The notes under the pieces were generated by a model. That model made no database searches and had not been told where the DNA came from. It was given only the letters and a program-made list of their open reading frames with translations. This document shows positions 1 to 64,000 of a stretch of 64,000 nucleotides of DNA, in pieces; positions within the stretch are counted from its first letter, which is position 1, and the number at the start of each line of letters is the position of its first letter. This stretch comes from Gammaproteobacteria bacterium (GTDB lineage: Bacteria; Pseudomonadota; Gammaproteobacteria; Eutrophobiales; Eutrophobiaceae). The position numbers and the translations under genes were made by a program. The stretch spans positions 2,624,001 through 2,688,000 of the forward strand of contig OZ244905.1 of NCBI GenBank assembly GCA_965221695.1, in the 5' to 3' direction.

Positions 1-1042
1 TCTGCGCGTGGTAGACGTAATCCGTGCGAAATTCTGCTGAATAGACCTGTGTTGCCGCGTCGGCAAGAGAGGAAATATCTCCTTGCGCGTCCCAGGGGAA
101 ACCGTTTCTGGACAAGTCCTGCGCCGCAGAGATATGCTGCCGCATCGCCTCCTCGCTGTCAAAATGGCGCATGCCTTCCACTTCATGCCAACTGATATCC
201 AGCCGCGCGCGAGCCTTCAAGGCAGCAGGATAATTTGTGGCAACTACTGCCACGGCCTCGGGCCGTGTCAGCACATCAATGACGCCTTTTATAGCGCGCG
301 CCCCGCGTTCGTTGATAGTCTGAACGGTGGCGCCTTCAACCGGCGCTCTCGATACTGTCGCGTAAACCAATCTCGCAGGCCGGGCATCCATGCTGTATTG
401 CGCCGCGCCGGTAGCTTTTTCAGGCAGGTCGCGGCGGGGTATGTGTTTGCCCACCAGACGGTAGTTCTCCCGGGACTTGAACTCCAGGGGCGCAGCGTCT
501 TCAATCGGCGCATGCGCGTGCGCGGCAACATCACCGTAGCTGAGCGCCCGCCCGGTTTTTTGGTGAAAAATCATGCCGGCTTCGGCGCTTAATTCGGATA
601 CGGGCGCCCGCAACCGGTCTGCAGCAGCGCGTAGCAAAACCTGCCGCGCCTGCCGGCCAAAGCGGCGCAGGCGTGGGTAGTAATTAGCTATCGAGCGGCT
701 GGAAGTGGTGAAGATCCTATCCAGGAACAGTGGGTCGCCGTAGACCTCACCAAAGGATACAGAGGATTCGATGCGCACCTTGTCCCAATCCACGTCCAAC
801 TCCTCCGCCACGATGACGGGAAGCGCGGTCATCACGCCTTGTCCCATTTCTGCGGCGGGATTGATGATGGTGACAGTCCCGTCAGTAGAAATATTCACAT
901 AAGCATTGAAGGTAGTGGTTCTGGGATGGGTTGCGTGGTTGGCGCTCCGGCTGAAACCGAACGGTTGGACGAAAGCCAGGCAGAACGTCAAGCCGCCGGC
1001 CTGTTTCAGGAATTGTCGTCGGGTCGCGGGCCTCATCCGCAT
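1..1042 (-). CDS. Molybdopterin-binding subunit, isoquinoline 1-oxidoreductase beta (IorB)-like, with Tat signal; 3' end runs off the window
   Basis: Not in the ORF track. My manual translation of the minus strand is open to base 1: MRMRPATRRQFLKQAGGL (twin-arginine), FNAYVNISTDGTVTIINPAAEMGQGVMTALPVIVAEELDVDWDKV, RRDLPEKATGAAQY, YHAQ. Start ATG at 1042 or 1036. Confidence 0.88.
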   Translation of the reverse strand, partial: MRMRPATRRQFLKQAGGLTFCLAFVQPFGFSRSANHATHPRTTTFNAYVNISTDGTVTIINPAAEMGQGVMTALPVIVAEELDVDWDKVRIESSVSFGEVYGDPLFLDRIFTTSSRSIANYYPRLRRFGRQARQVLLRAAADRLRAPVSELSAEAGMIFHQKTGRALSYGDVAAHAHAPIEDAAPLEFKSRENYRLVGKHIPRRDLPEKATGAAQYSMDARPARLVYATVSRAPVEGATVQTINERGARAIKGVIDVLTRPEAVAVVATNYPAALKARARLDISWHEVEGMRHFDSEEAMRQHISAAQDLSRNGFPWDAQGDISSLADAATQVYSAEFRTDYVYHAQ

Positions 1043-1101
1043 TGCGCCGAAAATCTTAACCCGTCAGCCAGATAGCTGTGTCATTATCAATTCCTGACTC
1101 A

Positions 1102-1962
1102 TCAATGTTTTCCGGATGCTGCATGGCGTTCCAGCGCCTCGTCCACGGCCCGTTGCAACAGCCCTGGAATGATCGCGCGCCGATACTCGGCGCTGCCGCG
1201 CACGTCATCCATCGGATCAGCCGCCTCCATCAATATCTGACCGGCCTGCCGGATGACCTCTACTGTCAACTCCGAGCCGATCAGGATTGCGTCGGCCTCG
1301 TCCAGGTGGATGGGGGTTGGACCTGCGGATCCGATCGCTACCCTGGCATAAGCGCAGGTATCGGCATCCATGGCCAGCGCCAGAGAAACAGACAATGTCG
1401 CGTAGTCGCCATGAGTGCGGCTGAATTTCAGATGTTTGCCGACCGCGTGCGCCGGTTCCACCGGGATCAAAACGGCGCTGAGGATCTCACCTTCTTCCAG
1501 CGCGGTTTCCAGGAAATCGAGGAAAAATTCATCGGCCGGGATCTGTCTGGTTCCCGATTGGCCGGCAACTTCGAGCACGGCGTTGGCGGCAACCAGGGCG
1601 CCGGGGAAATCGGCATTGGGGTCGGCGTGGGCTACCGCGCCGCCGATGGTGCCCATATTGCGCACCGCCGGGTGGGCAATCTGACCTGCGGCGTCGCGCG
1701 CCACCGCGGCATTGCCGGTCAACCGCTCATCAGCGGCGATTTGTGTATGGGTGGTCATGGCGCCGATACGGAAGTGGCCGCCTTCCCGACTGATCCCGGC
1801 GAGTTCGCGGATTTGCCGCAATCCGACCAGGGTGGAAGGTTCCACCAGGTCTGCATTCAGCATGGCCACCAAGGTGGCTCCGCCCGCGAGACAGCGGGCC
1901 TCAGCGTCTGCGGCCAGTATCTCAAGCGCCTCGGACAGACTGGCAGGTTCGATGTATTTCAT
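1102..1962 (-). CDS. Xanthine dehydrogenase-family FAD-binding subunit (CoxM/CutM-like)
   Basis: LAGGATL, IAHPAVRNMGTIGGAVAHADPNAD, DDVRGSAEYR motifs. Confidence 0.92.
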   Translation of the reverse strand: MKYIEPASLSEALEILAADAEARCLAGGATLVAMLNADLVEPSTLVGLRQIRELAGISREGGHFRIGAMTTHTQIAADERLTGNAAVARDAAGQIAHPAVRNMGTIGGAVAHADPNADFPGALVAANAVLEVAGQSGTRQIPADEFFLDFLETALEEGEILSAVLIPVEPAHAVGKHLKFSRTHGDYATLSVSLALAMDADTCAYARVAIGSAGPTPIHLDEADAILIGSELTVEVIRQAGQILMEAADPMDDVRGSAEYRRAIIPGLLQRAVDEALERHAASGKH

Positions 1963-1974
1963 AAGCAGTTCCGG

Positions 1975-2235
1975 ACGAGTCGAAATTATTATAAAGCGCT
2001 GAACAAGATCATTATTTTCTGCCGGTTATTCGCGTACAAGATTACTGATAAAATTATCAATAATTGTGTACACTGTCAGCGCGAACTATTATAACGATAT
2101 CTTTGAAGCATTTAATACCCAGATAATGAGAATTCATAATTACCTCTGAGGTGTCAACGGCACAAAGATATTTTCGTGCTCTGAACATATCAATAGTAAC
2201 CGGAAAGAGTACCGATCCTTACATAATAAATTGAG
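1975..2235. promoter_or_regulatory. AT-rich divergent intergenic region with candidate operator inverted repeats
   Basis: TGATAA-AA-TTATCA near 2047-2060, TTGTGTACAC near 2064-2073 and GATAATGAGAAT near 2122 lie between divergent coxM and TBDR genes. No cognate regulator identified. Confidence 0.35.
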
Positions 2236-2248
2236 GGGGTGTCTTATC

Positions 2249-4831
2249 ATGTCATACATGGGCATTTCAGGTTTATGCGGGAGAGTTGCTATAGCCATAT
2301 TGTTGGCAGGTTTTATCCAGCCGGCACTGGCGCAAGGGAGCGGCATTTTGGAAGAGGTGCTGGTTACCGCGCAGAAGCGGGAACAGTCCATCCAGGATGT
2401 AGGCATCGCCATCACCGCGTTCAGCGGCAACCAGTTGCGGGAGATTGGCATCGTCAATAATACGGAACTGGCTCGTTACAGCCCCGGCGTTTATATTTCC
2501 GGGCCTGGCGGCGGCGACCAGCAACAGTTCACCATCCGCGGCGCCACCCAGAATGATTTCGGCGACCACTCCGAGGCGCCGAACGCGATTTATGTGGATG
2601 AGGTCTACCAGGCCGCCCAGCAAGCCCAGTTGTTTGCCACCTATGATATGCAGCGAGTGGAAATCCTTAAAGGCCCTCAAGGGACCTTGTTCGGTCGTAA
2701 CGCCACCGGCGGACTGGTACATTTTTTGACCAATAAGCCCTCCCAGGAAACCGATGGGTTTCTCGATGTGACATATGGCCGGTTCGACCAGGTCCGGGTT
2801 GAGGGCGCGGCCAGTGGCAGTTTGTCGGATACAGTATCCGGTCGCCTTTCAGGCATTTATAGTAAACATGGCTCGATGTATCACAACAATATCGAAGAGG
2901 TCGGCATCCCGCCCACGCCAGCGGTCCTGCAGGCCTTTGGCCGCGGTCCTGAGTTAATGCCTGACCCGGATGACTTCAACGATTCCTGGAGGGAGGAAAC
3001 CTGGTCCACGCGCGGCCAACTGCTGTTTGAACCCAATGACGATATGAATTTCCTGGTCAAGGGACAGTACGCCAAGCAGAAGTTCGGCGGTTGGGCCTAC
3101 CAGGGCGTGCCGTCCGTGGCGTTTGTCGACGATACCGATGGGGACGGGGCGTTTGACGATACGGTGAATACCCGCCTGCAAAGTGACGTGCGCACGCTTT
3201 GCGAGGCCATAAACGTGAATACAGGAGGGTGCGAAAACAGTGTTTTCGACGGAGATTTTGACGCGGTCAGGCCCAATGATCAAGGCGACCTGTTCGGCAG
3301 TTTCGAGCCGGGAGGCAGGGATGGACTGGATGTCAACCTGGATCATTCGCCCAAGGACGCAAACTCAATCCGACTGTGGAGTATATCCGGCAAGTTGGAC
3401 TGGGACCTGGACTTCGCCAAGTTGGTCGCGGTAAGCGGTTATTCCAAAATGAAACAATACCAGGGCGGTGACGTCGGCGCTGCCCCCACGCCGCGCTCCA
3501 ATTTCATACGCCAGTTCGAAAGCGAATGGTTTACCCAGGAGATTCGGCTGGAAGGGGAAGCGCAGCGGTTCCGCTGGATTGCCGGCGCTTACTATTTGCA
3601 TATCAACACTAGCTCGGCCCAGGGGCTGGAGGATAAGCAAGGCGGGATCAATACCTTCGGCGGCCTGTTCTTCGGACCGGTATTCAACACGACCACTGGA
3701 ATCCCGCTCGGATTCCCCGGCGCCGGCACGCCACTCAACCTGATTACGGGTGAACAGGGCTTTGGCGTCGGTGGCGATACCTACCTGGAGGCCACTACTG
3801 ATGTCGATCTGCAAACCGACTCCTATTCCGTGTTCGGCCAGATCGACTATGACCTGAGCGATCAGTTAATGGTCAACCTGGGGTTTCGCGCCATCATCGA
3901 GGAAAAAGACTATTCCTATACCAACCGGTTGTATTTTAACGATAGGGATGGCCGCACCGACGGCGCGGCGTTTTACGGCGCGCAGCCATTGGGCGTGATT
4001 TTTGCGCCGGCGATTCCCATCGAATTTCTGCCGCCGTTTTCCGACACCTCATCAGACTTTCTCTGGTCCGGCAAGGTACAGCTTAACTATACCCCCAACG
4101 ACGATCTGTTGATTTACGCAGGTGTCAACCGCGGCGTGAAGGCCGGCAATTTCAACGGTCCCTTACTGACGCCGCTGACCCAGGATGAATATGGCTATGA
4201 TGAGGAGATACTCTGGGCTTATGAGGCCGGTTTCAAATCCGCCCTGGCCGGGGGCAAGGCGCGCTTGAATGTTTCCGGGTTTTACTATGATTATAAAGAT
4301 TACCAGGCGTTCCAGTTTGTCGGCACATCGGGGGCCGTATTCAATGCCGATGCCGAATATTACGGTTTCGAGGTCGAAGTCCTGACCACGCCAGTAGATA
4401 ACCTGGATATCTGGCTGGGCCTCAGCTATATCGACACCGAGGTCAAGGACCTGGAAGTGGCGGATAATGTGTACCGCAACGTGGAGCCCACTTATACCCC
4501 CGATCTGCAGTTCTCCGGGGTAGGCCGGTATACCATTCCGAATGTTCTTACTGGCTCCGTCGCCCTGCAACTGGACGGCACCTTCGCGGATGACGCCTGG
4601 GGTAATATCAATAATTTCGACAGCCACAGGCTGCCCTCCAACTGGATCGGCAATGCCAGTCTCACCTGGCACAGCGCTGACGGCCACTGGCAGGTGACCG
4701 GTTTTGTCAGGAACTTCACCGACAGCCGGGCGCAGAACAGCGCCTTTGACCTGGCCATCGTCGACGGTTCGGACGAGCAATCATTTGAGAAACCGCGCCG
4801 CTATGGGGTGAGTTTGCGGTATAACTATTGA
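2249..4831 (+). CDS. TonB-dependent receptor
   Basis: Signal peptide, LEEVLVTAQKREQSIQDV, RVEILKGPQGTLFGRNATGG plug motif, C-terminal PRRYGVSLRYNY. ATG 2249 follows GAGGGGG (ORF track starts at 2231). Confidence 0.95.
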   Translation: MSYMGISGLCGRVAIAILLAGFIQPALAQGSGILEEVLVTAQKREQSIQDVGIAITAFSGNQLREIGIVNNTELARYSPGVYISGPGGGDQQQFTIRGATQNDFGDHSEAPNAIYVDEVYQAAQQAQLFATYDMQRVEILKGPQGTLFGRNATGGLVHFLTNKPSQETDGFLDVTYGRFDQVRVEGAASGSLSDTVSGRLSGIYSKHGSMYHNNIEEVGIPPTPAVLQAFGRGPELMPDPDDFNDSWREETWSTRGQLLFEPNDDMNFLVKGQYAKQKFGGWAYQGVPSVAFVDDTDGDGAFDDTVNTRLQSDVRTLCEAINVNTGGCENSVFDGDFDAVRPNDQGDLFGSFEPGGRDGLDVNLDHSPKDANSIRLWSISGKLDWDLDFAKLVAVSGYSKMKQYQGGDVGAAPTPRSNFIRQFESEWFTQEIRLEGEAQRFRWIAGAYYLHINTSSAQGLEDKQGGINTFGGLFFGPVFNTTTGIPLGFPGAGTPLNLITGEQGFGVGGDTYLEATTDVDLQTDSYSVFGQIDYDLSDQLMVNLGFRAIIEEKDYSYTNRLYFNDRDGRTDGAAFYGAQPLGVIFAPAIPIEFLPPFSDTSSDFLWSGKVQLNYTPNDDLLIYAGVNRGVKAGNFNGPLLTPLTQDEYGYDEEILWAYEAGFKSALAGGKARLNVSGFYYDYKDYQAFQFVGTSGAVFNADAEYYGFEVEVLTTPVDNLDIWLGLSYIDTEVKDLEVADNVYRNVEPTYTPDLQFSGVGRYTIPNVLTGSVALQLDGTFADDAWGNINNFDSHRLPSNWIGNASLTWHSADGHWQVTGFVRNFTDSRAQNSAFDLAIVDGSDEQSFEKPRRYGVSLRYNY

Positions 4832-4847
4832 AGCGGGAATTAATAAG

Positions 4848-4925
4848 AGGTCGCCCCCCGTTTTCACGGGGGCAGGCTCTTCGGGCGACACAGAATTAGA
4901 CTGGATTCCCTCTTTCGAGGGAGTG
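4848..4925. repeat. REP-like palindromic intergenic repeat between convergent genes
   Basis: CCCCCG-TTTTCA-CGGGGG hairpin, then GGCGACACAGAATTAGACTGGATTCCC-TCTTTCGA-GGGAGT. A related copy is at 51585-51625. Confidence 0.6.
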
Positions 4926-5759
4926 TTACGGCGCAAAAAAGTCCAGTACGACCCGTTCAAACTCCGCCTGATGTTCCACCTGGGCCCAGTGGCCGCAGCG
5001 CTGGAAGATGTGCATACGGGCATTCTGCATTCTTTTCAGCATCTGCAATCCGACTTCCAGGGCGCCGCCCTTGTCTTCCTGGCCCCAAATCAGCAGGGTC
5101 GGGCAGGCGATTTGATCCAGTTCGGAATAGAGATCCCGGCGCGGCAAACCCAGCAGACGCATCTGTCCCGGGTCCTTGCTTGCCTCGAACCGTTCCAGCA
5201 GGGTCTCATCGCTGACCAGGGAGGGGTCGTATAAGAGACTTTCCACCAGGCGCCGCATCTTCTCCAGGGTCGCCCCTTCCCCGGCATAGTAATTGAAGAT
5301 GTTTCTTAATGCTTCTTGGGGCTGTGGTTGAATGACGATGCCTGCGGAAGTGGGCTGGCTGCCGATCAGCACGAGGCGTTTGACCCGCTCAGGCTTGCAA
5401 CGCTCCAGCCCGAGCGCGGCCTGGCCGCCGAGAGAGTTGCCGATAATGTCTACGGCGCCTTTGATGCCTAGCGCGCCCAGAAAATTGTCAATCATTATTC
5501 CCATGAAATCGAAGAAGTCCTCGTCGCAACCATCGGGGAATCCGGATTTGCCATAGCCCGGCATATCCATCATCAACATACGGCGTTTGTCGCCGGTAAT
5601 GGCGGGGATGTTCTGCTTGAAGTTGCTCCAGGCGGTGGCGCCGGGACCGCCGCCGTGCAGGCATAGCGTTGGCTCGCCCGCGCCGGCATCGTTGTAATGG
5701 ATATCCACTCCTGCGACGGAGACAAATTTACTGGTGGAAGTTTCGGTTATTTCAGTCAT
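4926..5759 (-). CDS. Alpha/beta hydrolase, meta-cleavage-product hydrolase (BphD/MhpC-like)
   Basis: LHGGGPGA, GNSLGG nucleophile elbow, CGHWAQVEH. Confidence 0.88.
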   Translation of the reverse strand: MTEITETSTSKFVSVAGVDIHYNDAGAGEPTLCLHGGGPGATAWSNFKQNIPAITGDKRRMLMMDMPGYGKSGFPDGCDEDFFDFMGIMIDNFLGALGIKGAVDIIGNSLGGQAALGLERCKPERVKRLVLIGSQPTSAGIVIQPQPQEALRNIFNYYAGEGATLEKMRRLVESLLYDPSLVSDETLLERFEASKDPGQMRLLGLPRRDLYSELDQIACPTLLIWGQEDKGGALEVGLQMLKRMQNARMHIFQRCGHWAQVEHQAEFERVVLDFFAP

Positions 5760-5804
5760 TGTTCTTTGTTCCTCTGGTTCGCACGCAAGCGCAAGAAACC
5801 CTGC

Positions 5805-6278
5805 CTAACTCAATTCTCCCACATATTGTTTCACTGCGTTGAAAATATTCTGGTAGCCGGTGCAACGGCATAGATTGGCAGATAGCATCTCAGTGATCTC
5901 AGGGTCGGTAGGCGCGGGATTCTGTTCCAGCATGGCAGCAATCAGCATAATGAACCCTGGGGTGCAGAATCCGCATTGCAGGGCGTGGTTGTCGCTGAAT
6001 GCCCGTTGAAGCGGGTGCAGTTCGGTCCCATCGGCCATTCCCTCGATAGTCCTGATCGCTTTCCCTGCGGTTTGCACTGCGAACATCAGGCAGGCGCGTG
6101 CCGGCGCGCCGTCAACGATGATGGTGCAACTCCCACACACGCCATGTTCGCAGCCCACATGTGTGCCGGTCAGTCCGCACTCCTCGCGAATGACATCTGC
6201 CAGGGTTTGCCGCGCCTCCACGTTAACGTGGTAATCCCTGGCGTTGATATTCAGCTTGACCGGGACTTTATTGTCCAT
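5805..6278 (-). CDS. Molybdenum hydroxylase [2Fe-2S] small subunit (CoxS-like)
   Basis: GCEHGVCGSCT, QCGFCTPG, NLCRCTGY. Likely start is MDNKVPV at 6278; the upstream ORF extension overlaps coxM. Confidence 0.93.
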   Translation of the reverse strand: MDNKVPVKLNINARDYHVNVEARQTLADVIREECGLTGTHVGCEHGVCGSCTIIVDGAPARACLMFAVQTAGKAIRTIEGMADGTELHPLQRAFSDNHALQCGFCTPGFIMLIAAMLEQNPAPTDPEITEMLSANLCRCTGYQNIFNAVKQYVGELS

Positions 6279-7140
6279 TGCCTGAATCCTGCGCCGCTTC
6301 CAGCGCGCGTCTGACGGAAGTTCTGACGAGCTGACGCCGGTAGTCAGCCGGTGTCTGAATATCTTCGATGGGTGTGATGATCTGCGCGGCGAGGTCGGAG
6401 GCCGCCCGGATTGTCTCCTCTGTAAGCCGCTGGTCTGTGAGCGCCTGTTCAACTTCCGTGAGTCGCCGCGGGACATCTTCTGCGCCGCCCACACCCAACC
6501 GCACGCCGGTCATCCTGTCCTCTACCTGAGTATACGTGACCAGGCACATCGCCAGGGCAAAATCTCCAGCTCGCCGGTTGAACTCGAAAAAACCGAAACG
6601 TGTCGCGTTGTCGGGGAGTGGCAGAAGCGTCGCGGTGATCATTTCATCTGGTTCCAGCGCCGTAACCATCGGGCCCTGAAGCAATGTCTCGGCGGGAATT
6701 TTCCTACTGCGATTTCGGTTCTGAGCCAGCGCCGATCCGCCCAGTGTAATGGCTGCAAGACACCATTCCGAGGCAGGGTCGGCATGGGCAAGACTTCCAC
6801 AGAAGGTGCCGCGTAGGCGTATCGGGTAATGCGCGATATGTCTGGCAACCGTTGCCAACAGTTCACCCAGCGGTCCGGGGACAGCAGGTTGCCGGAACAT
6901 GGCATGCCTGGCCAGGGCGCGCGCTACCAGCGACTGTTGCTCCACCTCAATGCCTTGCAGGGACGGGATATCATTGATGTCTACCAGGTGTGAGGGGAAG
7001 GCGAGGCGTAGCGCCATCATCGGAACCAGGCTTTGCCCTCCGGCAAGGATGCGGCCGTTATCTGGCGCGACCTCAGACAGGATGTCCAGGGCCTCCTCCA
7101 GGGTACCGGGGCGATGATAAGTAAAAGGCGCGGGTTTCAT
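6268..7140 (-). CDS. Molybdenum hydroxylase FAD subunit (CoxM-like)
   Basis: MKPAPFTYHRP, LAGGQSLVP, IAHYPIRLRGTFCGSLAHADPASE. Confidence 0.93.
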   Translation of the reverse strand: MKPAPFTYHRPGTLEEALDILSEVAPDNGRILAGGQSLVPMMALRLAFPSHLVDINDIPSLQGIEVEQQSLVARALARHAMFRQPAVPGPLGELLATVARHIAHYPIRLRGTFCGSLAHADPASEWCLAAITLGGSALAQNRNRSRKIPAETLLQGPMVTALEPDEMITATLLPLPDNATRFGFFEFNRRAGDFALAMCLVTYTQVEDRMTGVRLGVGGAEDVPRRLTEVEQALTDQRLTEETIRAASDLAAQIITPIEDIQTPADYRRQLVRTSVRRALEAAQDSGNGQ

Positions 7141-9557
7141 GGCAATTCACCGTCCAACGTTTCCTGCCGGTAAGCGTTATTGTCGATATCCGGCGTGCGC
7201 CAGTGTTCAGGTGGCGCGCTATTCGGGGCTGAGCGAATCAATTCCCAGAGCGCGGCTGGTCTGAGGGGAGACTGGTTGAGTTGCGCGCCCAAGGGCGTCA
7301 GCGCGTCCTCAACCGCAGAGACGATGGCAGCGGGTGTTGGCAGGCAGCCCGATTCGCCTACGCCCTTGACGCCAAGTTCATTAAACGGGGTCGGTGATTC
7401 AAGATGGAACAGTTGGACTGGCGGCATCTTATCCGCGCTTACCAGGAGGTAGTCGGCAAACGTGGTGGTAACGGGCTGCGCGTTTTCGTCAAAACCCATC
7501 CATTCAAATAAGGCGTTGCCGACGCCGTGCGCGATGCCTCCAAGAACCTGTCCGTCGACGATCATGTCGTTCAGCCGGCGGCCGCAGTCGTGGACGATCA
7601 GGAAACGCAGTATCGCGACCTGGCCGGTATCGATATCCACTTCAACTTCCGCTATGGCCGAACCGTTGGCATACACCATATCATCGATGATCACGGACTC
7701 TGTGGCCTCCAGTCCCGGTTCCAGCCCGGACACGGGGAGTTTGAAGCCCGGCAGGCCGGATGCGGCGCGGGCCAGTTGCGCAAATGTCAGTCTTCTGTCG
7801 GGCGCGTTCTTGACGAATACGGTCTGGTTGTTAATCGCCAGATCATGCTCCGCCGTCTCCATGAGCTGGGCTGCGAGTTTAAACGCCTTGACCTTTACCG
7901 CTTTGGCGGCGGCATGAGCCGAGGCGCCGGCGATGACGGTCTGGCGACTGTTGAAGCCGCCGAAGCCCAAGGGCGTTGCATCCGTATCGCCGCAGATGAC
8001 GTTGATTGCGGACGGGTCTACGCCGAGTTGTTCGGCAACGATTTGCGCCAGCATGGTTTGCGTGCTCTGGCCCATGGCCGTGGCGCCGCTGGCGACGACA
8101 ATGTTGCCTGAGGCGTTGATGCGCACCGTGACTGTTTCATAAGGCCCGCGCCCGGTCCCCTCAACGAAATTCGCCAAACCTATGCCTATATGCCGGCCCT
8201 GTAGCAGGGCTGATTGCTGCTGCTCCTTGAACGATTCCCAGCCGGCGTGTTGTAACGCCAGTTCCTGGGTTGCCGGGTAATTGCCGCTATCCAGGATGAC
8301 TTCGGTATCGCCACGCAGACGCAGAGACTTGCGGCAGGGCATCTGTTCTTTCCTGACCAGGTTGCGGCGCCGCAGCTCGGCGCGGTCAATGGATAATTTA
8401 CCGGCAGCCCGGTCCAGCAGCCGTTCCATCACAAACACTCCCTGGGGTTGACCGGCGCCGCGCACCGGGGTAACCGGAACTTTGTTGGTGAGCGCCACGT
8501 AGACATCCAGGTGGTAGGCGGGGATATTGTAGGCCAGGGGCAGCGCGATACCGGAAGCATACGGCACATTCAGGCCGCGCGCCGTGTAGGCGCCGTGGTC
8601 ATGCAGCAAGGCGCCGCGCACGCCTTTGATTTTAGCATCGGCGTCCAGCGCAATTTCTACGTCCCAATACTGGTCGCGTTCCTGGGTGGCGCTGAGGAAG
8701 TATTCATAACGGTCTTGTGTCCATTTCACTGGCTGTTGCAGCATGGTTGCGCACAGGGCGATGACCAGCTCTTCCGGATAGCACACCAGTTTCGGTCCGA
8801 ACCCGCCGCCGACCTGGGGCGCGACTACGCGCACACTCTCGTCATTGCGACCCAGCAGGTCGCATATCACCCGCTTCACCCCATGGGGGCGTTGCGTGGA
8901 TGTCCATAGCGTCAGGCGCGCAGTGGCAGGATCATAGTTGGCGAGCGCGCCCCGGCATTCAATGGAGTGAGCGCCGCCACGGTGCAAGTGGAAGGTTTCC
9001 CTGATAACCCAGCGCGCGTGGCGGAAGGCGCGCTCTGTATTTCCGTAGTCGAACTCGAAGGCGGCAGCCAGGTTGTGGGAGAGCTTTCGGTGTGCGGTCG
9101 GACTGTCTGCGCTGAGGGCAGCGCGACAATCGGCCGCGGCATCCAGGGGTTCATAGTCAATTTCGACCAAGTCTGCCGCGTCTTCCGCAGTGTAGCGAGA
9201 ACAGGCAATCACCACTGCCACTGGTTCGCCCGCGTAGACCACTTCGTCGCCGGCGAGTACTTGCGGCTTGACATCGAGACGTATGCTGTTGCTTGGCAGA
9301 CCCGTGGCCATCCTGGTATTGGTGAGCAGGGGTTGCAAGTCAGAGAGAGTGAGAATAGCTGTTACACCCGGAACCTTTGCGGCTTCCTCCGAGTTAATCC
9401 GGTTAACCAGCGCATGACTGTAAGGGCTGCGCACAAAAGCGGCGCATAATGTTTCGGGTAGTTGCAGGTCGTCAACAAACCGGGCCCTGCCTGTCAACAG
9501 GTCATGGTCTTCCAAGCGGCGAACCGGCGCGCCCGAACCGCTGTTTTTCGGGATCAT
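7137..9557 (-). CDS. Molybdenum hydroxylase large subunit (xanthine dehydrogenase family; not a true CO dehydrogenase)
   Basis: VGGGFGPK, KGVGESG. The active-site loop is PVRGAGQP rather than the AYxCSFR of form I CoxL. Confidence 0.92.
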   Translation of the reverse strand: MIPKNSGSGAPVRRLEDHDLLTGRARFVDDLQLPETLCAAFVRSPYSHALVNRINSEEAAKVPGVTAILTLSDLQPLLTNTRMATGLPSNSIRLDVKPQVLAGDEVVYAGEPVAVVIACSRYTAEDAADLVEIDYEPLDAAADCRAALSADSPTAHRKLSHNLAAAFEFDYGNTERAFRHARWVIRETFHLHRGGAHSIECRGALANYDPATARLTLWTSTQRPHGVKRVICDLLGRNDESVRVVAPQVGGGFGPKLVCYPEELVIALCATMLQQPVKWTQDRYEYFLSATQERDQYWDVEIALDADAKIKGVRGALLHDHGAYTARGLNVPYASGIALPLAYNIPAYHLDVYVALTNKVPVTPVRGAGQPQGVFVMERLLDRAAGKLSIDRAELRRRNLVRKEQMPCRKSLRLRGDTEVILDSGNYPATQELALQHAGWESFKEQQQSALLQGRHIGIGLANFVEGTGRGPYETVTVRINASGNIVVASGATAMGQSTQTMLAQIVAEQLGVDPSAINVICGDTDATPLGFGGFNSRQTVIAGASAHAAAKAVKVKAFKLAAQLMETAEHDLAINNQTVFVKNAPDRRLTFAQLARAASGLPGFKLPVSGLEPGLEATESVIIDDMVYANGSAIAEVEVDIDTGQVAILRFLIVHDCGRRLNDMIVDGQVLGGIAHGVGNALFEWMGFDENAQPVTTTFADYLLVSADKMPPVQLFHLESPTPFNELGVKGVGESGCLPTPAAIVSAVEDALTPLGAQLNQSPLRPAALWELIRSAPNSAPPEHWRTPDIDNNAYRQETLDGELP

Positions 9558-9570
9558 CGGGAGAGAAATC

Positions 9571-10206
9571 CTAAATGTGGTTCAGCTCTTCAACCTCTTT
9601 CAACGTCATGACTTCTGTGTATTTCATTTTCAGGTCAAACAGGTTGGCTTCATGCTGCTCGACGGAACGATCACCGACGCAATCTTCGACGATCACCGGC
9701 TTGAAGCCGTGACACATGGCGTCAACGGCCGAGGCGCGCACGCAGCCACTGGTGGTCGCTCCGCTGATGAACAAAGTCCTGATGGTCTTCATCGCCAACG
9801 CGGATGCAAGGTGTGTTCCAAAAAATGCGGAAGGGAACTGTTTGCGTATAATCAGGTCGCCCGGCTTGGGCGGCAGTTCCGGAACGACCTGGCTGAGTTC
9901 GGAGGTTTCGGTGAAATCCAGGCATCCCGGCACTTTGTCGGTAAACACGTTGGCGTCAGAACCGTCATCGGAGTATACCACCCGCGTATAGCAGACCTGC
10001 CAACCGCGCTTGCGGGCCAACGCCAGCAATTTGCCGGTCTTCCCGATAGCCGGACGGATATTGCCGCCGCCGAACACCTCCGGGTCGGCAAAGCCGTTGA
10101 TGAAATCCACTATCAACAATCCTGCCGGCGGCGTCAGCTCCAGGTTTTTACCAAAGCCTTGGCGGTCATAGACTGCCTGTTCCGATTGCTTGTTCAGGGT
10201 TTCCAT
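9571..10206 (-). CDS. Isochorismatase-family cysteine hydrolase (maleamate amidohydrolase NicF / N-carbamoylsarcosine amidase-like)
   Basis: LLIVDFINGF, K..PSAFFGT, GATTSGCVRASAVDA (Asp-Lys-Cys triad). Confidence 0.88.
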   Translation of the reverse strand: METLNKQSEQAVYDRQGFGKNLELTPPAGLLIVDFINGFADPEVFGGGNIRPAIGKTGKLLALARKRGWQVCYTRVVYSDDGSDANVFTDKVPGCLDFTETSELSQVVPELPPKPGDLIIRKQFPSAFFGTHLASALAMKTIRTLFISGATTSGCVRASAVDAMCHGFKPVIVEDCVGDRSVEQHEANLFDLKMKYTEVMTLKEVEELNHI

Positions 10207-10225
10207 AGCTACCTCCTCTACCGAT

Positions 10226-11716
10226 TCAGCTTTTCAACAATGCGCGGGCTGCACAGTCTCCAGCGATTTTACCGAATACCGCCCCCGACATCAGCCCGGT
10301 CCCGCCAGGATAATTGAAATAAAACAGGTTGCCTACCAGCTCCCCGGCCGCGTAGAGTCCAGGTATGGGCTGGTAATCCGTGTTTAGCGCTCTTGCATTA
10401 CTATCGATACGCAGGCCGCCAAAGGTGAAAGTCACGCCGCAGGTGACTCCGTACGCATGGAATGGCGGGCTGTCGATGGTATTGGCCCAGTTGCTCTTCG
10501 GGATGTCAAGACCGTTGGTTCCGCGGCCGTCCTTGACGTTGGGATTAAAAGGTACCGATGTCTGCACCGCCGCATTATATGCCTTGATGTGGGTCATGGC
10601 GCTGGCCGGGTCCACGCCATCGAGTTGCGCCAGCAGGCCCTTGAGGGTATCGGAGATAGCCCTGGTAACCTGTTTGATGCGGTACTCATCTCGCAACAGA
10701 TGCAGTGTCTTGGCGTCAAATATCTGGTAGGCAAAGTTGCCCGGTTGCTCCAGTATGACCCGGCCGTATTTCGCATAAGTGTAGTTTCGGAAATCAGCCC
10801 CCTCATCGACGAAACGTTCCCCACGGGCATTGATCATGATGCCGAAAGGGTAGCTGTGTTTCTGGAAGGCATCGCCTACTGCAAGGTCACCGAATTCCGG
10901 CGCGTTCCGGTCCCAGCCTACCGCGTGACAACCAGACCAGTTGCCGGCTGGAGATGCGCCGATGTCCAAGGCCATGCGAATGCCATCGCCCACGTTGTAA
11001 CGGCTGCCTCTGACCTTAGCCAGGTCCCAATTCGGGCCAAGATAACGAGCGCGCCATTCGCTGTTGGCCTCGAAACCGCCACTGGCAAGAACAGCGCTGC
11101 GGGCGTTGATGGCGTAGTTCCTGCCATTGTGGCGTACCAGCGCCCCGCACACCCGCCCATCCTGATGCAACAACTCCAGCGCCCGCGTCTCATACCGGAT
11201 ATCGATGCCTGCCTTGTTTGCAGCCCTGGTCCAGGCTTCGATCAGGCCGGGACCGCCGCCCGATGCCTCGACCGTGAGGCCGCCCCAGAATTTGAATTTT
11301 CCATTAACCTTGAACGCTTGACGGCCATATATCGGAGTAAAACGGATCCCCTTAGAGCGCATCCATAACAATGTTGAGCGACTGTTTTTAACCAGCAGTT
11401 CACACAGGTCGGGGTCGGTGCGGTAATCGGTCACCCGGCCCATGTCGTCAAAGAACTGATCTTCGCTATAGCTACCGAAATCCGTGTTAGCCAGCTCTTC
11501 CTCACTGAGGTCCGGCATAAAGGACTTCAGGTCTTCCACACCATCATAGGCCACCCTTATTGCGCCGGCGGTAAACCGGCTGTTGCCACCGGCCTCGTGT
11601 TCCGGCGAACATTCCAGCATCACTACTTTGACTCCATGCTCGCGCGCCGCCAGCGCCGCCGCAAACGCAGCATTGCCGGCGCCGACAATCAGCACGTCAG
11701 CAGATTGATCAACCAT
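10226..11716 (-). CDS. tcuA: FAD-dependent tricarballylate dehydrogenase TcuA-like flavoprotein
   Basis: DVLIVGAGNAA, GGNSRFT, GGFEAN, GVTFTFGGL, NYPGGTGL. Confidence 0.82.
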   Translation of the reverse strand: MVDQSADVLIVGAGNAAFAAALAAREHGVKVVMLECSPEHEAGGNSRFTAGAIRVAYDGVEDLKSFMPDLSEEELANTDFGSYSEDQFFDDMGRVTDYRTDPDLCELLVKNSRSTLLWMRSKGIRFTPIYGRQAFKVNGKFKFWGGLTVEASGGGPGLIEAWTRAANKAGIDIRYETRALELLHQDGRVCGALVRHNGRNYAINARSAVLASGGFEANSEWRARYLGPNWDLAKVRGSRYNVGDGIRMALDIGASPAGNWSGCHAVGWDRNAPEFGDLAVGDAFQKHSYPFGIMINARGERFVDEGADFRNYTYAKYGRVILEQPGNFAYQIFDAKTLHLLRDEYRIKQVTRAISDTLKGLLAQLDGVDPASAMTHIKAYNAAVQTSVPFNPNVKDGRGTNGLDIPKSNWANTIDSPPFHAYGVTCGVTFTFGGLRIDSNARALNTDYQPIPGLYAAGELVGNLFYFNYPGGTGLMSGAVFGKIAGDCAARALLKS

Positions 11717-11875
11717 AGGTTTATCTTACAGGAATTTATGCGCAACCGATCGATGCCGGCGCCAACTTCAGGACATCCACAGCCAATTCAGGACACCCAG
11801 CAATGTCAGCGCCATCAGAAAATTGTGAGCATCCCGAAATCAAAGGTGTGCTGAATTAGAGATGGATCTCTTACT

Positions 11876-12769
11876 TTAGGGCACGGTTTTTGCCGGTAGG
11901 GAAACGATATGGTCACAAATGGCGCCGGGGCGAGTAAACCAGACTCTGTCGGCGTCGGGGTGATTAACGATGTGCAGTAGGATATCCCGCAGGCCGGCAA
12001 GACGGTAAGGCTGGCCTGAGACGAAAGTATGCAGGGCAAGACTGAAGACCAGAGGTTGGCTGGCGCTCTGGCGCAGTTGCTCATCGAAATGGGCAGTGAC
12101 CATGCGGGTAAAGTCATCCGCGGTATGACGGCGCGTAAGTTGCGCCGGCGAATCGTTGATTTCGATGTGGTAGGGGATCGAAAGTATCGGGCCGGACCGG
12201 GTGGTCATCCAGAAGGGCTGGTCGTCTGCGCCCCAGTCAAGCAGGTAACGATAACCGGCCTCCTTAAGCAGGTCGGGCGTATGCGCGCTCTCGGAAATCC
12301 AGGGGCCCATCCAGCCGCCGGGGGTCTGCCCCTCGTGCCGGCGTATCGTTTCGGTGGTTTCACCGATTAACAGACGTTCTTCATGCTCCGAACAGCCAGC
12401 CTGTTCTTCGGAATTGGTGCGTCCATGGCCGATGAACTCGTCCCCGCGAGCGCGGATACGGGCGGGAATCTGTGGCGCGTAGTCGTAGACGGCAACATTC
12501 ATCAGGTGACAGGCCGGCAGATCGAGCTCGTCAAACAGATCGAAAATACGCCAGATACCGACTCGCAGGCCGTAATCGCGCCAGGAATAATTGCGCACGT
12601 CCGGTGGCGTGCTCGGCTGGGTAGGGGTATGCCCCAGGCCTTCGCCGAAACTGAAATGTTCGATGTTCAAGGCGAAATAGACGGCCAGCCGTTTGCCATC
12701 CGGCCAGTGGTAATCCGGTCGTTCGGAAATGGGAGAGTAGGTGTACCGGTTATGAGTTTTCAGTTCCAA
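11876..12769 (-). CDS. Polysaccharide deacetylase family (PuuE allantoinase-like) hydrolase
   Basis: WPDGKRLAV, NYSWRDYGLRVGIWR, DDQPFW, LALHTFVSGQPYR. Likely TTG start at 12769; the ORF-track start at 12835 overlaps the divergent gene. Confidence 0.85.
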   Translation of the reverse strand: MELKTHNRYTYSPISERPDYHWPDGKRLAVYFALNIEHFSFGEGLGHTPTQPSTPPDVRNYSWRDYGLRVGIWRIFDLFDELDLPACHLMNVAVYDYAPQIPARIRARGDEFIGHGRTNSEEQAGCSEHEERLLIGETTETIRRHEGQTPGGWMGPWISESAHTPDLLKEAGYRYLLDWGADDQPFWMTTRSGPILSIPYHIEINDSPAQLTRRHTADDFTRMVTAHFDEQLRQSASQPLVFSLALHTFVSGQPYRLAGLRDILLHIVNHPDADRVWFTRPGAICDHIVSLPAKTVP

Positions 12770-12815
12770 GCCGCTTGATCCGATATAGAATGGGCTACAG
12801 AATAATAGCGGAAAA

Positions 12816-14480
12816 ATGAATAACCTGAAAATCACAACACACAGCGCGGCGCAACGGCGTGAATACCGTGCCGCGGGTTTTTGGCAAGATAAAACCCTGT
12901 TTCAGATCATTCAGGACCATGCCGGTAAGACGCCGGAACGGTTTGCCGTGCGCGATCGGCATCGCCGTTTTACCTATCGGCAGCTTATCTCGGCGGCAGA
13001 ACGCCTGGCGATGGATTTGTCTGAAAACGGGGTTGAACCTGGCCAACAGGTGGCGGTCTGGTTACCGAATCGGTTGGAAACCGTGATTGTTCTGCTGGCC
13101 TGTTCAAGAAACCGCTATAGTTGCTGCCCTTCCTTACACCGCAATCACACGGTTGCGGAGATCATACAGATACTGGATCGTTTTCATGCTGCCGCGCTGA
13201 TCAGCGAGAAGGGCTATGGCGCGGATGCGGACCGATGCGATGTCGATGCTGAACTGGCGCGCTTGAAGCATCCTCCCAAGCGCTATGCCCTGCAACCGCT
13301 CAGGTCGAACAATGCCGGGAGACCCGTTTTTGGTCATTTACTGAAGTCTCAGCCTCGCGCGGATTTTGCCGCGCTGCCGGCACAACCGGATCCCGACACA
13401 CACGTCTACCTGGCGCTGACGTCGGGAACCACCGGCGCGCCCAAAGGCGTCATGCACAGTGACAATACTCTGCTGGCCAACGCCCGCGCCATGGCCGCGG
13501 ACTGGCATTTCAGCGCTGCTTCAGTCATCTATACATTGAGTCCGTTGAGCCATAACCTGGGTTTCGGGGCTATGGTCAGCGCGCTGTACAGCGGGGCAGA
13601 GGTCGTGTTGAGTCAGCTTGCCCCGGGTGAATCCCTGGTTGATGACCTGCTCAGGACCGAGGCGACATTTATCTACGGTGTGCCGGCCCATGCCGTTGAC
13701 CTGTTGATGGAGTTAAAGGAACCGGGGAACAAGGCGCCCGAAAAAATCACGGGTTTCCGTATATCCGGCGCGCAGGCGCCCGCAGATGTCGTCGCGGAGT
13801 TGCTGGACTATGGCATCATGCCGCAAACGGGCTACGGCATGACGGAAGCCCATTCCCACAACTATACCTTGCCTGACACTGTCCCTGAGCGGATTATCGG
13901 GACGGCAGGACGAGCCTGTCCCGGCTACCAACTCAAAATCTGGTCTCTCGATAACAATGATATGGAATTGGGTGTTGGTGAGGTCGGTCAGATTGGCGGG
14001 AAAGGGGCCAGCCTGATGCTGGGGTATTTTGAGGATGAAGCGGCTACGGCTGGTTCATTGAATTCGGACGGCTGGTTTATGACCGGGGACCTGGGCAGCC
14101 TGGACAAAGACGGCTATCTGCATATTATGGGGCGTATCAAGGACGTGATCATCCGCGGCGGCCATAACATTTACCCGGCCCGAATAGAACAGCTTGCCGC
14201 GCGCCACCCTGACATCGATAAGGCTGCTGCGATACCGATCCCGGATAAGCGTCTGGGAGAAAAAGTATGCCTGGTGATTAAACCGGCCAATAGTGTTGGT
14301 CCTGACCCGAAGCAAATTCTCAAACGTCTTGAGGATGAAGGATTGTCGAAATACGACATGCCCGAGTACCTGCTCGAGATTGATGACATGCCGATGACCC
14401 CTGGGGGCAAGGTTAATAAGCGTGACCTGCTTGCCTTAATCAACGCCGGTCGGGTCAATCCGCAACCGGTCAAGAGATAA
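12816..14480 (+). CDS. Acyl-CoA synthetase (AMP-forming; cyclohexanecarboxylate/aryl-CoA ligase-like)
   Basis: TSGTTGAPKG, GYGMTE, WFMTGDLG, GRIKDVIIRGGHN, GKVNK. Confidence 0.9.
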   Translation: MNNLKITTHSAAQRREYRAAGFWQDKTLFQIIQDHAGKTPERFAVRDRHRRFTYRQLISAAERLAMDLSENGVEPGQQVAVWLPNRLETVIVLLACSRNRYSCCPSLHRNHTVAEIIQILDRFHAAALISEKGYGADADRCDVDAELARLKHPPKRYALQPLRSNNAGRPVFGHLLKSQPRADFAALPAQPDPDTHVYLALTSGTTGAPKGVMHSDNTLLANARAMAADWHFSAASVIYTLSPLSHNLGFGAMVSALYSGAEVVLSQLAPGESLVDDLLRTEATFIYGVPAHAVDLLMELKEPGNKAPEKITGFRISGAQAPADVVAELLDYGIMPQTGYGMTEAHSHNYTLPDTVPERIIGTAGRACPGYQLKIWSLDNNDMELGVGEVGQIGGKGASLMLGYFEDEAATAGSLNSDGWFMTGDLGSLDKDGYLHIMGRIKDVIIRGGHNIYPARIEQLAARHPDIDKAAAIPIPDKRLGEKVCLVIKPANSVGPDPKQILKRLEDEGLSKYDMPEYLLEIDDMPMTPGGKVNKRDLLALINAGRVNPQPVKR

Positions 14481-14485
14481 GGATT

Positions 14486-15475
14486 ATGCGAGCGGTCATC
14501 GTCACTGAATTTGGAGAGATTGAGGCGACCGGATTCGGCGAAATGCCGCAACCGTTGCCCGGTCCCGGTGAAATACTCGTCAACATCAAGGCTGTTGCGG
14601 TGAATTACGTGGACTTGTTGGTGATAGCGGGAAATTACCAGTTTCGTCCGGAGCGCCCGTTTGTGCCCGGCAAGGCCCCTGCCGGGGTGGTGGAAGCGGT
14701 GGGTGAGGAAGTGGACCAATTCAAAGTCGGTGACCGGATCCTGGCCATGGCGGAGGAGGGCGGCTATGCGGAACGGGTAAAGGTTGCCGAAGACCAATGT
14801 TATCGCCTTCCCGCCTTGATGTCTTTCGCCGATGCCGCGGCAATGGCGCTGGTTTACGATACGGCCTGGGTAGCTTTGCGGGACAGGGCGCGTATCCGGA
14901 AAGATGAGGTAGCGCTGGTTCTGGGCGCGTCAGGTGGTGTGGGTTATGCGGCCTTGCAGCTTGCGCGCGCCATGGGCGCGAAAACACTGGCCGGCATATC
15001 CAGCCCGGAAAAAAAGGATATGGCGCTTGAAGCAGGAGCCGGGGCAATAATCGACCTCAGCGCCCCCGACCTGCGAGAAGATCTGCGCCGGCAGGTATTT
15101 GAGGCCAACCGGGGACGAGGCGCCGATGTCATACTGGACCCATTAGGGGATGATATTTTTGATGCGGCAATACGCGCGCTTGCCTGGTGCGGAAGAATGG
15201 TGGTTATCGGTTTCGCCGCGGGTCGGATTCCCGTTATCAAGGCCAATTATCTGCTCCTGAAAAACATTGAGGTGAGCGGTTTGCAAGTAAGTGATTATCG
15301 CAAGCGCAAACCGGGGTTGATGAAAGAATGTTTCGCGGAGATATTCGCGCTCTATGAAGCAGGAAAAATCAAACCGGCCCCAATCACCCGGTTTCCACTG
15401 GAAGATTACCGGTCTGCGCTTATCCAGGTCCGTGACCGGCGCGCGCGCGGCCGGATCGTCCTGACAATGGAGTAG
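14486..15475 (+). CDS. NADPH:quinone oxidoreductase (zeta-crystallin/MDR family)
   Basis: GASGGVG, GFAAGRIP..ANYLLLKN; no Zn-ligand motifs seen. Confidence 0.88.
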   Translation: MRAVIVTEFGEIEATGFGEMPQPLPGPGEILVNIKAVAVNYVDLLVIAGNYQFRPERPFVPGKAPAGVVEAVGEEVDQFKVGDRILAMAEEGGYAERVKVAEDQCYRLPALMSFADAAAMALVYDTAWVALRDRARIRKDEVALVLGASGGVGYAALQLARAMGAKTLAGISSPEKKDMALEAGAGAIIDLSAPDLREDLRRQVFEANRGRGADVILDPLGDDIFDAAIRALAWCGRMVVIGFAAGRIPVIKANYLLLKNIEVSGLQVSDYRKRKPGLMKECFAEIFALYEAGKIKPAPITRFPLEDYRSALIQVRDRRARGRIVLTME

Positions 15476-15488
15476 AAGGCGGCCAGCG

Positions 15489-16526
15489 CTAAACTGAAAA
15501 AGAGTTCTTCAAGTCTGCAATGAATTGACCGATATGCTCCTCGGTCGTATCCCAGGAACACATCAGGCGCGCGCCTGTGGCGCCGCTTACGATGTGGTAA
15601 ATCCAGCCTTTTTCCCGCATTGATCGGTGAACGGCCTCAGGAAAGCTGACAAACACCGCATTGCTTTCCACCGGCGCCAGTAATTCGGTCCCGGCAAACT
15701 GTTCCAGCCCCGCGGCCAGCAGGGCTGCGCAACGGTTCGCATGGCGGGCGTGTTTCAGCCAGGCCCCGTTTTCCAGTAAGCCAACCCAGGGCGCGCAGAG
15801 AAAGCGCATCTTGGATGCCACGTGGCCGGCCTGTTTACAGCGATGACCGAATTCGGCGGACAGTGATTTATCAAAAAATATAATGGCTTCCCCGACAGGC
15901 AAAGCCAGTTTCGTCGCGCCGAAAGACAGCGCGTCCACCCCCGCCTGCCAGGTCGCCTCTTTTGGCGTCACTCCCAGGGCGGCAACGGCGTTGGCGAACC
16001 TGGCGCCGTCCATGTGGAAGCGCAGATGATTGTCTTTTGCCACCTTGCCGATGGCTGCTATTTCATCCACCGAATAAACGGCGCCCATTTCCGTCGATTG
16101 CGTGATGGATATCGCTTTGTGAATCTGGTAGTGAAAATCGAAGGGTTGTTGCAAAACACGTTCTATATCATCGGGCTGAATCTTCCCGGCATCACCGTCC
16201 AGAATTTCCATCCCGGCGCCGCCGGAGAAAAAAGCCGGGCCACCGCACTCGGCGGTAGCGATATGAGCAAGCTTATGGCAGATGATCTTATGCTGCGGCC
16301 GGCAGATGCCGGCCAGGGACAGGGAATTGGCCGCGGTGCCGGTGAATACAAAATAAACGTCACAGTCCGTCTCGAATACTTTACGAACCATATCTGAAGC
16401 TTTTGCAGTCCATTCATCTTCCCCGTATGCGGCGGCAAAGCCCTGGTTGGCATCGGACAAGGCGGCCCATGCCTCGGGTATTATCCCGGCGGTGTTGTCA
16501 CTGGCGAAGTGGTATTTCATGCTCAT
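15489..16526 (-). CDS. ltaE: Low-specificity L-threonine aldolase
   Basis: FASDNTAG, AYGEDEWT, HMDGARFANA, LSFGATK (PLP Lys), SKMRF. Confidence 0.88.
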   Translation of the reverse strand: MSMKYHFASDNTAGIIPEAWAALSDANQGFAAAYGEDEWTAKASDMVRKVFETDCDVYFVFTGTAANSLSLAGICRPQHKIICHKLAHIATAECGGPAFFSGGAGMEILDGDAGKIQPDDIERVLQQPFDFHYQIHKAISITQSTEMGAVYSVDEIAAIGKVAKDNHLRFHMDGARFANAVAALGVTPKEATWQAGVDALSFGATKLALPVGEAIIFFDKSLSAEFGHRCKQAGHVASKMRFLCAPWVGLLENGAWLKHARHANRCAALLAAGLEQFAGTELLAPVESNAVFVSFPEAVHRSMREKGWIYHIVSGATGARLMCSWDTTEEHIGQFIADLKNSFSV

Positions 16527-16775
16527 GGGTTGCGCTCCAGGCCTCTTTCCGAGTTGTTCCTACTCTAATGAAGTAGTATCAAGGTATCAACTGCAACCCG
16601 CAGCTTGGATGATCCTTGACACTGGCCAGTGCCTTCGGTTATTATAGCCTTTTGGCAACCACCACTCCTAGCCTAAGCTTCCCTTGGTCCAAAAGCAGCG
16701 TACTGACGCCTTTTCCGAGGGGGCATAAATGTTCAAAATTCAACCACACAGTTCGTGAGGAGGACGGCATCTGAC

Positions 16776-19301
<2,526 letters not shown>

Positions 19302-19368
19302 CCGGCTTGCGGCCAACAAGCGCCGTGTGGGGCGTCAGACCGTGTATCTGGAAAAAGTTACAATATAG

Positions 19369-20433
19369 CTACGGATAGTGAGCCCGAATCGCTTCATCGT
19401 AGGGACTTCGCAGGATACCCCGTTCGGTGATGATACCCGTAATCAGGTCATTGGGCGTGACATCGAAGGCAGGGTTGCCGGCCTTAACGTTATCCGGCGC
19501 AGTCCGATGTCCGGCCCAGTGGGTAACCTCATCCGGCGCCCGCTCTTCGATCGGAATGTCGTCGCCGCTTGCGGCATCCAGGTCAATGCTTGAGTAGGGA
19601 ATGGCAATATAGAACGGAATCTTGAAATGGCGCGCCAGGATGGCAAGCCCCAGGGTGCCGATCTTGTTGGCGGCGTCACCATTGGCGGCGACCCGGTCGG
19701 CGCCGGTGATGACCAGATCGATCTTGTTCCGGGCCATCATCGTCGCGGCCATATTATCGCAGATCAGGGTAACGTCAATACCGGCCTGCAGCAGTTCCCA
19801 GGACGTCAGACGCGCGCCTTGCAGCAGGGGCCGGGTTTCATCCACGAATACATTGAAGTCGATACCCTCCCGGTGGGCCAGGTACATGGGCGCGGTAGCC
19901 GTTCCTAGTTCGGATGTAGCCAGTTGACCGGCATTGCAATGGGTGAGTATGCCCATCCCTTGCTTAATCAACGTTTTTCCGGCTACGCCGATATCCCGGC
20001 ACATGCGCCGGTCTTCATCGTGAATGCGGATTGCCTCGGCCAGCAGTTCCGTGTGCATTTCTTCCGGTCCGGCGCCGATCATTTCCAGGACATGCTTTAC
20101 CTGACGGCGCAGGGCCCAGCGCAGATTTACCCCTGTCGGACGCGCAGCTTCCAAGCGGGCGGCCTCATTGTGCATTTCGGCGATGAATGACTCCCGGTCC
20201 AGGCGCAGTTTGTCGCGCAGCGCGACGACCAGGCCATAGGCCCCGGCGATACCAATTGCCGGGGCGCCGCGCACCTTGAGTTGCTTTATTGAAGCGCAGA
20301 CCTGGGCGGCGGTGCTTTGCCGTTCTTCTATGATCTCCCCCGGCAGCCTGGTCTGGTCCAGCAGGTATAACTCGCCGTCTTGCCAGCGCACCGGCTGAAC
20401 CGGGGAGGGAACGGAATGGGCTGAAGCAGTCAC
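19369..20433 (-). CDS. mtnA: S-methyl-5-thioribose-1-phosphate isomerase
   Basis: LLDQTRLP, VRGAPAIG, RPTGVNL, LTHCNAG, DETRPLLQGARLT, ANKIGT, NPAFDVTP. GTG start at 20433. Confidence 0.93.
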   Translation of the reverse strand: MTASAHSVPSPVQPVRWQDGELYLLDQTRLPGEIIEERQSTAAQVCASIKQLKVRGAPAIGIAGAYGLVVALRDKLRLDRESFIAEMHNEAARLEAARPTGVNLRWALRRQVKHVLEMIGAGPEEMHTELLAEAIRIHDEDRRMCRDIGVAGKTLIKQGMGILTHCNAGQLATSELGTATAPMYLAHREGIDFNVFVDETRPLLQGARLTSWELLQAGIDVTLICDNMAATMMARNKIDLVITGADRVAANGDAANKIGTLGLAILARHFKIPFYIAIPYSSIDLDAASGDDIPIEERAPDEVTHWAGHRTAPDNVKAGNPAFDVTPNDLITGIITERGILRSPYDEAIRAHYP

Positions 20434-20440
20434 CTTGAAT

Positions 20441-21217
20441 TCAGGTCCCGGTAAACCGGGGTTCTCTTTTTTCCAGGAATGCCGTAACGCCTTCCCTGCA
20501 GTCGGCGCTGTCGAAACACAGGCGCTGCAGGGCGGCTTCCGCTTTGATGGCCTCTGCATAGCTGAGTGTCGGGGCCTGGCGCATCATTTTTTTGGTGCGC
20601 GCCAGCGCCAGTGGCGCTTTATCTGCAAGTTTCATCGCCCAATCACGAGCTGCGGTCGCCAATTCATCATCTTTTACGACCTTGTTGACCAGGCCCAGTT
20701 CCGCGCAGCGCGTGGCGGGCATACGGTCATTTTCGACCGCCATTTGATAAGCGTTCATGTATCCCATGGCGCGGGTCAGCAACCAGGTCGAGCCGCCGTC
20801 CGGCACGAGGCCGATGGTGTTGAACGGGCACAACATAAACGCGTTTTCTCCCATTACTGACAGGTCGCATACCAAGGCATAGGACAGGCCGATACCGGCG
20901 GCAAACCCATTGATGGCGCTGATGACCGGTTTATCCATCTCTGCGATGTCGATCAGGCTGGGCCGGTATTCTTCGTTTACTATCTGCTCAACCTCCGCCC
21001 CGGTCCTGAAGCCCGCCTTCAAATCCGCGCCGGCGCTGAAACAGCGGCCGGCGCCGGTGAGTATGACCGCGCGTATCGCCGTATCATCACGAGCCCGTGA
21101 GGTGGCCGCAGCCAGGTCCGCCCGCATTTCCCGGTCAAACGAATTCAGCGCATCAGGGCGGTTGAGGGTGATCGTAGCAACGGCGCCCTCGGTCGCATAT
21201 AAAACGGTATCTGACAT
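20441..21217 (-). CDS. Enoyl-CoA hydratase/isomerase (crotonase superfamily)
   Basis: ITLNRPDALN, FSAGADL, KPVISAINGFAAG, IGLVPDGG, EGVTAFLEKREPRF. Start MSDT at 21217. Confidence 0.9.
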   Translation of the reverse strand: MSDTVLYATEGAVATITLNRPDALNSFDREMRADLAAATSRARDDTAIRAVILTGAGRCFSAGADLKAGFRTGAEVEQIVNEEYRPSLIDIAEMDKPVISAINGFAAGIGLSYALVCDLSVMGENAFMLCPFNTIGLVPDGGSTWLLTRAMGYMNAYQMAVENDRMPATRCAELGLVNKVVKDDELATAARDWAMKLADKAPLALARTKKMMRQAPTLSYAEAIKAEAALQRLCFDSADCREGVTAFLEKREPRFTGT

Positions 21218-21292
21218 GTTACAATCTCCTGTCCGTATCACTATTGTTATTCGCCAGGTCGGCGCTGAGTCCAGAGTATCACGCAATACCCG

Positions 21293-22435
21293 ATGAGATC
21301 GAAAAAAATGGAACCGTTGCCGGATAGCGACCCGTTGTTGCTGACGCCCGGTCCTTTGACCACATCTGTGACCGTCAAACAGGCCATGCTGCATGATTAC
21401 GGTTCGCGGGACGACCGTTTCATCGAACTGAACCGGCGGGTCTGCGCAGAACTGCTTTCCCTGTGTGACGCCGCGGACACACATTTATGCATTCCCCTGC
21501 AGGGTAGCGGTTCATTTGCGGTGGAAGCTATGATCGCCAACCAGTTGCCGCGTGACGGGAAGCTGCTTAACTTGGTGAACGGCGCTTACGGTCGTCGCAT
21601 CACGGAAATCTGCCGCTACCTGGGCAGGGAGGTCAGAACGCTCGAAACGCCTGAAGATCAACCTGTCGCTCTGTCCGGTCTGGACCAGGCGCTGGTCGCC
21701 GACGACAGCGTCACGCATGTTGCGCTGGTGTATTGCGAAACCACTTCAGGCATATTAAATCCTGTATCGGCTGTGGCGCAGGTAGTAGCTGAGCGCGGAC
21801 GAAAACTTTTGATCGATGCCATGAGCGCATTCGGCGCGCTACCTCTAAGCGCCGCTGAAGTTCCATTTGCCGCGCTGGCCGCATCCGCCAATAAGTGTTT
21901 AGAGAGCGTGCCCGGTTTAGGGTTTGTGATTGCGAGCCAGGACTCATTCTCCGCCACCGAGGGCAATGCCCACTCGTTGAGTCTGGATCTGTACCGGCAA
22001 TGGCATTACATGAATGAAACCGGCCAATGGCGCTTTACGCCGCCCACCCACTGCCTGCTGGCGCTGGACACGGCTTTGCGGGAACTCGAACAGGAAGGCA
22101 GTATTGCGGGACGGCGCAGACGTTACCGGGAAAACTGCCGCGTGCTTGTGAACGGGATGCGGGAACTCGGCTTCAAGACCCTATTGCCTGACGAGTTGCA
22201 GGCGCCGGTCATTGTGACGTTTCTGGCGCCGGAGACTGCATCATTCAACTTCCCCGAGTTTTACCGCCGGTTAGGCGAACTGGGTTATGTTATATATCCC
22301 GGCAAATTAACGCATAAGGACAGTTTCAGGATTGGCTGTATCGGACGCTTCGGCCCGGACGAAATGCGGAATGCGGTGTCAGCGGTAAAAACGGTATCAG
22401 AGCAGATGAATCTTGCAAACGTCAGGATCAGTTAG
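21293..22435 (+). CDS. phnW: 2-aminoethylphosphonate--pyruvate transaminase
   Basis: LLTPGPLTTS, CETTSGILNP, IDAMSAFG, SANKC, QWRFTPPTH, IYPGKLT, FRIGCIG. Confidence 0.92.
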   Translation: MRSKKMEPLPDSDPLLLTPGPLTTSVTVKQAMLHDYGSRDDRFIELNRRVCAELLSLCDAADTHLCIPLQGSGSFAVEAMIANQLPRDGKLLNLVNGAYGRRITEICRYLGREVRTLETPEDQPVALSGLDQALVADDSVTHVALVYCETTSGILNPVSAVAQVVAERGRKLLIDAMSAFGALPLSAAEVPFAALAASANKCLESVPGLGFVIASQDSFSATEGNAHSLSLDLYRQWHYMNETGQWRFTPPTHCLLALDTALRELEQEGSIAGRRRRYRENCRVLVNGMRELGFKTLLPDELQAPVIVTFLAPETASFNFPEFYRRLGELGYVIYPGKLTHKDSFRIGCIGRFGPDEMRNAVSAVKTVSEQMNLANVRIS

Positions 22436-22514
22436 CCCGGCAACATCCAAGTGTGCCCACTGAATAACTGTTACAGCCACGCATGTTACTATAACTGCAA
22501 ATCATTTATTACAT

Positions 22515-24053
22515 TTGTCCCTATATCAGAACGAGTTGGAAGTCGTGTCAGAAAACGCAGCGGAACATTTGCCCGATAATGATCCCTCCCGGTTGCCGCC
22601 ATCGCCCGGTACCGGACCGGCCTGGAACGTGGCCGACCTGCCTGACCCGCCTGATTTCAATTTCCGCAATGCAGTCCGGGTTATCGGGCCGGGCGCGATT
22701 GTCCTGTCCACATCCATAGGGTTGGGGGAGTGGGTCCTGGGCCCGCTGGTGGTAACGCAATACGGTTTCACAATGCTATGGGTGGTAACCGTCGCCATTA
22801 TCCTGCAACTTGTGCTGAACATGGAATTCGTGCGTTACACGGTTTACACCGGCGAGCCCGTTATCAACGGGTTTCTGCGGCTCGCGCCACATCCGCTGTT
22901 CTGGGGCGGCATTTACATCCTGTTGTCGCTGTTTCATGTGGGCTGGCCGGCTTGGGCTGCCGCTTCCGCGGCGCCGTTATTTGCCGGTTTTACCGGCCAC
23001 CTTCCGGGCCCGGGAGATGAATCCGTAATGCGCTGGTTGGGCATTGCCAATCTGTTGGTCTGCGCTGCTATCGTTGCGGTGGGCGGCAAGATCGAGCGCA
23101 CCCTGGAAATCGTAAATTGGTTTATGGTGTTGTTCGTGTTCGGTTTTCTGCTGATCGTGTGCGCGCTTATCGTGCCCGCGGAAACCTGGTGGGCAGGAAT
23201 CCTGGGCTTCTTTGGCCTGACGCCGGGTTTCGATTTCCTGTTAATACCGGAAAACGTAAACTGGGTATTGATTGGCGGTTTTGCCGCATTCGCCGGCGCC
23301 GGGGGCATGGCCAATCTTACCGTAAGCAACTACATGCGGGACAAGGGGATAGGCATGGGCGCCAAGGTGGGGTATATCTCCACGCTGATTGGCGGCAGGA
23401 AAGTTGCGGTATCACCCGTGGGCAGCGTCTTTCCCGCGACCGAAGCCAACCTGGCGCGCTGGCGGGTATGGTGGCAATACGTGCGCTGCGACCAGATATT
23501 GGTCTGGGCTGCGGGCTGTTTTGTCGGTATGTTCCTGAACTGTATCCTGGCGGCGCATATCGTGCCTGCGGGGACGGAACTGAGCGGTCTATCCATTGGC
23601 GCGTTCCAGGCCGAATACCTGGCCCGGGAAAGCGGCGAGCTGCTGGGCTTTGTTACCTTGATCAACGGCTTCTGGATATTGTTCGGCAGCCAACTGGTCA
23701 CCATCGATCTGATGGTCCGTATCAATACCGACCTGGTCTGGAGCATGAGCGACCGTGTCCGGCGCATCACCGGCAACGACATACGGCGCCTGTACTATAG
23801 TCTGCTGGGAGTTTTTGTGCTGTGGGGCTGTATCGCCATCAACCTGGCCCAGCCCAAAGCGCTGGCGCTGATTGCCGCCAATGTCGCCGGTTTTGTACTC
23901 GTGGTGAGCGCCATCCATATTCTGGCTCTGAACCATATGGCATTGCCACGTTCGGTCAGAAGCCCCTGGTGGGTCAGAGGGCTGATTGTTTGCGCCGCGC
24001 TGTTTTACGCATTCTTCTTTGTGCAGAACGTGCTGGAACTGCTTGTAAGATAG
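22515..24053 (+). CDS. Nramp/APC-superfamily membrane transporter, substrate unknown
   Basis: Many hydrophobic segments, IGPGAIVLSTSIGLGEW, RYTVYTGE; lacks the DPGN metal motif of MntH. Confidence 0.75.
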   Translation: MSLYQNELEVVSENAAEHLPDNDPSRLPPSPGTGPAWNVADLPDPPDFNFRNAVRVIGPGAIVLSTSIGLGEWVLGPLVVTQYGFTMLWVVTVAIILQLVLNMEFVRYTVYTGEPVINGFLRLAPHPLFWGGIYILLSLFHVGWPAWAAASAAPLFAGFTGHLPGPGDESVMRWLGIANLLVCAAIVAVGGKIERTLEIVNWFMVLFVFGFLLIVCALIVPAETWWAGILGFFGLTPGFDFLLIPENVNWVLIGGFAAFAGAGGMANLTVSNYMRDKGIGMGAKVGYISTLIGGRKVAVSPVGSVFPATEANLARWRVWWQYVRCDQILVWAAGCFVGMFLNCILAAHIVPAGTELSGLSIGAFQAEYLARESGELLGFVTLINGFWILFGSQLVTIDLMVRINTDLVWSMSDRVRRITGNDIRRLYYSLLGVFVLWGCIAINLAQPKALALIAANVAGFVLVVSAIHILALNHMALPRSVRSPWWVRGLIVCAALFYAFFFVQNVLELLVR

Positions 24054-24156
24054 TTGTGCCGAATAAACGGGCGGCCCGAGGCGCCCAGCGCAGTGTGTAA
24101 TGGCAACATACTTGGCAAATTATCATAACTCATTGACAGCAGACATCTATCCGATG

Positions 24157-24202
24157 CTGACAAGCGAATCGGTGCTAGGATGGACTTGTCCAGAGCTTCC
24201 TT
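24157..24202 (+). repeat. Right-end fragment of the IS5-like miniature element family
   Basis: CTGACAAG...AGGATGGACTTGTCCAGAGCTTCCT matches 26496-26531. Confidence 0.7.
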
Positions 24203-24217
24203 GATATATTATCGGAC

Positions 24218-24772
24218 ATGTCATTAAATCGCAGAGATTTCATCAGGCAGTCGGGTCTTGCCTTGAGCTTTACCGTGGCAGGCAAAACGCTTCTGCTTAC
24301 CCCGCGAGAGGCTTACGCCAGAAGCGTTCCTTTTTCAATTCTGAATCAGGAGGAAGTCGACACTCTGGAGGCGATCTGTGAACATTTGCTGTCCGGCGCC
24401 AGAGAAAACGGCGTGGCGTATTTTGTCGACCACCAGTTGTCTCTTGACCCCAATGATAGCTTGCTGTTCATCAAATGTTTCAATCTGGAGCCGCCTTACG
24501 CGGACTTCTACCGGTCTGCGCTGGCGGAAATCAGCAGGGTGAGCGAGACAATATATGGCGTGAGTATCGTTGATCTCCACCAGGCCGGCGCAGTATCCCT
24601 GATCGAATCACTGCGCGATGGAAACATCGCCGGCTGGAACGGCCCCCCACCGCCACTGGTTTATCACGCGCTGCGCAATGATGCTGTGGACGTGGTGTAC
24701 GGCACTATGGAAGGTTTTGCGCATTTGGGCATTCCTTACCTGGCACATATCGAACCACCGCGGACTTGGTAA
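24218..24772 (+). CDS. Gluconate 2-dehydrogenase subunit 3-family protein with Tat signal
   Basis: MSLNRRDFIR twin-arginine motif, GARENGVAYFVDHQL; directly upstream of a GMC flavoprotein. Confidence 0.85.
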   Translation: MSLNRRDFIRQSGLALSFTVAGKTLLLTPREAYARSVPFSILNQEEVDTLEAICEHLLSGARENGVAYFVDHQLSLDPNDSLLFIKCFNLEPPYADFYRSALAEISRVSETIYGVSIVDLHQAGAVSLIESLRDGNIAGWNGPPPPLVYHALRNDAVDVVYGTMEGFAHLGIPYLAHIEPPRTW

Positions 24773-24773
24773 C

Positions 24774-26348
24774 ATGAAACAGCCCGAAAAAGTGGATGTC
24801 GTAATCGTCGGTAGCGGCGCAGCCGGCAGCGTCTATGCGGCCATCTTCGCCGAGGCAGGGAAAAGCGTAGTGGTATTGGAAAAAGGCCCGGACCGTAAAC
24901 TGACGGATTTATACAGCTCGCAAATCTGGGCCAGACGCCTGAAATGGGGAGCGCCTCACGTATACGAGGAGGGCAAGGACAGTATCTGGTACAACTTCAA
25001 TGCCGGGCACGGCTTCGGCGGCGCGGCAATGCATCATTATGCGGTATGGCCCAGGTATCATCCGGAAGACATGCGGGAACAAACACTCTACGGCAAGGGG
25101 TTGGACTGGCCGCTGGAATATGAGCAACTGCGCCCTTGGTACGACCAGACGCAGGAAGATGTGGGCATGTCCGGCGATGCGGAGCAGGAAGTCTGGCGTC
25201 CGCCGGGCGCGCCTTACCCATTGCCGCCCTTGCCCGTGTTTGAGCACGGCGAGATCCTGGCGCGCGGCTTTACCGAATTGGACCTGCGCACCTCGCCTAT
25301 TCCGGTTGCCATCCTGTCCCGGGAATACAAGGGGAGGCCGGCCTGCATCTATGACAGTTGGTGCGATGCGGGATGCCCGACGGGCGCGTTGGCCAACCCC
25401 TTGGTCGAATACCTGCCCAGAGCGGTAAAATCCGGCGCTATGATGCGGGCTGACAGTTATGTCACCCGTGTGCTCACGGACCGGAGCGGACAGCAAGCCA
25501 TCGGTGTTGAATACTATGATAAGACCGGCGCGCGCCATGAGCAACTGGCGGATGCAGTCGTTATCGCTGCTTTCACCGTTGAGAACTGCCGCATCCTACT
25601 GAACTCCGCCAGCGACGCGCACAGCGATGGCCTGGGCAATTCCAGCGGCGCGCTGGGCCATTACCTGATGTCCCATCCGGCGGTCAATATTTTCGGGATG
25701 TTCAAGGAGGAGACACGCTGCTATTTCGGTGTCAGCGGTGGCCAATTATTCAGCCAGGACGGTTTTGAAAAGGAAAAAAGCGAGGCTATCTTCGGCAGTA
25801 GACAGTGGGAAATCGGCCTGGGGACCAAGCCCAATGACCTGCTCGGCATCGCCATGAGCCGGGCCGACCTGTTCGGCAATGATTTGCACGATTTCGTCAA
25901 ACGCGGCAGCCGCCATTTGGGCGCCATGGTCGGGGTGTGTGAATGCCTGCCCCATGCGAGCAATCGTATTGAGCTGTCCGACAACAAGGACAAGTTCGGC
26001 ATGCGTCTGGCGCGAGCCAACTTCAACCTTGATGATCATGCGCGCAAGCTCTGGCGGCAGACGGCAGATCTGGGCGTAAAAATATTCCAGGCCGCCGGCG
26101 CAACCGAAGCCTGGCACAGCCCGCCGGGTGGCCAACATATCATGGGCGGCACGATTATGGGCAAGGACAGGAGCAAATCGGTGACCAACGAATACGCGCA
26201 ACTACACGATGTGCCCAATGTCATTATCGGCGGCCCCAGCGTCTTTCCCACCAGTTCCAGCGTGAATTCCACCTTCACCGCCCACGCCGTGGCGTTGCGC
26301 TCGGCCAGCCATATCGCCGAGCATTGGGGCGTATTGACCTCTGATTAA
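24774..26348 (+). CDS. GMC-family oxidoreductase flavoprotein subunit
   Basis: VDVVIVGSGAAG, CIYDSWCDAGCP Cys cluster, HIMGGTIMG, PSVFPTS. Start MKQPEK at 24774. Confidence 0.9.
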   Translation: MKQPEKVDVVIVGSGAAGSVYAAIFAEAGKSVVVLEKGPDRKLTDLYSSQIWARRLKWGAPHVYEEGKDSIWYNFNAGHGFGGAAMHHYAVWPRYHPEDMREQTLYGKGLDWPLEYEQLRPWYDQTQEDVGMSGDAEQEVWRPPGAPYPLPPLPVFEHGEILARGFTELDLRTSPIPVAILSREYKGRPACIYDSWCDAGCPTGALANPLVEYLPRAVKSGAMMRADSYVTRVLTDRSGQQAIGVEYYDKTGARHEQLADAVVIAAFTVENCRILLNSASDAHSDGLGNSSGALGHYLMSHPAVNIFGMFKEETRCYFGVSGGQLFSQDGFEKEKSEAIFGSRQWEIGLGTKPNDLLGIAMSRADLFGNDLHDFVKRGSRHLGAMVGVCECLPHASNRIELSDNKDKFGMRLARANFNLDDHARKLWRQTADLGVKIFQAAGATEAWHSPPGGQHIMGGTIMGKDRSKSVTNEYAQLHDVPNVIIGGPSVFPTSSSVNSTFTAHAVALRSASHIAEHWGVLTSD

Positions 26349-26377
26349 GGCCGGGATGAACTTTTCTGAGTTTGCTT

Positions 26378-26533
26378 TAGGAACCTCTGATTAAGTCAGA
26401 GGTTCCTACGATACAAGGATGTATCGTCAATATCAATGACTGTAAGGCATTGATATTGTGAGGAAAACAAAAATCGCATTTTTGTTTTTCGTACTCTGAC
26501 AAGTCCAGGATGGACTTGTTCAGAGTTTTCTTT
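26378..26533. mobile_element. Longest copy of a ~150-bp non-autonomous miniature element (MITE-like) with IS5-type ends
   Basis: Left end TAGGAACCTCTGATTAAGTC; right end GGACTTGTTCAGAGTTTTCTTTA; five consecutive hairpins inside; related copies throughout the window. Confidence 0.7.
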
Positions 26534-26598
26534 ATTATTTCTGTAGCTGTTTTATAATCAACAGTCCTGAATAAGACCAGGACTTAAGGAGACACTTC

Positions 26599-27180
26599 AT
26601 GACATTGCAACGTATTATAAATATCGTACTGCTTGCTTCCGCTCTGACTGTATTCGGCAAAAGCGCCGCTGCCGCTGAATATGAGATTGACATTGAAGGT
26701 ATGCACGCAGCGGTACAGTTCCGCATCTATCACCTGGGTTACAGCGTTCTGACTGGTCGTTTCAATGACTTCGGCGGGACTTTCACCTGGGACAAGGACA
26801 ACCCGGAAGCGTCGTCCATTAACGTGACGATCAAAACGGCCAGCATTGATTCAAATCATGCGGAACGGGATAAGCATCTGCGCGAAGCGGATTTTCTGAA
26901 CGTGGAAAAATATCCGGAAGCGACTTTCAAGAGCACAAAGTATAACGGTGACGCGAGCGGCGGCAAGCTGGACGGAATACTGACTCTGCACGGGGTCAGC
27001 AAGCCGATAACGTTAGACGTGAAATTCATAGGTGAAGGGGATGATCCTTGGGGTGGCTATCGCGCCGGCTTTGAAGGCAGTGTGACCCTACGGCGTTCTG
27101 ACTTCGGCATGATGTACGACCTGGGTCCGAAATCGGATGAGATGCAATTGGACCTGTATATCGAAGGAATCAGGAAGTAA
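26599..27180 (+). CDS. yceI: YceI-family periplasmic lipid/quinone-binding protein
   Basis: Signal peptide, [34 protein letters not shown]. Confidence 0.92.
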
Positions 27181-27210
27181 TACAGGTATTTTCCGACAGC
27201 AGTCTGATTC

Positions 27211-27756
27211 ATGTTGATCAGGAACACTGCGTCCCGTTTCGGCCTGTTCAGCAAGCTGCTGCACTGGCTGATCGGCGCGCTGATTCTCGGTTTGATCTGG
27301 CTGGGCTGGTACATGGTGGATCTGACCTATTATGACAAGTGGTATAACGATTCGCTGCATTACCACAAATCGCTGGGTATCCTGGTTCTGGCCCTGGCGC
27401 TGGTCAAGATCGGCTGGCAGCAGTATACCCCTGCGCCCGGAGCGGTAGCCGGTCTGAAAACCTGGGAAAAGACCGGAGCAAAGCTCATGCACTACATTCT
27501 GTGGGGAATGATGTTGCTAATCCCGGTGACCGGTTACCTGATTTCCACCTCCGCGGGAAAGCCCATTCAACTGTTTAACTGGTTTGCGATACCTGCGATC
27601 GTGGATGTGGATGAGGAGTTGAGGGAGCTTGCCATCGACATCCATTTCTACCTGGCCTACGCGACCTTGTTTCTGGTTGTCGGTCATGCAGGCGCGGCGT
27701 TGAAGCATCACTTCATCAATAAGGACGACACGCTGAAACGCATGCTGTGGCAATGA
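27211..27756 (+). CDS. Cytochrome b561 (YceJ-like)
   Basis: LLHWL, HKSLGI, HAGAALKHHF..KDDTLKRM; usual partner of yceI. Confidence 0.9.
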   Translation: MLIRNTASRFGLFSKLLHWLIGALILGLIWLGWYMVDLTYYDKWYNDSLHYHKSLGILVLALALVKIGWQQYTPAPGAVAGLKTWEKTGAKLMHYILWGMMLLIPVTGYLISTSAGKPIQLFNWFAIPAIVDVDEELRELAIDIHFYLAYATLFLVVGHAGAALKHHFINKDDTLKRMLWQ

Positions 27757-27764
27757 GCGCTGAA

Positions 27765-27800
27765 TTAAGGAACCTTTGGACTCAATCAAAGGTTCCTTAA
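27765..27800. repeat. 14-bp perfect inverted repeat (element ends only); possible bidirectional terminator
   Basis: TTAAGGAACCTTTG-N8-CAAAGGTTCCTTAA between convergent genes. Confidence 0.75.
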
Positions 27801-27802
27801 GT

Positions 27803-29173
27803 TCAGCCCAGGGTCAGGTAGCAAACCAGGGTTATCACCACCGCCAATATCAGGTTCAGCACAAATCCTCCCTGCGCCATCTCCCTTATGGTGAGTTGGC
27901 CTGTGCCGAATACGATGGCATTAGGCACGGTGGCAACCGGTAGCATGAAGGCGCAGCTAGCCGACATCGCGGCCGGTATCATCATCAGTTCCGGGCTCAC
28001 CCCCACGGCAATGGCCGTGGCCGCGAAGATAGGCATCAACAAGGTGGTCGTTGCGGTATTGGAAGTGATCTCGGTCAGAAAGGTCACGCCCAGGCAAATG
28101 CATAACAGCAATAGGGGTAGGGGAAACTTTGCCAGCACTGCCAGTTGTTGCGCGATCAGTTCCGCAAGACCGCTGGATGAAAATGCCTTGGCGATGGTAA
28201 TGCCGCTGGCGAACAGCACTAACATGCCCCAGGGAATATCCGCTGCTGTTTTCCAATCCAGCAGGCGGTCGCCCTTGCCGGACGGCAACAAAAACATGGC
28301 GACTACGGCAGCCAGCGCTACGCTGGCATCGCCCACTCCAGGCGTCCCCAGCAGGCCCGACCAGCCGCCAAACGGTTCCGAGCGCGTAATCCAAAGCGCT
28401 ATGGTGATTCCGAATACAATCAACGCCCGCACTTCGTTCACCTGCCATGGATCGGCTGCCGGTAAATCCAGCGCCTCTTTCCATTTGACGTTGCGCGTCA
28501 ACCATAAAGCCATCAGGGGCAAACCGCACAAGACAACCGGCAACCCTGTTTTCATCCATTCCACAAACGTGTACTCAAGACCGGTGAACTCCGAATAGAC
28601 CCCCGCGAAAATGATATTAGGCGGTGTGCCTATCAGGGTTGCTACACCGCCCAGGGAAGCGGAATGGGCGAGACCAAGCAAGACGGCGATCGACAAGGTC
28701 TTGTCTTCCACCTGTTTGAGCACCGCCAGGGCAATGGGTATCAGGATCAAAGTCGTGGCCGTGTTGCTGATCCACATGGACAACATGGCCGCGGTTAACA
28801 TGAAGGCGAACACGATGCGCTTCCCACTGCCGCCAACCGTGTGCAGAATAGCCAGGGCAAAGCGTTTGTGCACCCCGGATCGTTCCAGCGCTTTTGCCAG
28901 CATGAAACCGCCCATCAACAGCAGGATTACCGGGCTGCCCAGGCCGGCTGCAGCTTCCCTGTGGGTCAGCACATTAGCCAGTGGGAAGGCAAAAAACGGG
29001 ATTAATGAAGTCGCCGGGATCGGAATGCTTTCCGTGACCCACCAGATCGCGGTCAGTAAAGTGATGGCAGCGGTGGCGGCTATGACATATTCGATGCCTG
29101 AGTAACGCAGCAGCAGGAATAACACGACCGCCGCAAGCGGCGCGGCGAAAAGCATGATAGAGTTGGTTTTCAT
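27803..29173 (-). CDS. SLC13/DASS-family Na+/dicarboxylate or sulfate symporter
   Basis: SMWISNTAT, IGTPPN, TEITSNTAT, AFMLPVATVPNAI. Confidence 0.92.
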   Translation of the reverse strand: MKTNSIMLFAAPLAAVVLFLLLRYSGIEYVIAATAAITLLTAIWWVTESIPIPATSLIPFFAFPLANVLTHREAAAGLGSPVILLLMGGFMLAKALERSGVHKRFALAILHTVGGSGKRIVFAFMLTAAMLSMWISNTATTLILIPIALAVLKQVEDKTLSIAVLLGLAHSASLGGVATLIGTPPNIIFAGVYSEFTGLEYTFVEWMKTGLPVVLCGLPLMALWLTRNVKWKEALDLPAADPWQVNEVRALIVFGITIALWITRSEPFGGWSGLLGTPGVGDASVALAAVVAMFLLPSGKGDRLLDWKTAADIPWGMLVLFASGITIAKAFSSSGLAELIAQQLAVLAKFPLPLLLLCICLGVTFLTEITSNTATTTLLMPIFAATAIAVGVSPELMMIPAAMSASCAFMLPVATVPNAIVFGTGQLTIREMAQGGFVLNLILAVVITLVCYLTLG

Positions 29174-29257
29174 TATTGTATAATCCGTTGAGGTTACAGA
29201 TTAACACAAGGAAATTCTGATTATGTCAGCGCATCCACAAATAAGGCCCTTTGAATT

Positions 29258-30124
29258 ATGCGAAGATTGCCCGCTAAACTGATATGGTTCCTGTTGCTGT
29301 GGTGTACGCTGCCTGCAGCGATGGCATGCAGCCTGGCCGGGTTTGCCGAGCATTATATCCAGGCACAGCAGTCCCGGAGCATGGTCGATGACTGTTATTA
29401 TCAGCTTATTGACGATATGGACAAGGCGCGTGTGCTCCAGACCGATGTAATCAGTTTGCTGGATGATGCTTCCCGCCGCGCCGGTTACAAGGTGGGACTT
29501 ACAGATAGCAAAGTTCAGGAAATGTTCGGCATCGCCCGGCCCCTGGTTGGGGTTCTGTTTGAGAACATGCTGCTGCCGGACGGCGCCACGCTGGAACTGG
29601 CTTCCACTACCTCATTGCTGGTAGAGCTGGACCTGCTGGCACGGGTACGGTCGGCGGCAATCAATCAGGCCGGCTCAATCGAAGCTGTGGCAGAGCATAT
29701 CGATGCCATTTTGCCATTCATCGAATTGCCCGACGCGTTGTTCCAGTTGGACCGTGGCAACGGAGCTGCGTTGTTGATGGCGGGCAATGTGGGGGCCAGG
29801 TGGGGTGTGGTCGGCGCGCCCGTTATCGTGGATAATACCCGTGAATTGATCGAATCCCTTCCTGACATGGCCTTGCGCTTATCGGACGACAAAGGACAAA
29901 TCCTACGCACCGGCCACGGCAGTCAAATTCTTGGTCATCCATTGAACTCCGTGCTGTATCTGTTGAAGGAACTGCAACTCAGAAACGATACGATCAAACC
30001 GGGCGACGTGATCAGTCTGGGCGCCATTGGCGGACCGGTAAAAGCGGAACAAGGCCGGCGATACACGGCGCACTACCGCGGCTACGGCGCGACGGATTTG
30101 AGCGTTTCTGTCGTTATACAGTAA
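29258..30124 (+). CDS. 2-keto-4-pentenoate hydratase (FAH-fold)-like protein with predicted signal peptide
   Basis: GYKVGLT, PLVGVLF, ILGHPLNSV, GDVISLG; hydrophobic N-terminus ending AMA. Confidence 0.78.
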   Translation: MRRLPAKLIWFLLLWCTLPAAMACSLAGFAEHYIQAQQSRSMVDDCYYQLIDDMDKARVLQTDVISLLDDASRRAGYKVGLTDSKVQEMFGIARPLVGVLFENMLLPDGATLELASTTSLLVELDLLARVRSAAINQAGSIEAVAEHIDAILPFIELPDALFQLDRGNGAALLMAGNVGARWGVVGAPVIVDNTRELIESLPDMALRLSDDKGQILRTGHGSQILGHPLNSVLYLLKELQLRNDTIKPGDVISLGAIGGPVKAEQGRRYTAHYRGYGATDLSVSVVIQ

Positions 30125-30138
30125 GGCGCGCTTTATCC

Positions 30139-31128
30139 TTACCTGATGGCAAACGGGCGCGCGGGGGAACCGGTTGCGCCTTTGAACGGAATAGCGCCGA
30201 AGACAAAAGCGAATTCGTAGACTTTGTCTTCCAGCAGGGCGCTGAAATCGATGTTTTCCATGATGTAAATTCCATTTTCCACCAGGAATTTCTGGTGGTT
30301 GGGGGCAAATTGCGAGGGATCAGGTCCGGGGATGGTCTCAACGGCCCAATTGTCGGTCCCGACCAGGACAACCTGTTTGCCCACCACCCAGTCGCCGGCC
30401 CGGTCCGTCAGCCCCGGCACGCACTGGTTGAATCGAGCATTATCGGTCTTCCACAAGGTTCCCCAGCCGGTGTAATAGAACAACGCATCGCCGGGTTGAA
30501 TAACATCTTCATCCATTCCCTGCCGTGTCAACGCCGCGCGCAGGTCGGCAAGCGTGACTTCTTCTGTGCAATCCAGCATGTGTCCTTTATAGCCGGCGAT
30601 ATCGATCAGAATGCCGCGGGTAAAGATGGGCGTAACATGCTCCACGCCCAGTTTGCTGAAACCTCGCCCAGTGCCGATCTCGGCATGACTATGGCCGTTG
30701 TAATAGCGCACTTCGTTCAGGTCGCCCGGTTTCCCCAAGACTGTCGCCATGTGGCTGAGGGAGTCAAACTGAGTGCCGTCCTGGGTGATATGCCCGGCGA
30801 TGTAGTCTTCGTTCCAGGCCAGCCGGTTGTCCCCCAAGGGCCCCCAGGAAGTGGCGCCCGGCACAGTCAGAGTGTACTTGCGACGCTGCGGCGTCAGGTC
30901 GAACAAAGGCATGTCTTCCTCGAACACCCGGCCCATGTCGTAGATTTTTCCTTCTTTTATCAAACCGGCCGCGGCAAGAACCTTGTTCGGAGTCAACCTG
31001 TTCAGCGCGCCAAGTTGGTCATCCGCGCCCCACTCGGACGGCCACCATTTTTTCGTATCGTCGGCGGAATAAGTGATATGGGTCAACAGGCAACAACTGG
31101 CGATCGTCAAAACAATAGTTCTTATCAT
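30139..31128 (-). CDS. Cyclase-family (kynurenine formamidase-like) metal hydrolase with predicted signal peptide
   Basis: WGADDQLGALN, GTQFDSLSH, TRGILIDIA, VGTDNWAVE, KGATGSPARP. Start MIRT at 31128. Confidence 0.85.
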   Translation of the reverse strand: MIRTIVLTIASCCLLTHITYSADDTKKWWPSEWGADDQLGALNRLTPNKVLAAAGLIKEGKIYDMGRVFEEDMPLFDLTPQRRKYTLTVPGATSWGPLGDNRLAWNEDYIAGHITQDGTQFDSLSHMATVLGKPGDLNEVRYYNGHSHAEIGTGRGFSKLGVEHVTPIFTRGILIDIAGYKGHMLDCTEEVTLADLRAALTRQGMDEDVIQPGDALFYYTGWGTLWKTDNARFNQCVPGLTDRAGDWVVGKQVVLVGTDNWAVETIPGPDPSQFAPNHQKFLVENGIYIMENIDFSALLEDKVYEFAFVFGAIPFKGATGSPARPFAIR

Positions 31129-31209
31129 GATGGTTTCCCGGCAGAGATGGATCAAATTACAGTATAATGAAGGAAGCTGATTAACTACAGCACAAGCACG
31201 AGGATATTG

Positions 31210-31247
31210 GTACTCTGACAACTCCAGGATAGGTTTGTTAAGGCTTT
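31210..31247 (+). repeat. Degenerate right end of the IS5-like miniature element
   Basis: GTACTCTGACAACTCCAGGATAGGTTTGTT resembles GTACTCTGACAAGTCCAGGATGGACTTGTT at 26491. Confidence 0.65.
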
Positions 31248-31262
31248 ACAAAAGAGGATGTA

Positions 31263-32021
31263 ATGACCAAACGCTACCAAGACAAGACGGTATTGATACT
31301 AGGCGGAACCAGCGGCATCGGCAGAACCACGGCCTTGCAGTTTGCGCTGGAAGGAGCCAATGTCGTGATCGGTGGACGCAATCAGGATAACGGCAACGAA
31401 GTGGCGCGTTCCATTGAGGCGATGGATGGCAACGGTCTGTTCGTGCAGACAGACGTCAGAGAAGCGGATGCCGTGCAGAATGTCGTGGACAGAACGCTGG
31501 AAACCTTCGGTGAACTTAACGTGGCCTTTAATAACGCAGGTCTGGCCGGCACCGGAAACAAAGTCGCCGACGAAAGCGAAGCGGACTGGCAGGATATGAT
31601 CGATACCAAGCTGAACGGTGTTTGGCGCGGTATGAAATGCCAGATACCCGCCATGCTTAAAAACGGTGGCGGCTCCATTGTGAATATGGCTGGCAACTGG
31701 GGTTTGGTAGGATTTCCCGCCTACGCGGCATATTGCGCCGCGGCACACGGCATCATGGGGTTGACCAAAGCGGCGGCCATGGAATATCCCAAGGCCGGGA
31801 TCAGGATCAACGCCGTCTGCCCCGGCGCGGTGGACGCGCCCATCCTGGATCGTATGACGGGCGGCAACGCGGGAATCAAAAGCAGTTTCGCTGAACAATT
31901 GCCCGTAGGAAGATTGTGCAGTCAACAAGACATTGCCGAAGCCGTGCTGTGGCTGGCTTCCGACGCTGCGTCCTATGTGAACGGCGTCGGCCTGGCGCTG
32001 GATGGCGGCGGTAGTCCTTGA
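31263..32021 (+). CDS. Short-chain dehydrogenase/reductase
   Basis: GGTSGIG, FNNAG, RINAVCPG. The YxxxK motif reads YCAAA, so the Lys is absent. Confidence 0.9.
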   Translation: MTKRYQDKTVLILGGTSGIGRTTALQFALEGANVVIGGRNQDNGNEVARSIEAMDGNGLFVQTDVREADAVQNVVDRTLETFGELNVAFNNAGLAGTGNKVADESEADWQDMIDTKLNGVWRGMKCQIPAMLKNGGGSIVNMAGNWGLVGFPAYAAYCAAAHGIMGLTKAAAMEYPKAGIRINAVCPGAVDAPILDRMTGGNAGIKSSFAEQLPVGRLCSQQDIAEAVLWLASDAASYVNGVGLALDGGGSP

Positions 32022-32025
32022 CGCG

Positions 32026-32571
32026 TTACCCCTCCAACTGTTGTTTCAACTCACCCACCGGTTTGATCCAGTCTTCGTCCATACTGACCCGGGTCTTGCC
32101 CCAGCCTTCCTTGTAGCTGCACAGGATTTCCTGGGTCAGGGCGGTGTGGGTCAGCTTCCATTCACCGCCGATCCGGATCATTTTGTCATCGTAGTAACCG
32201 GCCACCCACACCGGGTCATACTCCCCGGTTCTGGAATTATGCACCGTGGCGGCCTCGAACAGATACCAGCGCGCTGTGGCTGACTGGCAATCATCGGCCA
32301 CTTCAATTCTGACCGGCAACAGGCAGTGGAACATCCAGGTGAACGGGTTGACTTCCAGAAACGCGCGAATCTCTGCGTGACCCTGCAGCGTCGTATCCCA
32401 GTTGGTGAACTCCATCACTCCATCTTCCGTATACAGGTTGACGAACATGTCAATATCCATGTTCGGGTCGGCAGCCAGGGCAGAGCGCTGTTTAAGATGC
32501 CGGATCTCTTCCATTGCTTCCAGTCTTTCCAGGCGTTTTAACAGTTCTTCGGTTTTATTTGAATCGTTCAT
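32026..32571 (-). CDS. NTF2/SnoaL-like domain protein (scytalone dehydratase/BaiE/LinA fold)
   Basis: LERLEAMEEIRHLK, LYTEDG, GHAEIR, ATARWYL, GYYDD..R..GEWK. Confidence 0.8.
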   Translation of the reverse strand: MNDSNKTEELLKRLERLEAMEEIRHLKQRSALAADPNMDIDMFVNLYTEDGVMEFTNWDTTLQGHAEIRAFLEVNPFTWMFHCLLPVRIEVADDCQSATARWYLFEAATVHNSRTGEYDPVWVAGYYDDKMIRIGGEWKLTHTALTQEILCSYKEGWGKTRVSMDEDWIKPVGELKQQLEG

Positions 32572-33656
32572 GTGGTCACCTTTTTTTGTAACTCGGGCAT
32601 CAAATGATCGGCAAAGAGCTGTTGCGTACGCATGGCTTGTTCTCGCGTCAGACCGCCATAATGGCTGATGATGATCAGCTCATCAAACAGGAAATCCTGG
32701 TACAACTCCTCCAGTTTTAATCCCACAGAATCCGGAGTCCCAACGTACAATATGTCATTTTCGATCAATTCATCGTATTCCATTCTGCCGATGTTCGGCA
32801 TGAAGTCCATGGTATAGAACTGATATCCGGCGGCTACCAGGCGTTCCCGTTCTGTATCGTTGGATGGGAAGATGGTCATTTGCGGAGCGACGTTATAACG
32901 GACAAAGTCAACGGCAGCCTGCCTGACTTCAGCATGGGCTGCTGCTTCGTCTTCGTGCAGGTATATCGCCTTGATAAAGCCGACACTGGGTCGGGTAGAA
33001 GCGTCAGCGCAGGCCTCCCGGTAAACGTCAACCGCTTTCTTGAAAGCCACATTAGGCGCCGGCCCGCCGACCACTACACCCCATTCCTTTTGCGCGGCCA
33101 TGGTAAACCACTTGGCACTGGTGCCCACCTGATAGATTTTCGGGTGGGGCTTCTGTACAGGCTTGGGGACGACGCTGACGTCATTGACATTGAAATACTT
33201 GCCACTATAGGAAAAGCGCTCCTCGGTCCAGGCCTTTTGCAGTATTGCCAGGCTTTCCACGTAGCGCCCCATACTTTCCTCCATGGGCAGGTCAGCCGGC
33301 CCGCATAACCATGGGTGTCCGCGTCCCACGCCGCATTCGATGCGCCCTTTCGTCAGTATATCCACCATCGCAATCTCACCTGCCAGCACCATGGGATTGT
33401 GTAAGGGCAAAGTGTGGCATAAGGCGCGAAAACGCAGGTTTTCGGTACGCTCGGCCAGATGAGTGAATACGGCCAGTGGGTTGGGATTGATCGCAAACTG
33501 CTCATAAAACGGGTGTTCCAATGTAGTGAATACATCGAAACCGACCTGGTCGGAATGTACGGCAAGAGCGAGCACGTCTTCTATCAGACCGGCATGGTCG
33601 CGCCCGGGAGGGCACTGAAATTCGACGTAGGTGCCAAAACGTAACGATTCAGTCAT
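32568..33656 (-). CDS. Luciferase-like (LLM class) flavin-dependent oxidoreductase
   Basis: LPLHNPMVLAGEIAMVDILTKGRIECGVGRG, PKPVQKPHP, GTPDSV. Confidence 0.9.
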   Translation of the reverse strand: MTESLRFGTYVEFQCPPGRDHAGLIEDVLALAVHSDQVGFDVFTTLEHPFYEQFAINPNPLAVFTHLAERTENLRFRALCHTLPLHNPMVLAGEIAMVDILTKGRIECGVGRGHPWLCGPADLPMEESMGRYVESLAILQKAWTEERFSYSGKYFNVNDVSVVPKPVQKPHPKIYQVGTSAKWFTMAAQKEWGVVVGGPAPNVAFKKAVDVYREACADASTRPSVGFIKAIYLHEDEAAAHAEVRQAAVDFVRYNVAPQMTIFPSNDTERERLVAAGYQFYTMDFMPNIGRMEYDELIENDILYVGTPDSVGLKLEELYQDFLFDELIIISHYGGLTREQAMRTQQLFADHLMPELQKKVTT

Positions 33657-33724
33657 TGGATATGGTCCGTGTTTTTATCCCGGCTGGTCCGACCCCGCAG
33701 CTCGGAATTTGTATTATACTATAA

Positions 33725-33754
33725 TAGGAATCTCTAATTAAGTCAGAGCTTCCC
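33725..33754. repeat. Collapsed copy of the IS5-like element (ends only)
   Basis: TAGGAATCTCTAATTAAGTCAGAGCTTCCC. Confidence 0.65.
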
Positions 33755-33784
33755 ATAATAAATCAAAAGTGGGAGGAGGTTACC

Positions 33785-34990
33785 ATGTGCGCTGCCGTTG
33801 CTGAAGAAAGACGCTGGGCAAAAACTTATCCCTGGCTGGGGGAAGATCCGGTACCGACCGAACCTTGTATTTCGGAGGACATTTATCACAGGGAGGTGGA
33901 GAAAGTATTCAAAAAAGTCTGGCTGCATGTGGGCCGGGACAATGAATTACCCGAACCGGGCTGCTACAAACTCAAGCGGTTGGAGTTTGCCAGTACCACG
34001 GTGTTATTGATCCGGGGCAAGGACGGCGCGATTCGGGCATTCCATAATACCTGCTCCCATCGAGGAAACACAGTCGTCGTGCCGGAAGGCGAATGGGACA
34101 ACTTTGGGCAGAAAGCGGCCTTCACCTGCCGTTTTCATGCCTGGACCTATAACGACAAGGGCGAGTTAATCGGCGCTCAGGACGAAACCGGTATGCCGCC
34201 GTGTTTCAAAAAGTCAGAAAATGGACTGACTCCCATCCACTGCGATACCTGGGAAGGGTTTATATTTATCAACCTGGATGATAATCCAGCGCAAGGGTTA
34301 CAAGAGTATCTGGGCGCAATGGGCAATCATTTCTCGGGGTTTCCTTACAGCGAAATAGCGCATAATTTTACCTATTACACCTATCTGAACTGCAATTGGA
34401 AGGTGGGGCTGGATGCGTTTGCCGAGGCTTACCATGTGAACACCATCCATGCCGGTTCATTCCCCGGCACGTTTTCGACTGGGTTGCAGATGATTAAACT
34501 ATTGGGCGACCACCGCACCACCGCCGTTTGTTTCAACCCACCCAAGGATGCGCCGCCGGTGGCTGCATTGGCTCAGACCAAGGCGCGCGGATCTTTGGTG
34601 AACAACGTCAGGGAGACGATCCTGCCGCCCAGCTTGAATGACGAAAAACGCGACGATTATGCGTTCGAACTCAGTGTGTTTTTTCCCAACTGGTTGTTGC
34701 ACGTCTCGGAAGGTATCTGGTTCACTCACCAGTTCTGGCCTATCAGTTATGAACGGTGTCTGTGGGAAGGAAAGTATTATGTGATGGAGCCTACCACCAA
34801 CAGTGAAAAATGGGCGCTGGAGCACGCGATGGTATTGCAACGTAATGCCTGGTTGGAAGACACCGCCACAATGGAAGGCACGTTCTATGCGCTCAATTCC
34901 GGCAGCAAAAAATACATGAACCTGCATGATGAAGAAATCCTCGTCAGACATGGTTATCATGTGCTGGAAAAATATCTGAACAACCGCTGA
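33785..34990 (+). CDS. Rieske non-heme iron oxygenase alpha subunit
   Basis: CSHRG...CRFHAW Rieske motif; NWK..DAFAEAYHVNTIH and WLED iron ligands. Confidence 0.93.
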   Translation: MCAAVAEERRWAKTYPWLGEDPVPTEPCISEDIYHREVEKVFKKVWLHVGRDNELPEPGCYKLKRLEFASTTVLLIRGKDGAIRAFHNTCSHRGNTVVVPEGEWDNFGQKAAFTCRFHAWTYNDKGELIGAQDETGMPPCFKKSENGLTPIHCDTWEGFIFINLDDNPAQGLQEYLGAMGNHFSGFPYSEIAHNFTYYTYLNCNWKVGLDAFAEAYHVNTIHAGSFPGTFSTGLQMIKLLGDHRTTAVCFNPPKDAPPVAALAQTKARGSLVNNVRETILPPSLNDEKRDDYAFELSVFFPNWLLHVSEGIWFTHQFWPISYERCLWEGKYYVMEPTTNSEKWALEHAMVLQRNAWLEDTATMEGTFYALNSGSKKYMNLHDEEILVRHGYHVLEKYLNNR

Positions 34991-35000
34991 GGGGGCGGTA

Positions 35001-35342
35001 ATGGCGCAACTGTTACCCGACGGTTTTGCAGAACTGGAAACCTGGGCCAGCGAGTGGGCGAAACCAACACAGAATACCCGCTGGGATAAGCGACTTGCAT
35101 CAACCCGGGGCGATTTAATCGCCTTCTATGAAGCTGTGCTGCCTTATCTGGAGCGCATTCTGCAACATGTCGATGAGTATCCCCTGGGAGAGCTACCGGA
35201 AGCCTCCGCAAGACTGTTTGACCTGGCCTTGATGCATGCGGAAATTGCGCCCAATGTAGAACTGTATGACGGCGACCCGAACGTGCCCCACAGTTTTGAA
35301 GAAAAACGCTTTATTGCGGTGCATGGGGATGACGAACATTAG
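35001..35342 (+). CDS. Small uncharacterised Rieske-associated protein (paralog of 37791-38141)
   Basis: GAGGGGG RBS; clear paralogy to the second copy (LLP..F..LE, W, FYEA.LP, E.AP..ELYD, VP.SF). Confidence 0.8.
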   Translation: MAQLLPDGFAELETWASEWAKPTQNTRWDKRLASTRGDLIAFYEAVLPYLERILQHVDEYPLGELPEASARLFDLALMHAEIAPNVELYDGDPNVPHSFEEKRFIAVHGDDEH

Positions 35343-35416
35343 AAGGTGAATGACTTGCCTGATTTTGACCGATAATATCAGCAATGCCTTGACTGGCCTG
35401 GAAAGGAGGTTCTGTT

Positions 35417-36544
35417 ATGACCATTAAAGCGGATACATACATCCGAATTGATCGAACGCTGCAACTTGGCGATGAGCCGGAGACGGGGCACAACCGTTGG
35501 CACCCGGATATCCAACCGGCTGCAGAAGTTGATCCGGGGCAGATCATCGGCATGGAAACGCGAGATGCTTTTGACGGACAGTTGAAACCGGAAACCACGG
35601 CGAAAGAGGTTGCCGCCACCAATCTGAACCTGGTGCATCCGTTGACCGGCCCGGTTTATATAAACGGCGCGGAGCCTGGCGATATCCTGGAAATCAACAT
35701 TATGGAAGTGGCGCCGGAGCCGTTTGGTTTCACCGTACAGGTTCCAGGGTTTGGTTTCCTGCGCGATCTGTTTACTGAACCTTATATCGTACATTGGGAT
35801 ATCGCCGACGGCTTTGCCATGTCCGCGGACCTGCCGGGCGTAAAGATACCGGGCGCGCCTTTCATGGGCGTGATGGGTAACGCGCCGTCCCATGAGCTAT
35901 TGGAAGAGACCAACCGGCGGGAAGCAGATTTGCAGGCTCGCGGCGGCATGGTATTGCTGCCGGATACCGCCGATGCCGTGCCCAGAGAGTCGGGTATTGC
36001 CGCCAAGGCTATGCGCACCGTTGCTCCCCATGAAACCGGCGGCAACGTGGATATCAAACAGTTGACTGCCGGCACCACGGTGCGTCTGCCTGTATATACG
36101 CCAGGCGCGCTGTTCTCGGTGGGCGATTCCCACTTCGCTCAGGGAGACAATGAAAGCTGTGGCACCGCAGTCGAGATGAGCGCAACGTTTTACGGTTCGT
36201 TCAAGCTGTTGAAAGGAGAAGCGGCCAGACGCAACATCAAGGATATGCAGTTCTACCGGGATGACTACTTTACTGCGCCGGAAATGGCCGTTCCACAACG
36301 GTTCTTTGCCACGACCGGCCAATCCTGCCGCAAAGATGGCGTGGCGGAAGCAGAGGACGCCACCCTTGCGGCGCGTAACGCCTTGCTGAACATGATTGAA
36401 TATCTGGTGAGCGAGCGGGGTTACAGCGAACAACAGGCTTATGCGATATGCAGTGTCGCAGTAGACCTGAGGATATCGGAAATGGTGGATGTGCCCAATT
36501 TCGTGGTGTCCGCGTTCCTGCCTCTGGATATCTTTACAGAGTAA
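35417..36544 (+). CDS. Acetamidase/formamidase (FmdA/AmdA family)
   Basis: HNRWHPDI, HPLTGPV, GGNVDIK, GDSHFAQGDNE, QAYAICS, VDVPN. Confidence 0.92.
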   Translation: MTIKADTYIRIDRTLQLGDEPETGHNRWHPDIQPAAEVDPGQIIGMETRDAFDGQLKPETTAKEVAATNLNLVHPLTGPVYINGAEPGDILEINIMEVAPEPFGFTVQVPGFGFLRDLFTEPYIVHWDIADGFAMSADLPGVKIPGAPFMGVMGNAPSHELLEETNRREADLQARGGMVLLPDTADAVPRESGIAAKAMRTVAPHETGGNVDIKQLTAGTTVRLPVYTPGALFSVGDSHFAQGDNESCGTAVEMSATFYGSFKLLKGEAARRNIKDMQFYRDDYFTAPEMAVPQRFFATTGQSCRKDGVAEAEDATLAARNALLNMIEYLVSERGYSEQQAYAICSVAVDLRISEMVDVPNFVVSAFLPLDIFTE

Positions 36545-36549
36545 ACGAC

Positions 36550-37785
36550 ATGACAATTGTTGCCGATGAATTAGAACAAGCAATGCCGTTCACCACCCGC
36601 TATCCCGAGTTGGGTACGGGTCCTGTGGATGTCAAGCCGCTGATCGACCCGGAATTGTTTGAACTGGAACGGGAACGTATCTTCAAGCAGGCTTGGTTAT
36701 ATGTTGCGCGGGCCGAGGAGCTGGCAGAACCCGGCGACTACAAACTGCGCCGCCTGGATGTGGCCGATACGTCTGTGATTATCGTTCGTGGGAAAGACGG
36801 GCAGGCGCGGGCTTTCCATAACATCTGCACCCATCGCGGCAACAAGCTCATCCCGGAAGCCGGCGCCCAATCTCTGGGCCATACGGCCACGCATACCTTA
36901 ACTTGCCGATTCCATGCCTGGACGTTCAATACCGATGGCGCCTTGCGCGGGGTCGCCCGTCAGGAGAATTTTGCCGGCCTGGATAAATCCTGCCTGGGCC
37001 TGAAACAGATACACTGCGAAGAATGGGAAGGCTTCATCTTCATTAATCTTGCCGAACAACCGCGGCAAACCCTGATCGATTACCTGGACGGCATGGCGCG
37101 CCACTTTGCCGGGTATCCGTACCATGAAGCGACTGTGCGATTGCGCTATTCGACCGTGCTGAACTGTAACTGGAAAGTCGCCCTGTATGCGTTCTCCGAA
37201 GGCTATCATGTTCCGACCATTCATAAGGGCACATTTCCCAGCCTGGCGACGCTGGAACATACCGAGTTCCGGTGCTTTGGTCCTCACAGCAGCTCAGGTC
37301 TGTACGTCCCCCCTGTGCCCGGACTGGAACCGACGCCCGTGACGGCAAACCTGGGTGGCAGGTTGATAATGTCGGCGCGGCATCGGCCTCATCTAGAAGA
37401 ACTGCCGGATAATATCAACCCGGAGAAGCGACAGGATCTCCAGTTTGAATTTTCCGTATTCTTTCCGAATACTGTATTGCACCTGGGCGCCGGTAACGGT
37501 TATCCGGGCATGGCCTATTTTCATCACCAATTCTGGCCCATTGCGGTGGATAAAACCCTTTGGGAAGGCACAAACTATTTCAGAAAGCCGGAAACCGTCA
37601 GCGAACGTGTGGCGATTGCCCATACCAACGCGCTGCACCGCAATGCCTGGTTGGAAGACACTTCGACCATGGAAGACACCTACCAGGCCCTGCGCTCCGG
37701 CGTCCTGGAAGAAATGGTCTTGATGGATGAAGAACTGATGATCAGGAATACCCACAAACACTGGCACGAGTATATGGGGCGCTGA
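36550..37785 (+). CDS. Rieske non-heme iron oxygenase alpha subunit (paralog of 33785-34990)
   Basis: CTHRG...CRFHAW, NWKVALYAFSEGYHVPTIH, RNAWLED. Start MTIV at 36550. Confidence 0.93.
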   Translation: MTIVADELEQAMPFTTRYPELGTGPVDVKPLIDPELFELERERIFKQAWLYVARAEELAEPGDYKLRRLDVADTSVIIVRGKDGQARAFHNICTHRGNKLIPEAGAQSLGHTATHTLTCRFHAWTFNTDGALRGVARQENFAGLDKSCLGLKQIHCEEWEGFIFINLAEQPRQTLIDYLDGMARHFAGYPYHEATVRLRYSTVLNCNWKVALYAFSEGYHVPTIHKGTFPSLATLEHTEFRCFGPHSSSGLYVPPVPGLEPTPVTANLGGRLIMSARHRPHLEELPDNINPEKRQDLQFEFSVFFPNTVLHLGAGNGYPGMAYFHHQFWPIAVDKTLWEGTNYFRKPETVSERVAIAHTNALHRNAWLEDTSTMEDTYQALRSGVLEEMVLMDEELMIRNTHKHWHEYMGR

Positions 37786-37790
37786 TTGTA

Positions 37791-38141
37791 ATGAGGCCGA
37801 CGACCCTGCTGCCTGAACAATTCTCTGATTTGGAACCTTTTGTCGGAATCTGGGCCTTTCCCACCGAGTTGCAGCGCTCCCAACAACGCTGGGCCGCAAC
37901 CCCGGATGATTACCGGCAGTTCTATGAAGCTATGCTGCCAATGCTGGACGAGATACTGACATACCTCGACCAATTCAAACCGGGTGAAATCCCGTCCTCG
38001 GCCTTGCCTCTATACCACCTGACCCTGGCTTTTGCCGAAACGGCGCCTCACAACGAACTGTATGACTGCAGCAATACAGTCCCAAACAGTTTTGCCGCCC
38101 ACCGGTTCGTGGCCGGACACGGGGAAATCCCGGACCGATAA
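37791..38141 (+). CDS. Small uncharacterised Rieske-associated protein
   Basis: Starts 5 nt after the Rieske stop; paralog of 35001-35342. Confidence 0.8.
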   Translation: MRPTTLLPEQFSDLEPFVGIWAFPTELQRSQQRWAATPDDYRQFYEAMLPMLDEILTYLDQFKPGEIPSSALPLYHLTLAFAETAPHNELYDCSNTVPNSFAAHRFVAGHGEIPDR

Positions 38142-38225
38142 CTCCCTTTTGCGCATACGAGCGTCTCGCCCGAATGCTGACACAGACCTTGTTCCGGCGC
38201 CATGTCTGGAACAAGCTATAGTTTC

Positions 38226-38257
38226 CCCGTTTGCGCAGTCAATGATGCGCAAACGGG
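38226..38257. terminator. Strong hairpin between convergent genes (candidate terminator or small repeat)
   Basis: CCCGTTTGCGCA-N8-TGCGCAAACGGG 12-bp stem. A second stem CTTGTTCC/GGAACAAG lies at 38188-38215 and a similar CCCTTTTGCGCA at 38144. Confidence 0.55.
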
Positions 38258-38279
38258 TTCTGGGTTGCTGCGATATGGG

Positions 38280-38756
38280 TTAAAAATTATCGCTGATGGT
38301 TGCAAGACCGCCGTCGTAGATACCGGTAATGACTCCCACGGCTTCCTCATCTGTAACGCCTTCCGCCATGAATGTTGATGACCAGTTGATGGTGGTAGTC
38401 ATCGCATCACCTTCAGCCTCGAATGTCGAACTGTAATCCTTGACCGGCAAGGGTCCTTCAATGATTGTATACGAGTACCCGGTAGCCGTTTCACCATCGT
38501 GCCGTTCCTTGAGCTGGGCGCCGTCTCCAAGGGTCAGCATGCGGTAGGTTGTCCCATCCTCTTCCATGATTTCACAGCCCACAACCGCGGGATGCCAGAC
38601 ACTGATGGCGCAGAAATCGCCGGCGTAGTCCCAGACCGCATCAATACTTGCATCGATCTGTATGGACTTGTTGACCTCAAGAGAAGTTGGCGCTTCGGTA
38701 CCGCAACCCGATAAAATAAATGCTATCGGCGCTAAAATAATTGCGATTTTTTTCAT
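38280..38756 (-). CDS. SRPBCC-family lipoprotein (MxaD-like)
   Basis: MKKIAIILAPIAFILSGC lipobox; VW...GDF..ISVWHP, YSYTIIEGPLPV. Confidence 0.85.
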   Translation of the reverse strand: MKKIAIILAPIAFILSGCGTEAPTSLEVNKSIQIDASIDAVWDYAGDFCAISVWHPAVVGCEIMEEDGTTYRMLTLGDGAQLKERHDGETATGYSYTIIEGPLPVKDYSSTFEAEGDAMTTTINWSSTFMAEGVTDEEAVGVITGIYDGGLATISDNF

Positions 38757-38861
38757 AGCAAGCTCCTTTAATGTTATGTTTAAGATAAATGTCCAAGCAG
38801 TCATTATAAATCTGTAGAATGAAAAATCATACAGGAATTTTTCACAAATTCAGGAGGAATT

Positions 38862-40154
38862 ATGACAACAGAGTTACATCGCCTCAGCGCTGTTGAAGCA
38901 GCCAAAGGCATTGCCTCACGCGCATTTACCACGGTGGAGCTGGTGACGGCCTGTCTTGAGCGTATCCATGCAAGAGAAGAACAAGTGGGGGCCTGGGCCT
39001 GGTTGGATCCGGATCAAGCGCTGGCGCAAGCCAGGGCTTGTGATGAACGGCCGCGGAAAACGCCATTGCATGGCGTGCCAATCGCAATTAAAGACATCAT
39101 GAATACGGCCGACATGCCTACTTGTTATGGTTCGGATGTGTATGCCGGGCATTATCCGGATGAGGATGCGACATGTGTCCGCCTGCTGCGAGAGTCCGGC
39201 GCAGTGCTCATGGGAAAAACGGTCACCACCGAATATGCTTATTATGCGCCCGGCAAAACCGCCAATCCCCATGCCTTGGGACATACACCGGGCGGATCCT
39301 CCAGTGGCTCAGCGGCCGCGGTGGCCGATTTTCATGTGCCGTTGGCCCTCGGAACGCAAACCTCGGGGTCGATTATCCGCCCGGCAAGTTATACTGGCAT
39401 TCTCGGCTACAAACCGACTTACGACAGTTATTCTCTAGCCGGTGTCCATCCCCTGGCGCCGGCGCTGGACACGCTGGGATCGTTCAGCCGCTCAGTCGCG
39501 GACTTTGCCCTGTTGCATCAGGCGCTAGCGGATAAGGAAATGGCGCTTCCGGTAGCGCGGCGACCCGCTGCCGTTGCCTTTGTGCGCACGCCGGCCTGGG
39601 CTGCGGCCACGGCGCAAACACAGCTTGCAATAAACAATTTTGTCAGCCAACTAAAGTCCGGCGGCATCAATATTATTGAGCCGGATGAGGACCTGTTGCA
39701 GGGCATCATGGAGGTTCAACAGGATTGCCTCGCCCATGGCGCCAGCCAGTCGCTGGGTCCTATCACGGACAGCCACCCGGATAAAACCAGGCCGCAAACC
39801 CGCGCCCTGGTCGCTGAAGGCCGCCGGGTGGATGAGTCTTTCAGCGACCGGATGGCAGCCGCTATGGTCGCAGGCGAACGCTTTCTCAGCGAGGTCTTTG
39901 CCCGCGCAGAACTGATTATTACGCCCAGCGCGGCGGATGAGGCGCCACCGGGTCTGGACAATACCGGCGACCCGATGTTCAACAGGATCTGGACTTTTTT
40001 GAAGACACCATGCATGAATTTGCCGTTGACAAAAGGCGCGCGCGGTTTGCCCGTTGGCGTACAACTGGTTTGCGCCAAGCGTCAGGACGCGCGTTTGCTG
40101 GCTTTTTCCGCATACTTGCAATCCCTGACAGGGTACACTATCGATCAACCATAG
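38862..40154 (+). CDS. Amidase-signature family amidase
   Basis: PLHGVPIAIKD, TPGGSSSGSAAAVA, GTQTSGSIIRPA. Confidence 0.93.
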   Translation: MTTELHRLSAVEAAKGIASRAFTTVELVTACLERIHAREEQVGAWAWLDPDQALAQARACDERPRKTPLHGVPIAIKDIMNTADMPTCYGSDVYAGHYPDEDATCVRLLRESGAVLMGKTVTTEYAYYAPGKTANPHALGHTPGGSSSGSAAAVADFHVPLALGTQTSGSIIRPASYTGILGYKPTYDSYSLAGVHPLAPALDTLGSFSRSVADFALLHQALADKEMALPVARRPAAVAFVRTPAWAAATAQTQLAINNFVSQLKSGGINIIEPDEDLLQGIMEVQQDCLAHGASQSLGPITDSHPDKTRPQTRALVAEGRRVDESFSDRMAAAMVAGERFLSEVFARAELIITPSAADEAPPGLDNTGDPMFNRIWTFLKTPCMNLPLTKGARGLPVGVQLVCAKRQDARLLAFSAYLQSLTGYTIDQP

Positions 40155-40180
40155 CATCCGGATGTCTAATTCCAACATAC

Positions 40181-40212
40181 TAAGGAACCTCTGAGATTAA
40201 GTCAGAGCTTCC
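40181..40212. repeat. Collapsed copy of the IS5-like element
   Basis: TAAGGAACCTCTGAGATTAAGTCAGAGCTTCC. Confidence 0.7.
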
Positions 40213-40227
40213 ATAATTTTACGGAGA

Positions 40228-41577
40228 GTGGATATGACCACAATGGCGACGAAAGAAGTTCCGTTAAGTCCCGTACAAAAACAGTGGTATGAAACAGCTT
40301 GCAGCAAAATTGACCTGGAGCGGCTGAAGCAGTTGATCTTTGACCTGACTGCAAAACACAGTCCCACCGGCGCCGAACGGGAAGCTTGTGAATTCATGAC
40401 TGACTACCTGAACAGCGTCGGGATCAAGGCCTGTTACCAGCCCATCACGGAGATTTCCGGCAACTGCTACGGTCGGGTAAAAGGATCGGGAGACGGCCCC
40501 ACGCTAATGTTGTATGCGCCTATTGACACCTTGCTGGAAGGCGACCCGGATAAAGACATCCCCCATGCCGGGCCCGAACACCGGGCAGATATGCGCCCGG
40601 AACCCTATATTGACGGCGACCTGGTAATCGGCTTGGGCGCTTCCAACCCGAAATCCATGGTTGCCTTGCTGACCGAAGCCCTGACCTGTGTGGTGGAGGC
40701 TGAGGTTGACCTCAAGGGCGATGTGATCATTGCCACGGCTGGCGGCGGCATGCCCTGGATCGCGCCGGAGCGTAACCATGCCGGCATCAGTAACGGCGTT
40801 AACCACCTGCTGTCCCATGGCGTGACCGCGGATTTCGGCGTGATCTGCAAACCCTGGGATGATATTTACTATGAGCACCCAGGCATGGTGTGGTTCAAGG
40901 TAACCGTATGGGGCACCATGGGTTATGCCGGCATTCCCCGCGGTGTGCCGGGCTTTCGCAGCTCGATCGTCCCCGCGGCAAAGGTGATCCTGGACTTGGA
41001 GGAATGGTTGATTGAATACCCGGACAAACACACCAGCGACCAGGTCAAGCCCCAGGGTTGGATCGCCGCTTTGCGTTGCGGCTGGCCGGACAAACCGGCC
41101 TTCCCCGGCGCGGCAACCGAGATCTGGCTGGATGTGCGCACCAGTCCGCTGCAGAAGGCCGCGGAGGTGGAGCGGGAATTTGACCAGGTAATGAAAGACA
41201 TTGCAGCCAGGCACACTGACGTGGACGCGCAATGGGAAACCATCGTCACCTGCGACGCGTCAGCAACCGACCCGGAGCACTGGGTGGTGCAGTCGGCGCT
41301 GCGCGCCTGGAGTGAAGTGCATGGCGAACCCTATCCCGGCGCCCCGCACATGGCGGGACAGACCGACGCCGCCACCATCAACCGGACTGGTTTCCCACTG
41401 GTGCGTATCGGTTATACCTGGCTGGGCGAAAAAGACATGCCGGCGGAATTCACTGAAGGTCTTGGCGGGATGGGCGTTGCCTGCATCCCCGATTTGGAGA
41501 ATACCATCAAAGAAGCGATCTATACTGTCATCGATTCCTGCACCCGCACTCGTGAAGAAGTCGGGTTGGCGGATTAA
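40228..41577 (+). CDS. M20-fold protein resembling 5-nitroanthranilate aminohydrolase (NaaA), with substituted metal ligands
   Basis: SPTGAE, G.G.GPTLMLYAPIDT, IGLGASNPKS, LKGDVII; overall ArgE/DapE-type layout. Confidence 0.75.
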   Translation: MDMTTMATKEVPLSPVQKQWYETACSKIDLERLKQLIFDLTAKHSPTGAEREACEFMTDYLNSVGIKACYQPITEISGNCYGRVKGSGDGPTLMLYAPIDTLLEGDPDKDIPHAGPEHRADMRPEPYIDGDLVIGLGASNPKSMVALLTEALTCVVEAEVDLKGDVIIATAGGGMPWIAPERNHAGISNGVNHLLSHGVTADFGVICKPWDDIYYEHPGMVWFKVTVWGTMGYAGIPRGVPGFRSSIVPAAKVILDLEEWLIEYPDKHTSDQVKPQGWIAALRCGWPDKPAFPGAATEIWLDVRTSPLQKAAEVEREFDQVMKDIAARHTDVDAQWETIVTCDASATDPEHWVVQSALRAWSEVHGEPYPGAPHMAGQTDAATINRTGFPLVRIGYTWLGEKDMPAEFTEGLGGMGVACIPDLENTIKEAIYTVIDSCTRTREEVGLAD

Positions 41578-41609
41578 CCCAGGTTGGAAATTATACGGGG
41601 GAGACGCTT

Positions 41610-42047
41610 ATGCCGTTAACTGACCTGCACCATGTCGCATTGAGAACAAGAGACCTTGCAGCCAGCGAACAGTTTTACATGGAGGCGCTAGGCATGAAAA
41701 AAGTGAAGCGACCGGATTTTGATTTTCCTGGAGCCTGGTTACAGATGGGGGAGACCATGTTTCATCTCATGGCCGGGTATGCCGCATTAGGTCCGGATGG
41801 CGAGATATCCCGCGGCAGCGGCGCCGTTGATCACCTGGCAATCCAGGCGCGGGGTTTTGATGAAATGCGCGCCCACTTTGAGAGCCTGGGATTAGAACAC
41901 AAGGAAAACGACATACAGGATTTTGGTATCTGGCAACTGTTCGTCAATGACCCGGATGGCGTCATCATTGAATTGAACTTTGCGCGGGCAGATGAGCCGG
42001 CGGGATCTCAGGGGCCGGGACGAGCGACATTGAGCAAGACGACCTGA
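41610..42047 (+). CDS. VOC/glyoxalase family protein
   Basis: LHHVAL, GAWL, DHLAI, QLFVNDPDGVIIELNF. Confidence 0.88.
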   Translation: MPLTDLHHVALRTRDLAASEQFYMEALGMKKVKRPDFDFPGAWLQMGETMFHLMAGYAALGPDGEISRGSGAVDHLAIQARGFDEMRAHFESLGLEHKENDIQDFGIWQLFVNDPDGVIIELNFARADEPAGSQGPGRATLSKTT

Positions 42048-42368
42048 TCATGCAGGTTTCAGGGTGACGTAGATATACCCGTCGTCGCCCAATCGGGTTT
42101 CATATTTGTCAAGAGGGATAACACAGGGAGGGTCGACCGGGTCTCCAGTCCGGATGTCGAATGATCCTTCGTGAAAAGGGCAGATTATTTCGTCTCCCCT
42201 GATGTCGCCGTCGGACAGGTACGCCTGGCCGTGGGTACAGATGTCGCTGGTGGCAAAATATTCCCCTTCCAGGTTGTAGATGGCCACCGCTGTGTCATCT
42301 TCCAGGTAGAACTGCTTGACAGAGTTGGTCTCGAACTCGGTATGCTTTATGGTTTTTTCTTCCGCCAT
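42048..42368 (-). CDS. Rieske-type [2Fe-2S] ferredoxin (CarAc/BphF-like)
   Basis: ICTHG...ICPFHEGSFDIRTG. Start MAEE at 42368. Confidence 0.92.
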   Translation of the reverse strand: MAEEKTIKHTEFETNSVKQFYLEDDTAVAIYNLEGEYFATSDICTHGQAYLSDGDIRGDEIICPFHEGSFDIRTGDPVDPPCVIPLDKYETRLGDDGYIYVTLKPA

Positions 42369-42369
42369 A

Positions 42370-42984
42370 TTAATTCGACGGGTCATAGGTTTCAAAGCGC
42401 AGAGGCGTGGGCCGTTCGCCGTTCACCACTTCCGGCCAGGCGCAGACTGATACCATCCAGGTAAGGTCCATTTCCGCCCGCAGTTCAATATAGTCTCCTG
42501 CCCTGGTAACGGGTTGGTCGATGAGCCACTCTCCCTCGGGTGTATAGTTGACTGTCATGAAGATATTGAAGCAGGAAACGGATTGCAGGTAGTTCGGGTC
42601 GAACCCGAGCTTGCGGTATTCTTCTTGAATGGTGTCCCGGCAACCGTTGCCACCGGTATTGAGGTACAACCGGCGCGCGGCATTGGAACAAAAACCGCCG
42701 CCGGTATAGTGGTTGGCGGTCTTGTCGCTGGTTATTGTCCACATATCATTCATCAGGTTGCTGCGAATAGTGTCGCCTTCCCGCCAATGATAACGGCCAT
42801 GATGCCAGCTCGTGTATACACAATCCTGGAACTCTGCGGGGTCGCCGTATTTGACTGCGACGAAGTCCGCAACCTGTTGTCCCTCAATATCGATAATTCT
42901 CAGTGATTGTCCTTTCCTGATATGTCCGTGGCTGCCCGTGTGCGGCGGAATCGTTGCTGTTTCGATCAGTTTGGCTTTACTCAT
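42370..42984 (-). CDS. DUF1989 / urea carboxylase-associated family protein
   Basis: GQSLRIIDIEGQQVADF, G.CS...GCRD, FNIFM, AGDYIELRAEMDL..VSVC. Confidence 0.85.
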   Translation of the reverse strand: MSKAKLIETATIPPHTGSHGHIRKGQSLRIIDIEGQQVADFVAVKYGDPAEFQDCVYTSWHHGRYHWREGDTIRSNLMNDMWTITSDKTANHYTGGGFCSNAARRLYLNTGGNGCRDTIQEEYRKLGFDPNYLQSVSCFNIFMTVNYTPEGEWLIDQPVTRAGDYIELRAEMDLTWMVSVCAWPEVVNGERPTPLRFETYDPSN

Positions 42985-43808
42985 TGCTCCTCCAGGTGAA
43001 ATTCCACCACCGCGCCGCCGCTGCCGTAAAGAGGGCCGTAAGCGTGCACTGTGGCGTTACTGAAGCGGCCGCCCATGGCGCCCAGGATAAAGGCGAAGTG
43101 TTTGAATCCCATGTCCACCCGCGCCGCGCCGGCGTAATCGGGACAGGCCTTTGCCAGCGCTTCCGTATCGCCCTGTTCCATCATGGATAGTATCTTCTTG
43201 TTCCATTCATCTTCTGCGGCATCGGCGATTTTGTCTTCGCTGATATCGATGATATGGCGATAGATGGAGCCTGACAGGCCGCCGACGCCGATGACAGCCA
43301 GTTTTCGGCCCAGTTCCGCGGCAGTTTCGGCCGCGACCCGCCCAAGGGATTCGGTCATCTGCCAGTCGTGGTAGACGTTATTGGAAGTGATAGCCAGAGG
43401 TATGACTCCGCCCGGGTTCATGAAATTCGAGGCAACGATGGAGCCGGTGTCCACGGGGAAGTGATCATAGTCAACGCCCTTGGCCTTGATCCCGGCCGCT
43501 GCTGTCTTCTTCAGCGCCAGCTCGGCAAATTCGATATCGATCTTCATGTCGAATGGCAGGTCGCCGTATTCATGCCAGTTCTCGTCTACATGCAGGCCGC
43601 GCAGGACAGGCCGGGTTTGCCATAGCTGGTCGAGCACCGCGATCCACTGGGTGGAATAGATGGCGATCAGGTCCGGCGACGAGGCTACAAGGGCCTTGCC
43701 GGCGGTTTCCATGGCCGTGGCGATATCGCCCCAGGGCGGATTGTCCCGTTGCATGTGAGGAAGCGGGGAACCAGGCACGAGAAATGCGGAGACGACGCTC
43801 ATTGGCAT
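42981..43808 (-). CDS. amnA: 2-aminophenol 1,6-dioxygenase alpha subunit
   Basis: VVSAFLVPGSPLP, YSTQWIAVLDQLW, HVDENW, ARVDMGFKH, GPLYGSG; LigB fold, adjacent to amnB. Confidence 0.92.
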   Translation of the reverse strand: MPMSVVSAFLVPGSPLPHMQRDNPPWGDIATAMETAGKALVASSPDLIAIYSTQWIAVLDQLWQTRPVLRGLHVDENWHEYGDLPFDMKIDIEFAELALKKTAAAGIKAKGVDYDHFPVDTGSIVASNFMNPGGVIPLAITSNNVYHDWQMTESLGRVAAETAAELGRKLAVIGVGGLSGSIYRHIIDISEDKIADAAEDEWNKKILSMMEQGDTEALAKACPDYAGAARVDMGFKHFAFILGAMGGRFSNATVHAYGPLYGSGGAVVEFHLEEQ

Positions 43809-43809
43809 C

Positions 43810-44736
<927 letters not shown>

Positions 44737-44739
44737 TCA

Positions 44740-45162
44740 TTATTCAGGTTTATAGGCAATGGCCTTTATTTCTATCAATAACTGCGGGTGTGGCAACTGA
44801 TGCACGGCGACCGTGGTACGGGCCGGGCCGTGATAGTCGAACACCTCTGCATAGACTTCATTATAGCCCGCAAAATCATTCATGTTGACAAGAAAAGCCG
44901 TAATTTCAGTGAGGTCTGCCAGTGTTGCGTCAAAGCTGGCCAGGATATCGGCGATGTTATCCAATACCGCCCGGGTTTGCGCCCGGATGTCCAGGTCGTA
45001 TGTGCCCATGTCATCCACAACCCGCGCGCCGATGACGGTGTTGTCGGCCTGTCTTGCGCTGGCGCCGGAGATGAAGATGTAATCTCCGGCGCGCCGGGCA
45101 TGGGGATACTTGCCGCGAGGAGTGGCTTTGCTCTCCAATACTTTTGCTTTGCAGCCGGTCAT
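44740..45162 (-). CDS. amnD: 2-aminomuconate deaminase (RidA family)
   Basis: [38 protein letters not shown]; immediately upstream of amnB. Confidence 0.88.
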
Positions 45163-45208
45163 AGTCCGTCTCTGAGTCAAATGGTTGTCAATTCACGCAC
45201 CGGGCGCG

Positions 45209-46474
45209 TCAGTCTCGTCTGAAGTAGCCGCGGGTATGGTCTTTGGTCTGAATGCCGCGCGCATGTTTGCTGGCAAACCGGCGCCACATGGTCAGTTCGA
45301 CATCCGGTTGGAACAGTCGTTCCCGCTGCCAGCCGTCTTCCTCGGCGTAGTACTTATGTAACTGCTCCCTGGCAAAGGCGTCATCCACGGTAAAGCCTTC
45401 CACTGCCGGCACCTCCCACATGATTCTGCCATCCTCACCCAACCAGCGTTCCGCTTCCTCTTCATCGTCGGTATGGATTACGCCGAACTGAAAATAGGTG
45501 TGTGCGTCCTTGTTTTTTGGCGTGTAGAACTCGTAGTGAGTGCACTGGGGCGCGGGGAACGTGGTGACCTTAAGCGAACAAGGCATCCAGAGTCCGACGG
45601 TGCCGAGGCGAATGATATCGGTTAATTGCGCCAGCTCCTCCGGTGACTTGCCTCTTGCGAGAGGCAAAACCAGGTCCTTGCGCCCGCCGTCCCGCAGCGG
45701 TATGGATGCTTCGTGCTTGAATTCCGTTTTCTCCACCTTGCGGGTGAAGCCTTTCGGGCCGTCTTCCCGCTCAACGTAGCGGGTTGTGTCCAGCACCGCT
45801 TCCTTAGTGGAAGTATAACCGTAGGAGGTGTGCATGCCGGCATTGATGCACATCTCGGACCAGTTGTGAATGAACTGGTGGCCGGGGTCGTAACCATTCT
45901 CACAACCCAGCCGCCAGTTGGCATTGATGTCGTAGGGTTCGCCGCAATAGACTACGGCATTATCATCCAGCAGTCCGGGGGCAACATCATAATGCAAGGG
46001 TGGCGGCTCAATATCGCCCACGAAGACGAACACGATGCCTTTGCGTTCCTCAACCGGATACACCTTGGCGCGGCATTTGCCGATCATCTTCGAGTCGGGT
46101 GAACTGAGTATGGTGCGCAGGCTGCCGTCCTCCAGGTCAAAGGTCCAGGTATGATACCAGCAGGTCAATGTCTCCTTCGTATAAAACAGAGGGCGCGCCG
46201 AGAAGCGGATGCCGCGATGAGGGCATCGGTCTTCCAGGGCATAGAGCTTTCCATTCTGGCGAGTGAGCAGGATTTCTTCTCCCAGCAATTCAATCCCTTT
46301 TGCATCGCCCTCACCTAAGTGGCGCGACAACGCCGCCGGATACCAGTAATTGCGAAATCCCCACTCCGCGTCAAGCCATACCTGCCAGGGCTTGCGCGCC
46401 CGCGCCGCTTTCGTCCGGGCTTGTTCCACCTGGTCCTGGGTCTCTTCCAGCAGGGTGCGGGTTATCTCGCTCAT
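45209..46474 (-). CDS. Rieske oxygenase alpha subunit, carbazole 1,9a-dioxygenase (CarAa) / 2-oxoquinoline 8-monooxygenase (OxoO) family
   Basis: GFRNYWYP, DRCPHRG...TCWYH, NWRLGCENGYDPGHQFIH, GFTVDDAFARE. Confidence 0.9.
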   Translation of the reverse strand: MSEITRTLLEETQDQVEQARTKAARARKPWQVWLDAEWGFRNYWYPAALSRHLGEGDAKGIELLGEEILLTRQNGKLYALEDRCPHRGIRFSARPLFYTKETLTCWYHTWTFDLEDGSLRTILSSPDSKMIGKCRAKVYPVEERKGIVFVFVGDIEPPPLHYDVAPGLLDDNAVVYCGEPYDINANWRLGCENGYDPGHQFIHNWSEMCINAGMHTSYGYTSTKEAVLDTTRYVEREDGPKGFTRKVEKTEFKHEASIPLRDGGRKDLVLPLARGKSPEELAQLTDIIRLGTVGLWMPCSLKVTTFPAPQCTHYEFYTPKNKDAHTYFQFGVIHTDDEEEAERWLGEDGRIMWEVPAVEGFTVDDAFAREQLHKYYAEEDGWQRERLFQPDVELTMWRRFASKHARGIQTKDHTRGYFRRD

Positions 46475-46528
46475 GTCAGTTTTACAATGATCAGGAATAT
46501 CTCTGATGTAATCCGCGCCGCCAAAAGA

Positions 46529-47395
46529 TCACTTCAGCAGGTACTCGATATGCGCCTTGTTGAACGCTTCCGGTTCTTCCCATTGTGGCCAATGGGCGGA
46601 GTTTTCCAGCACCACCAGTTCACTGTCGGGAATCAGCGCGGCGCCCTGTTCCGCCAGTGGCACAAGCTGTCCCGGGTTGTAACGAGTCCATAATACCAGA
46701 GTGGGGCAGGTCAACTGTTGCAGCAACGCCGGGCTGTACCATTTTTCCTGCTCGACCGGGTCCAGCAACGCGCCGATACTTTGTTCCGCTATCTTTCTTA
46801 TCACCGCGGCGCGGCCTGGTTGCCGGTAGATCCGGTAGCGAACTTCGACGATCTCATCGGTCACGTCCTCGTCGCGGCGCATCAACCAGCGCATGCGCTG
46901 GCGCACTGCTTCCCGGTCCGGCGTGCCGGTGGCTTTGCGGCTGCGCTCCAGCAGATCTCTTAATTCTTCGGCGCCTGCCTCGTCCGGCGGCAGCATCATA
47001 CCGGTATTCATGACGATCTTGTTCACTCGATCCGGATGTTGCAGGGCAAACCAGGAAGCGACCGTTGCGCCCAGCGATTCACCGGATATATGCGCCTTGT
47101 CTGCGCCGATGGCATCAAGGAAATCTTTCATGAAATCCACGTAGCATTGCATATCATAGCTGAGCGCCGGGGCGTCGGTGTAACCGTGACCCACCATGTC
47201 GATGGCATAGACATGAAAGTGTTTTGCATGCGCCTCGATGTTCTTCAGATAGGCCTCCGCGTGGCCGCCGGTGCCGTGCAGCAGTGCCAGGACCGGACCC
47301 TCGCCGGCTTCAATAACGCGTGTCCTGACGTTGCCGGCATTATAATAGCTTTGCTTGAATGCTACTCCCTGCAAGTGATTCCAGATACTTGTCAT
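46529..47395 (-). CDS. Alpha/beta hydrolase, probable meta-cleavage-product hydrolase
   Basis: LHGTGGH, GESLG, AHWPQWEEP. Confidence 0.85.
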   Translation of the reverse strand: MTSIWNHLQGVAFKQSYYNAGNVRTRVIEAGEGPVLALLHGTGGHAEAYLKNIEAHAKHFHVYAIDMVGHGYTDAPALSYDMQCYVDFMKDFLDAIGADKAHISGESLGATVASWFALQHPDRVNKIVMNTGMMLPPDEAGAEELRDLLERSRKATGTPDREAVRQRMRWLMRRDEDVTDEIVEVRYRIYRQPGRAAVIRKIAEQSIGALLDPVEQEKWYSPALLQQLTCPTLVLWTRYNPGQLVPLAEQGAALIPDSELVVLENSAHWPQWEEPEAFNKAHIEYLLK

Positions 47396-47412
47396 AGTTT
47401 TCTCCTGTGTTG

Positions 47413-47442
47413 GAGGAACTTCTGTCTGACCAGAGCTTCCTC
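47413..47442. repeat. Degenerate collapsed copy of the IS5-like element
   Basis: GAGGAACTTCTG-TCTGAC-CAGAGCTTCCTC. Confidence 0.55.
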
Positions 47443-47473
47443 TATCAGTCTGAAACGCAACACGCGTAGCCTG

Positions 47474-48466
<993 letters not shown>

Positions 48467-48540
48467 TCAGCGGATTCCCGTAATTGCGGGAGTGGCATGA
48501 TTTGATCAGCGTTAATCTGCATCATCTGCGGATGATTCTG

Positions 48541-49452
48541 TTACCGTTTATGCAGTTCACCGCCAGACGTCAGTTCAGGGGGCGGCACATGTTCATGGCC
48601 CCAGATCTTCGGGGAGTTGTAAAATTTCGGTTCCCAGTCGGCATCATCGATCAGGCGCGCGCCGTGGCCGTACTCGATCCACCAGCCGGAAGGAGAATAA
48701 ATATAAAACGACATCATATGGTCATTGCTATGCCTGCCCAGGGTCAAGGCCAGCGGCACATTGTGTTCGTGCACGATGTCATAGGCGCGCCCGACGTCAT
48801 TCAAGGACAGGCTCTCGAACATGAAATGGCCCAACTCGCCGGGTTTCATGCCGCCAACCGGGTTCATGAAAGCCAGGCTGTGGTGGCGGGGATTGCAATG
48901 CAGGAAGGTTGCCTGAATATCATCCCAGAAGATATGGTCGCTCAGTCGGAAACCCAGGTGGTCTTCGTACCACTTTACCGAGGCCATGCGGTCGGCCGTC
49001 GCCAGCACCAGGTGCCCCATGCCCAGGTCGCCGGTATTGTAGCCCTCCATGCCGCGCTTGGGCGCAAACGGTTTGAAGTCCTGAACCGGCCCGAAAAAGA
49101 TCTCCAGGGGAATCCCATCAGGGCCTTCCACCACGAACAAGTCCATCACCGCGCGCCGCTCGCGCAACTCGGGGCTACCCGGTTCCACCGCAATGCCTTT
49201 GTCGTCCAATTCGCCAGCCAGCCGGTCCAAGTCACCCTGGAACTCCACCTCCCAGCCGATGTATTTCAATTTGTTGTGGTTCGATTTATGCAAAGCCAGC
49301 CTGTGGTGATTATCATCCATGCGGTATTGCCGGGTTGTTTGCCCGCTGTCAGCGCGCCGTTCCAGTCCGTAAACGGTATCCAACAGCTTGTCCCAGGCGT
49401 TAAAGTCCGTCACCTCACAACCGATATAACCAAGACCCTTGATTTTTGACAT
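48541..49452 (-). CDS. Type I extradiol ring-cleavage dioxygenase (BphC/HsaC-like)
   Basis: GMGHLVL, FLHCNPRHHSLA, LGRHSND.MMSFY..SPSG..IEYG. Start MSKI at 49452. Confidence 0.93.
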   Translation of the reverse strand: MSKIKGLGYIGCEVTDFNAWDKLLDTVYGLERRADSGQTTRQYRMDDNHHRLALHKSNHNKLKYIGWEVEFQGDLDRLAGELDDKGIAVEPGSPELRERRAVMDLFVVEGPDGIPLEIFFGPVQDFKPFAPKRGMEGYNTGDLGMGHLVLATADRMASVKWYEDHLGFRLSDHIFWDDIQATFLHCNPRHHSLAFMNPVGGMKPGELGHFMFESLSLNDVGRAYDIVHEHNVPLALTLGRHSNDHMMSFYIYSPSGWWIEYGHGARLIDDADWEPKFYNSPKIWGHEHVPPPELTSGGELHKR

Positions 49453-49485
49453 GCCGCATCTCCTCCTTTCAGTCAATTCTTGTGG

Positions 49486-49573
49486 TTAAGGAACCCCATA
49501 ATCAGAAGCTCCCACGTTACAGGGATGCGCGCTCTCTGACAAGTCCGGAATGAACTTGTTCAGCGCCTTCCCA
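49486..49573. mobile_element. Internally deleted copy of the IS5-like miniature element
   Basis: TTAAGGAACC...ACGTTACAGGGATG...CTCTGACAAGTCCGGAATGAACTTGTTCAGCGCCTTCCC aligns to both halves of 26378-26533. Confidence 0.7.
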
Positions 49574-49578
49574 ATGTA

Positions 49579-50190
49579 TCAACTATCGGAAAAATGCCGG
49601 TGGATACTCTCAACGGCCGCATTGATGGATCGAGCCCGTTCCTGTTCTCCCCAGGCAAGACCTTCCGCATCGAAATAAACAACATCGCTGATACCGATAA
49701 AAGCAAAAATCACGTTCAGGTAAGGGCGTAGATGATCCATGTCTGTGTCCTTGGACTTGCCGCTGCTTGCCGTGCATATATATACTTTCTTGCCTCCGCA
49801 CAGACCTTCCAGGTTGCCGTTCGCAACCCGGCGAAAGGTCTTGCCTGGCCTGACCACGAAATCTATCCAGGCTTTCAGGCTGGCCGGCACATTGAAATTG
49901 TACATGGGGGCGCCCAACACCAAGGTATCTGCTGACAATAACTCTTCCGTCAGCGTATCCGAAGCAGCCAGCGCAGTGATTTGCGCCGCCGTCCGCTCCG
50001 GCGGCGGCGTAAAAAACGCTTCTGCCTCCGTGTTGTTTACCGGCAGCGGGGCGCTGGCGCCCAAATCGCGGCGAATCAGCCGCAGCGACGGTTCAGCTCT
50101 GATGAGTTGGTCAACCACACCCTGCGACAGCTTGCGGCTGATCGAATCGCCGGCGCGAGCGCTGCAATCGATATGCAATACCGTGCTCAT
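49579..50190 (-). CDS. azoR: FMN-dependent NADH:azoreductase / quinone reductase
   Basis: SARAGDSISR, APMYNFNVPASLKAWID, FIGISDV..AEG. Confidence 0.88.
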   Translation of the reverse strand: MSTVLHIDCSARAGDSISRKLSQGVVDQLIRAEPSLRLIRRDLGASAPLPVNNTEAEAFFTPPPERTAAQITALAASDTLTEELLSADTLVLGAPMYNFNVPASLKAWIDFVVRPGKTFRRVANGNLEGLCGGKKVYICTASSGKSKDTDMDHLRPYLNVIFAFIGISDVVYFDAEGLAWGEQERARSINAAVESIHRHFSDS

Positions 50191-50211
50191 GGCCTGCAAG
50201 CTATCCTGCTG

Positions 50212-51501
50212 TTATCTCCGGAAATGTCCCCTGGTATGTTTTTCCTCCTGGATGCCGCGGCAATGCTCGCCGGCAAATACCCGCCACATCAGCAGTTCAA
50301 TGTCAAAGCGCGCGGTTTGTTCCTGGTTCCAGCCGTCTTCACTGGCGTAGAACTCATGGATATATTCCCGGGCCTCCGCATCCTGCACGGTAAAGTCATC
50401 GACCACGGGAACTTTCCAGCGCACCTGCCCCAGGTCGCCTTCGGCCCATTCGCTTGCCTGTTCCTGATTTTCCACCCGTCTCCAGCCGCATTGGAAATAG
50501 TAGTGGGAATTGGCATCGCGAGGAACGTAATATTCGTTGTGTACCACACCCGGGAACGGCCACGGATTCACCTTCAGCCCGCAGGGCAGCCATTCGCCGA
50601 CTTCAGTGGTGAACGCGTGCTGGCCCAGGAGCTCTATTTCTTTGGGTGATTGACCTTTGGCGATGGGCAGGATGACATCCGTATCACCAGCGCCGTTGCG
50701 CCCGGGAATTTTTGCGGTCATGGACATATTGGTTTCTGCCGCTAACCGGGTAAATCCCTTGGGCCCGCTCTCCATCAACTCATAAATACTGGTCTCCAGC
50801 ACAGCTTCCTTTTTCGAGACCCAGCCGAAGGTCATGGGTATGCGTGAATTAATGGAAAATTTCGACCAGTTATGAATGTAATGATGGCCCGGGTCATAGC
50901 CGCCTTCGGAACCCAAGCGCCAGTTCGCGTTCACCAAGTAGGGGTCAGCCACGCATATCGCCACATCTTCATCAAAAAAACCGGGGGGCACGTCATGCTC
51001 CAAGGGTGGCGGCGGATTCATATCGCCGACGAAGGTAAAGATCACACCTTTTTCCTCCCGCACCGGGTAACTCTTAATTCCCTTGCGCCCTGCCAGAGAA
51101 GAGTCCGGGTCATTCAACAGGCAGCGGATACGGCCGTCGTCAAGGTTGAAGGTAAAAGCATGATGCCAGCAGGTAATGGTATCGTCCGTGTAACAGACAG
51201 GGCGTTTGGAGAAACGCGTGCCGCGGTGGCTGCAGCGATCCTCTATCGCATACAGACGCCCACCACGGCGCAGGTACAGAATATCCTCTCCCAACAGCTT
51301 GATGGCCTTGTGTTCACCGTTCCTGATATTGCGACTGGCTTCCGTCGGATACCAGTGATTGCGAAAACCCAGTTCCGCCTTGAGCCAATTCTTCCAGGGT
51401 TTTTCTGCTGTGGCAGGGTCGGCCCCCTCAAAATCAAAATCCGGAACATACGCCGCAGTGCGCTTCATCAGGTCCAGCGCGATCTCGTTGAACTTGCTCA
51501 T
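50212..51501 (-). CDS. Second CarAa/OxoO-family Rieske oxygenase alpha subunit
   Basis: LGFRNHWYP, DRCSHRG...TCWHH, NWRLGSEGGYDPGHHYIH, FTVQDAEARE. Confidence 0.9.
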   Translation of the reverse strand: MSKFNEIALDLMKRTAAYVPDFDFEGADPATAEKPWKNWLKAELGFRNHWYPTEASRNIRNGEHKAIKLLGEDILYLRRGGRLYAIEDRCSHRGTRFSKRPVCYTDDTITCWHHAFTFNLDDGRIRCLLNDPDSSLAGRKGIKSYPVREEKGVIFTFVGDMNPPPPLEHDVPPGFFDEDVAICVADPYLVNANWRLGSEGGYDPGHHYIHNWSKFSINSRIPMTFGWVSKKEAVLETSIYELMESGPKGFTRLAAETNMSMTAKIPGRNGAGDTDVILPIAKGQSPKEIELLGQHAFTTEVGEWLPCGLKVNPWPFPGVVHNEYYVPRDANSHYYFQCGWRRVENQEQASEWAEGDLGQVRWKVPVVDDFTVQDAEAREYIHEFYASEDGWNQEQTARFDIELLMWRVFAGEHCRGIQEEKHTRGHFRR

Positions 51502-51584
51502 GCCTTAACCCCATCATTTTGTATGAAAGCGAAGTATAACACCTGTGGATAATGAAAGAACCTGACATAACGGGCCGTCTTTCA

Positions 51585-51625
51585 GGCGACATAGTATTCG
51601 ACTGGACTCCCACTTCCGTGGGAGT
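51585..51625. repeat. REP-like repeat, second copy
   Basis: GGCGACATAGTATTCGACTGGACTCCC-ACTTCCGT-GGGAGT resembles 4884-4925. Confidence 0.6.
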
Positions 51626-51681
51626 AGTGCGGAGGCGGTGTTCAAGCAAGCGCTGTCAGGCAATTTTAGATTGAATAACTA

Positions 51682-52122
51682 CTATTTTCCGGCAAGCTCC
51701 GCGGTGAGCCGGGTGAAGAAATCGTTGGCCAGCTTCCTGGTGGTGGAAGCCACCAGTCTGGAGCCTACCTGGGCCAGTTTGCCACCCACGGAAAATTCCG
51801 CCTGGTAGCGAAGCCTGGTGAATTCGACTTCCTGGCTCAACTGAACTTCCGCCCTGCCTTTGCCGAAACCGGCGCCGCTTTTTCCTTCCCCACTCAGTGT
51901 ATAGGAATAGGGCGCATTGATACCGGTTACTGTCAACACGGTTCTGAAACGGGTTTTCACCGGGCCGTACTGTGCGACGATCAGGCATTCAAAGCTGTTT
52001 TCTCCGGTCTCTTCGATACTCTCACAGCCGGCGATACAGAGCTTCAGCATAGCCGGATCATTCAGAGCTTGCCAGGCTTTGTCAATGGCACAGGGCAGCA
52101 GGTGTTCGCCTTCTATAATCAT
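51682..52122 (-). CDS. coxG: CoxG-like SRPBCC accessory protein of molybdenum hydroxylases
   Basis: W.ALNDP..L..CI.GC, GGKLAQVGSRLV, FF. Confidence 0.88.
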   Translation of the reverse strand: MIIEGEHLLPCAIDKAWQALNDPAMLKLCIAGCESIEETGENSFECLIVAQYGPVKTRFRTVLTVTGINAPYSYTLSGEGKSGAGFGKGRAEVQLSQEVEFTRLRYQAEFSVGGKLAQVGSRLVASTTRKLANDFFTRLTAELAGK

Positions 52123-52207
52123 GTGTCTATCATCATCTGGCGTTTAAACGGCGCCGTAACCAGGTGAAAAATATGTCATTGCCTTGGACTGATCAAATAT
52201 ATTCTGC

Positions 52208-52235
52208 TTGCTTTTTTTTTTATTATCACTATATT
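52208..52235 (+). promoter_or_regulatory. Candidate sigma70 promoter for the leu leader and leuA
   Basis: TTGCTT-N16-TATATT, ending 6 nt before the leader ATG. Confidence 0.45.
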
Positions 52236-52241
52236 TCGCGT

Positions 52242-52325
52242 ATGGATCTGAATAATTCCCTCTATTCTGCTTCGGCCAGCTTGCTGGCAGTTGCCTCCCT
52301 GCGCCTGCTCCTCCTGCCCTGCTAA
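52242..52325 (+). CDS. Leucine-rich leader peptide of leuA (MDLNNSLYSASASLLAVASLRLLLLPC)
   Basis: 27-aa ORF with a run of four Leu codons, ending 77 nt before leuA; hairpin CTGCCCT-GCTA-AGGGCAG over the stop. Confidence 0.8.
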   Translation: MDLNNSLYSASASLLAVASLRLLLLPC

Positions 52326-52402
52326 GGGCAGATACTCACGACATTCAAGAACTTTTTTCTCATTTTTACAGGCAAAATGTATCCTGATTCAGGAGCAGGA
52401 CT

Positions 52403-53935
52403 ATGACAGACAAATTGATTATCTTCGATACTACATTGCGGGACGGCGAGCAAAGTCCCGGCGCGTCTATGACCCGTGGCGAGAAGATGCGCATCGCCAA
52501 GGCGTTGGAGAAACTGCGGGTGGACGTGATTGAGGCAGGCTTTCCGATTGCCAGCGGCGGAGATTTCGAGGCCGTCAGATCGGTGGCGGAAATCATCAAA
52601 GACAGCGCGGTCTGCGCCCTGGCCCGCACCGGTTACCAGGACATCGACGCGGCAGCCGAGGCGCTGAAACCGGCGCGTGCGGGACGTATCCACACGTTTA
52701 TCGCGACTTCGCCCATCCACATGGAACAGAAGCTCAGGATGGAACCGAAAGAGGTGATTGATGCCGCGGTCAAGGCCGTGAAAAGGGCAAAAAAATATAC
52801 CGATGACATCGAATTTTCTCCGGAAGACGCGGGCCGATCGGAACTGGATTTTTTGTGCCGGATCATCGAAGCGGTCATCGCCGCGGGCGCCACCACCGTC
52901 AACATCCCCGACACGGTGGGTTACAGCATCCCCACGCAGTTCGGGGAGACCATCGGTAATCTTATCGAACGGGTGCCCAACTCCGACAAGGCGGTCTTTT
53001 CGGTGCATTGCCACAACGACCTGGGGCTGGCCGTGGCCAATTCCCTGGCTGCGGTCATGCGCGGCGCCCGGCAGGTGGAATGCACCATCAATGGGCTTGG
53101 CGAGCGCGCCGGCAATGCCTCGTTGGAAGAAATTGTCATGGCTGTGAAGACGCGCGCCGATTACTTCCCTTGCGCTACCGGGCTGGATACGACCGAGATC
53201 GTGAACTGCTCGAAACTTGTGTCGAACGTGACGGGTTTTCCGGTGCAGCCAAACAAGGCTGTGGTGGGCGCCAACGCTTTTGCCCACGAAGCCGGTATCC
53301 ACCAGGACGGGGTGCTCAAGAGTCGCGAAACCTACGAGATTATGCGCGCCCAGGATGTTGGCTGGACAGCAAACCGACTGGTGCTGGGCAAGCATTCCGG
53401 TCGCAATGCCTTTCGCACCAGATTGAGAGATCTGGGGTTTGAATTTTCCAGTGAGAAAGAGTTGAATAGCGCTTTTGTCAAGTTTAAAGAGTTAGCGGAC
53501 AAAAAACATGAGATCTACGACGAAGATCTGCAGGCTCTTGTCACGGACAATATGCAAAACGGAGAGGAAGTAATCAAACTGGTTTCGCTGAAAGTGGTAA
53601 CGGAAACCGGCGAAACGCCTCGGGCTGAGCTGACGCTCTCCATAGACGGAAAGGAAACGCCAGGCAGTTCCGAGGGAGACGGTCCCGTAGACGCGGTGTT
53701 CAAGGCCATTGAAACCCTCGTTACCAGCGGTTGTGAATTACAGTTGTTCTCTGTCAACAATATTACCGGCGGGACGGATTCGCAGGGGGAAGTGACGGTG
53801 CGGGTGAACAAGGACGGGCATGTGATAAACGGTAGGGGTTCGGATACCGATATAGTAGCGGCGTCGGCAAAAGCCTATATCAATGCGATAAACCGCGCTT
53901 GTTCGATAAGCAGTAAGATACATCCACAAGTATGA
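52403..53935 (+). CDS. leuA: 2-isopropylmalate synthase
   Basis: [35 protein letters not shown]-terminal regulatory domain GPVDA. Confidence 0.97.
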
Positions 53936-54687
53936 GGCTTGCGCCCCGGCAATATCGATACCTGCGCGCCCTTGGCATAGAGGTCTACAAGATTCGCAAT
54001 ATGGAGGGCGGTAGACAGGAGTCCGATAACGGGCAAGCGGACGCGGCAGGCCAGGATACGGATGTCACTGAGTTAAGCAGCCAGATTGAGCCTGGCGGGC
54101 CCGCTGGCGTCGCCTCGGGTAATGTTATCCAGGATTGGGAAGCTCTGCAGCGCGAGGTGGCCGGATGCCGTTTGTGCCCTTTGCATGAGAACAGAACACA
54201 GACGGTATTCGGCGTGGGCGATGTGAATGCGGATTGGATGCTGATCGGCGAGGCGCCTGGAGCCGAGGAAGACCGGCGCGGCGAACCATTTGTCGGCCGG
54301 GCCGGAAAACTGCTGGACGCTATGCTGAACGCGTTGGGAATGTCCCGGCAGCAGGTCTTTATCGCCAATATCCTGAAGTGCCGCCCGCCAAATAATCGTG
54401 ACCCCAGGCCTGAAGAAGTCCTGGCTTGCGAACAGTATCTGGCGCGGCAGATTAGCGCGGTTAAACCCAAACTTATCCTGGCGCTGGGCCGGGTTGCAGC
54501 CCAGAATCTGCTGAAGACGGAAACACCCATCGGAAAAATGCGCGGCCAACGTTTCCAGTACGGTGACCCCCCCATTCCGGTCGTGGTAACATATCATCCT
54601 GCCTACCTGTTGCGTTCGCCGCGGGAGAAAAGAAAGTCCTGGCAGGATTTGCAGTTGGCAATGACCGTCTATAAAGAACAGATATGA
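53932..54687 (+). CDS. Uracil-DNA glycosylase family 4
   Basis: [39 protein letters not shown]. Confidence 0.92.
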
Positions 54688-55151
54688 ATGCCGTCCTGAA
54701 ACTTGACGAGTTAACCCTGCGCCCCATGGCGGAGACGGATATCGGCGATGTGTTGCAGATTGAATGTGCGGCGTATGCGTTTCCCTGGAGCCGGAACATA
54801 TTCAAGGGCTGCTTGCGGGACAACTATTGTTGCCGGGTAGTGGAGCTGGATGGACAAATCGCCGGTTATGCAATCCTCTCCATGGGGGCCGATGAGGCGC
54901 ACCTGCTGAATCTGTGCGTGGACACCGGATATCACAGGATGGGACTGGGCGATGTTTTGCTGAAAAACCTGCTGGACTACGCCCGGACACAGGGAGCAGT
55001 CACCACGTTTCTGGAAGTGCGGCCTTCCAATACGGCCGCGCGCAGGTTTTATCAAAGCCGGGGCTTCGTGGAAGTCGGTTCTCGCCCCAATTATTATCCT
55101 TCCAGGTTCGGGAGAGAAGACGCTATCATAATGGCCCGGGAGATGGTGTAA
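54684..55151 (+). CDS. rimI: Ribosomal protein S18 alanine N-acetyltransferase
   Basis: FPWS, EAHLLNLCV, LEVRPSN, R.NYY, REDAIIM. Confidence 0.94.
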   Translation: MNAVLKLDELTLRPMAETDIGDVLQIECAAYAFPWSRNIFKGCLRDNYCCRVVELDGQIAGYAILSMGADEAHLLNLCVDTGYHRMGLGDVLLKNLLDYARTQGAVTTFLEVRPSNTAARRFYQSRGFVEVGSRPNYYPSRFGREDAIIMAREMV

Positions 55152-55155
55152 GACA

Positions 55156-56064
55156 ATGTCTGAGATAACGCCGCTCGATTATCCCACCATTGACTCCAGC
55201 GTTGGCAACACCCCACTGGTGCGGCTGCAACGCCTGACCGGCGACAGTTCCAATACCATTCTGGCAAAACTGGAAGGCAATAATCCAGCGGGCTCGGTCA
55301 AGGACCGGCCTGCGCTGAGCATGATCCGGCAGGCTGAACAGCGTGGAGAGATCAAGCCCGGCGATGCGCTGATTGAAGCCACCAGCGGCAACACGGGCAT
55401 CGCCTTGGCGATGGTGGCTGCCATTCGTGGTTACCGGATGCTTCTGATCATGCCGGACAACCTCAGCGTTGAGCGGCGCAGCGCGATGCGCGCCTTCGGC
55501 GCAGAGCTGATACTGGTTACAAAAGAGGAAGGCATGGAAGGCGCCCGCGACCTGGCTCAGGAAATGGAAAAACAAGGCAAGGGAAAGATATTGGACCAGT
55601 TCGCCAACCCGGATAATCCCTTGGCGCACTATGAGGGCACAGGCCCGGAAATCTGGCGGGACACGAATGGCAGCGTGACGCATTTTGTCAGCGCGATGGG
55701 GACAACCGGAACTATTATGGGCGTTTCTAAATATCTGAAGGAAAAAAATCGGCAGGTTCAGATCATCGGGGTACAACCGGCGGGCGATGAAAACATTCCC
55801 GGTATCAGACGCTGGCCCAAGGCCTATCTGCCCAGGATCTTCCAGCGTGAGCGGGTGGACCGGATCATTGATGTGACTCCGGCAGAAGCGGAAGAAATGA
55901 CCCGGCGGCTGGCGGATGATGAAGGAATCTTTGCCGGCATTTCCTCCGGCGGCGCAGTCTCAGCCGCGTTGCGCTTGTCTGAGGAATTGGAACACGCGCT
56001 AATCGTGGTGATCATCTGCGACCGCGGCGACCGTTACCTCTCCTCAAGTGTCTTCCCGGATTGA
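55156..56064 (+). CDS. cysM: Cysteine synthase B
   Basis: KLEGNNPAGSVKDR, EATSGNTG, MGTTGT, IPGIRRWP, CDRGDRYLS. Confidence 0.96.
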   Translation: MSEITPLDYPTIDSSVGNTPLVRLQRLTGDSSNTILAKLEGNNPAGSVKDRPALSMIRQAEQRGEIKPGDALIEATSGNTGIALAMVAAIRGYRMLLIMPDNLSVERRSAMRAFGAELILVTKEEGMEGARDLAQEMEKQGKGKILDQFANPDNPLAHYEGTGPEIWRDTNGSVTHFVSAMGTTGTIMGVSKYLKEKNRQVQIIGVQPAGDENIPGIRRWPKAYLPRIFQRERVDRIIDVTPAEAEEMTRRLADDEGIFAGISSGGAVSAALRLSEELEHALIVVIICDRGDRYLSSSVFPD

Positions 56065-56846
56065 ATATTCTCGTCTTTGACATCGAAACCATCCCGGACA
56101 TCGATAGCGGGCGGCGTCTGTACGGGTTGGAAGGCCTGTCGGATAAGGACACCGCCGAGGCGATGTTCAAAATCCGTCGCCAGGAGACGGACAATACTTC
56201 CGACTTTCTGCGCTTGCACCTGCACCGGGTGGTGGCGATTTCGGTCGTGCTCGCGACTCGCGATAACGTCAGTGTCTGGTCACTGGGCACACCGGAATCA
56301 TCTGAGGAGGAACTGGTGCAGCGCTTCTTTGACGGTATCGAAAAATACACGCCGACACTGGTTTCCTGGAACGGCCGCGGCTTTGACCTGCCGGTGCTGC
56401 ATTATCGCTCGCTGCTGCATGGTATCTCAGCTCCCGGCTACTGGGAGACGGGTGACGAGAACCAGAGTTTCCGCTGGAACAATTACCTCAACCGCTTCCA
56501 TCAACGCCATACGGACCTGATGGATGTGCTGGCCGGCTACGAACTGCGCGCCGCCGCGCCCCTGGACGATATTTCCGCGATGCTGGGTTTCCCCGGCAAG
56601 ATGGGCATGTCAGGAGGCAAGGTATGGGAGAGTTACCTGGCCGGCGCGATCGAAACGATCCGCAATTATTGTGAAACGGATGTGCTCAACACCTACCTGG
56701 TCTACCTGCGCTTTCTGCTGATCAGTGGGCGCTATTCAGAGCAGGGCCATCAGCAGGCGTGCGACCGGTTGAAACAGGTCCTGGCGGCCGAGGACAAGCC
56801 GCACCTGGCGGCGTTTCTTGAAGCCTGGGAGGGCGCTGAGCAGTAA
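56061..56846 (+). CDS. Predicted 3'-5' exonuclease related to the PolB exonuclease domain
   Basis: VFDIETIPD, SWNGRGFDLPVL, HTDLMD, YCETDVLNT. Confidence 0.9.
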   Translation: MNILVFDIETIPDIDSGRRLYGLEGLSDKDTAEAMFKIRRQETDNTSDFLRLHLHRVVAISVVLATRDNVSVWSLGTPESSEEELVQRFFDGIEKYTPTLVSWNGRGFDLPVLHYRSLLHGISAPGYWETGDENQSFRWNNYLNRFHQRHTDLMDVLAGYELRAAAPLDDISAMLGFPGKMGMSGGKVWESYLAGAIETIRNYCETDVLNTYLVYLRFLLISGRYSEQGHQQACDRLKQVLAAEDKPHLAAFLEAWEGAEQ

Positions 56847-56880
56847 CCCAGGCACAGGATAAGCCTGTCCCATTCACGTA

Positions 56881-57864
56881 TCAGTAACGCGGGTTCTTTT
56901 CCCAGTCGTAACTGGTACGGACAATAAACTCCAGGTCGTCATAGCGAGGCTGCCAGTCCAACGCTTTCTTCGCTGAACTGCCGTCCGCGATCAACTGTGG
57001 CGGGTCGCCGGGTCGGCGGCCGGTCTCGACAACGGGTATGGGACTGCCGTGGACCTGTTCCAATGCCCGCAGCGCTTCACGCACGCTGTAACCATGTCCG
57101 TAGCCGCAATTTACGGTAATGGAATCACCTCCGTTTTCCAGGCTGCGCAGGGCTTGAACATGGGCGTCGGCCAGGTCGCTCACGTGGATGTAGTCCCTGA
57201 TGCCAGTGCCGTCCGGGGTCGGATAGTCCGTGCCGTAAATATATAGCTCCCCGCGCTTCCCCAGCGCCGTTTCACAGGCAACCTTGATCAGCAGGGTGCA
57301 ATCGGGGGTCGACTGCCCGATGCGGCCCTTCGGGTCGGCGCCGGCCACGTTAAAATAGCGCAGGATCGCATGCTTCAGGGAGCCCGCCCCGGAGACATCC
57401 CGGAGCATCACCTCGGTCATGAGTTTGGACCTTCCGTAGGGATTCACGGGTTCGGTGGGGGTTTGTAGGGTGGCTGTTCCGGATTCGGGAATGCCATATA
57501 CCGCGGCCGTGGAGGAAAATACAAAATACCTGACGCCGGCTTGCACGCAGGCCTCCAGCAGGTTGCGGGATTTTGCGGTATTGTTCTCGTAATACCAAAG
57601 GGGTTTCAGAACGGACTCCGGGACGATCGTGGAGCCGGCGAAATGCATGACCGCAGCTACCTGCCGCTTTTGTAACAGCAGCGCCAGCAGTTCCTTGTTA
57701 CCGGTATCCCCTTGAACCAGTTCACAGTCCATGACCGCCTCTGCAAACCCTTTGGACAGGTCATCGAGGATGATGACCTCGTAACCCTCCTGCAACAGAT
57801 CTAACGCGACATGGCTGCCGATATAACCGGCGCCGCCGGTCAGCAGGATCGTCTTGTCACCCAT
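56881..57864 (-). CDS. galE: UDP-glucose 4-epimerase
   Basis: TGGAGYIGSH, FSSTAAVYG, YGRSK, LRYFNVAGA, RDYIHV. Confidence 0.95.
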   Translation of the reverse strand: MGDKTILLTGGAGYIGSHVALDLLQEGYEVIILDDLSKGFAEAVMDCELVQGDTGNKELLALLLQKRQVAAVMHFAGSTIVPESVLKPLWYYENNTAKSRNLLEACVQAGVRYFVFSSTAAVYGIPESGTATLQTPTEPVNPYGRSKLMTEVMLRDVSGAGSLKHAILRYFNVAGADPKGRIGQSTPDCTLLIKVACETALGKRGELYIYGTDYPTPDGTGIRDYIHVSDLADAHVQALRSLENGGDSITVNCGYGHGYSVREALRALEQVHGSPIPVVETGRRPGDPPQLIADGSSAKKALDWQPRYDDLEFIVRTSYDWEKNPRY

Positions 57865-57873
57865 GGACCACTC

Positions 57874-58365
57874 TCATACGAACAGGTTTACCTCGCACCC
57901 TTCTTCAACCAAGTCGAACAGCTCAGTCACGTCACTGTTGCGCATGCGTATGCATCCCGCTGAACCCGGAACGCCCATCTGCATATCATCGGGTGCGCCA
58001 TGAATATAGATGTAACGGTTATAGGTATCCACCGTACCACCCTGGTTGAACCCCGGTTCTTCTCCCTGCAGCCAGATAATGCGGGTAAGTATCCAGTCGC
58101 GCCCCGGATGCTGCCGGCGCAATGCCGGGTGGTATATCTCTCCGGTGGGTACTCTGCCGGCAAACACCGTGCCGGATGGTTGCCCGGCGCCGATCTTCTC
58201 TGCAATACTGTGCCTGCCGCGCGGAGTGCAACCGCTGTCGAGTTGTTCACCGATGCCGTTTTTTCCGGTTGATACGGAATATTCACGGACGACGCCGGCA
58301 GGCCCAAGCAGTTGCAACACCTGCCGGGTCAAATCGATACTGATCCTGTGGGTAACGGACTGCAT
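57874..58365 (-). CDS. L,D-transpeptidase (YkuD family)
   Basis: TPRG, IYIHG...SAGCIRM. Confidence 0.88.
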   Translation of the reverse strand: MQSVTHRISIDLTRQVLQLLGPAGVVREYSVSTGKNGIGEQLDSGCTPRGRHSIAEKIGAGQPSGTVFAGRVPTGEIYHPALRRQHPGRDWILTRIIWLQGEEPGFNQGGTVDTYNRYIYIHGAPDDMQMGVPGSAGCIRMRNSDVTELFDLVEEGCEVNLFV

Positions 58366-58379
58366 TGCTTTTGTGCCTG

Positions 58380-58412
58380 AAGAACCTTAGAGATAAAGTC
58401 CAGAGCTTACCT
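58380..58412. repeat. Highly degenerate copy of the IS5-like element ends
   Basis: AAGAACCTTAGAGATAAAGTCCAGAGCTTACCT. Confidence 0.45.
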
Positions 58413-59734
58413 TATTCAAACAACGCGATGGATTCAACATGGGAAGTGTGTGGAAACATATCCATCACGCCGGCCGCGGACAGCCCCAGCCCGCCCTGGT
58501 TCACCAGTATACCGGCATCTCGGGCAAGGGTGGCGGGGTTGCAGGAAACGTACACCAGTTTTTCCACCTGTTCCAGGTCCAGTTGTTCGATGATCTCCCG
58601 GGCGCCGCTGCGCGGCGGGTCAAGCAGGACTTTATTGTACACGTGTTCGGATACAAGAGAACCGGCATCCGGTTTCGACAGGTCACAGGCGCTGAAGTTA
58701 GCGTTGCTGAGGCCGTTCTTGCGCGCATTGTCTTGCGCGCGCAGCACCAGGTCTTCTGAGCCTTCCAACCCGGTTGCCTGTTGCGCGTATTTTGCTAGCG
58801 GAAGCGTAAAGTTGCCCAGCCCGCAGAACAGGTCAAGGACCGAGTCATCGGCGCCGGGGTCCAGCAGTTCGATTACCCGGTCGACCAGCATCGCGTTGAG
58901 ATCGAAATTCACCTGGGTAAAATCGAGAGGCGAGAATTCTATGCTGATGCCGTGCTTGTCCAGCCGATAGCGCAACTCCGACTCAGTCTGGTCGGACAGG
59001 CTGTGTACACTATCCAGTCCCGCAGGTTGCAGGTAAAACCTGATCGCGCTTGTTGTTTCGTAGTCGGCCAGGATGGTTTTGTCCGTGTCAGTCAGCGGCG
59101 CCAGGTGCCGGATCACCACGGCGGCCACCGCATCGCTGACAGCCACTTCCAACTGGGGTATTTGCCGGTAGACAGACAGCTTGTGCATCAATTCCTTGAG
59201 CTGCCCGATTTCTTCTCCGAGCATCGGGTGCAGGACTGCGCAGGAATCCATGTCGGCAATGTAACTGCTGTGTTTTTCCCTGAAGCCCACCAGTACCTTT
59301 TTCTTACCGGCGACGTATTTGACGCCCAGCCTGGCCTTACGCCGGTAGCCCCAGTCGGACGCAGCCAGCGGCGGTAGGACTTGTTCAGGCTTGATCCCGG
59401 CTATGTGCCGCAACTGTTCAAGCAGCGCCGATTGCTTGTGCCGAACCTGCTCCCCGGGGTCAAGATGCATCAGGCTGCAACCGCCGCATACACTATAATG
59501 CGGACAGCGGGGTTCGACCCGTAAACCTGATGGTTCATCGACCTCCACCACTCTTCCTTCATCGAATTGCCCGCGCTTACGGGTGTAGCGAAACCGGACG
59601 CGCTCACCCGGCAGGGCGCCGTCAATAAAAACGGTTTTACCGCCGATTCGGGCGATACCTCTGCCTTCATGGGAAAGGGATGTTATCGATGCCGAAGTGG
59701 GTTCGGCAGGTTGTTTATGGCGCGGGCGTGACAT
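58412..59734 (-). CDS. rlmD: 23S rRNA (uracil-1939-C5)-methyltransferase
   Basis: TRAM domain, CPHYSVCGGC, FTQVN, DLFCGLGNF, LDPPRSG, YVSCNPATLARD, DMFPHT.HVE. Confidence 0.96.
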   Translation of the reverse strand: MSRPRHKQPAEPTSASITSLSHEGRGIARIGGKTVFIDGALPGERVRFRYTRKRGQFDEGRVVEVDEPSGLRVEPRCPHYSVCGGCSLMHLDPGEQVRHKQSALLEQLRHIAGIKPEQVLPPLAASDWGYRRKARLGVKYVAGKKKVLVGFREKHSSYIADMDSCAVLHPMLGEEIGQLKELMHKLSVYRQIPQLEVAVSDAVAAVVIRHLAPLTDTDKTILADYETTSAIRFYLQPAGLDSVHSLSDQTESELRYRLDKHGISIEFSPLDFTQVNFDLNAMLVDRVIELLDPGADDSVLDLFCGLGNFTLPLAKYAQQATGLEGSEDLVLRAQDNARKNGLSNANFSACDLSKPDAGSLVSEHVYNKVLLDPPRSGAREIIEQLDLEQVEKLVYVSCNPATLARDAGILVNQGGLGLSAAGVMDMFPHTSHVESIALFE

Positions 59735-59850
59735 TGACTGATTATATCAGCGCAGCGCTGTTTATACTCCTTGTCCAGAGTAAGAAATCCGGCCATGAAA
59801 GGATTATAATCCGCAGTTTGTATTGATAATCCGAAAAATCATGAATCAGG

Positions 59851-61416
59851 ATGAGTAACAACGGCGAACGTGGGGCGAGCTTGCGCGCGCGCACGCTACG
59901 CGGGATGGGATGGTCTTCTGCCGCTGTCGTTATCAAGGCGTTACTTTCGCTACTGGTATTGGCGCTACTCGCGCGGCTGCTGACGCCGGTCGATTTCGGT
60001 CTGATCGGCATTGCCTGGATTTTCATTATGCTCGGCGCCAGGTTTGGCCTGGCGCTGGTCGGGCCGGCAATTGTGCAACGGGCTGAGTTGACCGATGGCC
60101 ATATTCAGGTGGGCGTCGCGCTGTCGATGATCATCGCCATCACAATGACAGCGCTGGCCTGGTTGCTGGCGCCATCGATCGGCGCATTCTTCAGCGAACC
60201 GACGGCGGCGCGCGTCCTGCAGGTATTATCCGTCATATTCATTATCGAAGGCATTGGGAGTGTTCCTGTCCATCTTCTGCGACGCGACCTGCGTTTCAGG
60301 GAATTGAATACCGCCGATTTGCTCGCGTATGCTATCGGCTATGGCGTTACCGCAGTGACGCTGGCTCTCCAGGGATTTGGCGTCTGGTCCCTGGTTTGGG
60401 GCGAGATCATGCATAAGGCAGTTCATACCATCGTAGCGTTACGCTATACGCACAGGCTTCTTTATCCCCGCTGGGCGACGCGCGAGGCAACGGAACTACT
60501 GACGATGGGGGCGGGCTTTTCGCTGGCCCATTCGTTTGAGTTCATCGCCCGGCAGGGCGGCTATTTTGTCGTCGGACGCTGGCTGGGGGCAACGTCGCTG
60601 GGCTACTATACGCGCGCCGACAAACTGGTTGTGGCGCCAAGAAACTATTTCAATCACGCTTTATTTCAAGTTCTGTTTCCCGCGATGTCGCAGCGGCAGC
60701 AGGGAACAGCCCGTCTGGCAACCATCTACCTGCATGGTATTGAGATCCTGGCCCTGCTGGCCCTGCTGATCGGTGTGATGCTGTTTTTATGCGCTCCCGA
60801 AATCGTTTCAGTCATACTGGGAGGACAGTGGGAGCCGGTTGTCATGCTTCTGCAGATTCTTGCTTTTGCCGTTTTATTCCAGATGTGCGATGTATTGAAC
60901 CTTGCAACCATCGGCGCTCTGGGCGCGGTATATCGCCAGGCCTGGCGTCAGGGGATTCATGCTTTTTTAGTCGTAGGCGGCGCTTGGTTTGCGAGCCGGT
61001 GGGGCCTGGAAAGCGTGGTTGTTGCGATTGTCGGCGCCCAGATTATCGCTTCCCTGTTGTTGGCGCAGTTAACGCTATCGTTGCTGGACATAAGTTGGCG
61101 CCGATTTCTGCGCCGTCTGGCGCCGGCATTGTGGGTTGGCGTCTGGGTTGTACTGCTACTCTGGCTGGTCACGCAGCAGGCCAGGACTATGTCCTTGGCG
61201 GTCGGCGTATTGTTGTCCATTGAGGTTGTTGTCTGGATTGCGACAGCGATTGCCGCAGTGTATTGCGCGCCGGCTGTTGCGCGTCCTGAATCCATCCGCT
61301 GGATTGTTGCAAATATGCCGTTTGAGGTTTTCGGCGCGCCGGGAGATTACCTGAGAAACGGACTGAAATGGTTGATGCGTGATACCCGTGATCCTAAGAG
61401 GGCAGGTGTTGGTTGA
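59851..61416 (+). CDS. Polysaccharide/O-antigen flippase (Wzx, PST family)
   Basis: LARLLTPVDFG, G.GVWSLV, LGYYTRA, LFP, GGQW; multi-pass membrane protein. Confidence 0.88.
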   Translation: MSNNGERGASLRARTLRGMGWSSAAVVIKALLSLLVLALLARLLTPVDFGLIGIAWIFIMLGARFGLALVGPAIVQRAELTDGHIQVGVALSMIIAITMTALAWLLAPSIGAFFSEPTAARVLQVLSVIFIIEGIGSVPVHLLRRDLRFRELNTADLLAYAIGYGVTAVTLALQGFGVWSLVWGEIMHKAVHTIVALRYTHRLLYPRWATREATELLTMGAGFSLAHSFEFIARQGGYFVVGRWLGATSLGYYTRADKLVVAPRNYFNHALFQVLFPAMSQRQQGTARLATIYLHGIEILALLALLIGVMLFLCAPEIVSVILGGQWEPVVMLLQILAFAVLFQMCDVLNLATIGALGAVYRQAWRQGIHAFLVVGGAWFASRWGLESVVVAIVGAQIIASLLLAQLTLSLLDISWRRFLRRLAPALWVGVWVVLLLWLVTQQARTMSLAVGVLLSIEVVVWIATAIAAVYCAPAVARPESIRWIVANMPFEVFGAPGDYLRNGLKWLMRDTRDPKRAGVG

Positions 61417-61417
61417 C

Positions 61418-61459
61418 GCGGGCGAGACACCCGCGCTCCCAGGGGGTTGCCCTGGGGCG
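61418..61459. repeat. REP-like tandem hairpins after the flippase
   Basis: GCGGG-CGAGACA-CCCGC followed by CCCAGGG-GGTTG-CCCTGGG. Confidence 0.5.
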
Positions 61460-61473
61460 TGTTACTCCGGGAC

Positions 61474-61536
61474 AGGACTTGTCATAATATGGCACATCCC
61501 TGTATCGTAGGAACCTATGAATTTCACAGACCTCCC
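61474..61536 (-). repeat. Reverse-orientation, internally deleted copy of the IS5-like element
   Basis: GGACTTGTCA...CATCCCTGTATCGTAGGAACCT is, with one mismatch, the reverse complement of AGGTTCCTACGATACAAGGATG...TGACAAGTCC at 26400-26506. Confidence 0.7.
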
Positions 61537-61545
61537 AGTTAACCC

Positions 61546-62193
61546 GTGAATGAAAAAATTGGCGTGCGTGACGGGTATAAACGCGTCTTTGACCTGACTG
61601 TTATCACGATCACTTATATTCTGTTTTTTCCCCTGTGGCTGATCGTTTGGATCTTGGTCCCGCTCGCGATCTGGCTGGAGGATCGTGGCCCGGTGTTCTA
61701 TGCGCAGGAACGGGTAGGATGGGGAGGCAAGCATTTCAAGGTCATCAAGTTCCGCACTATGATCCAGGATGCAGAGAACAAGACCGGTCAGGTCTGGGCC
61801 GCGGAAGATGATCCCCGTCTCACCCGCGTCGGAAAAATGCTGCGCAGGTTGCATCTTGACGAGATCCCGCAGGTTATCAATATTGTCAGGGGTGAGATGA
61901 GCCTGGTGGGTCCGCGGCCCGAACGCCCGGCGTTAACTGAACAGTTCAACCGTGAGGCGCCGGGATTCTCGGATCGTCTCAGGGTCAGGCCGGGTATTGC
62001 CGGACTCGCCCAGGTGCGTGGCAGCTACTGGACCGACCCGATTTACAAACTGAAGTACGACAACCTGTACATCGAAACGATGAGTCCCTGGTTGGACCTC
62101 AAATTGCTGTTTCTTGCCGTCTGGGTCGCGATCAAACGTATGTTTTACGGCGCGGACGCGTCTGTTGCCGACAACAGCTCGGACCGGGATTAA
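61546..62193 (+). CDS. Polyprenyl-phosphate sugar-1-phosphate (initiating) transferase
   Basis: KRVFD, KFRTM, DPRLTRVG..LR...LDEIPQ, GEMSLVGPRPERP, PGIAGLAQV. Confidence 0.93.
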   Translation: MNEKIGVRDGYKRVFDLTVITITYILFFPLWLIVWILVPLAIWLEDRGPVFYAQERVGWGGKHFKVIKFRTMIQDAENKTGQVWAAEDDPRLTRVGKMLRRLHLDEIPQVINIVRGEMSLVGPRPERPALTEQFNREAPGFSDRLRVRPGIAGLAQVRGSYWTDPIYKLKYDNLYIETMSPWLDLKLLFLAVWVAIKRMFYGADASVADNSSDRD

Positions 62194-62199
62194 GCGCAA

Positions 62200-63057
62200 A
62201 TGCAATCGGTAACAGAGGACAAGTCTGCGCGCCGGGTTACTGTTTCAATCATTATCCTGACCTGGAACTCCGAGCGGCAGATCGGCTCCTGCCTGGCCTC
62301 ACTCAGCCGGGGGCTGGCCGAGTTTCCCTACGAAGTGATTGTGGTCGACAATGGTTCTCAGGATCAAACACGCGCCATCATCAAGGATGTCCGACCCGAC
62401 GCGCAGTTGCTGTGTTATCCCGAAAACCATGGCGTTACCCTGACCCGCAACCATGGTATTCGTGTGGCAGGGGGAGATTACATCATTATTCTTGATGATG
62501 ACACGGTCGTGCAGCCTGGCGCGCTGGATTGCCTCATCCGTTATCTGGAGGACCATCCCGGAGCGGGACTGTGTGGACCTAAACTGATAGGCGTTGATGG
62601 GGAACTGCAGTTATCGTGCCGCTACTTTCCAACGTTGCTCGACAAGCTTGCCCGACGGCTGCCTTCGCCTCTGGCTCAATATGTTAACCGCAAGATAGAG
62701 ATGGCAGACTGGGACCACCGCACGACCCGGCGGGTCGATTATGTCATCGGCGCCTGCCAGGCTATCCGCCGGCGCGCGTTAGAGGATGCCGGCTTGTTTG
62801 ACGAACGAATCTTTTATGCTCCGGAGGATGTTGATATCTGCTTGCGCCTGCAACTGGCCGGTTGGTCGGTGGTGTATAATCCCGAAGCCGTCGTTATGCA
62901 TGAGGAACGCAGGATTACACGGTCCATGAGCTCCCCCCTTTTCTGGAAACATGTCCAGGGACTTTGTTATTTTTTTTGGAAACACGGGTATTTGTTTTCC
63001 CGCCGGGGTTTGTACAACAGGATCCCGGATTCCGCCAGGAGCACGCTACATAAATAA
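62200..63057 (+). CDS. Glycosyltransferase family 2 (rhamnosyltransferase-like)
   Basis: SIIILTWN, VVDNGSQD, LDDD, FDERIFY.PEDVD. Confidence 0.9.
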   Translation: MQSVTEDKSARRVTVSIIILTWNSERQIGSCLASLSRGLAEFPYEVIVVDNGSQDQTRAIIKDVRPDAQLLCYPENHGVTLTRNHGIRVAGGDYIIILDDDTVVQPGALDCLIRYLEDHPGAGLCGPKLIGVDGELQLSCRYFPTLLDKLARRLPSPLAQYVNRKIEMADWDHRTTRRVDYVIGACQAIRRRALEDAGLFDERIFYAPEDVDICLRLQLAGWSVVYNPEAVVMHEERRITRSMSSPLFWKHVQGLCYFFWKHGYLFSRRGLYNRIPDSARSTLHK

Positions 63058-63070
63058 TGGACAATTGCCG

Positions 63071-63997
63071 ATGTCGATAACGAATTTGGAACAAGATAAT
63101 CCAGTTGATTTTCTCGTAGTCGGCGCCGCGCAGGCCGGCACTACGACTCTGTTCGAGACCTTGAAAAAACACCCTGGAATATTCATTCCCCAGCGCAAAG
63201 AATGCCAATACTTTTCCTGTACGCATCGTGAATTCGCAGGGCCTCCGCCTCAATATGCGAATACCGTAACCCGCTCTCTGGATGAGTATCGAGAGCTTTT
63301 CAAGAAGGCTGAACCAGACCAACTATGTGGAGATATTTCGCCTGATTATCTCTACTATTTCCAAAGCGCCGTCAGCAAAATTCTCAACGAAAAAGATGCG
63401 CGAATTCCGATTATTATCGTTTTGCGCAATCCCATAGACCGCGCCTATTCGAATTATTTGCACCATGTGCGGGATGGCCGGGAGAAGTTGAGTTTTGAAG
63501 ACGCGCTGAATGCGGAGCAAGAACGCATTAAAGAAAACTGGGCCTGGGGGTGGTTCTACGTGAGGTGTGGATTATACGCGCAACAGGTAAAAGCATATAC
63601 CGAAAAATTTGAGCGGGTTTTAGCGCTGTTGTTTGAGGAGGATATCGTAACCGGTCAGGCAACGGGTAAAGTATTAGAGTTTCTGAATCTCCCCCGCTTG
63701 CGCGCAGACCAGGAGAACGCGCATGCAAACATCTCGGGATATCCTCAAAACCGGGTGTTGCACCGGCTGATGACAGACGAACGGGTTGTCAGAAAAATCA
63801 AGAACATGGTCAAAGCCACGCCGTTGTATGCCCACTCAAAGAAGATCTATAGTAAAGTGATGCAAGTGAACCTGAGAAAAGAGGCAATGCTTCCGGACAC
63901 AAGGAGGATGCTCCAAGAGAGGTTCCAGGACGATGTCGCCCTGCTGGCGGAGCAGACCGGACTCCCCGTGTACCAGTTCTGGAAGGATTTTCGGTAA
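63071..63997 (+). CDS. Sulfotransferase family protein
   Basis: DFLVVGAAQAGTTTL, HP.IF, GDISPDY, LRNPIDRAYS. Probable start MSIT at 63071. Confidence 0.88.
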   Translation: MSITNLEQDNPVDFLVVGAAQAGTTTLFETLKKHPGIFIPQRKECQYFSCTHREFAGPPPQYANTVTRSLDEYRELFKKAEPDQLCGDISPDYLYYFQSAVSKILNEKDARIPIIIVLRNPIDRAYSNYLHHVRDGREKLSFEDALNAEQERIKENWAWGWFYVRCGLYAQQVKAYTEKFERVLALLFEEDIVTGQATGKVLEFLNLPRLRADQENAHANISGYPQNRVLHRLMTDERVVRKIKNMVKATPLYAHSKKIYSKVMQVNLRKEAMLPDTRRMLQERFQDDVALLAEQTGLPVYQFWKDFR

Positions 63998-64000
63998 GTC

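Follow-up and report, generated by a model that had tools for sequence, protein, structure and literature searches.

It is rare for an enzyme to take nitrogen off an aromatic carbon by hydrolysis, and to our knowledge the 5-nitroanthranilate aminohydrolase NaaA is the single solved example; its gene adjoins that of a nitrosalicylate dioxygenase. NaaA is described as a hydrolytic aryl-amine C-N enzyme (PMC10306065; PDB titles). Nitrogen is also released during quinoline degradation, for which the outline in PMC9029321 gives a route from 2-hydroxyquinoline through 2,8-dihydroxyquinoline to 8-hydroxycoumarin and NH4+, and onwards to 2,3-dihydroxyphenylpropionate and meta cleavage; that outline names no enzyme for the nitrogen-releasing step (PMC9029321). 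A gene, 'hdo', is named for it in a second source, in a passage that gives no evidence for the assignment (PMC11945285). Our literature search found no paper that assigns an enzyme to the nitrogen-releasing step of the 8-hydroxycoumarin pathway, and none on the clade of M20-fold proteins without metal ligands that is described here.

The gene considered here, M20L, lies in a window of 64,000 nucleotides (the whole stretch of gammaproteobacterial DNA that was analysed), and its product is an NaaA-like protein that has the M20 fold and none of its canonical metal ligands (Table 1). A sister clade of NaaA that has lost the metal site and is under strong selection would mean either that there is a new route to aryl C-N hydrolysis or that the M20 fold has been put to a new use. 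Proteins of this clade are currently named 'M20 family metallopeptidase' or 'acetylornithine deacetylase-like' in databases, names that are probably wrong for them. The reading frame is open and encodes 449 aa when counted from GTG 40228; judged from the sequence, ATG 40234 appears the likelier true start (447 aa), since it follows the GGAGA at 40223-40227 and agrees with the N-termini of homologs (MTT...).

Table 1. Features in and around the M20L gene, with positions in the window
Feature	Position	Strand	Basis
Rieske alpha (401 aa) and 113-aa protein, formamidase, Rieske alpha (445 aa) and 116-aa protein; upstream, same strand as M20L	33785-38141	+	sequence match
Amidase-signature amidase, malonamidase-E2-like, directly upstream of M20L	38862-40154	+	sequence match
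Putative ribosome-binding site GGAGA, 6 nt 5' of ATG 40234	40223-40227	+	sequence reading
M20L: M20-fold, NaaA-like, canonical metal ligands absent	40228-41577	+	open ORF; sequence and structure matches
YAPIDT, residues 96-101; Pro98 at the M20 His-ligand position	40513-40530	+	alignment
GASNPK, residues 137-142; Asn140 at the bridging-Asp position	40636-40653	+	alignment
AGGGMP, residues 171-176; Gly174 and Pro176 opposite Glu-x-Glu/Asp (NaaA-like) or the Glu pair (DapE/ArgE-type)	40738-40755	+	alignment
ICKP, residues 206-209; clade-invariant Lys208 at the Glu-ligand position	40843-40854	+	alignment
YEHPG; Glu216 and His/Glu217, clade-specific polar pair at the hinge into the lid domain	40870-40884	+	alignment, model
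GLGGMG, at the site where DapE/ArgE-type M20 proteins have their C-terminal His-ligand motif	41458-41475	+	alignment
VOC/glyoxalase-fold protein, 145 aa, glyoxalase-I-like, directly downstream	41610-42047	+	best PDB E 4.3e-06
Rieske-type ferredoxin	42048-42395	-	sequence match
2-aminophenol 1,6-dioxygenase-type LigB enzyme (alpha 42981-43808, beta 43810-44715)	42981-44715	-	E 6.5e-166
RidA/YjgF-family protein; candidate enamine/imine (2-aminomuconate-type) deaminase	44740-45180	-	sequence match
Homotrimeric Rieske oxygenase, CarAa-like	45209-46474	-	292 bits to CarAa, 224 bits to OxoO
Alpha/beta hydrolase, meta-cleavage-product hydrolase type (HsaD/BphD-like)	46529-47395	-	below curated cut-offs
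BphC-type two-domain extradiol dioxygenase, about 7 kb from M20L	48541-49476	-	sequence match
Second homotrimeric Rieske oxygenase, CarAa-like	50212-51501	-	sequence match

An M20 fold without M20 metal ligands

The AlphaFold model of M20L (pLDDT 94.6, pTM 0.93) has the two-domain M20 architecture, in which a dimerisation/lid domain is inserted into an alpha/beta catalytic domain, and its top structural match is NaaA, both by Foldseek (E 1.1e-34, TM 0.81/0.86) and by VIA-align (Z 41.9, rmsd 2.4 A over 405 residues, 23% identity; the next entry has Z 34.9). Every match from either program is an M20 structure, and the matches cover residues 17-445. NaaA is also the sole match in a PDB sequence search at E <= 10 (two distinct sequences, E 4.8e-19 and 1.6e-18), and a profile of the clade aligns with it at E 1.5e-48, giving the same mapping of ligands as the single-sequence alignment. 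The original prediction of an M20 fold with NaaA as its closest relative is thereby borne out, and the motifs on which it was based (YAPIDT, GASNPK, AGGG and ICKP) are all located in the open reading frame; the blocks it listed as common to both proteins are present as SPTGAE, NPK, LKGDV, SHG, GMVWFKVTV and LEEW, and are visible in the NaaA alignment.

In that alignment the His, Glu and Glu of NaaA stand opposite Pro98, Gly174 and Lys208 of M20L. When M20L is compared with two DapE/ArgE-type proteins of the same genome, which carry HTD, DMK, DE(E), GEP and H-x-N-E, the His ligand aligns with Pro98, the bridging Asp with Asn140, the Glu pair with Gly173/174, the Glu ligand with Lys208 and the C-terminal His motif with GLGGMG. 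None of the residues of the co-catalytic M20 metal site is kept, nor is the general-base Glu, and the mononuclear-site residues of the NaaA-like group (His of H-x-D, Glu of G-E-x-E/D and Glu of E-P/A) are absent as well, so that the claim that the canonical ligands had gone is confirmed by both the NaaA profile and the DapE/ArgE-type alignment, and the claim that the C-terminal His had gone by the latter. M20L does have an Asn at the bridging-Asp position, followed by the N-x-K lysine, and these residues, Asn140 and Lys142, are conserved in ligand-less and ligand-keeping groups alike; Arg289 of NaaA aligns with Ala291.

So complete a loss, of all three NaaA-type ligands and the catalytic-base Glu, favours the idea that M20L is a non-catalytic pseudoenzyme, whose M20 shell would be kept to bind a ligand, or to scaffold or chaperone the oxygenase or the amidase, and in which Lys208 would do no more than fill the empty metal site to hold the fold. 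The low family scores of the protein count in the same direction: it does not reach the Pfam gathering cut-offs of PF01546 (14.6 bits against 24.6) or PF07687 (14.6 against 21), and when the whole genome was searched with PF01546, eight places were marked, the M20L gene not being among them. A search of the ESM Atlas with M20L returned generic M20-labelled clusters only.

Single origin and selection

We found 905 homologs of M20L, and a set of 84 full-length proteins (83 representatives at 50% identity and the query) divides into 42 that lack the ligands and 42 that keep them. A tree of 92 rows, with seven canonical M20 proteins from the window's genome as outgroup, places all 42 ligand-less proteins in a single clade (SH-aLRT 99), nested inside the ligand-keeping NaaA-like proteins; this clade arose once within the NaaA-like branch of the M20 fold. 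Its 42 members have Pro98 in 34 cases, Asp100 in all, Asn140 and Pro141 in 41 each, Lys142 in 40, no Glu at 174 or 176, Lys208 in all, Glu216 in 35, Glu at position 217 in 36, Tyr233 in 41 and Arg304 in 40, while the ligand-keeping proteins have His98 (42/42), Glu174 (41/42), Glu176 (33/42) and Glu208 (40/42, with Asp in the other two). Conservation is stricter in a second set, 85 full-length relatives from fetched loci: Pro98 is present in 84, and Asp100, Asn140, Pro141, Lys142, Gly173, Gly174, Met175, Pro176, Lys208, Glu216, Tyr233, Asp302, Arg304, Asp380 and Arg393 in all 85. The suggestion, made from the sequence of M20L, that a lysine has taken the place of the metal fits the invariance of Lys208. 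We searched 401 genomes of the phylum, and the window's own genome was the only one with a match at E <= 1e-30. Proteins of 787-2245 aa included no longer fused form at E <= 1e-20; the sole fused form seen is P0069, a protein of 735 aa with a PF11723 domain N-terminal of its M20L part.

Ligand loss, taken alone, might be read as the decay of an M20/NaaA-like gene copy, in which case close homologs would be expected to keep the ligands. The substitutions are instead fixed across the clade under purifying selection (dN/dS of 0.045-0.116 between M20L and 12 relatives, with no internal stops), and decay, to which we attach almost no probability, is ruled out by these observations and by the intact frame; the 905 homologs and the presence of a ligand-keeping paralog elsewhere in the genome also stand against it. 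The best explanation is a functional gene whose product belongs to a distinct clade. The same data weigh against a non-catalytic role, which we regard as unlikely: 15 positions in the vicinity of the old active site, all polar or glycine, do not vary among the 85 relatives, several of these residues being new to the clade, dN/dS is low (0.05-0.12), and the substrate-side residues common to NaaA-like enzymes (Lys142, Asp302, Arg304 and Asp380) are retained.

The conserved residues might alternatively build a new metal site, from Asp100, Glu216, Glu/His217 and, where present, His102 for example, so that M20L would still be a metalloenzyme performing ordinary M20-type amide hydrolysis of a lactam or N-acyl group. 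Asp100 (42/42 clade representatives) and the clade-specific acidic pair (Glu216 in 35/42, Glu217 in 36/42) would suit such a site, as would His102, found in 64 of 85 relatives as PIDTH, and the metal of NaaA is said to be labile and to load together with the substrate. We nonetheless consider this improbable, since position 102 is Leu in the window protein and 20 others, the invariant Lys208 at the old ligand position would repel a cation, and no triad of His, Asp or Glu is invariant across the wider clade.

Gene neighbourhood and proposed function

The amidase encoded directly upstream has Lys77, Ser146-Ser148 and Ser170 among the invariant positions of its alignment, which we take to be the Lys/cis-Ser/Ser triad. 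When NCBIfam models were run on the neighbours, the cut-off was reached only by a thioredoxin reductase, and a scan for promoters and terminators gave counts no higher than in shuffled sequence. Both Rieske oxygenases of the window are nearer CarAa than OxoO; the CarAa-like type of the second is found 2-3 kb from M20L in close relatives, and M20L and its subclade of 58-92% identity have CarAa-like oxygenases nearby.

More distant relatives, 45-54% identical to the window protein, are linked to OxoO. The oxygenase of the L078 cassette matches OxoO (1Z01, 2-oxoquinoline 8-monooxygenase) over its full length (E 4.5e-220, 734 bits), and oxygenases 67-97% identical to it occur at 16 further loci. 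A tblastn survey of 78 metagenome loci included 20 that are well flanked (at least 5 kb upstream and at least 3 kb downstream), and these hold a homotrimeric Rieske oxygenase in 18 cases, a meta-cleavage-type alpha/beta hydrolase in 17, a BphC-type dioxygenase in 15, an amidase in 13 and a reductase in 11; two are without the Rieske oxygenase. On plasmid p1 of Cupriavidus necator C39 the order is OxoO-like oxygenase, reductase, M20L and amidase, the last being a partial match (174 residues, 37% to the L078 amidase). At this locus and several in soil, the oxygenase-reductase-M20L-amidase group was found with no adjoining ring-cleavage gene. The amidase also bears on the idea of a partner subunit, which gains from the close spacing of the two genes (-4 to +12 nt from amidase stop to M20L start in 26 of 41 adjacent pairs, with starts from a crude ORF caller) and loses from the seven of 20 well-flanked loci that have no amidase; a prediction of the amidase-M20L complex (score 0.01, mark 0.32) speaks neither for nor against it.

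Our preferred reading, held tentatively and with a little less than even confidence, is that M20L is a C-N hydrolase, probably metal-independent, which together with the amidase strips nitrogen from hydroxylated quinolinone-type lactams. In this clade the mononuclear site of NaaA (His, Glu, Glu) was exchanged as a set for Pro98, Gly174/Pro176 and Lys208, with Glu216, Glu/His217, Tyr233 and Arg393 as new conserved polar residues, and M20L would act after the homotrimeric Rieske hydroxylase and before aromatic ring cleavage, on lactam-type N-heteroaromatics. For the OxoO-linked subclade the reaction may be that of 2,8-dihydroxyquinoline (8-hydroxy-2-quinolinone) to 8-hydroxycoumarin or 2,3-dihydroxycinnamate and ammonium. 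In the order we prefer, M20L would hydrolyse the aryl C-N bond by NaaA-type chemistry, with Lys and Glu as acid-base groups, and the upstream amidase would then cleave the resulting primary amide; in a close alternative the amidase would open the lactam and M20L deaminate the aminophenol. The substrate in the window is probably different, a related N-aromatic, since M20L belongs there to a subclade tied to CarAa-like and not OxoO-like oxygenases. The linkage to OxoO provides two candidate genes, M20L and the amidase, for the conversion of 2,8-dihydroxyquinoline to 8-hydroxycoumarin and ammonium.

The roles proposed in the original prediction, those of an aryl-amine deaminase or lactam hydrolase, gain some support from context, in that relatives lie between genes of OxoO/OxoR type and ring-cleavage genes. 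Its further proposal, that deamination of an aminophenol would supply a catechol to the neighbouring extradiol dioxygenase, is not supported as it was put: the adjacent VOC protein appears glyoxalase-I-like and not dioxygenase-like, the BphC-type enzyme is encoded at a distance, and the nearby LigB pair is of a type that uses aminophenols directly, which would make prior deamination unnecessary.

Several considerations count against our preferred reading. An aryl C-N bond that lacks activation is difficult to hydrolyse, NaaA reportedly uses a metal and a nitro-activated ring, and M20L has neither a Glu at the catalytic-base position nor the Arg289 of NaaA. Among the 20 well-flanked loci, seven are without an amidase and two without a Rieske oxygenase. 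Because the window oxygenases are nearer CarAa, the quinolinone reading depends on the relatives of 45-54% identity; moreover, the 2-aminophenol 1,6-dioxygenase and RidA could free nitrogen after ring cleavage, making an aryl deaminase unneeded, and if the CarAa-like oxygenase performs angular dioxygenation the aryl C-N bond could break oxidatively, so that the amidase would suffice. Alternatively, M20L might carry out a step of the same pathway other than C-N hydrolysis, such as tautomerisation or isomerisation, lactonisation or hydration of a side chain, or the handling of an enamine ring-fission product. An invariant Lys, Glu and Tyr may equally be typical of Schiff-base or acid-base isomerases, and the window's amidase, AmnAB and RidA could explain all nitrogen release, but the nearest characterised relative, NaaA, is a C-N hydrolase, and the Cupriavidus and soil groups noted above count against another step as well; we judge another step to be as improbable as a new metal site. 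A more specific form of the hydrolytic reading is rather doubtful: that on a metal-free M20 scaffold water splits an aryl C-N bond in a lactam of the 8-hydroxy-2-quinolinone type through acid-base catalysis by Lys208, Glu216 and Tyr233, and not by metal-assisted nucleophilic aromatic substitution, which would make M20L the missing nitrogen-removal enzyme of the 8-hydroxycoumarin quinoline pathway and of related marine pathways.

Comparison with known systems

NaaA (5NAA-A) of Bradyrhizobium sp. JS329 (PDB 5K8M-5K8P) has the same two-domain M20 fold as M20L, and in both proteins Asn replaces the bridging Asp, and the N-x-K lysine, Asp302/Arg304 (D-x-R) and a T-D-A loop are present. They differ at the metal site, where NaaA keeps His, Glu-x-Asp and Glu, and its crystals contain Mn2+ or Zn2+ (PDB titles), whereas M20L has Pro98, Gly174/Pro176 and Lys208; they differ also in gene context. 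The M20 deacylases of DapE/ArgE type (TIGR01910; PDB 3PFO, 7UOI, 5VO3) resemble M20L in overall fold (Z 33-35), with a weak signal from TIGR01910 (E 2e-17; 63 bits against a cut-off of 217.6), but M20L has no ligand residue at any of the five positions, which read H-x-D, D, E(E), E and H in the two same-genome proteins of this type. With the OxoO/OxoR system (2-oxo-1,2-dihydroquinoline 8-monooxygenase) the likeness is one of gene content: relatives of M20L share a string of genes with OxoO homologs, an FNR-type reductase, a BphC-type dioxygenase, a meta-cleavage-type hydrolase and an amidase, and the window differs from these sets in that its own oxygenases are CarAa-like.

Fold and ligand positions

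The frame encoding M20L, the M20-fold, NaaA-like protein considered here, is open and gives 449 residues counted from a GTG; we favour a start at ATG 40234, giving 447 residues, since it follows a GGAGA (40223-40227) and agrees with the N-termini of homologs. All the motifs quoted in the original prediction are found in the translation (YAPIDT at residues 96-101, GASNPK at 137-142, AGGG at 171-174 and ICKP at 206-209), as are the blocks SPTGAE, LKGDV, SHG, GMVWFKVTV and LEEW. The likeness to NaaA, the 5-nitroanthranilate aminohydrolase of Bradyrhizobium sp. JS329, had been put forward in that prediction; the blocks it named are visible when M20L is aligned with the PDB sequence, and the sequence observation stands as a whole. 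No curated Pfam or NCBIfam model covers the protein: PF01546 reaches 14.6 bits (cut-off 24.6), M20_dimer 14.6 (cut-off 21) and the best NCBIfam model, TIGR01910, 63 (cut-off 217.6). Source records name the homologs M20 metallopeptidase, ArgE/DapE-like or hypothetical, and NaaA is the sole match among all PDB chain sequences (two distinct sequences, E 4.8e-19 and 1.6e-18).

Structure prediction, proposed earlier as a check, returned NaaA as the best match of the AlphaFold2 model (pLDDT 94.6, pTM 0.93; 40-row alignment A2), both with Foldseek against the PDB (5K8O, E 1.1e-34, TM 0.81/0.86, 23% identity) and with VIA-align (5K8P, Z 41.9, rmsd 2.4 A over 405 aligned residues), where 3PFO and DapE 7UOI each reached Z 34.9. 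A profile of the M20L clade, aligned to NaaA at E 1.5e-48, places Pro98 on the His of SHLDT, Asn140-Pro-Lys142 on Asn-Cys-Lys, Gly174 and Pro176 on the Glu and Asp of CGEID, Lys208 on the Glu of VAEA and Ala291 on Arg289. The five classical ligands were mapped by reading the same columns in two DapE/ArgE-type M20 proteins of the window's genome (H-T-D, D-M-K, D-E(E), G-E-P, H-x-N-E); the joint alignment included seven canonical M20 proteins, all from that genome, and in it GLGGMG of M20L occupies the place of the C-terminal His motif.

Conservation and selection across the clade

A word-indexed search found 905 homologs (54-89% identity among the 120 matches listed); when 1.84 billion representatives were searched exhaustively, 989 proteins passed E <= 0.001 and 103 of them E <= 1e-30. 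The best 150 of the 989 were listed, and the 83 of 400-480 residues, together with the query, formed a set of 84 that tree and alignment columns divide into 42 ligand-less proteins and 42 others, the rows being sorted by eye from the alignment and by clade membership. A quick IQ-TREE analysis (LG+G4, 92 rows, rooted on the seven canonical M20 proteins) places all ligand-less proteins in a single clade of 42 rows (SH-aLRT 99), which branches inside the ligand-keeping proteins. Asp302, Arg304 and Asp380 are retained in both groups. The basal member of the clade, P0153, has mixed motifs (HLDT with its His kept, NPK, GGIHK and KP) and may be an evolutionary intermediate.

Residues at selected positions in the 84-protein set
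Position	Ligand-less clade (n=42)	Rest (n=42)
98	Pro 34, His 3	His 42
100	Asp 42	Asp 42
140	Asn 41	Asn 42
141	Pro 41	Met 38
142	Lys 40	Lys 42
174	Gly 36, Glu 0	Glu 41
176	Pro 41, Glu 0	Glu 33
208	Lys 42	Glu 40, Asp 2
216	Glu 35	Gly 16, Ala 14
217	Glu 36, His 4	His 12, variable
233	Tyr 41	His 18, Tyr 16
393	Arg 35, Lys 5	Lys 8, variable

The fetched loci gave translations of 85 full-length relatives. Pro98 occurs 84 times among them, and Asp100, Asn140, Pro141, Lys142, Gly173, Gly174, Met175, Pro176, Lys208, Glu216, Tyr233, Asp302, Arg304, Asp380 and Arg393 occur in every sequence. In comparisons with 12 relatives of 84-92% identity, dN/dS is 0.045-0.116. The alternative that close homologs keep the ligands and that this copy is a decaying gene is ruled out by these observations; M20L belongs to a conserved ligand-less clade, in which the ligand swap extends throughout and is under selection. 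The window's genome also encodes a ligand-keeping NaaA-like paralog of 424 residues, 29% identical to M20L, with HLDT, NMK, GEIEK and GEP. One cluster of six member sequences, represented by the 735-residue P0069, carries a homotrimeric Rieske oxygenase catalytic domain (PF11723) in frame and N-terminal to the M20L part; this may reflect a genuine gene fusion, or an artefact of assembly or gene calling, and a search of longer proteins found no fusion longer than P0069.

Gene neighbourhood

Genes around M20L, and its ligand-keeping paralog
Feature	Position	Strand	Remark
Partial molybdenum-hydroxylase subunit	2-1042		
Molybdenum-hydroxylase FAD subunit	6268-7140		
Molybdenum-hydroxylase large subunit	7137-9557		
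Isochorismatase-family hydrolase	9571-10206		
Alpha/beta hydrolase and TonB receptor	within 2-10206		
Rieske alpha (401 aa) and 113-aa protein, formamidase, Rieske alpha (445 aa) and 116-aa protein	33785-38141	+	upstream of M20L
SRPBCC protein	between second Rieske alpha pair and amidase	opposite M20L	
Amidase-signature amidase	directly upstream of M20L	as M20L	malonamidase-E2-like (E 6.9e-62)
M20L	40228-41577	+	
VOC protein (145 aa)	directly downstream of M20L	as M20L	best PDB matches glyoxalase I (E 4.3e-06)
Rieske ferredoxin	downstream of M20L	opposite M20L	
DUF1989 protein	42370-42984	-	related to urea-amidolyase-associated proteins
LigB-type pair and RidA gene	42981-45180	-	
CarAa-like oxygenase		opposite M20L	E 5.7e-86 to CarAa, 1.9e-65 to OxoO
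Meta-cleavage-type hydrolase		opposite M20L	
Thioredoxin-reductase-type flavoprotein	47474-48427	-	TIGR01292 399.5 (cut-off 343.45)
BphC-type dioxygenase; flavodoxin-like reductase		opposite M20L	
Second CarAa-like oxygenase		opposite M20L	
CoxG-like protein		opposite M20L	
Ligand-keeping paralog	L018:1366-2640	-	305-aa ORF adjoins
Ligand-keeping paralog, window's genome	G000:C1:832143-833273		

The amidase residues Lys77, Ser146-Ser148 and Ser170, which we take to be the catalytic triad, are invariant in 17 sequences. The beta subunit of the LigB pair matches 2-aminophenol/2-amino-5-chlorophenol 1,6-dioxygenase at E 6.5e-166, and by sequence the pair with RidA looks like an aminophenol meta-cleavage module of the amnBA-amnD type; it lies at most six genes from M20L in the window and is absent near M20L in all 16 close relatives mapped. 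The thioredoxin-reductase-type flavoprotein sits within the catabolic cluster, its protein cluster occurring in 11 sources including the window; instead of a housekeeping TrxB it may be the protein that supplies the oxygenase with electrons. The small proteins that follow the Rieske alpha subunits have no Pfam match and form one cluster (23 members, 15 sources including the window), and the DUF1989 protein is kept beside the cluster in 10 sources, again including the window. Gene kinds found at the start of the window also border M20L cassettes at other loci.

The amidase-M20L pair, with CarAa-like oxygenases nearby (CarAa being a homotrimeric Rieske oxygenase reference), is retained in 16 close relatives, 84-92% identical, from records labelled Gammaproteobacteria MAGs. 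A metagenome scan kept 80 loci of 211 confirmed, and clustering of their ORFs, with clusters named by Pfam, revealed a recurrent string of alpha/beta hydrolase, homotrimeric Rieske oxygenase, Fer2-FAD-NAD reductase, BphC-type dioxygenase, amidase and M20L, frequently flanked by Zn-ADH-family reductases, TonB receptors, MarR regulators, molybdenum hydroxylase subunits and Asp/Glu-racemase-family proteins. By tblastn at 78 loci, and at the 20 with at least 5 kb upstream and at least 3 kb downstream, respectively, the Rieske oxygenase was detected at 37 and 18, the reductase at 37 and 11, the amidase at 34 and 13, BphC at 29 and 15 and the alpha/beta hydrolase at 28 and 17; among the well-flanked loci the oxygenase was missing at two (L039 and L089) and the amidase at seven.

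The oxygenase of one metagenome locus, L078, scores 734 bits (E 4.5e-220) against OxoO (1Z01), the 2-oxoquinoline 8-monooxygenase of Pseudomonas putida 86, in an alignment of residues 2-438 with 2-443. Where the oxygenase is 67-100% identical to that of L078, M20L shares 45-52% identity with the window copy; oxygenases of the window's two CarAa-like types accompany M20L proteins that share 58-92% with it. The single plasmid record matching M20L, Cupriavidus necator C39 p1, carries an OxoO-like oxygenase, reductase, M20L (50.7% identical to the window's) and amidase in that order, then MarR on the opposite strand. Among 401 sampled genomes of the phylum, no M20L match at E <= 1e-30 was found beyond the window's own genome.

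A candidate role and its relation to known enzymes

In the part of PMC9029321 drawn on here, the 8-hydroxycoumarin pathway leads from 2-hydroxyquinoline through 2,8-dihydroxyquinoline to 8-hydroxycoumarin with NH4+, and on through 2,3-dihydroxyphenylpropionate to 2-hydroxy-6-oxonona-2,4-diene-1,9-dioate, and the enzyme of the nitrogen-releasing step is there left unnamed. The M20L cassette accounts for hydroxylation (OxoO with its reductase), for meta cleavage (the dioxygenase) and for C-C hydrolysis (the hydrolase); the amidase and M20L are the two proteins that remain for the step between hydroxylation and meta cleavage. NaaA is described, in the portion of PMC10306065 consulted, as an aryl C-N bond hydrolase, and from this we propose that M20L would cleave the aryl C-N bond and the amidase hydrolyse the amide, in either order. 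Hydroxylation at C8 might give access to a tautomer that is no longer aromatic and that takes up water at its enamide or imine carbon, with Lys208, Glu216, Glu/His217 and Tyr233 serving as putative acid-base catalysts and an anionic group held by Lys142 and Arg304, presumably as in NaaA-like enzymes.

The original prediction of a metal-independent aryl-amine deaminase or lactam hydrolase is upheld in part: the NaaA-like M20 fold and the loss of ligands stand, and function and metal independence are inferred. Our tentative explanation, held at somewhat less than even confidence, is a probably metal-independent C-N hydrolase acting with the amidase on hydroxylated quinolinone-type lactams. For the window's own M20L the partner oxygenases are CarAa-like, and a 2-aminophenol dioxygenase and RidA lie close by; the substrate there may be another one, and an aryl deaminase may not be required at all. 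A literature search confined to papers outside subscription found no description of a ligand-less M20 clade. The genes for M20L and the amidase are two candidates, open to testing, for a pathway step that has long lacked an assignment. Compared with the M20 family, M20L has the fold but scores below the Pfam cut-off and lacks the ligands; NaaA is its nearest and closest characterised relative, yet M20L has neither the ligands of NaaA nor its Arg289.

Follow-up and report, generated by a model that had tools for sequence, protein, structure and literature searches.

The window, a 64-kb stretch of DNA, carries 12 genes on the minus strand between positions 42048 and 52122, with intergenic gaps of -26 to 180 nt. 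The preliminary description had listed 12 co-oriented genes, and ORF calls together with Pfam, NCBIfam, and PDB profile matches bear out their number, order, and families. Within the block there is neither a reductase gene for a Rieske system nor a regulator. Further uncharacterized catabolic genes crowd the surrounding 20 kb. The block in order of transcription, a neighboring gene, and two junctions discussed below are as follows.

51682..52122, minus strand: coxG-like SRPBCC protein, at the head of the block (PF06240, 90 bits)
50212..51501, minus strand: ox2, CarAa-like homotrimeric-type Rieske oxygenase (PF11723 + PF00355)
49579..50199, minus strand: azoR-like FMN-dependent NAD(P)H azo/quinone reductase (PF02525, 143 bits)
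48541..49476, minus strand: edo, two-domain type I extradiol dioxygenase, BphC-like (196 bits to 1han)
47474..48427, minus strand: trxB, thioredoxin-disulfide reductase (TIGR01292, 399.5 bits, above cut-off)
46529..47395, minus strand: hyd, alpha/beta hydrolase, meta-cleavage-product (MCP) hydrolase type (PF00561)
45209..46474, minus strand: ox1, CarAa-like homotrimeric-type Rieske oxygenase (PF11723 + PF00355)
44740..45180, minus strand: amnD, 2-aminomuconate deaminase, Rid family (174 bits to 6izh)
43810..44715, minus strand: amnB, catalytic beta subunit of 2-aminophenol 1,6-dioxygenase (554 bits to 3vsg_B)
42981..43808, minus strand: amnA, alpha subunit of 2-aminophenol 1,6-dioxygenase (326 bits to 3vsg_A)
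42370..42984, minus strand: DUF1989 protein (PF09347, 123 bits)
42048..42395, minus strand: fdx, Rieske-type [2Fe-2S] ferredoxin (PF00355, 58 bits)
40228..41577, plus strand: unk449, divergent M20-family metallohydrolase, NaaA-like (M20 clusters 0.98 in the Atlas feature search)
42985..42991, no strand: left inversion junction (homology to relatives changes strand between 42984 and 42992)
52128..52200, no strand: right inversion junction (alignments of relatives stop at 52127 and restart at about 52200)

The co-orientation of all 12 genes is real, since contigs from three runs in three studies (X1, X2, and X3) span both junctions, yet it is specific to the present lineage. Alignment to relatives shows that 42992-52127 of the window (9.1 kb) is inverted. 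The right junction falls between the start of coxG and the region upstream of leuA. The left one coincides with the last codons of amnA, where homology to relatives stops at about 42992. Of the related loci, 13 contain fdx, DUF1989, and coxG together, and in 13/13 the first two lie on the strand opposite to the coxG-amnA block. The string of 12 described earlier is thus true of this genome, but it results from a lineage-specific inversion. Only here does the DUF1989 start overlap the amnA stop, by 4 nt, and a 382-aa metallo-beta-lactamase-fold gene found between amnA and leuA in relatives is absent. Other rearrangements of the region across genomes include a transposase insertion, relocation of ox1 (G009, L011), and an ox1 pseudogene (G003).

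Both oxygenases keep all Rieske and 2-His-1-Asp ligands (in ox2 the Rieske Cys/His, His183, His187, Asp333, and Asp180 are conserved). Bit scores to CarAa and OxoO are 292 and 224 for ox1, and 281 and 158 for ox2. Identity to CarAa of Pseudomonas resinovorans pCAR1 is 38% for ox1 and 36% for ox2, and the two are 49% identical to each other. In a tree that includes CarAa, ox1 and ox2 fall in a separate, unnamed clade (51 rows, local support 100). The phylogeny that had been suggested thus covers CarAa, the comparison with OxoO being by bit score, and the earlier assignment to the CarAa/OxoO type does not hold in the sense of orthology to either. Among the positions that line the CarAa pocket, ox1 differs at 179, 184, 259, 262, 282, and 330, and the changes are more polar (F179Y, I184Q/H, A259L/T, I262V, Q282H, and N330T). 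A closer relative of CarAa (52% identity) is encoded elsewhere in the same genome, at 245 kb. The ferredoxin is 34% identical to pCAR1 CarAc and is probably the electron carrier for ox1 and ox2.

The edo and hyd genes resemble the BphC/MCP-hydrolase pair of biaryl and dioxin pathways, and both score under every NCBIfam equivalog cut-off (for edo, 285 bits to TIGR03213, whose cut-off is 366). Among solved structures, edo is closest to 1han, a 2,3-dihydroxybiphenyl 1,2-dioxygenase. In the genome, edo is the sole enzyme of its type, and a further extradiol-type match at 197 kb is weak (24% to edo). The best solved relatives of hyd are the MCP hydrolases 4lxg (90 bits; presumably DxnB2), HsaD, CumD, CarC, and BphD. 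The hydrolase carries GxSxG at 105 and His-Trp at 268, and its gene directly precedes ox1 in nearly all loci. The azoR gene begins 12 nt after ox2 and reaches 69 bits to an NCBIfam azoreductase subfamily, below the cut-off. Neither azoR nor DUF1989 was found by tblastn in three reduced trxB-amnDBA loci of genus members without the oxygenases. The coxG gene is not tied to the oxygenases, because it is retained in two of three examined genus members that lack them (L043 and L044).

One neighbor of the block, unk449, is absent from the preliminary description and behaves as part of the unit. It has no Pfam match, including none to a Pfam M20 model at E ≤ 0.01. Its only solved relative is the 5-nitroanthranilate aminohydrolase NaaA (5k8m-5k8p), also of the M20 family and acting on an aromatic amine, but the similarity is low (72 bits to 5k8p and 5k8m over residues 32-395). 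The gene lies directly before edo-hyd-ox1 in L013 and L018, and in the distant loci L067, L071, and L074 its homologues sit in clusters with homologues of ox and hydrolase genes. Five genus members without ox1 and ox2 (G005, G008, G010, G017, and G019) have no unk449 orthologue, just 27-29% paralogues. It probably belongs to the same module as the oxygenases.

Judged by their profile matches, AmnB, AmnA, and AmnD are near-canonical 2-aminophenol cleavage enzymes. The match of AmnB to 3vsg_B is near full length, as is that to 8ihg_A (552 bits), and amnB is a single genomic copy; the one other extradiol-type match of the genome besides that at 197 kb, likewise weak (22% to AmnB), lies at 2.81 Mb. 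AmnA also matches 8ihg_B (312 bits), and AmnD scores 76 bits to the next Rid protein after the deaminase 6izh. AmnC and the remaining lower steps are encoded by a dmp-type operon (dmpC-E-F-G-H type) at 793.9-800.4 kb, 1.8 Mb away, whose genes exceed NCBIfam cut-offs. There is no extradiol dioxygenase beside this operon, and its neighbors include an intradiol enzyme. Across the genus, presence of the semialdehyde dehydrogenase follows that of amnB (both in 19 genomes, neither in one, amnB alone in two), the two amnB-only genomes being 83-88% complete. We did not find an alternative consumer of an aminophenolic product in the genome.

The trxB product carries a CATC redox motif, and the 3.54-Mb genome yields no second thioredoxin reductase match. 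As the gene for a genuine thioredoxin reductase, present in one copy, trxB most probably belongs to the resident housekeeping set and not to a pathway. It remains beside amnDBA in genus members without the oxygenase module, in another genus it neighbors an amidase homologue, and its position therefore looks historical. The preliminary description named it correctly, but its inclusion in the cluster probably does not reflect a pathway role.

The ten genes from coxG to amnA occur in the same order in 11/30 related loci (ox1 is a fragment in one), and three further loci are collinear with this block as far as the contig end. The grouping is thus not due to chance, the genomes compared being related and hence not independent samples. 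The search for CarAa-like genes beside amnBAD in other genomes, proposed earlier, accordingly finds them conserved together. The amnB gene is present in 21/22 other species of the genus, 2/14 other genera of the family, and 0/24 other families sampled; the class-wide background is 2/399 genomes. The five genus members without the oxygenases also have no edo orthologue. Four of them keep amnDBA, and in three of these trxB is directly upstream of it, with deletion borders that differ each time. Outside the genus, 5/5 more distant genomes with ox1-hyd(-edo) have amnB elsewhere (81-87% identity), with amnA adjoining it and the ox1 module not adjacent. All genomes examined with a close ox1 orthologue have amnB, i.e., these five and 15 genus members with full-length ox1. 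In the remote loci L067, L071, and L074, ox homologues occur with M20-like and alpha/beta hydrolases, and no extradiol dioxygenase or amn genes were found within 10 kb. The ancestral ox reaction may thus differ from CarAa-type angular attack. Comparative genomics supports two modules, an upper one (ox2-azoR-edo / hyd-ox1 + unk449) and amnDBA. The patterns of co-loss and co-occurrence fit the general idea, put forward earlier, of an oxygenase/extradiol dioxygenase/hydrolase module feeding AmnBA/AmnD.

Several known systems are similar in part. The car operon of pCAR1 (carAaAaBaBbCAcAd, NC_004444.1; the order is that of the record) likewise combines a PF11723 alpha3-type Rieske oxygenase with a Rieske-type ferredoxin, and extradiol cleavage with a subsequent alpha/beta hydrolase, with identical catalytic ligands. 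In contrast to car, the island has a type I BphC-like edo in place of CarBaBb, no CarAd-type reductase in the block, a hydrolase 27% identical to CarC, and amn instead of anthranilate genes downstream. Sphingomonas wittichii RW1 degrades dibenzo-p-dioxin and dibenzofuran via an angular dioxygenase, DbfB, and DxnB hydrolases. This pathway also proceeds by angular dioxygenation, BphC-type cleavage, and hydrolysis that frees the second ring, but its oxygenase is of the alpha/beta type, not PF11723, and the ring it frees is catechol instead of an aminophenol. For hyd, similarity is low, as given above for 4lxg. For 2-aminophenol, the cluster order in Pseudomonas sp. AP-3 is amnBACFEDHG. The cluster of Burkholderia xenovorans LB400 is given as amnRJBACDFEHG (PMC3790839). 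These clusters and that of Comamonas (cnbCaCb, 3vsg) share with the island close homologues of AmnB, AmnA, and AmnD, with amnB followed by amnA. The island, however, holds just amnD-amnB-amnA, in that order, whereas AmnC, the decarboxylase, hydratase, aldolase, and acetaldehyde dehydrogenase are encoded outside it, in the distant dmp-type operon. Upstream it has Rieske oxygenases instead of nitroreductase/mutase-type genes.

The data show what the genes are, that their catalytic residues are intact, and how the genes are arranged, lost, and found together; from this we infer all chemical steps and a substrate class. We tentatively propose, at somewhat below even probability, a composite catabolic locus assembled round the resident trxB, with an uncharacterized route by which a bi- or tricyclic N-aromatic would be broken down to release a 2-aminophenol. 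The upper module would comprise ox1, ox2, edo, hyd, azoR, and unk449, and a reductase encoded elsewhere would, together with the ferredoxin, supply both oxygenases; ox1 and ox2 are paralogues from an uncharacterized sister clade of carbazole dioxygenase. Attack by an oxygenase would fall beside the bridging heteroatom of the substrate, for which a diaryl amine, a diaryl ether, and a phenoxazine-like compound come into question. The extradiol dioxygenase would then open the hydroxylated ring, and hydrolysis of the fission product would yield a 2-aminophenol. AmnBA would convert this to 2-aminomuconate semialdehyde, which the dehydrogenase of the dmp-type operon would oxidize, and AmnD would take off ammonia. 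The remaining enzymes of that operon would process 4-oxalocrotonate and 2-hydroxypentadienoate, with pyruvate and acetyl-CoA as end products.

It is possible, if rather unlikely, that the locus instead holds two independent pathways that are mere neighbors in a rearrangement-prone catabolic region. The ox/edo/hyd/M20 genes would then turn a biaryl-like or amide-bearing aromatic into an aromatic acid and 2-hydroxypentadienoate, and amnDBA would separately consume 2-aminophenol present free in the surroundings, or aminophenolic metabolites found there. The amnDBA genes work without the oxygenases, because they stand alone in six genomes (L042-L045, L049, and L050), and in the five distant genomes amn and the ox1 module lie apart. 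The block is split by a housekeeping gene, the region is prone to the rearrangements listed above, and the neighboring 20 kb is rich in other catabolic genes. In one genome, G400, no amnB was found at E ≤ 1e-80, and ox-like genes number three (48-59% identity). On the other side are the presence of amnB wherever a close ox1 orthologue was examined, set against its class-wide rarity, the contiguity and co-orientation of the modules in 11/30 loci, and the lack of another consumer of an aminophenolic product in the genome.

The preliminary description had also offered a lactam/quinolone-type route, which we consider improbable. A Mo-hydroxylase would produce a 2-oxo N-heterocycle, OxoO-like ox1/ox2 would hydroxylate the carbon next to the ring N, and an amidase or the M20 enzyme would open the lactam to a substituted o-aminophenol for AmnBA. 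OxoO (2-oxo-1,2-dihydroquinoline 8-monooxygenase, 1z01) does share Pfam family and fold class with ox1 and ox2, its similarity to ox1 is appreciable, and an amidase gene adjoins, as does that of the M20-like hydrolase. The Mo-hydroxylase large subunit occurs in 13/17 ox-bearing and 0/5 ox-less genus members, lying 38-66 kb from ox1 in 8/14 genomes that hold it (G000 included), and the ox homologues of L067, L071, and L074 adjoin homologues of the alpha/beta hydrolase and isochorismatase-family gene of its module. However, OxoO is farther than CarAa from both oxygenases, no OxoR-type reductase adjoins them, four ox-bearing genomes lack the Mo-hydroxylase, and edo and hyd would be left without a role. 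The Mo-hydroxylase lies 33 kb off in a module of its own, where the isochorismatase-family gene has 246 bits to 3ot4/3uao, which we take to be the maleamate amidohydrolase NicF. This points to pyridine-ring catabolism (nicotinate or picolinate type), which explains that module on its own.

There is likewise little probability that the locus serves detoxification and not growth, disarming redox-active quinone-imine, phenoxazinone, or phenazine-type compounds from the habitat, with AzoR and a co-transcribed thioredoxin reductase guarding against quinone-imine/thiol stress and ring cleavage just clearing toxic aminophenol: the tight linkage of azoR to ox2, the sole trxB inside the block in all close relatives, and the auto-oxidation of 2-aminophenols to phenoxazinones are consistent with it, but the complete route to central metabolism fits catabolism, the position of trxB looks historical, and the block has no efflux or stress regulator.

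The composite locus feeding a 2-aminophenol to AmnBA is thus the reading we retain. The earlier statement that this gene combination is not known from a characterized pathway agrees with full-text literature searches, in which we found no published pathway with the same combination. The conserved island in this uncultured marine bacterium points to an undescribed breakdown route for an N-containing aromatic.

Twelve minus-strand ORFs were called at 42048-52122, exactly as the preliminary description had them, and family searches supplied the names. In transcription order, with a plus-strand gene that is discussed alongside them, the features are:

42048-52122, minus strand, first five genes: a CoxG-like SRPBCC protein (coxG), a PF11723/Rieske oxygenase (ox2), a Flavodoxin_2/AzoR-like reductase (azoR), a two-domain type I extradiol dioxygenase (edo) and a thioredoxin reductase (trxB)
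42048-52122, minus strand, last seven genes: an alpha/beta hydrolase (hyd), a second PF11723/Rieske oxygenase (ox1), a Rid-family protein (amnD), two LigB-type subunits (amnB, amnA), a DUF1989 protein and a Rieske ferredoxin (fdx)
50212-51501, minus strand: ox2
45209-46474, minus strand: ox1
40228-41577, plus strand: a 449-aa gene (unk449)

The ferredoxin gene fdx spans 42048-42395. A scan gave 13 promoter-like sites, where 7.7 ± 3.2 were expected, and 10 terminator-like sites, where 11.2 were; neither count is informative on operon structure.

The order coxG-ox2-azoR-edo-trxB-hyd-ox1-amnD-amnB-amnA is kept in 11 of the 30 loci found with ox1 (in L025, ox1 is a fragment). In three further loci the collinearity runs up to a contig end, and L016 lacks just one of the ten genes. 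The genes are conserved together in these 11 loci, where the CarAa-like ox1 stands beside amnD-amnB-amnA. Among 22 other species of the genus, amnB was found in 21, full-length ox1 in 15 and ox2 in 17. Five species (G005, G008, G010, G017 and G019; 94-98% complete) are without ox1, ox2 and orthologues of edo and unk449. Four of these five retain amnD-amnB-amnA, with trxB directly upstream in three of the four and with differing deletion borders. The amnDBA genes also stand alone in two other genera, and distant loci with ox1 75-89% identical carry only hyd-ox1, or unk449 with edo-hyd-ox1, and no amn gene nearby. In three other members, ox1 alone is affected. G001 lacks it. In G003 (locus L048), it is broken, a fragment that contains an internal TAA and is separated from hyd by an insert of about 2 kb; in G009 (L046/L011), it has been relocated to a site about 2 Mb from the rest of the block. 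These patterns of co-loss and retention indicate that the block has two parts, an upper module and an amnDBA module that can be separated from it. On gene content, the upper module would comprise ox2-azoR-edo, hyd-ox1 and unk449, and probably DUF1989 as well.

Co-occurrence suggests a link between the two modules. All five distant genomes that have the ox1 module and no adjacent amn gene encode amnB elsewhere (81-87% identical), with amnA beside it. As background, amnB turned up in 2 of the 399 genomes scored for the class and, within the family, in 2 of 14 other genera. Every genome examined with a close ox1 orthologue has AmnB and the reverse is untrue, as one would expect if the oxygenase module relied on Amn. 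The genomes counted are related and not independent, and in the five distant genomes the ox1 and amn modules are unlinked. In G400, which has three ox-like genes (48-59% identity), amnB was not detected at the threshold applied. A functional link between the upper module and amnDBA is predicted from comparative genomics.

The arrangement of the island in this genome is derived. In all 13 related loci that hold the three genes, fdx and DUF1989 are divergent from coxG, and DNA-level alignment places 42992-52127 in inverted orientation relative to those relatives. The left junction coincides with the end of the amnA coding sequence (its last codons) and the DUF1989 start codon, which gives rise to the 4-nt overlap there; the right one is located between coxG and leuA. 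Both junctions are bridged with no differences by contigs from three runs of three studies, and one of these runs may be the source sample. Thus, the twelve-gene arrangement is real, but derived. None of the eight pairs of inverted repeats reported lies at the junctions. In relatives, a 382-aa metallo-beta-lactamase-fold gene that is missing from the window lies between amnA and leuA (L003:13491-14639, L001:13785-17439). Inserted at the same place in L001 are also a DDE transposase, a nucleotidyltransferase-like gene and a RES-domain gene. The amnA-leuA site is a rearrangement hot spot.

AmnB scores 554 and 552 bits to solved beta subunits and AmnA 326 and 312 bits to solved alpha subunits, near full length in each case and with 2-amino-5-chlorophenol 1,6-dioxygenase as the best match of both. 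The two LigB-type subunits are adjacent, beta then alpha, and each is closest to characterised subunits of 2-aminophenol 1,6-dioxygenase. With these near-canonical scores, AmnBA is predicted to be a 2-aminophenol ring-cleaving dioxygenase. The same scores argue against AmnBA as a substitute for CarBaBb, and that candidate was dropped. AmnD is specifically similar to 2-aminomuconate deaminase (174 bits to 6izh vs. 76 bits to the next Rid protein).

The remaining enzymes could be placed at the level of family or class. The closest solved relatives of edo are 2,3-dihydroxybiphenyl dioxygenases (196 bits); it fails the BphC equivalog TIGR03213 (285 bits vs. a cut-off of 366) and is therefore a member at family level only. 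For hyd, the closest solved relatives are meta-cleavage-product hydrolases (90 bits to 4lxg, followed by HsaD, CumD, CarC and BphD). It has a GxSxG nucleophile motif and the His-Trp pair, a catalytic His then Trp being the motif of these hydrolases, and it fits the C-C hydrolase class while falling below every NCBIfam equivalog cut-off. The AzoR-like reductase misses the NCBIfam azoreductase models (68.9 bits vs. a cut-off of 188) and satisfies Pfam Flavodoxin_2 (143 bits). The trxB gene is over the TrxB cut-off (TIGR01292, 399.5 bits vs. 343), has a CATC redox motif and is the single TrxB match in the complete 3.54-Mb genome, and is therefore a housekeeping enzyme. We dropped the idea that it is a thioredoxin-reductase-like ferredoxin reductase because of the motif and the lack of a second TrxB in the genome. 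In genus members without the oxygenases, trxB still directly precedes amnD. In five other genera, the synteny of the window around trxB is not kept, save for a homologue of the window's amidase that adjoins trxB in G028. The simplest reading of these gene orders is that catabolic genes accreted around a resident trxB.

Both oxygenases consist of a Rieske domain and a PF11723 catalytic domain, and all Cys/His cluster ligands and the 2-His-1-Asp iron site are conserved. They had been described as CarAa/OxoO-type, which holds for the family and its ligands and not for a closer relationship. Against solved structures, CarAa is the better match (ox1 292 bits, ox2 281) and OxoO is further still (224 and 158 bits), so OxoO is not their closest characterised relative. 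Identity to pCAR1 CarAa is 38% for ox1 and 36% for ox2, and the two are 49% identical to each other. A FastTree phylogeny was built from 66 rows: ox1, ox2, the four other PF11723 paralogues of the genome, two plasmid CarAa and database hits (of those with at least 370 aa, every second one); OxoO was not among the rows. ox1 and ox2 fall into two sub-clades of a 51-row clade that is set off from a 15-row CarAa clade with a local support of 100, and whose members bear automatic labels only, with no experimental names. Judged by this tree, ox1 and ox2 are not CarAa orthologues, as they do not group with the characterised CarAa. The clade is rare: among 400 genomes sampled evenly across the class, a single one has a match at E ≤ 1e-90. 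We compared the carbazole-binding pocket using the residues listed in the CarAa structural literature. Of these, G178, L270, V272, E284 and F329 are kept in ox1 and ox2; F179Y, I184Q/H, A259L/T, I262V, Q282H and N330T are changed in both, toward more polar residues.

The CarBaBb/CarC partners of a car system are not recognisable here. CarBa has no match in the genome, the sole CarBb match lies at 680 kb (28%), and hyd is only 27% identical to CarC of the car operon. The genome has six PF11723 genes in total, an unusual expansion of the family. The four others are:

C1:245319-246461, on the contig of this genome: PF11723 gene, 52% identical to pCAR1 CarAa
C1:289347-290516: PF11723 gene
C1:1631957-1633195: PF11723 gene
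C1:1708720-1709862: PF11723 gene, abutting a CarC homologue (51% identity)

PicB of the picolinate pathway was considered as a relative of ox1 and ox2 and dropped, since it is described as a classical four-component alpha/beta oxygenase (bioRxiv 10.1101/530550).

The 449-aa gene unk449 has no Pfam hit. In a feature search it resembled M20 metallohydrolase clusters with a very high score, and its only solved relatives are entries of the 5-nitroanthranilate aminohydrolase NaaA (72 bits). It directly precedes edo-hyd-ox1 in L013 and L018. A metagenome scan with the ox1 alignment, which used generic Rieske motifs as patterns, kept 80 loci; only four of these were close relatives (L065-L067 and L072), and six were examined. 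In three remote metagenome loci (L067, L071 and L074), homologues of unk449 are clustered with ox and alpha/beta-hydrolase homologues, and no extradiol dioxygenase or amn gene was found within 10 kb. The genes of these three loci, like several flanking genes, were named only from their similarity to genes of the window. The remote clustering suggests that the oxygenase, the M20-like hydrolase and the alpha/beta hydrolase together make up the oldest core. In L067 (1699-13258), the ox1 homologue (56%) shares a string with homologues of hyd (37%) and of the M20-like gene (36%), with two genes of the isochorismatase family and with a 1077-aa gene for which no solved relative was found.

A canonical amn operon would also encode an AmnC-type dehydrogenase and the 4-oxalocrotonate branch, and neither was found within the 64-kb window. 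The genome has an operon at 793.9-800.4 kb with five lower-pathway enzymes, each scoring above its NCBIfam cut-off: 2-hydroxymuconic semialdehyde dehydrogenase (862 bits; gene at 797506-798948 of the genome), 2-oxopent-4-enoate hydratase, acetaldehyde dehydrogenase, 4-hydroxy-2-oxovalerate aldolase and 2-oxo-3-hexenedioate decarboxylase. It contains no extradiol dioxygenase, and further edo and AmnB matches in the genome are weak (tblastn). In the genus, the semialdehyde dehydrogenase tracks amnB: both are present in 19 genomes, neither in G010, and amnB only in two (83-88% complete). With only weak further extradiol matches in the genome and a dehydrogenase that tracks amnB, the muconic semialdehyde used by this operon most plausibly comes from AmnBA. 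What hyd releases, either 2-hydroxypentadienoate or 2-hydroxymuconate, could feed into the operon too. A GntR regulator and a TonB receptor lie upstream of the operon; transporter genes, a 748-aa iron-sulfur protein, an HpaB-like hydroxylase and an intradiol dioxygenase lie downstream. The whole of C1:779718-800408 (loci L041 and L059) is one long minus-strand string that includes this dmp-type lower meta-cleavage operon, Ycf48-like, RND, DUF1302 and DUF1329 envelope genes and a DsbA-like gene, and its 748-aa protein carries 4Fe-4S domains. The entire string is devoid of extradiol dioxygenase genes.

A second module of the window bears on the quinoline-type route, with a Mo-hydroxylase, that had been one of two proposed options:

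5805-9557: CoxSML-type Mo-hydroxylase, 33 kb from the island
4926-12835: the module as a whole, in which the Mo-hydroxylase has as flanking genes an alpha/beta hydrolase (4926-5759), an isochorismatase-family gene (9571-10206), a FAD_binding_2 flavoprotein and a deacetylase-like gene

The isochorismatase-family gene scores 246 bits to PDB 3ot4/3uao, the maleamate amidohydrolase NicF. Gene content suggests that the module belongs to a nicotinate- or picolinate-type pyridine pathway, and this and the distance weaken the quinoline option. Of the 22 genus members, 13 have the large subunit. All 13 are among the 17 ox-bearing genomes, and none of the five ox-less genomes has it; homologues of both flanking hydrolases lie beside ox homologues in remote loci. 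From this distribution and these neighbours, a connection to the ox genes is possible. Picolinate is listed as a product of 2-aminophenol degradation in bioRxiv 10.1101/530550, and a link between module and island through picolinate removal would be speculative.

Other parts of the window hold further candidate catabolic genes. At 33785-38141, a formamidase lies between two alpha/beta-type Rieske pairs, whose alpha subunits measure 401 and 445 aa and each precede a gene of ~110 aa; an SRPBCC gene and an amidase come next. All genes of 33785-38141 are under NCBIfam cut-offs; in the distant locus L018, the same genes adjoin ox1. A 512-aa ORF (22515-24053) has no Pfam hit, and a 288-aa ORF (29258-30124) has just a weak FAA-hydrolase/DmpE-like signal (E 8e-12 to TIGR03220).

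We infer all of the chemistry in the following route. The ferredoxin and a reductase encoded elsewhere would feed electrons to ox1 and ox2; candidates for the reductase are the products of a BphA4-type gene (1.72 Mb) and a CarAd-like one (190 kb). The oxygenases would attack a bi- or tricyclic N-aromatic beside the bridging heteroatom, and edo would open the catechol ring so formed. The fission product, a ketone, ester or amide, would be hydrolysed by hyd, the M20-like enzyme or both to give a 2-aminophenol, which AmnBA, the distant dehydrogenase and AmnD would convert to 4-oxalocrotonate and ammonia. AzoR may reduce the quinone-imine form of the substrate or re-reduce auto-oxidised aminophenol, or it may donate electrons to the ferredoxin.

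The other proposed option was angular attack on a phenoxazine-type ring. Its logic is the same in kind as that of our route, but nothing points to phenoxazines specifically. A fuller version would have this sister clade of CarAa open, by angular attack, phenoxazine/phenoxazinone-like or hydroxylated diarylamine/diaryl-ether natural products in symbiont-type marine Gammaproteobacteria. The AzoR-type reductase would act first, on the quinone-imine form. The NaaA-like M20 enzyme or the meta-cleavage-product-type hydrolase would cut the amide or ester fission product and free 2-aminophenol for AmnBA, and the Mo-hydroxylase/maleamate-type module would clear picolinate formed spontaneously from the AmnBA product. 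We regard this scenario, taken as a whole, as improbable. If true, it would be the first complete mineralisation route for such N,O-heterocycles. In the full-text literature searched (subscription journals and supplements fell outside its scope), no paper joined phenoxazine with angular dioxygenation, and none joined CarAa-type oxygenases with amn genes.

The island is a real, conserved and uncharacterised combination: every enzyme family in it is known and their combination is not. It ties an uncharacterised CarAa-like clade to 2-aminophenol meta-cleavage genes throughout a genus of uncultured bacteria, in which the modular losses and rearrangements are a clean natural experiment on which genes belong together. 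The amn pathway is so far known mainly from nitrobenzene and aminophenol pollutants. If the upper module releases a 2-aminophenol, it would be a new entry into that pathway, would assign a role to a large oxygenase clade that so far has no name, and would indicate that marine host-associated habitats offer a natural N-aromatic substrate.
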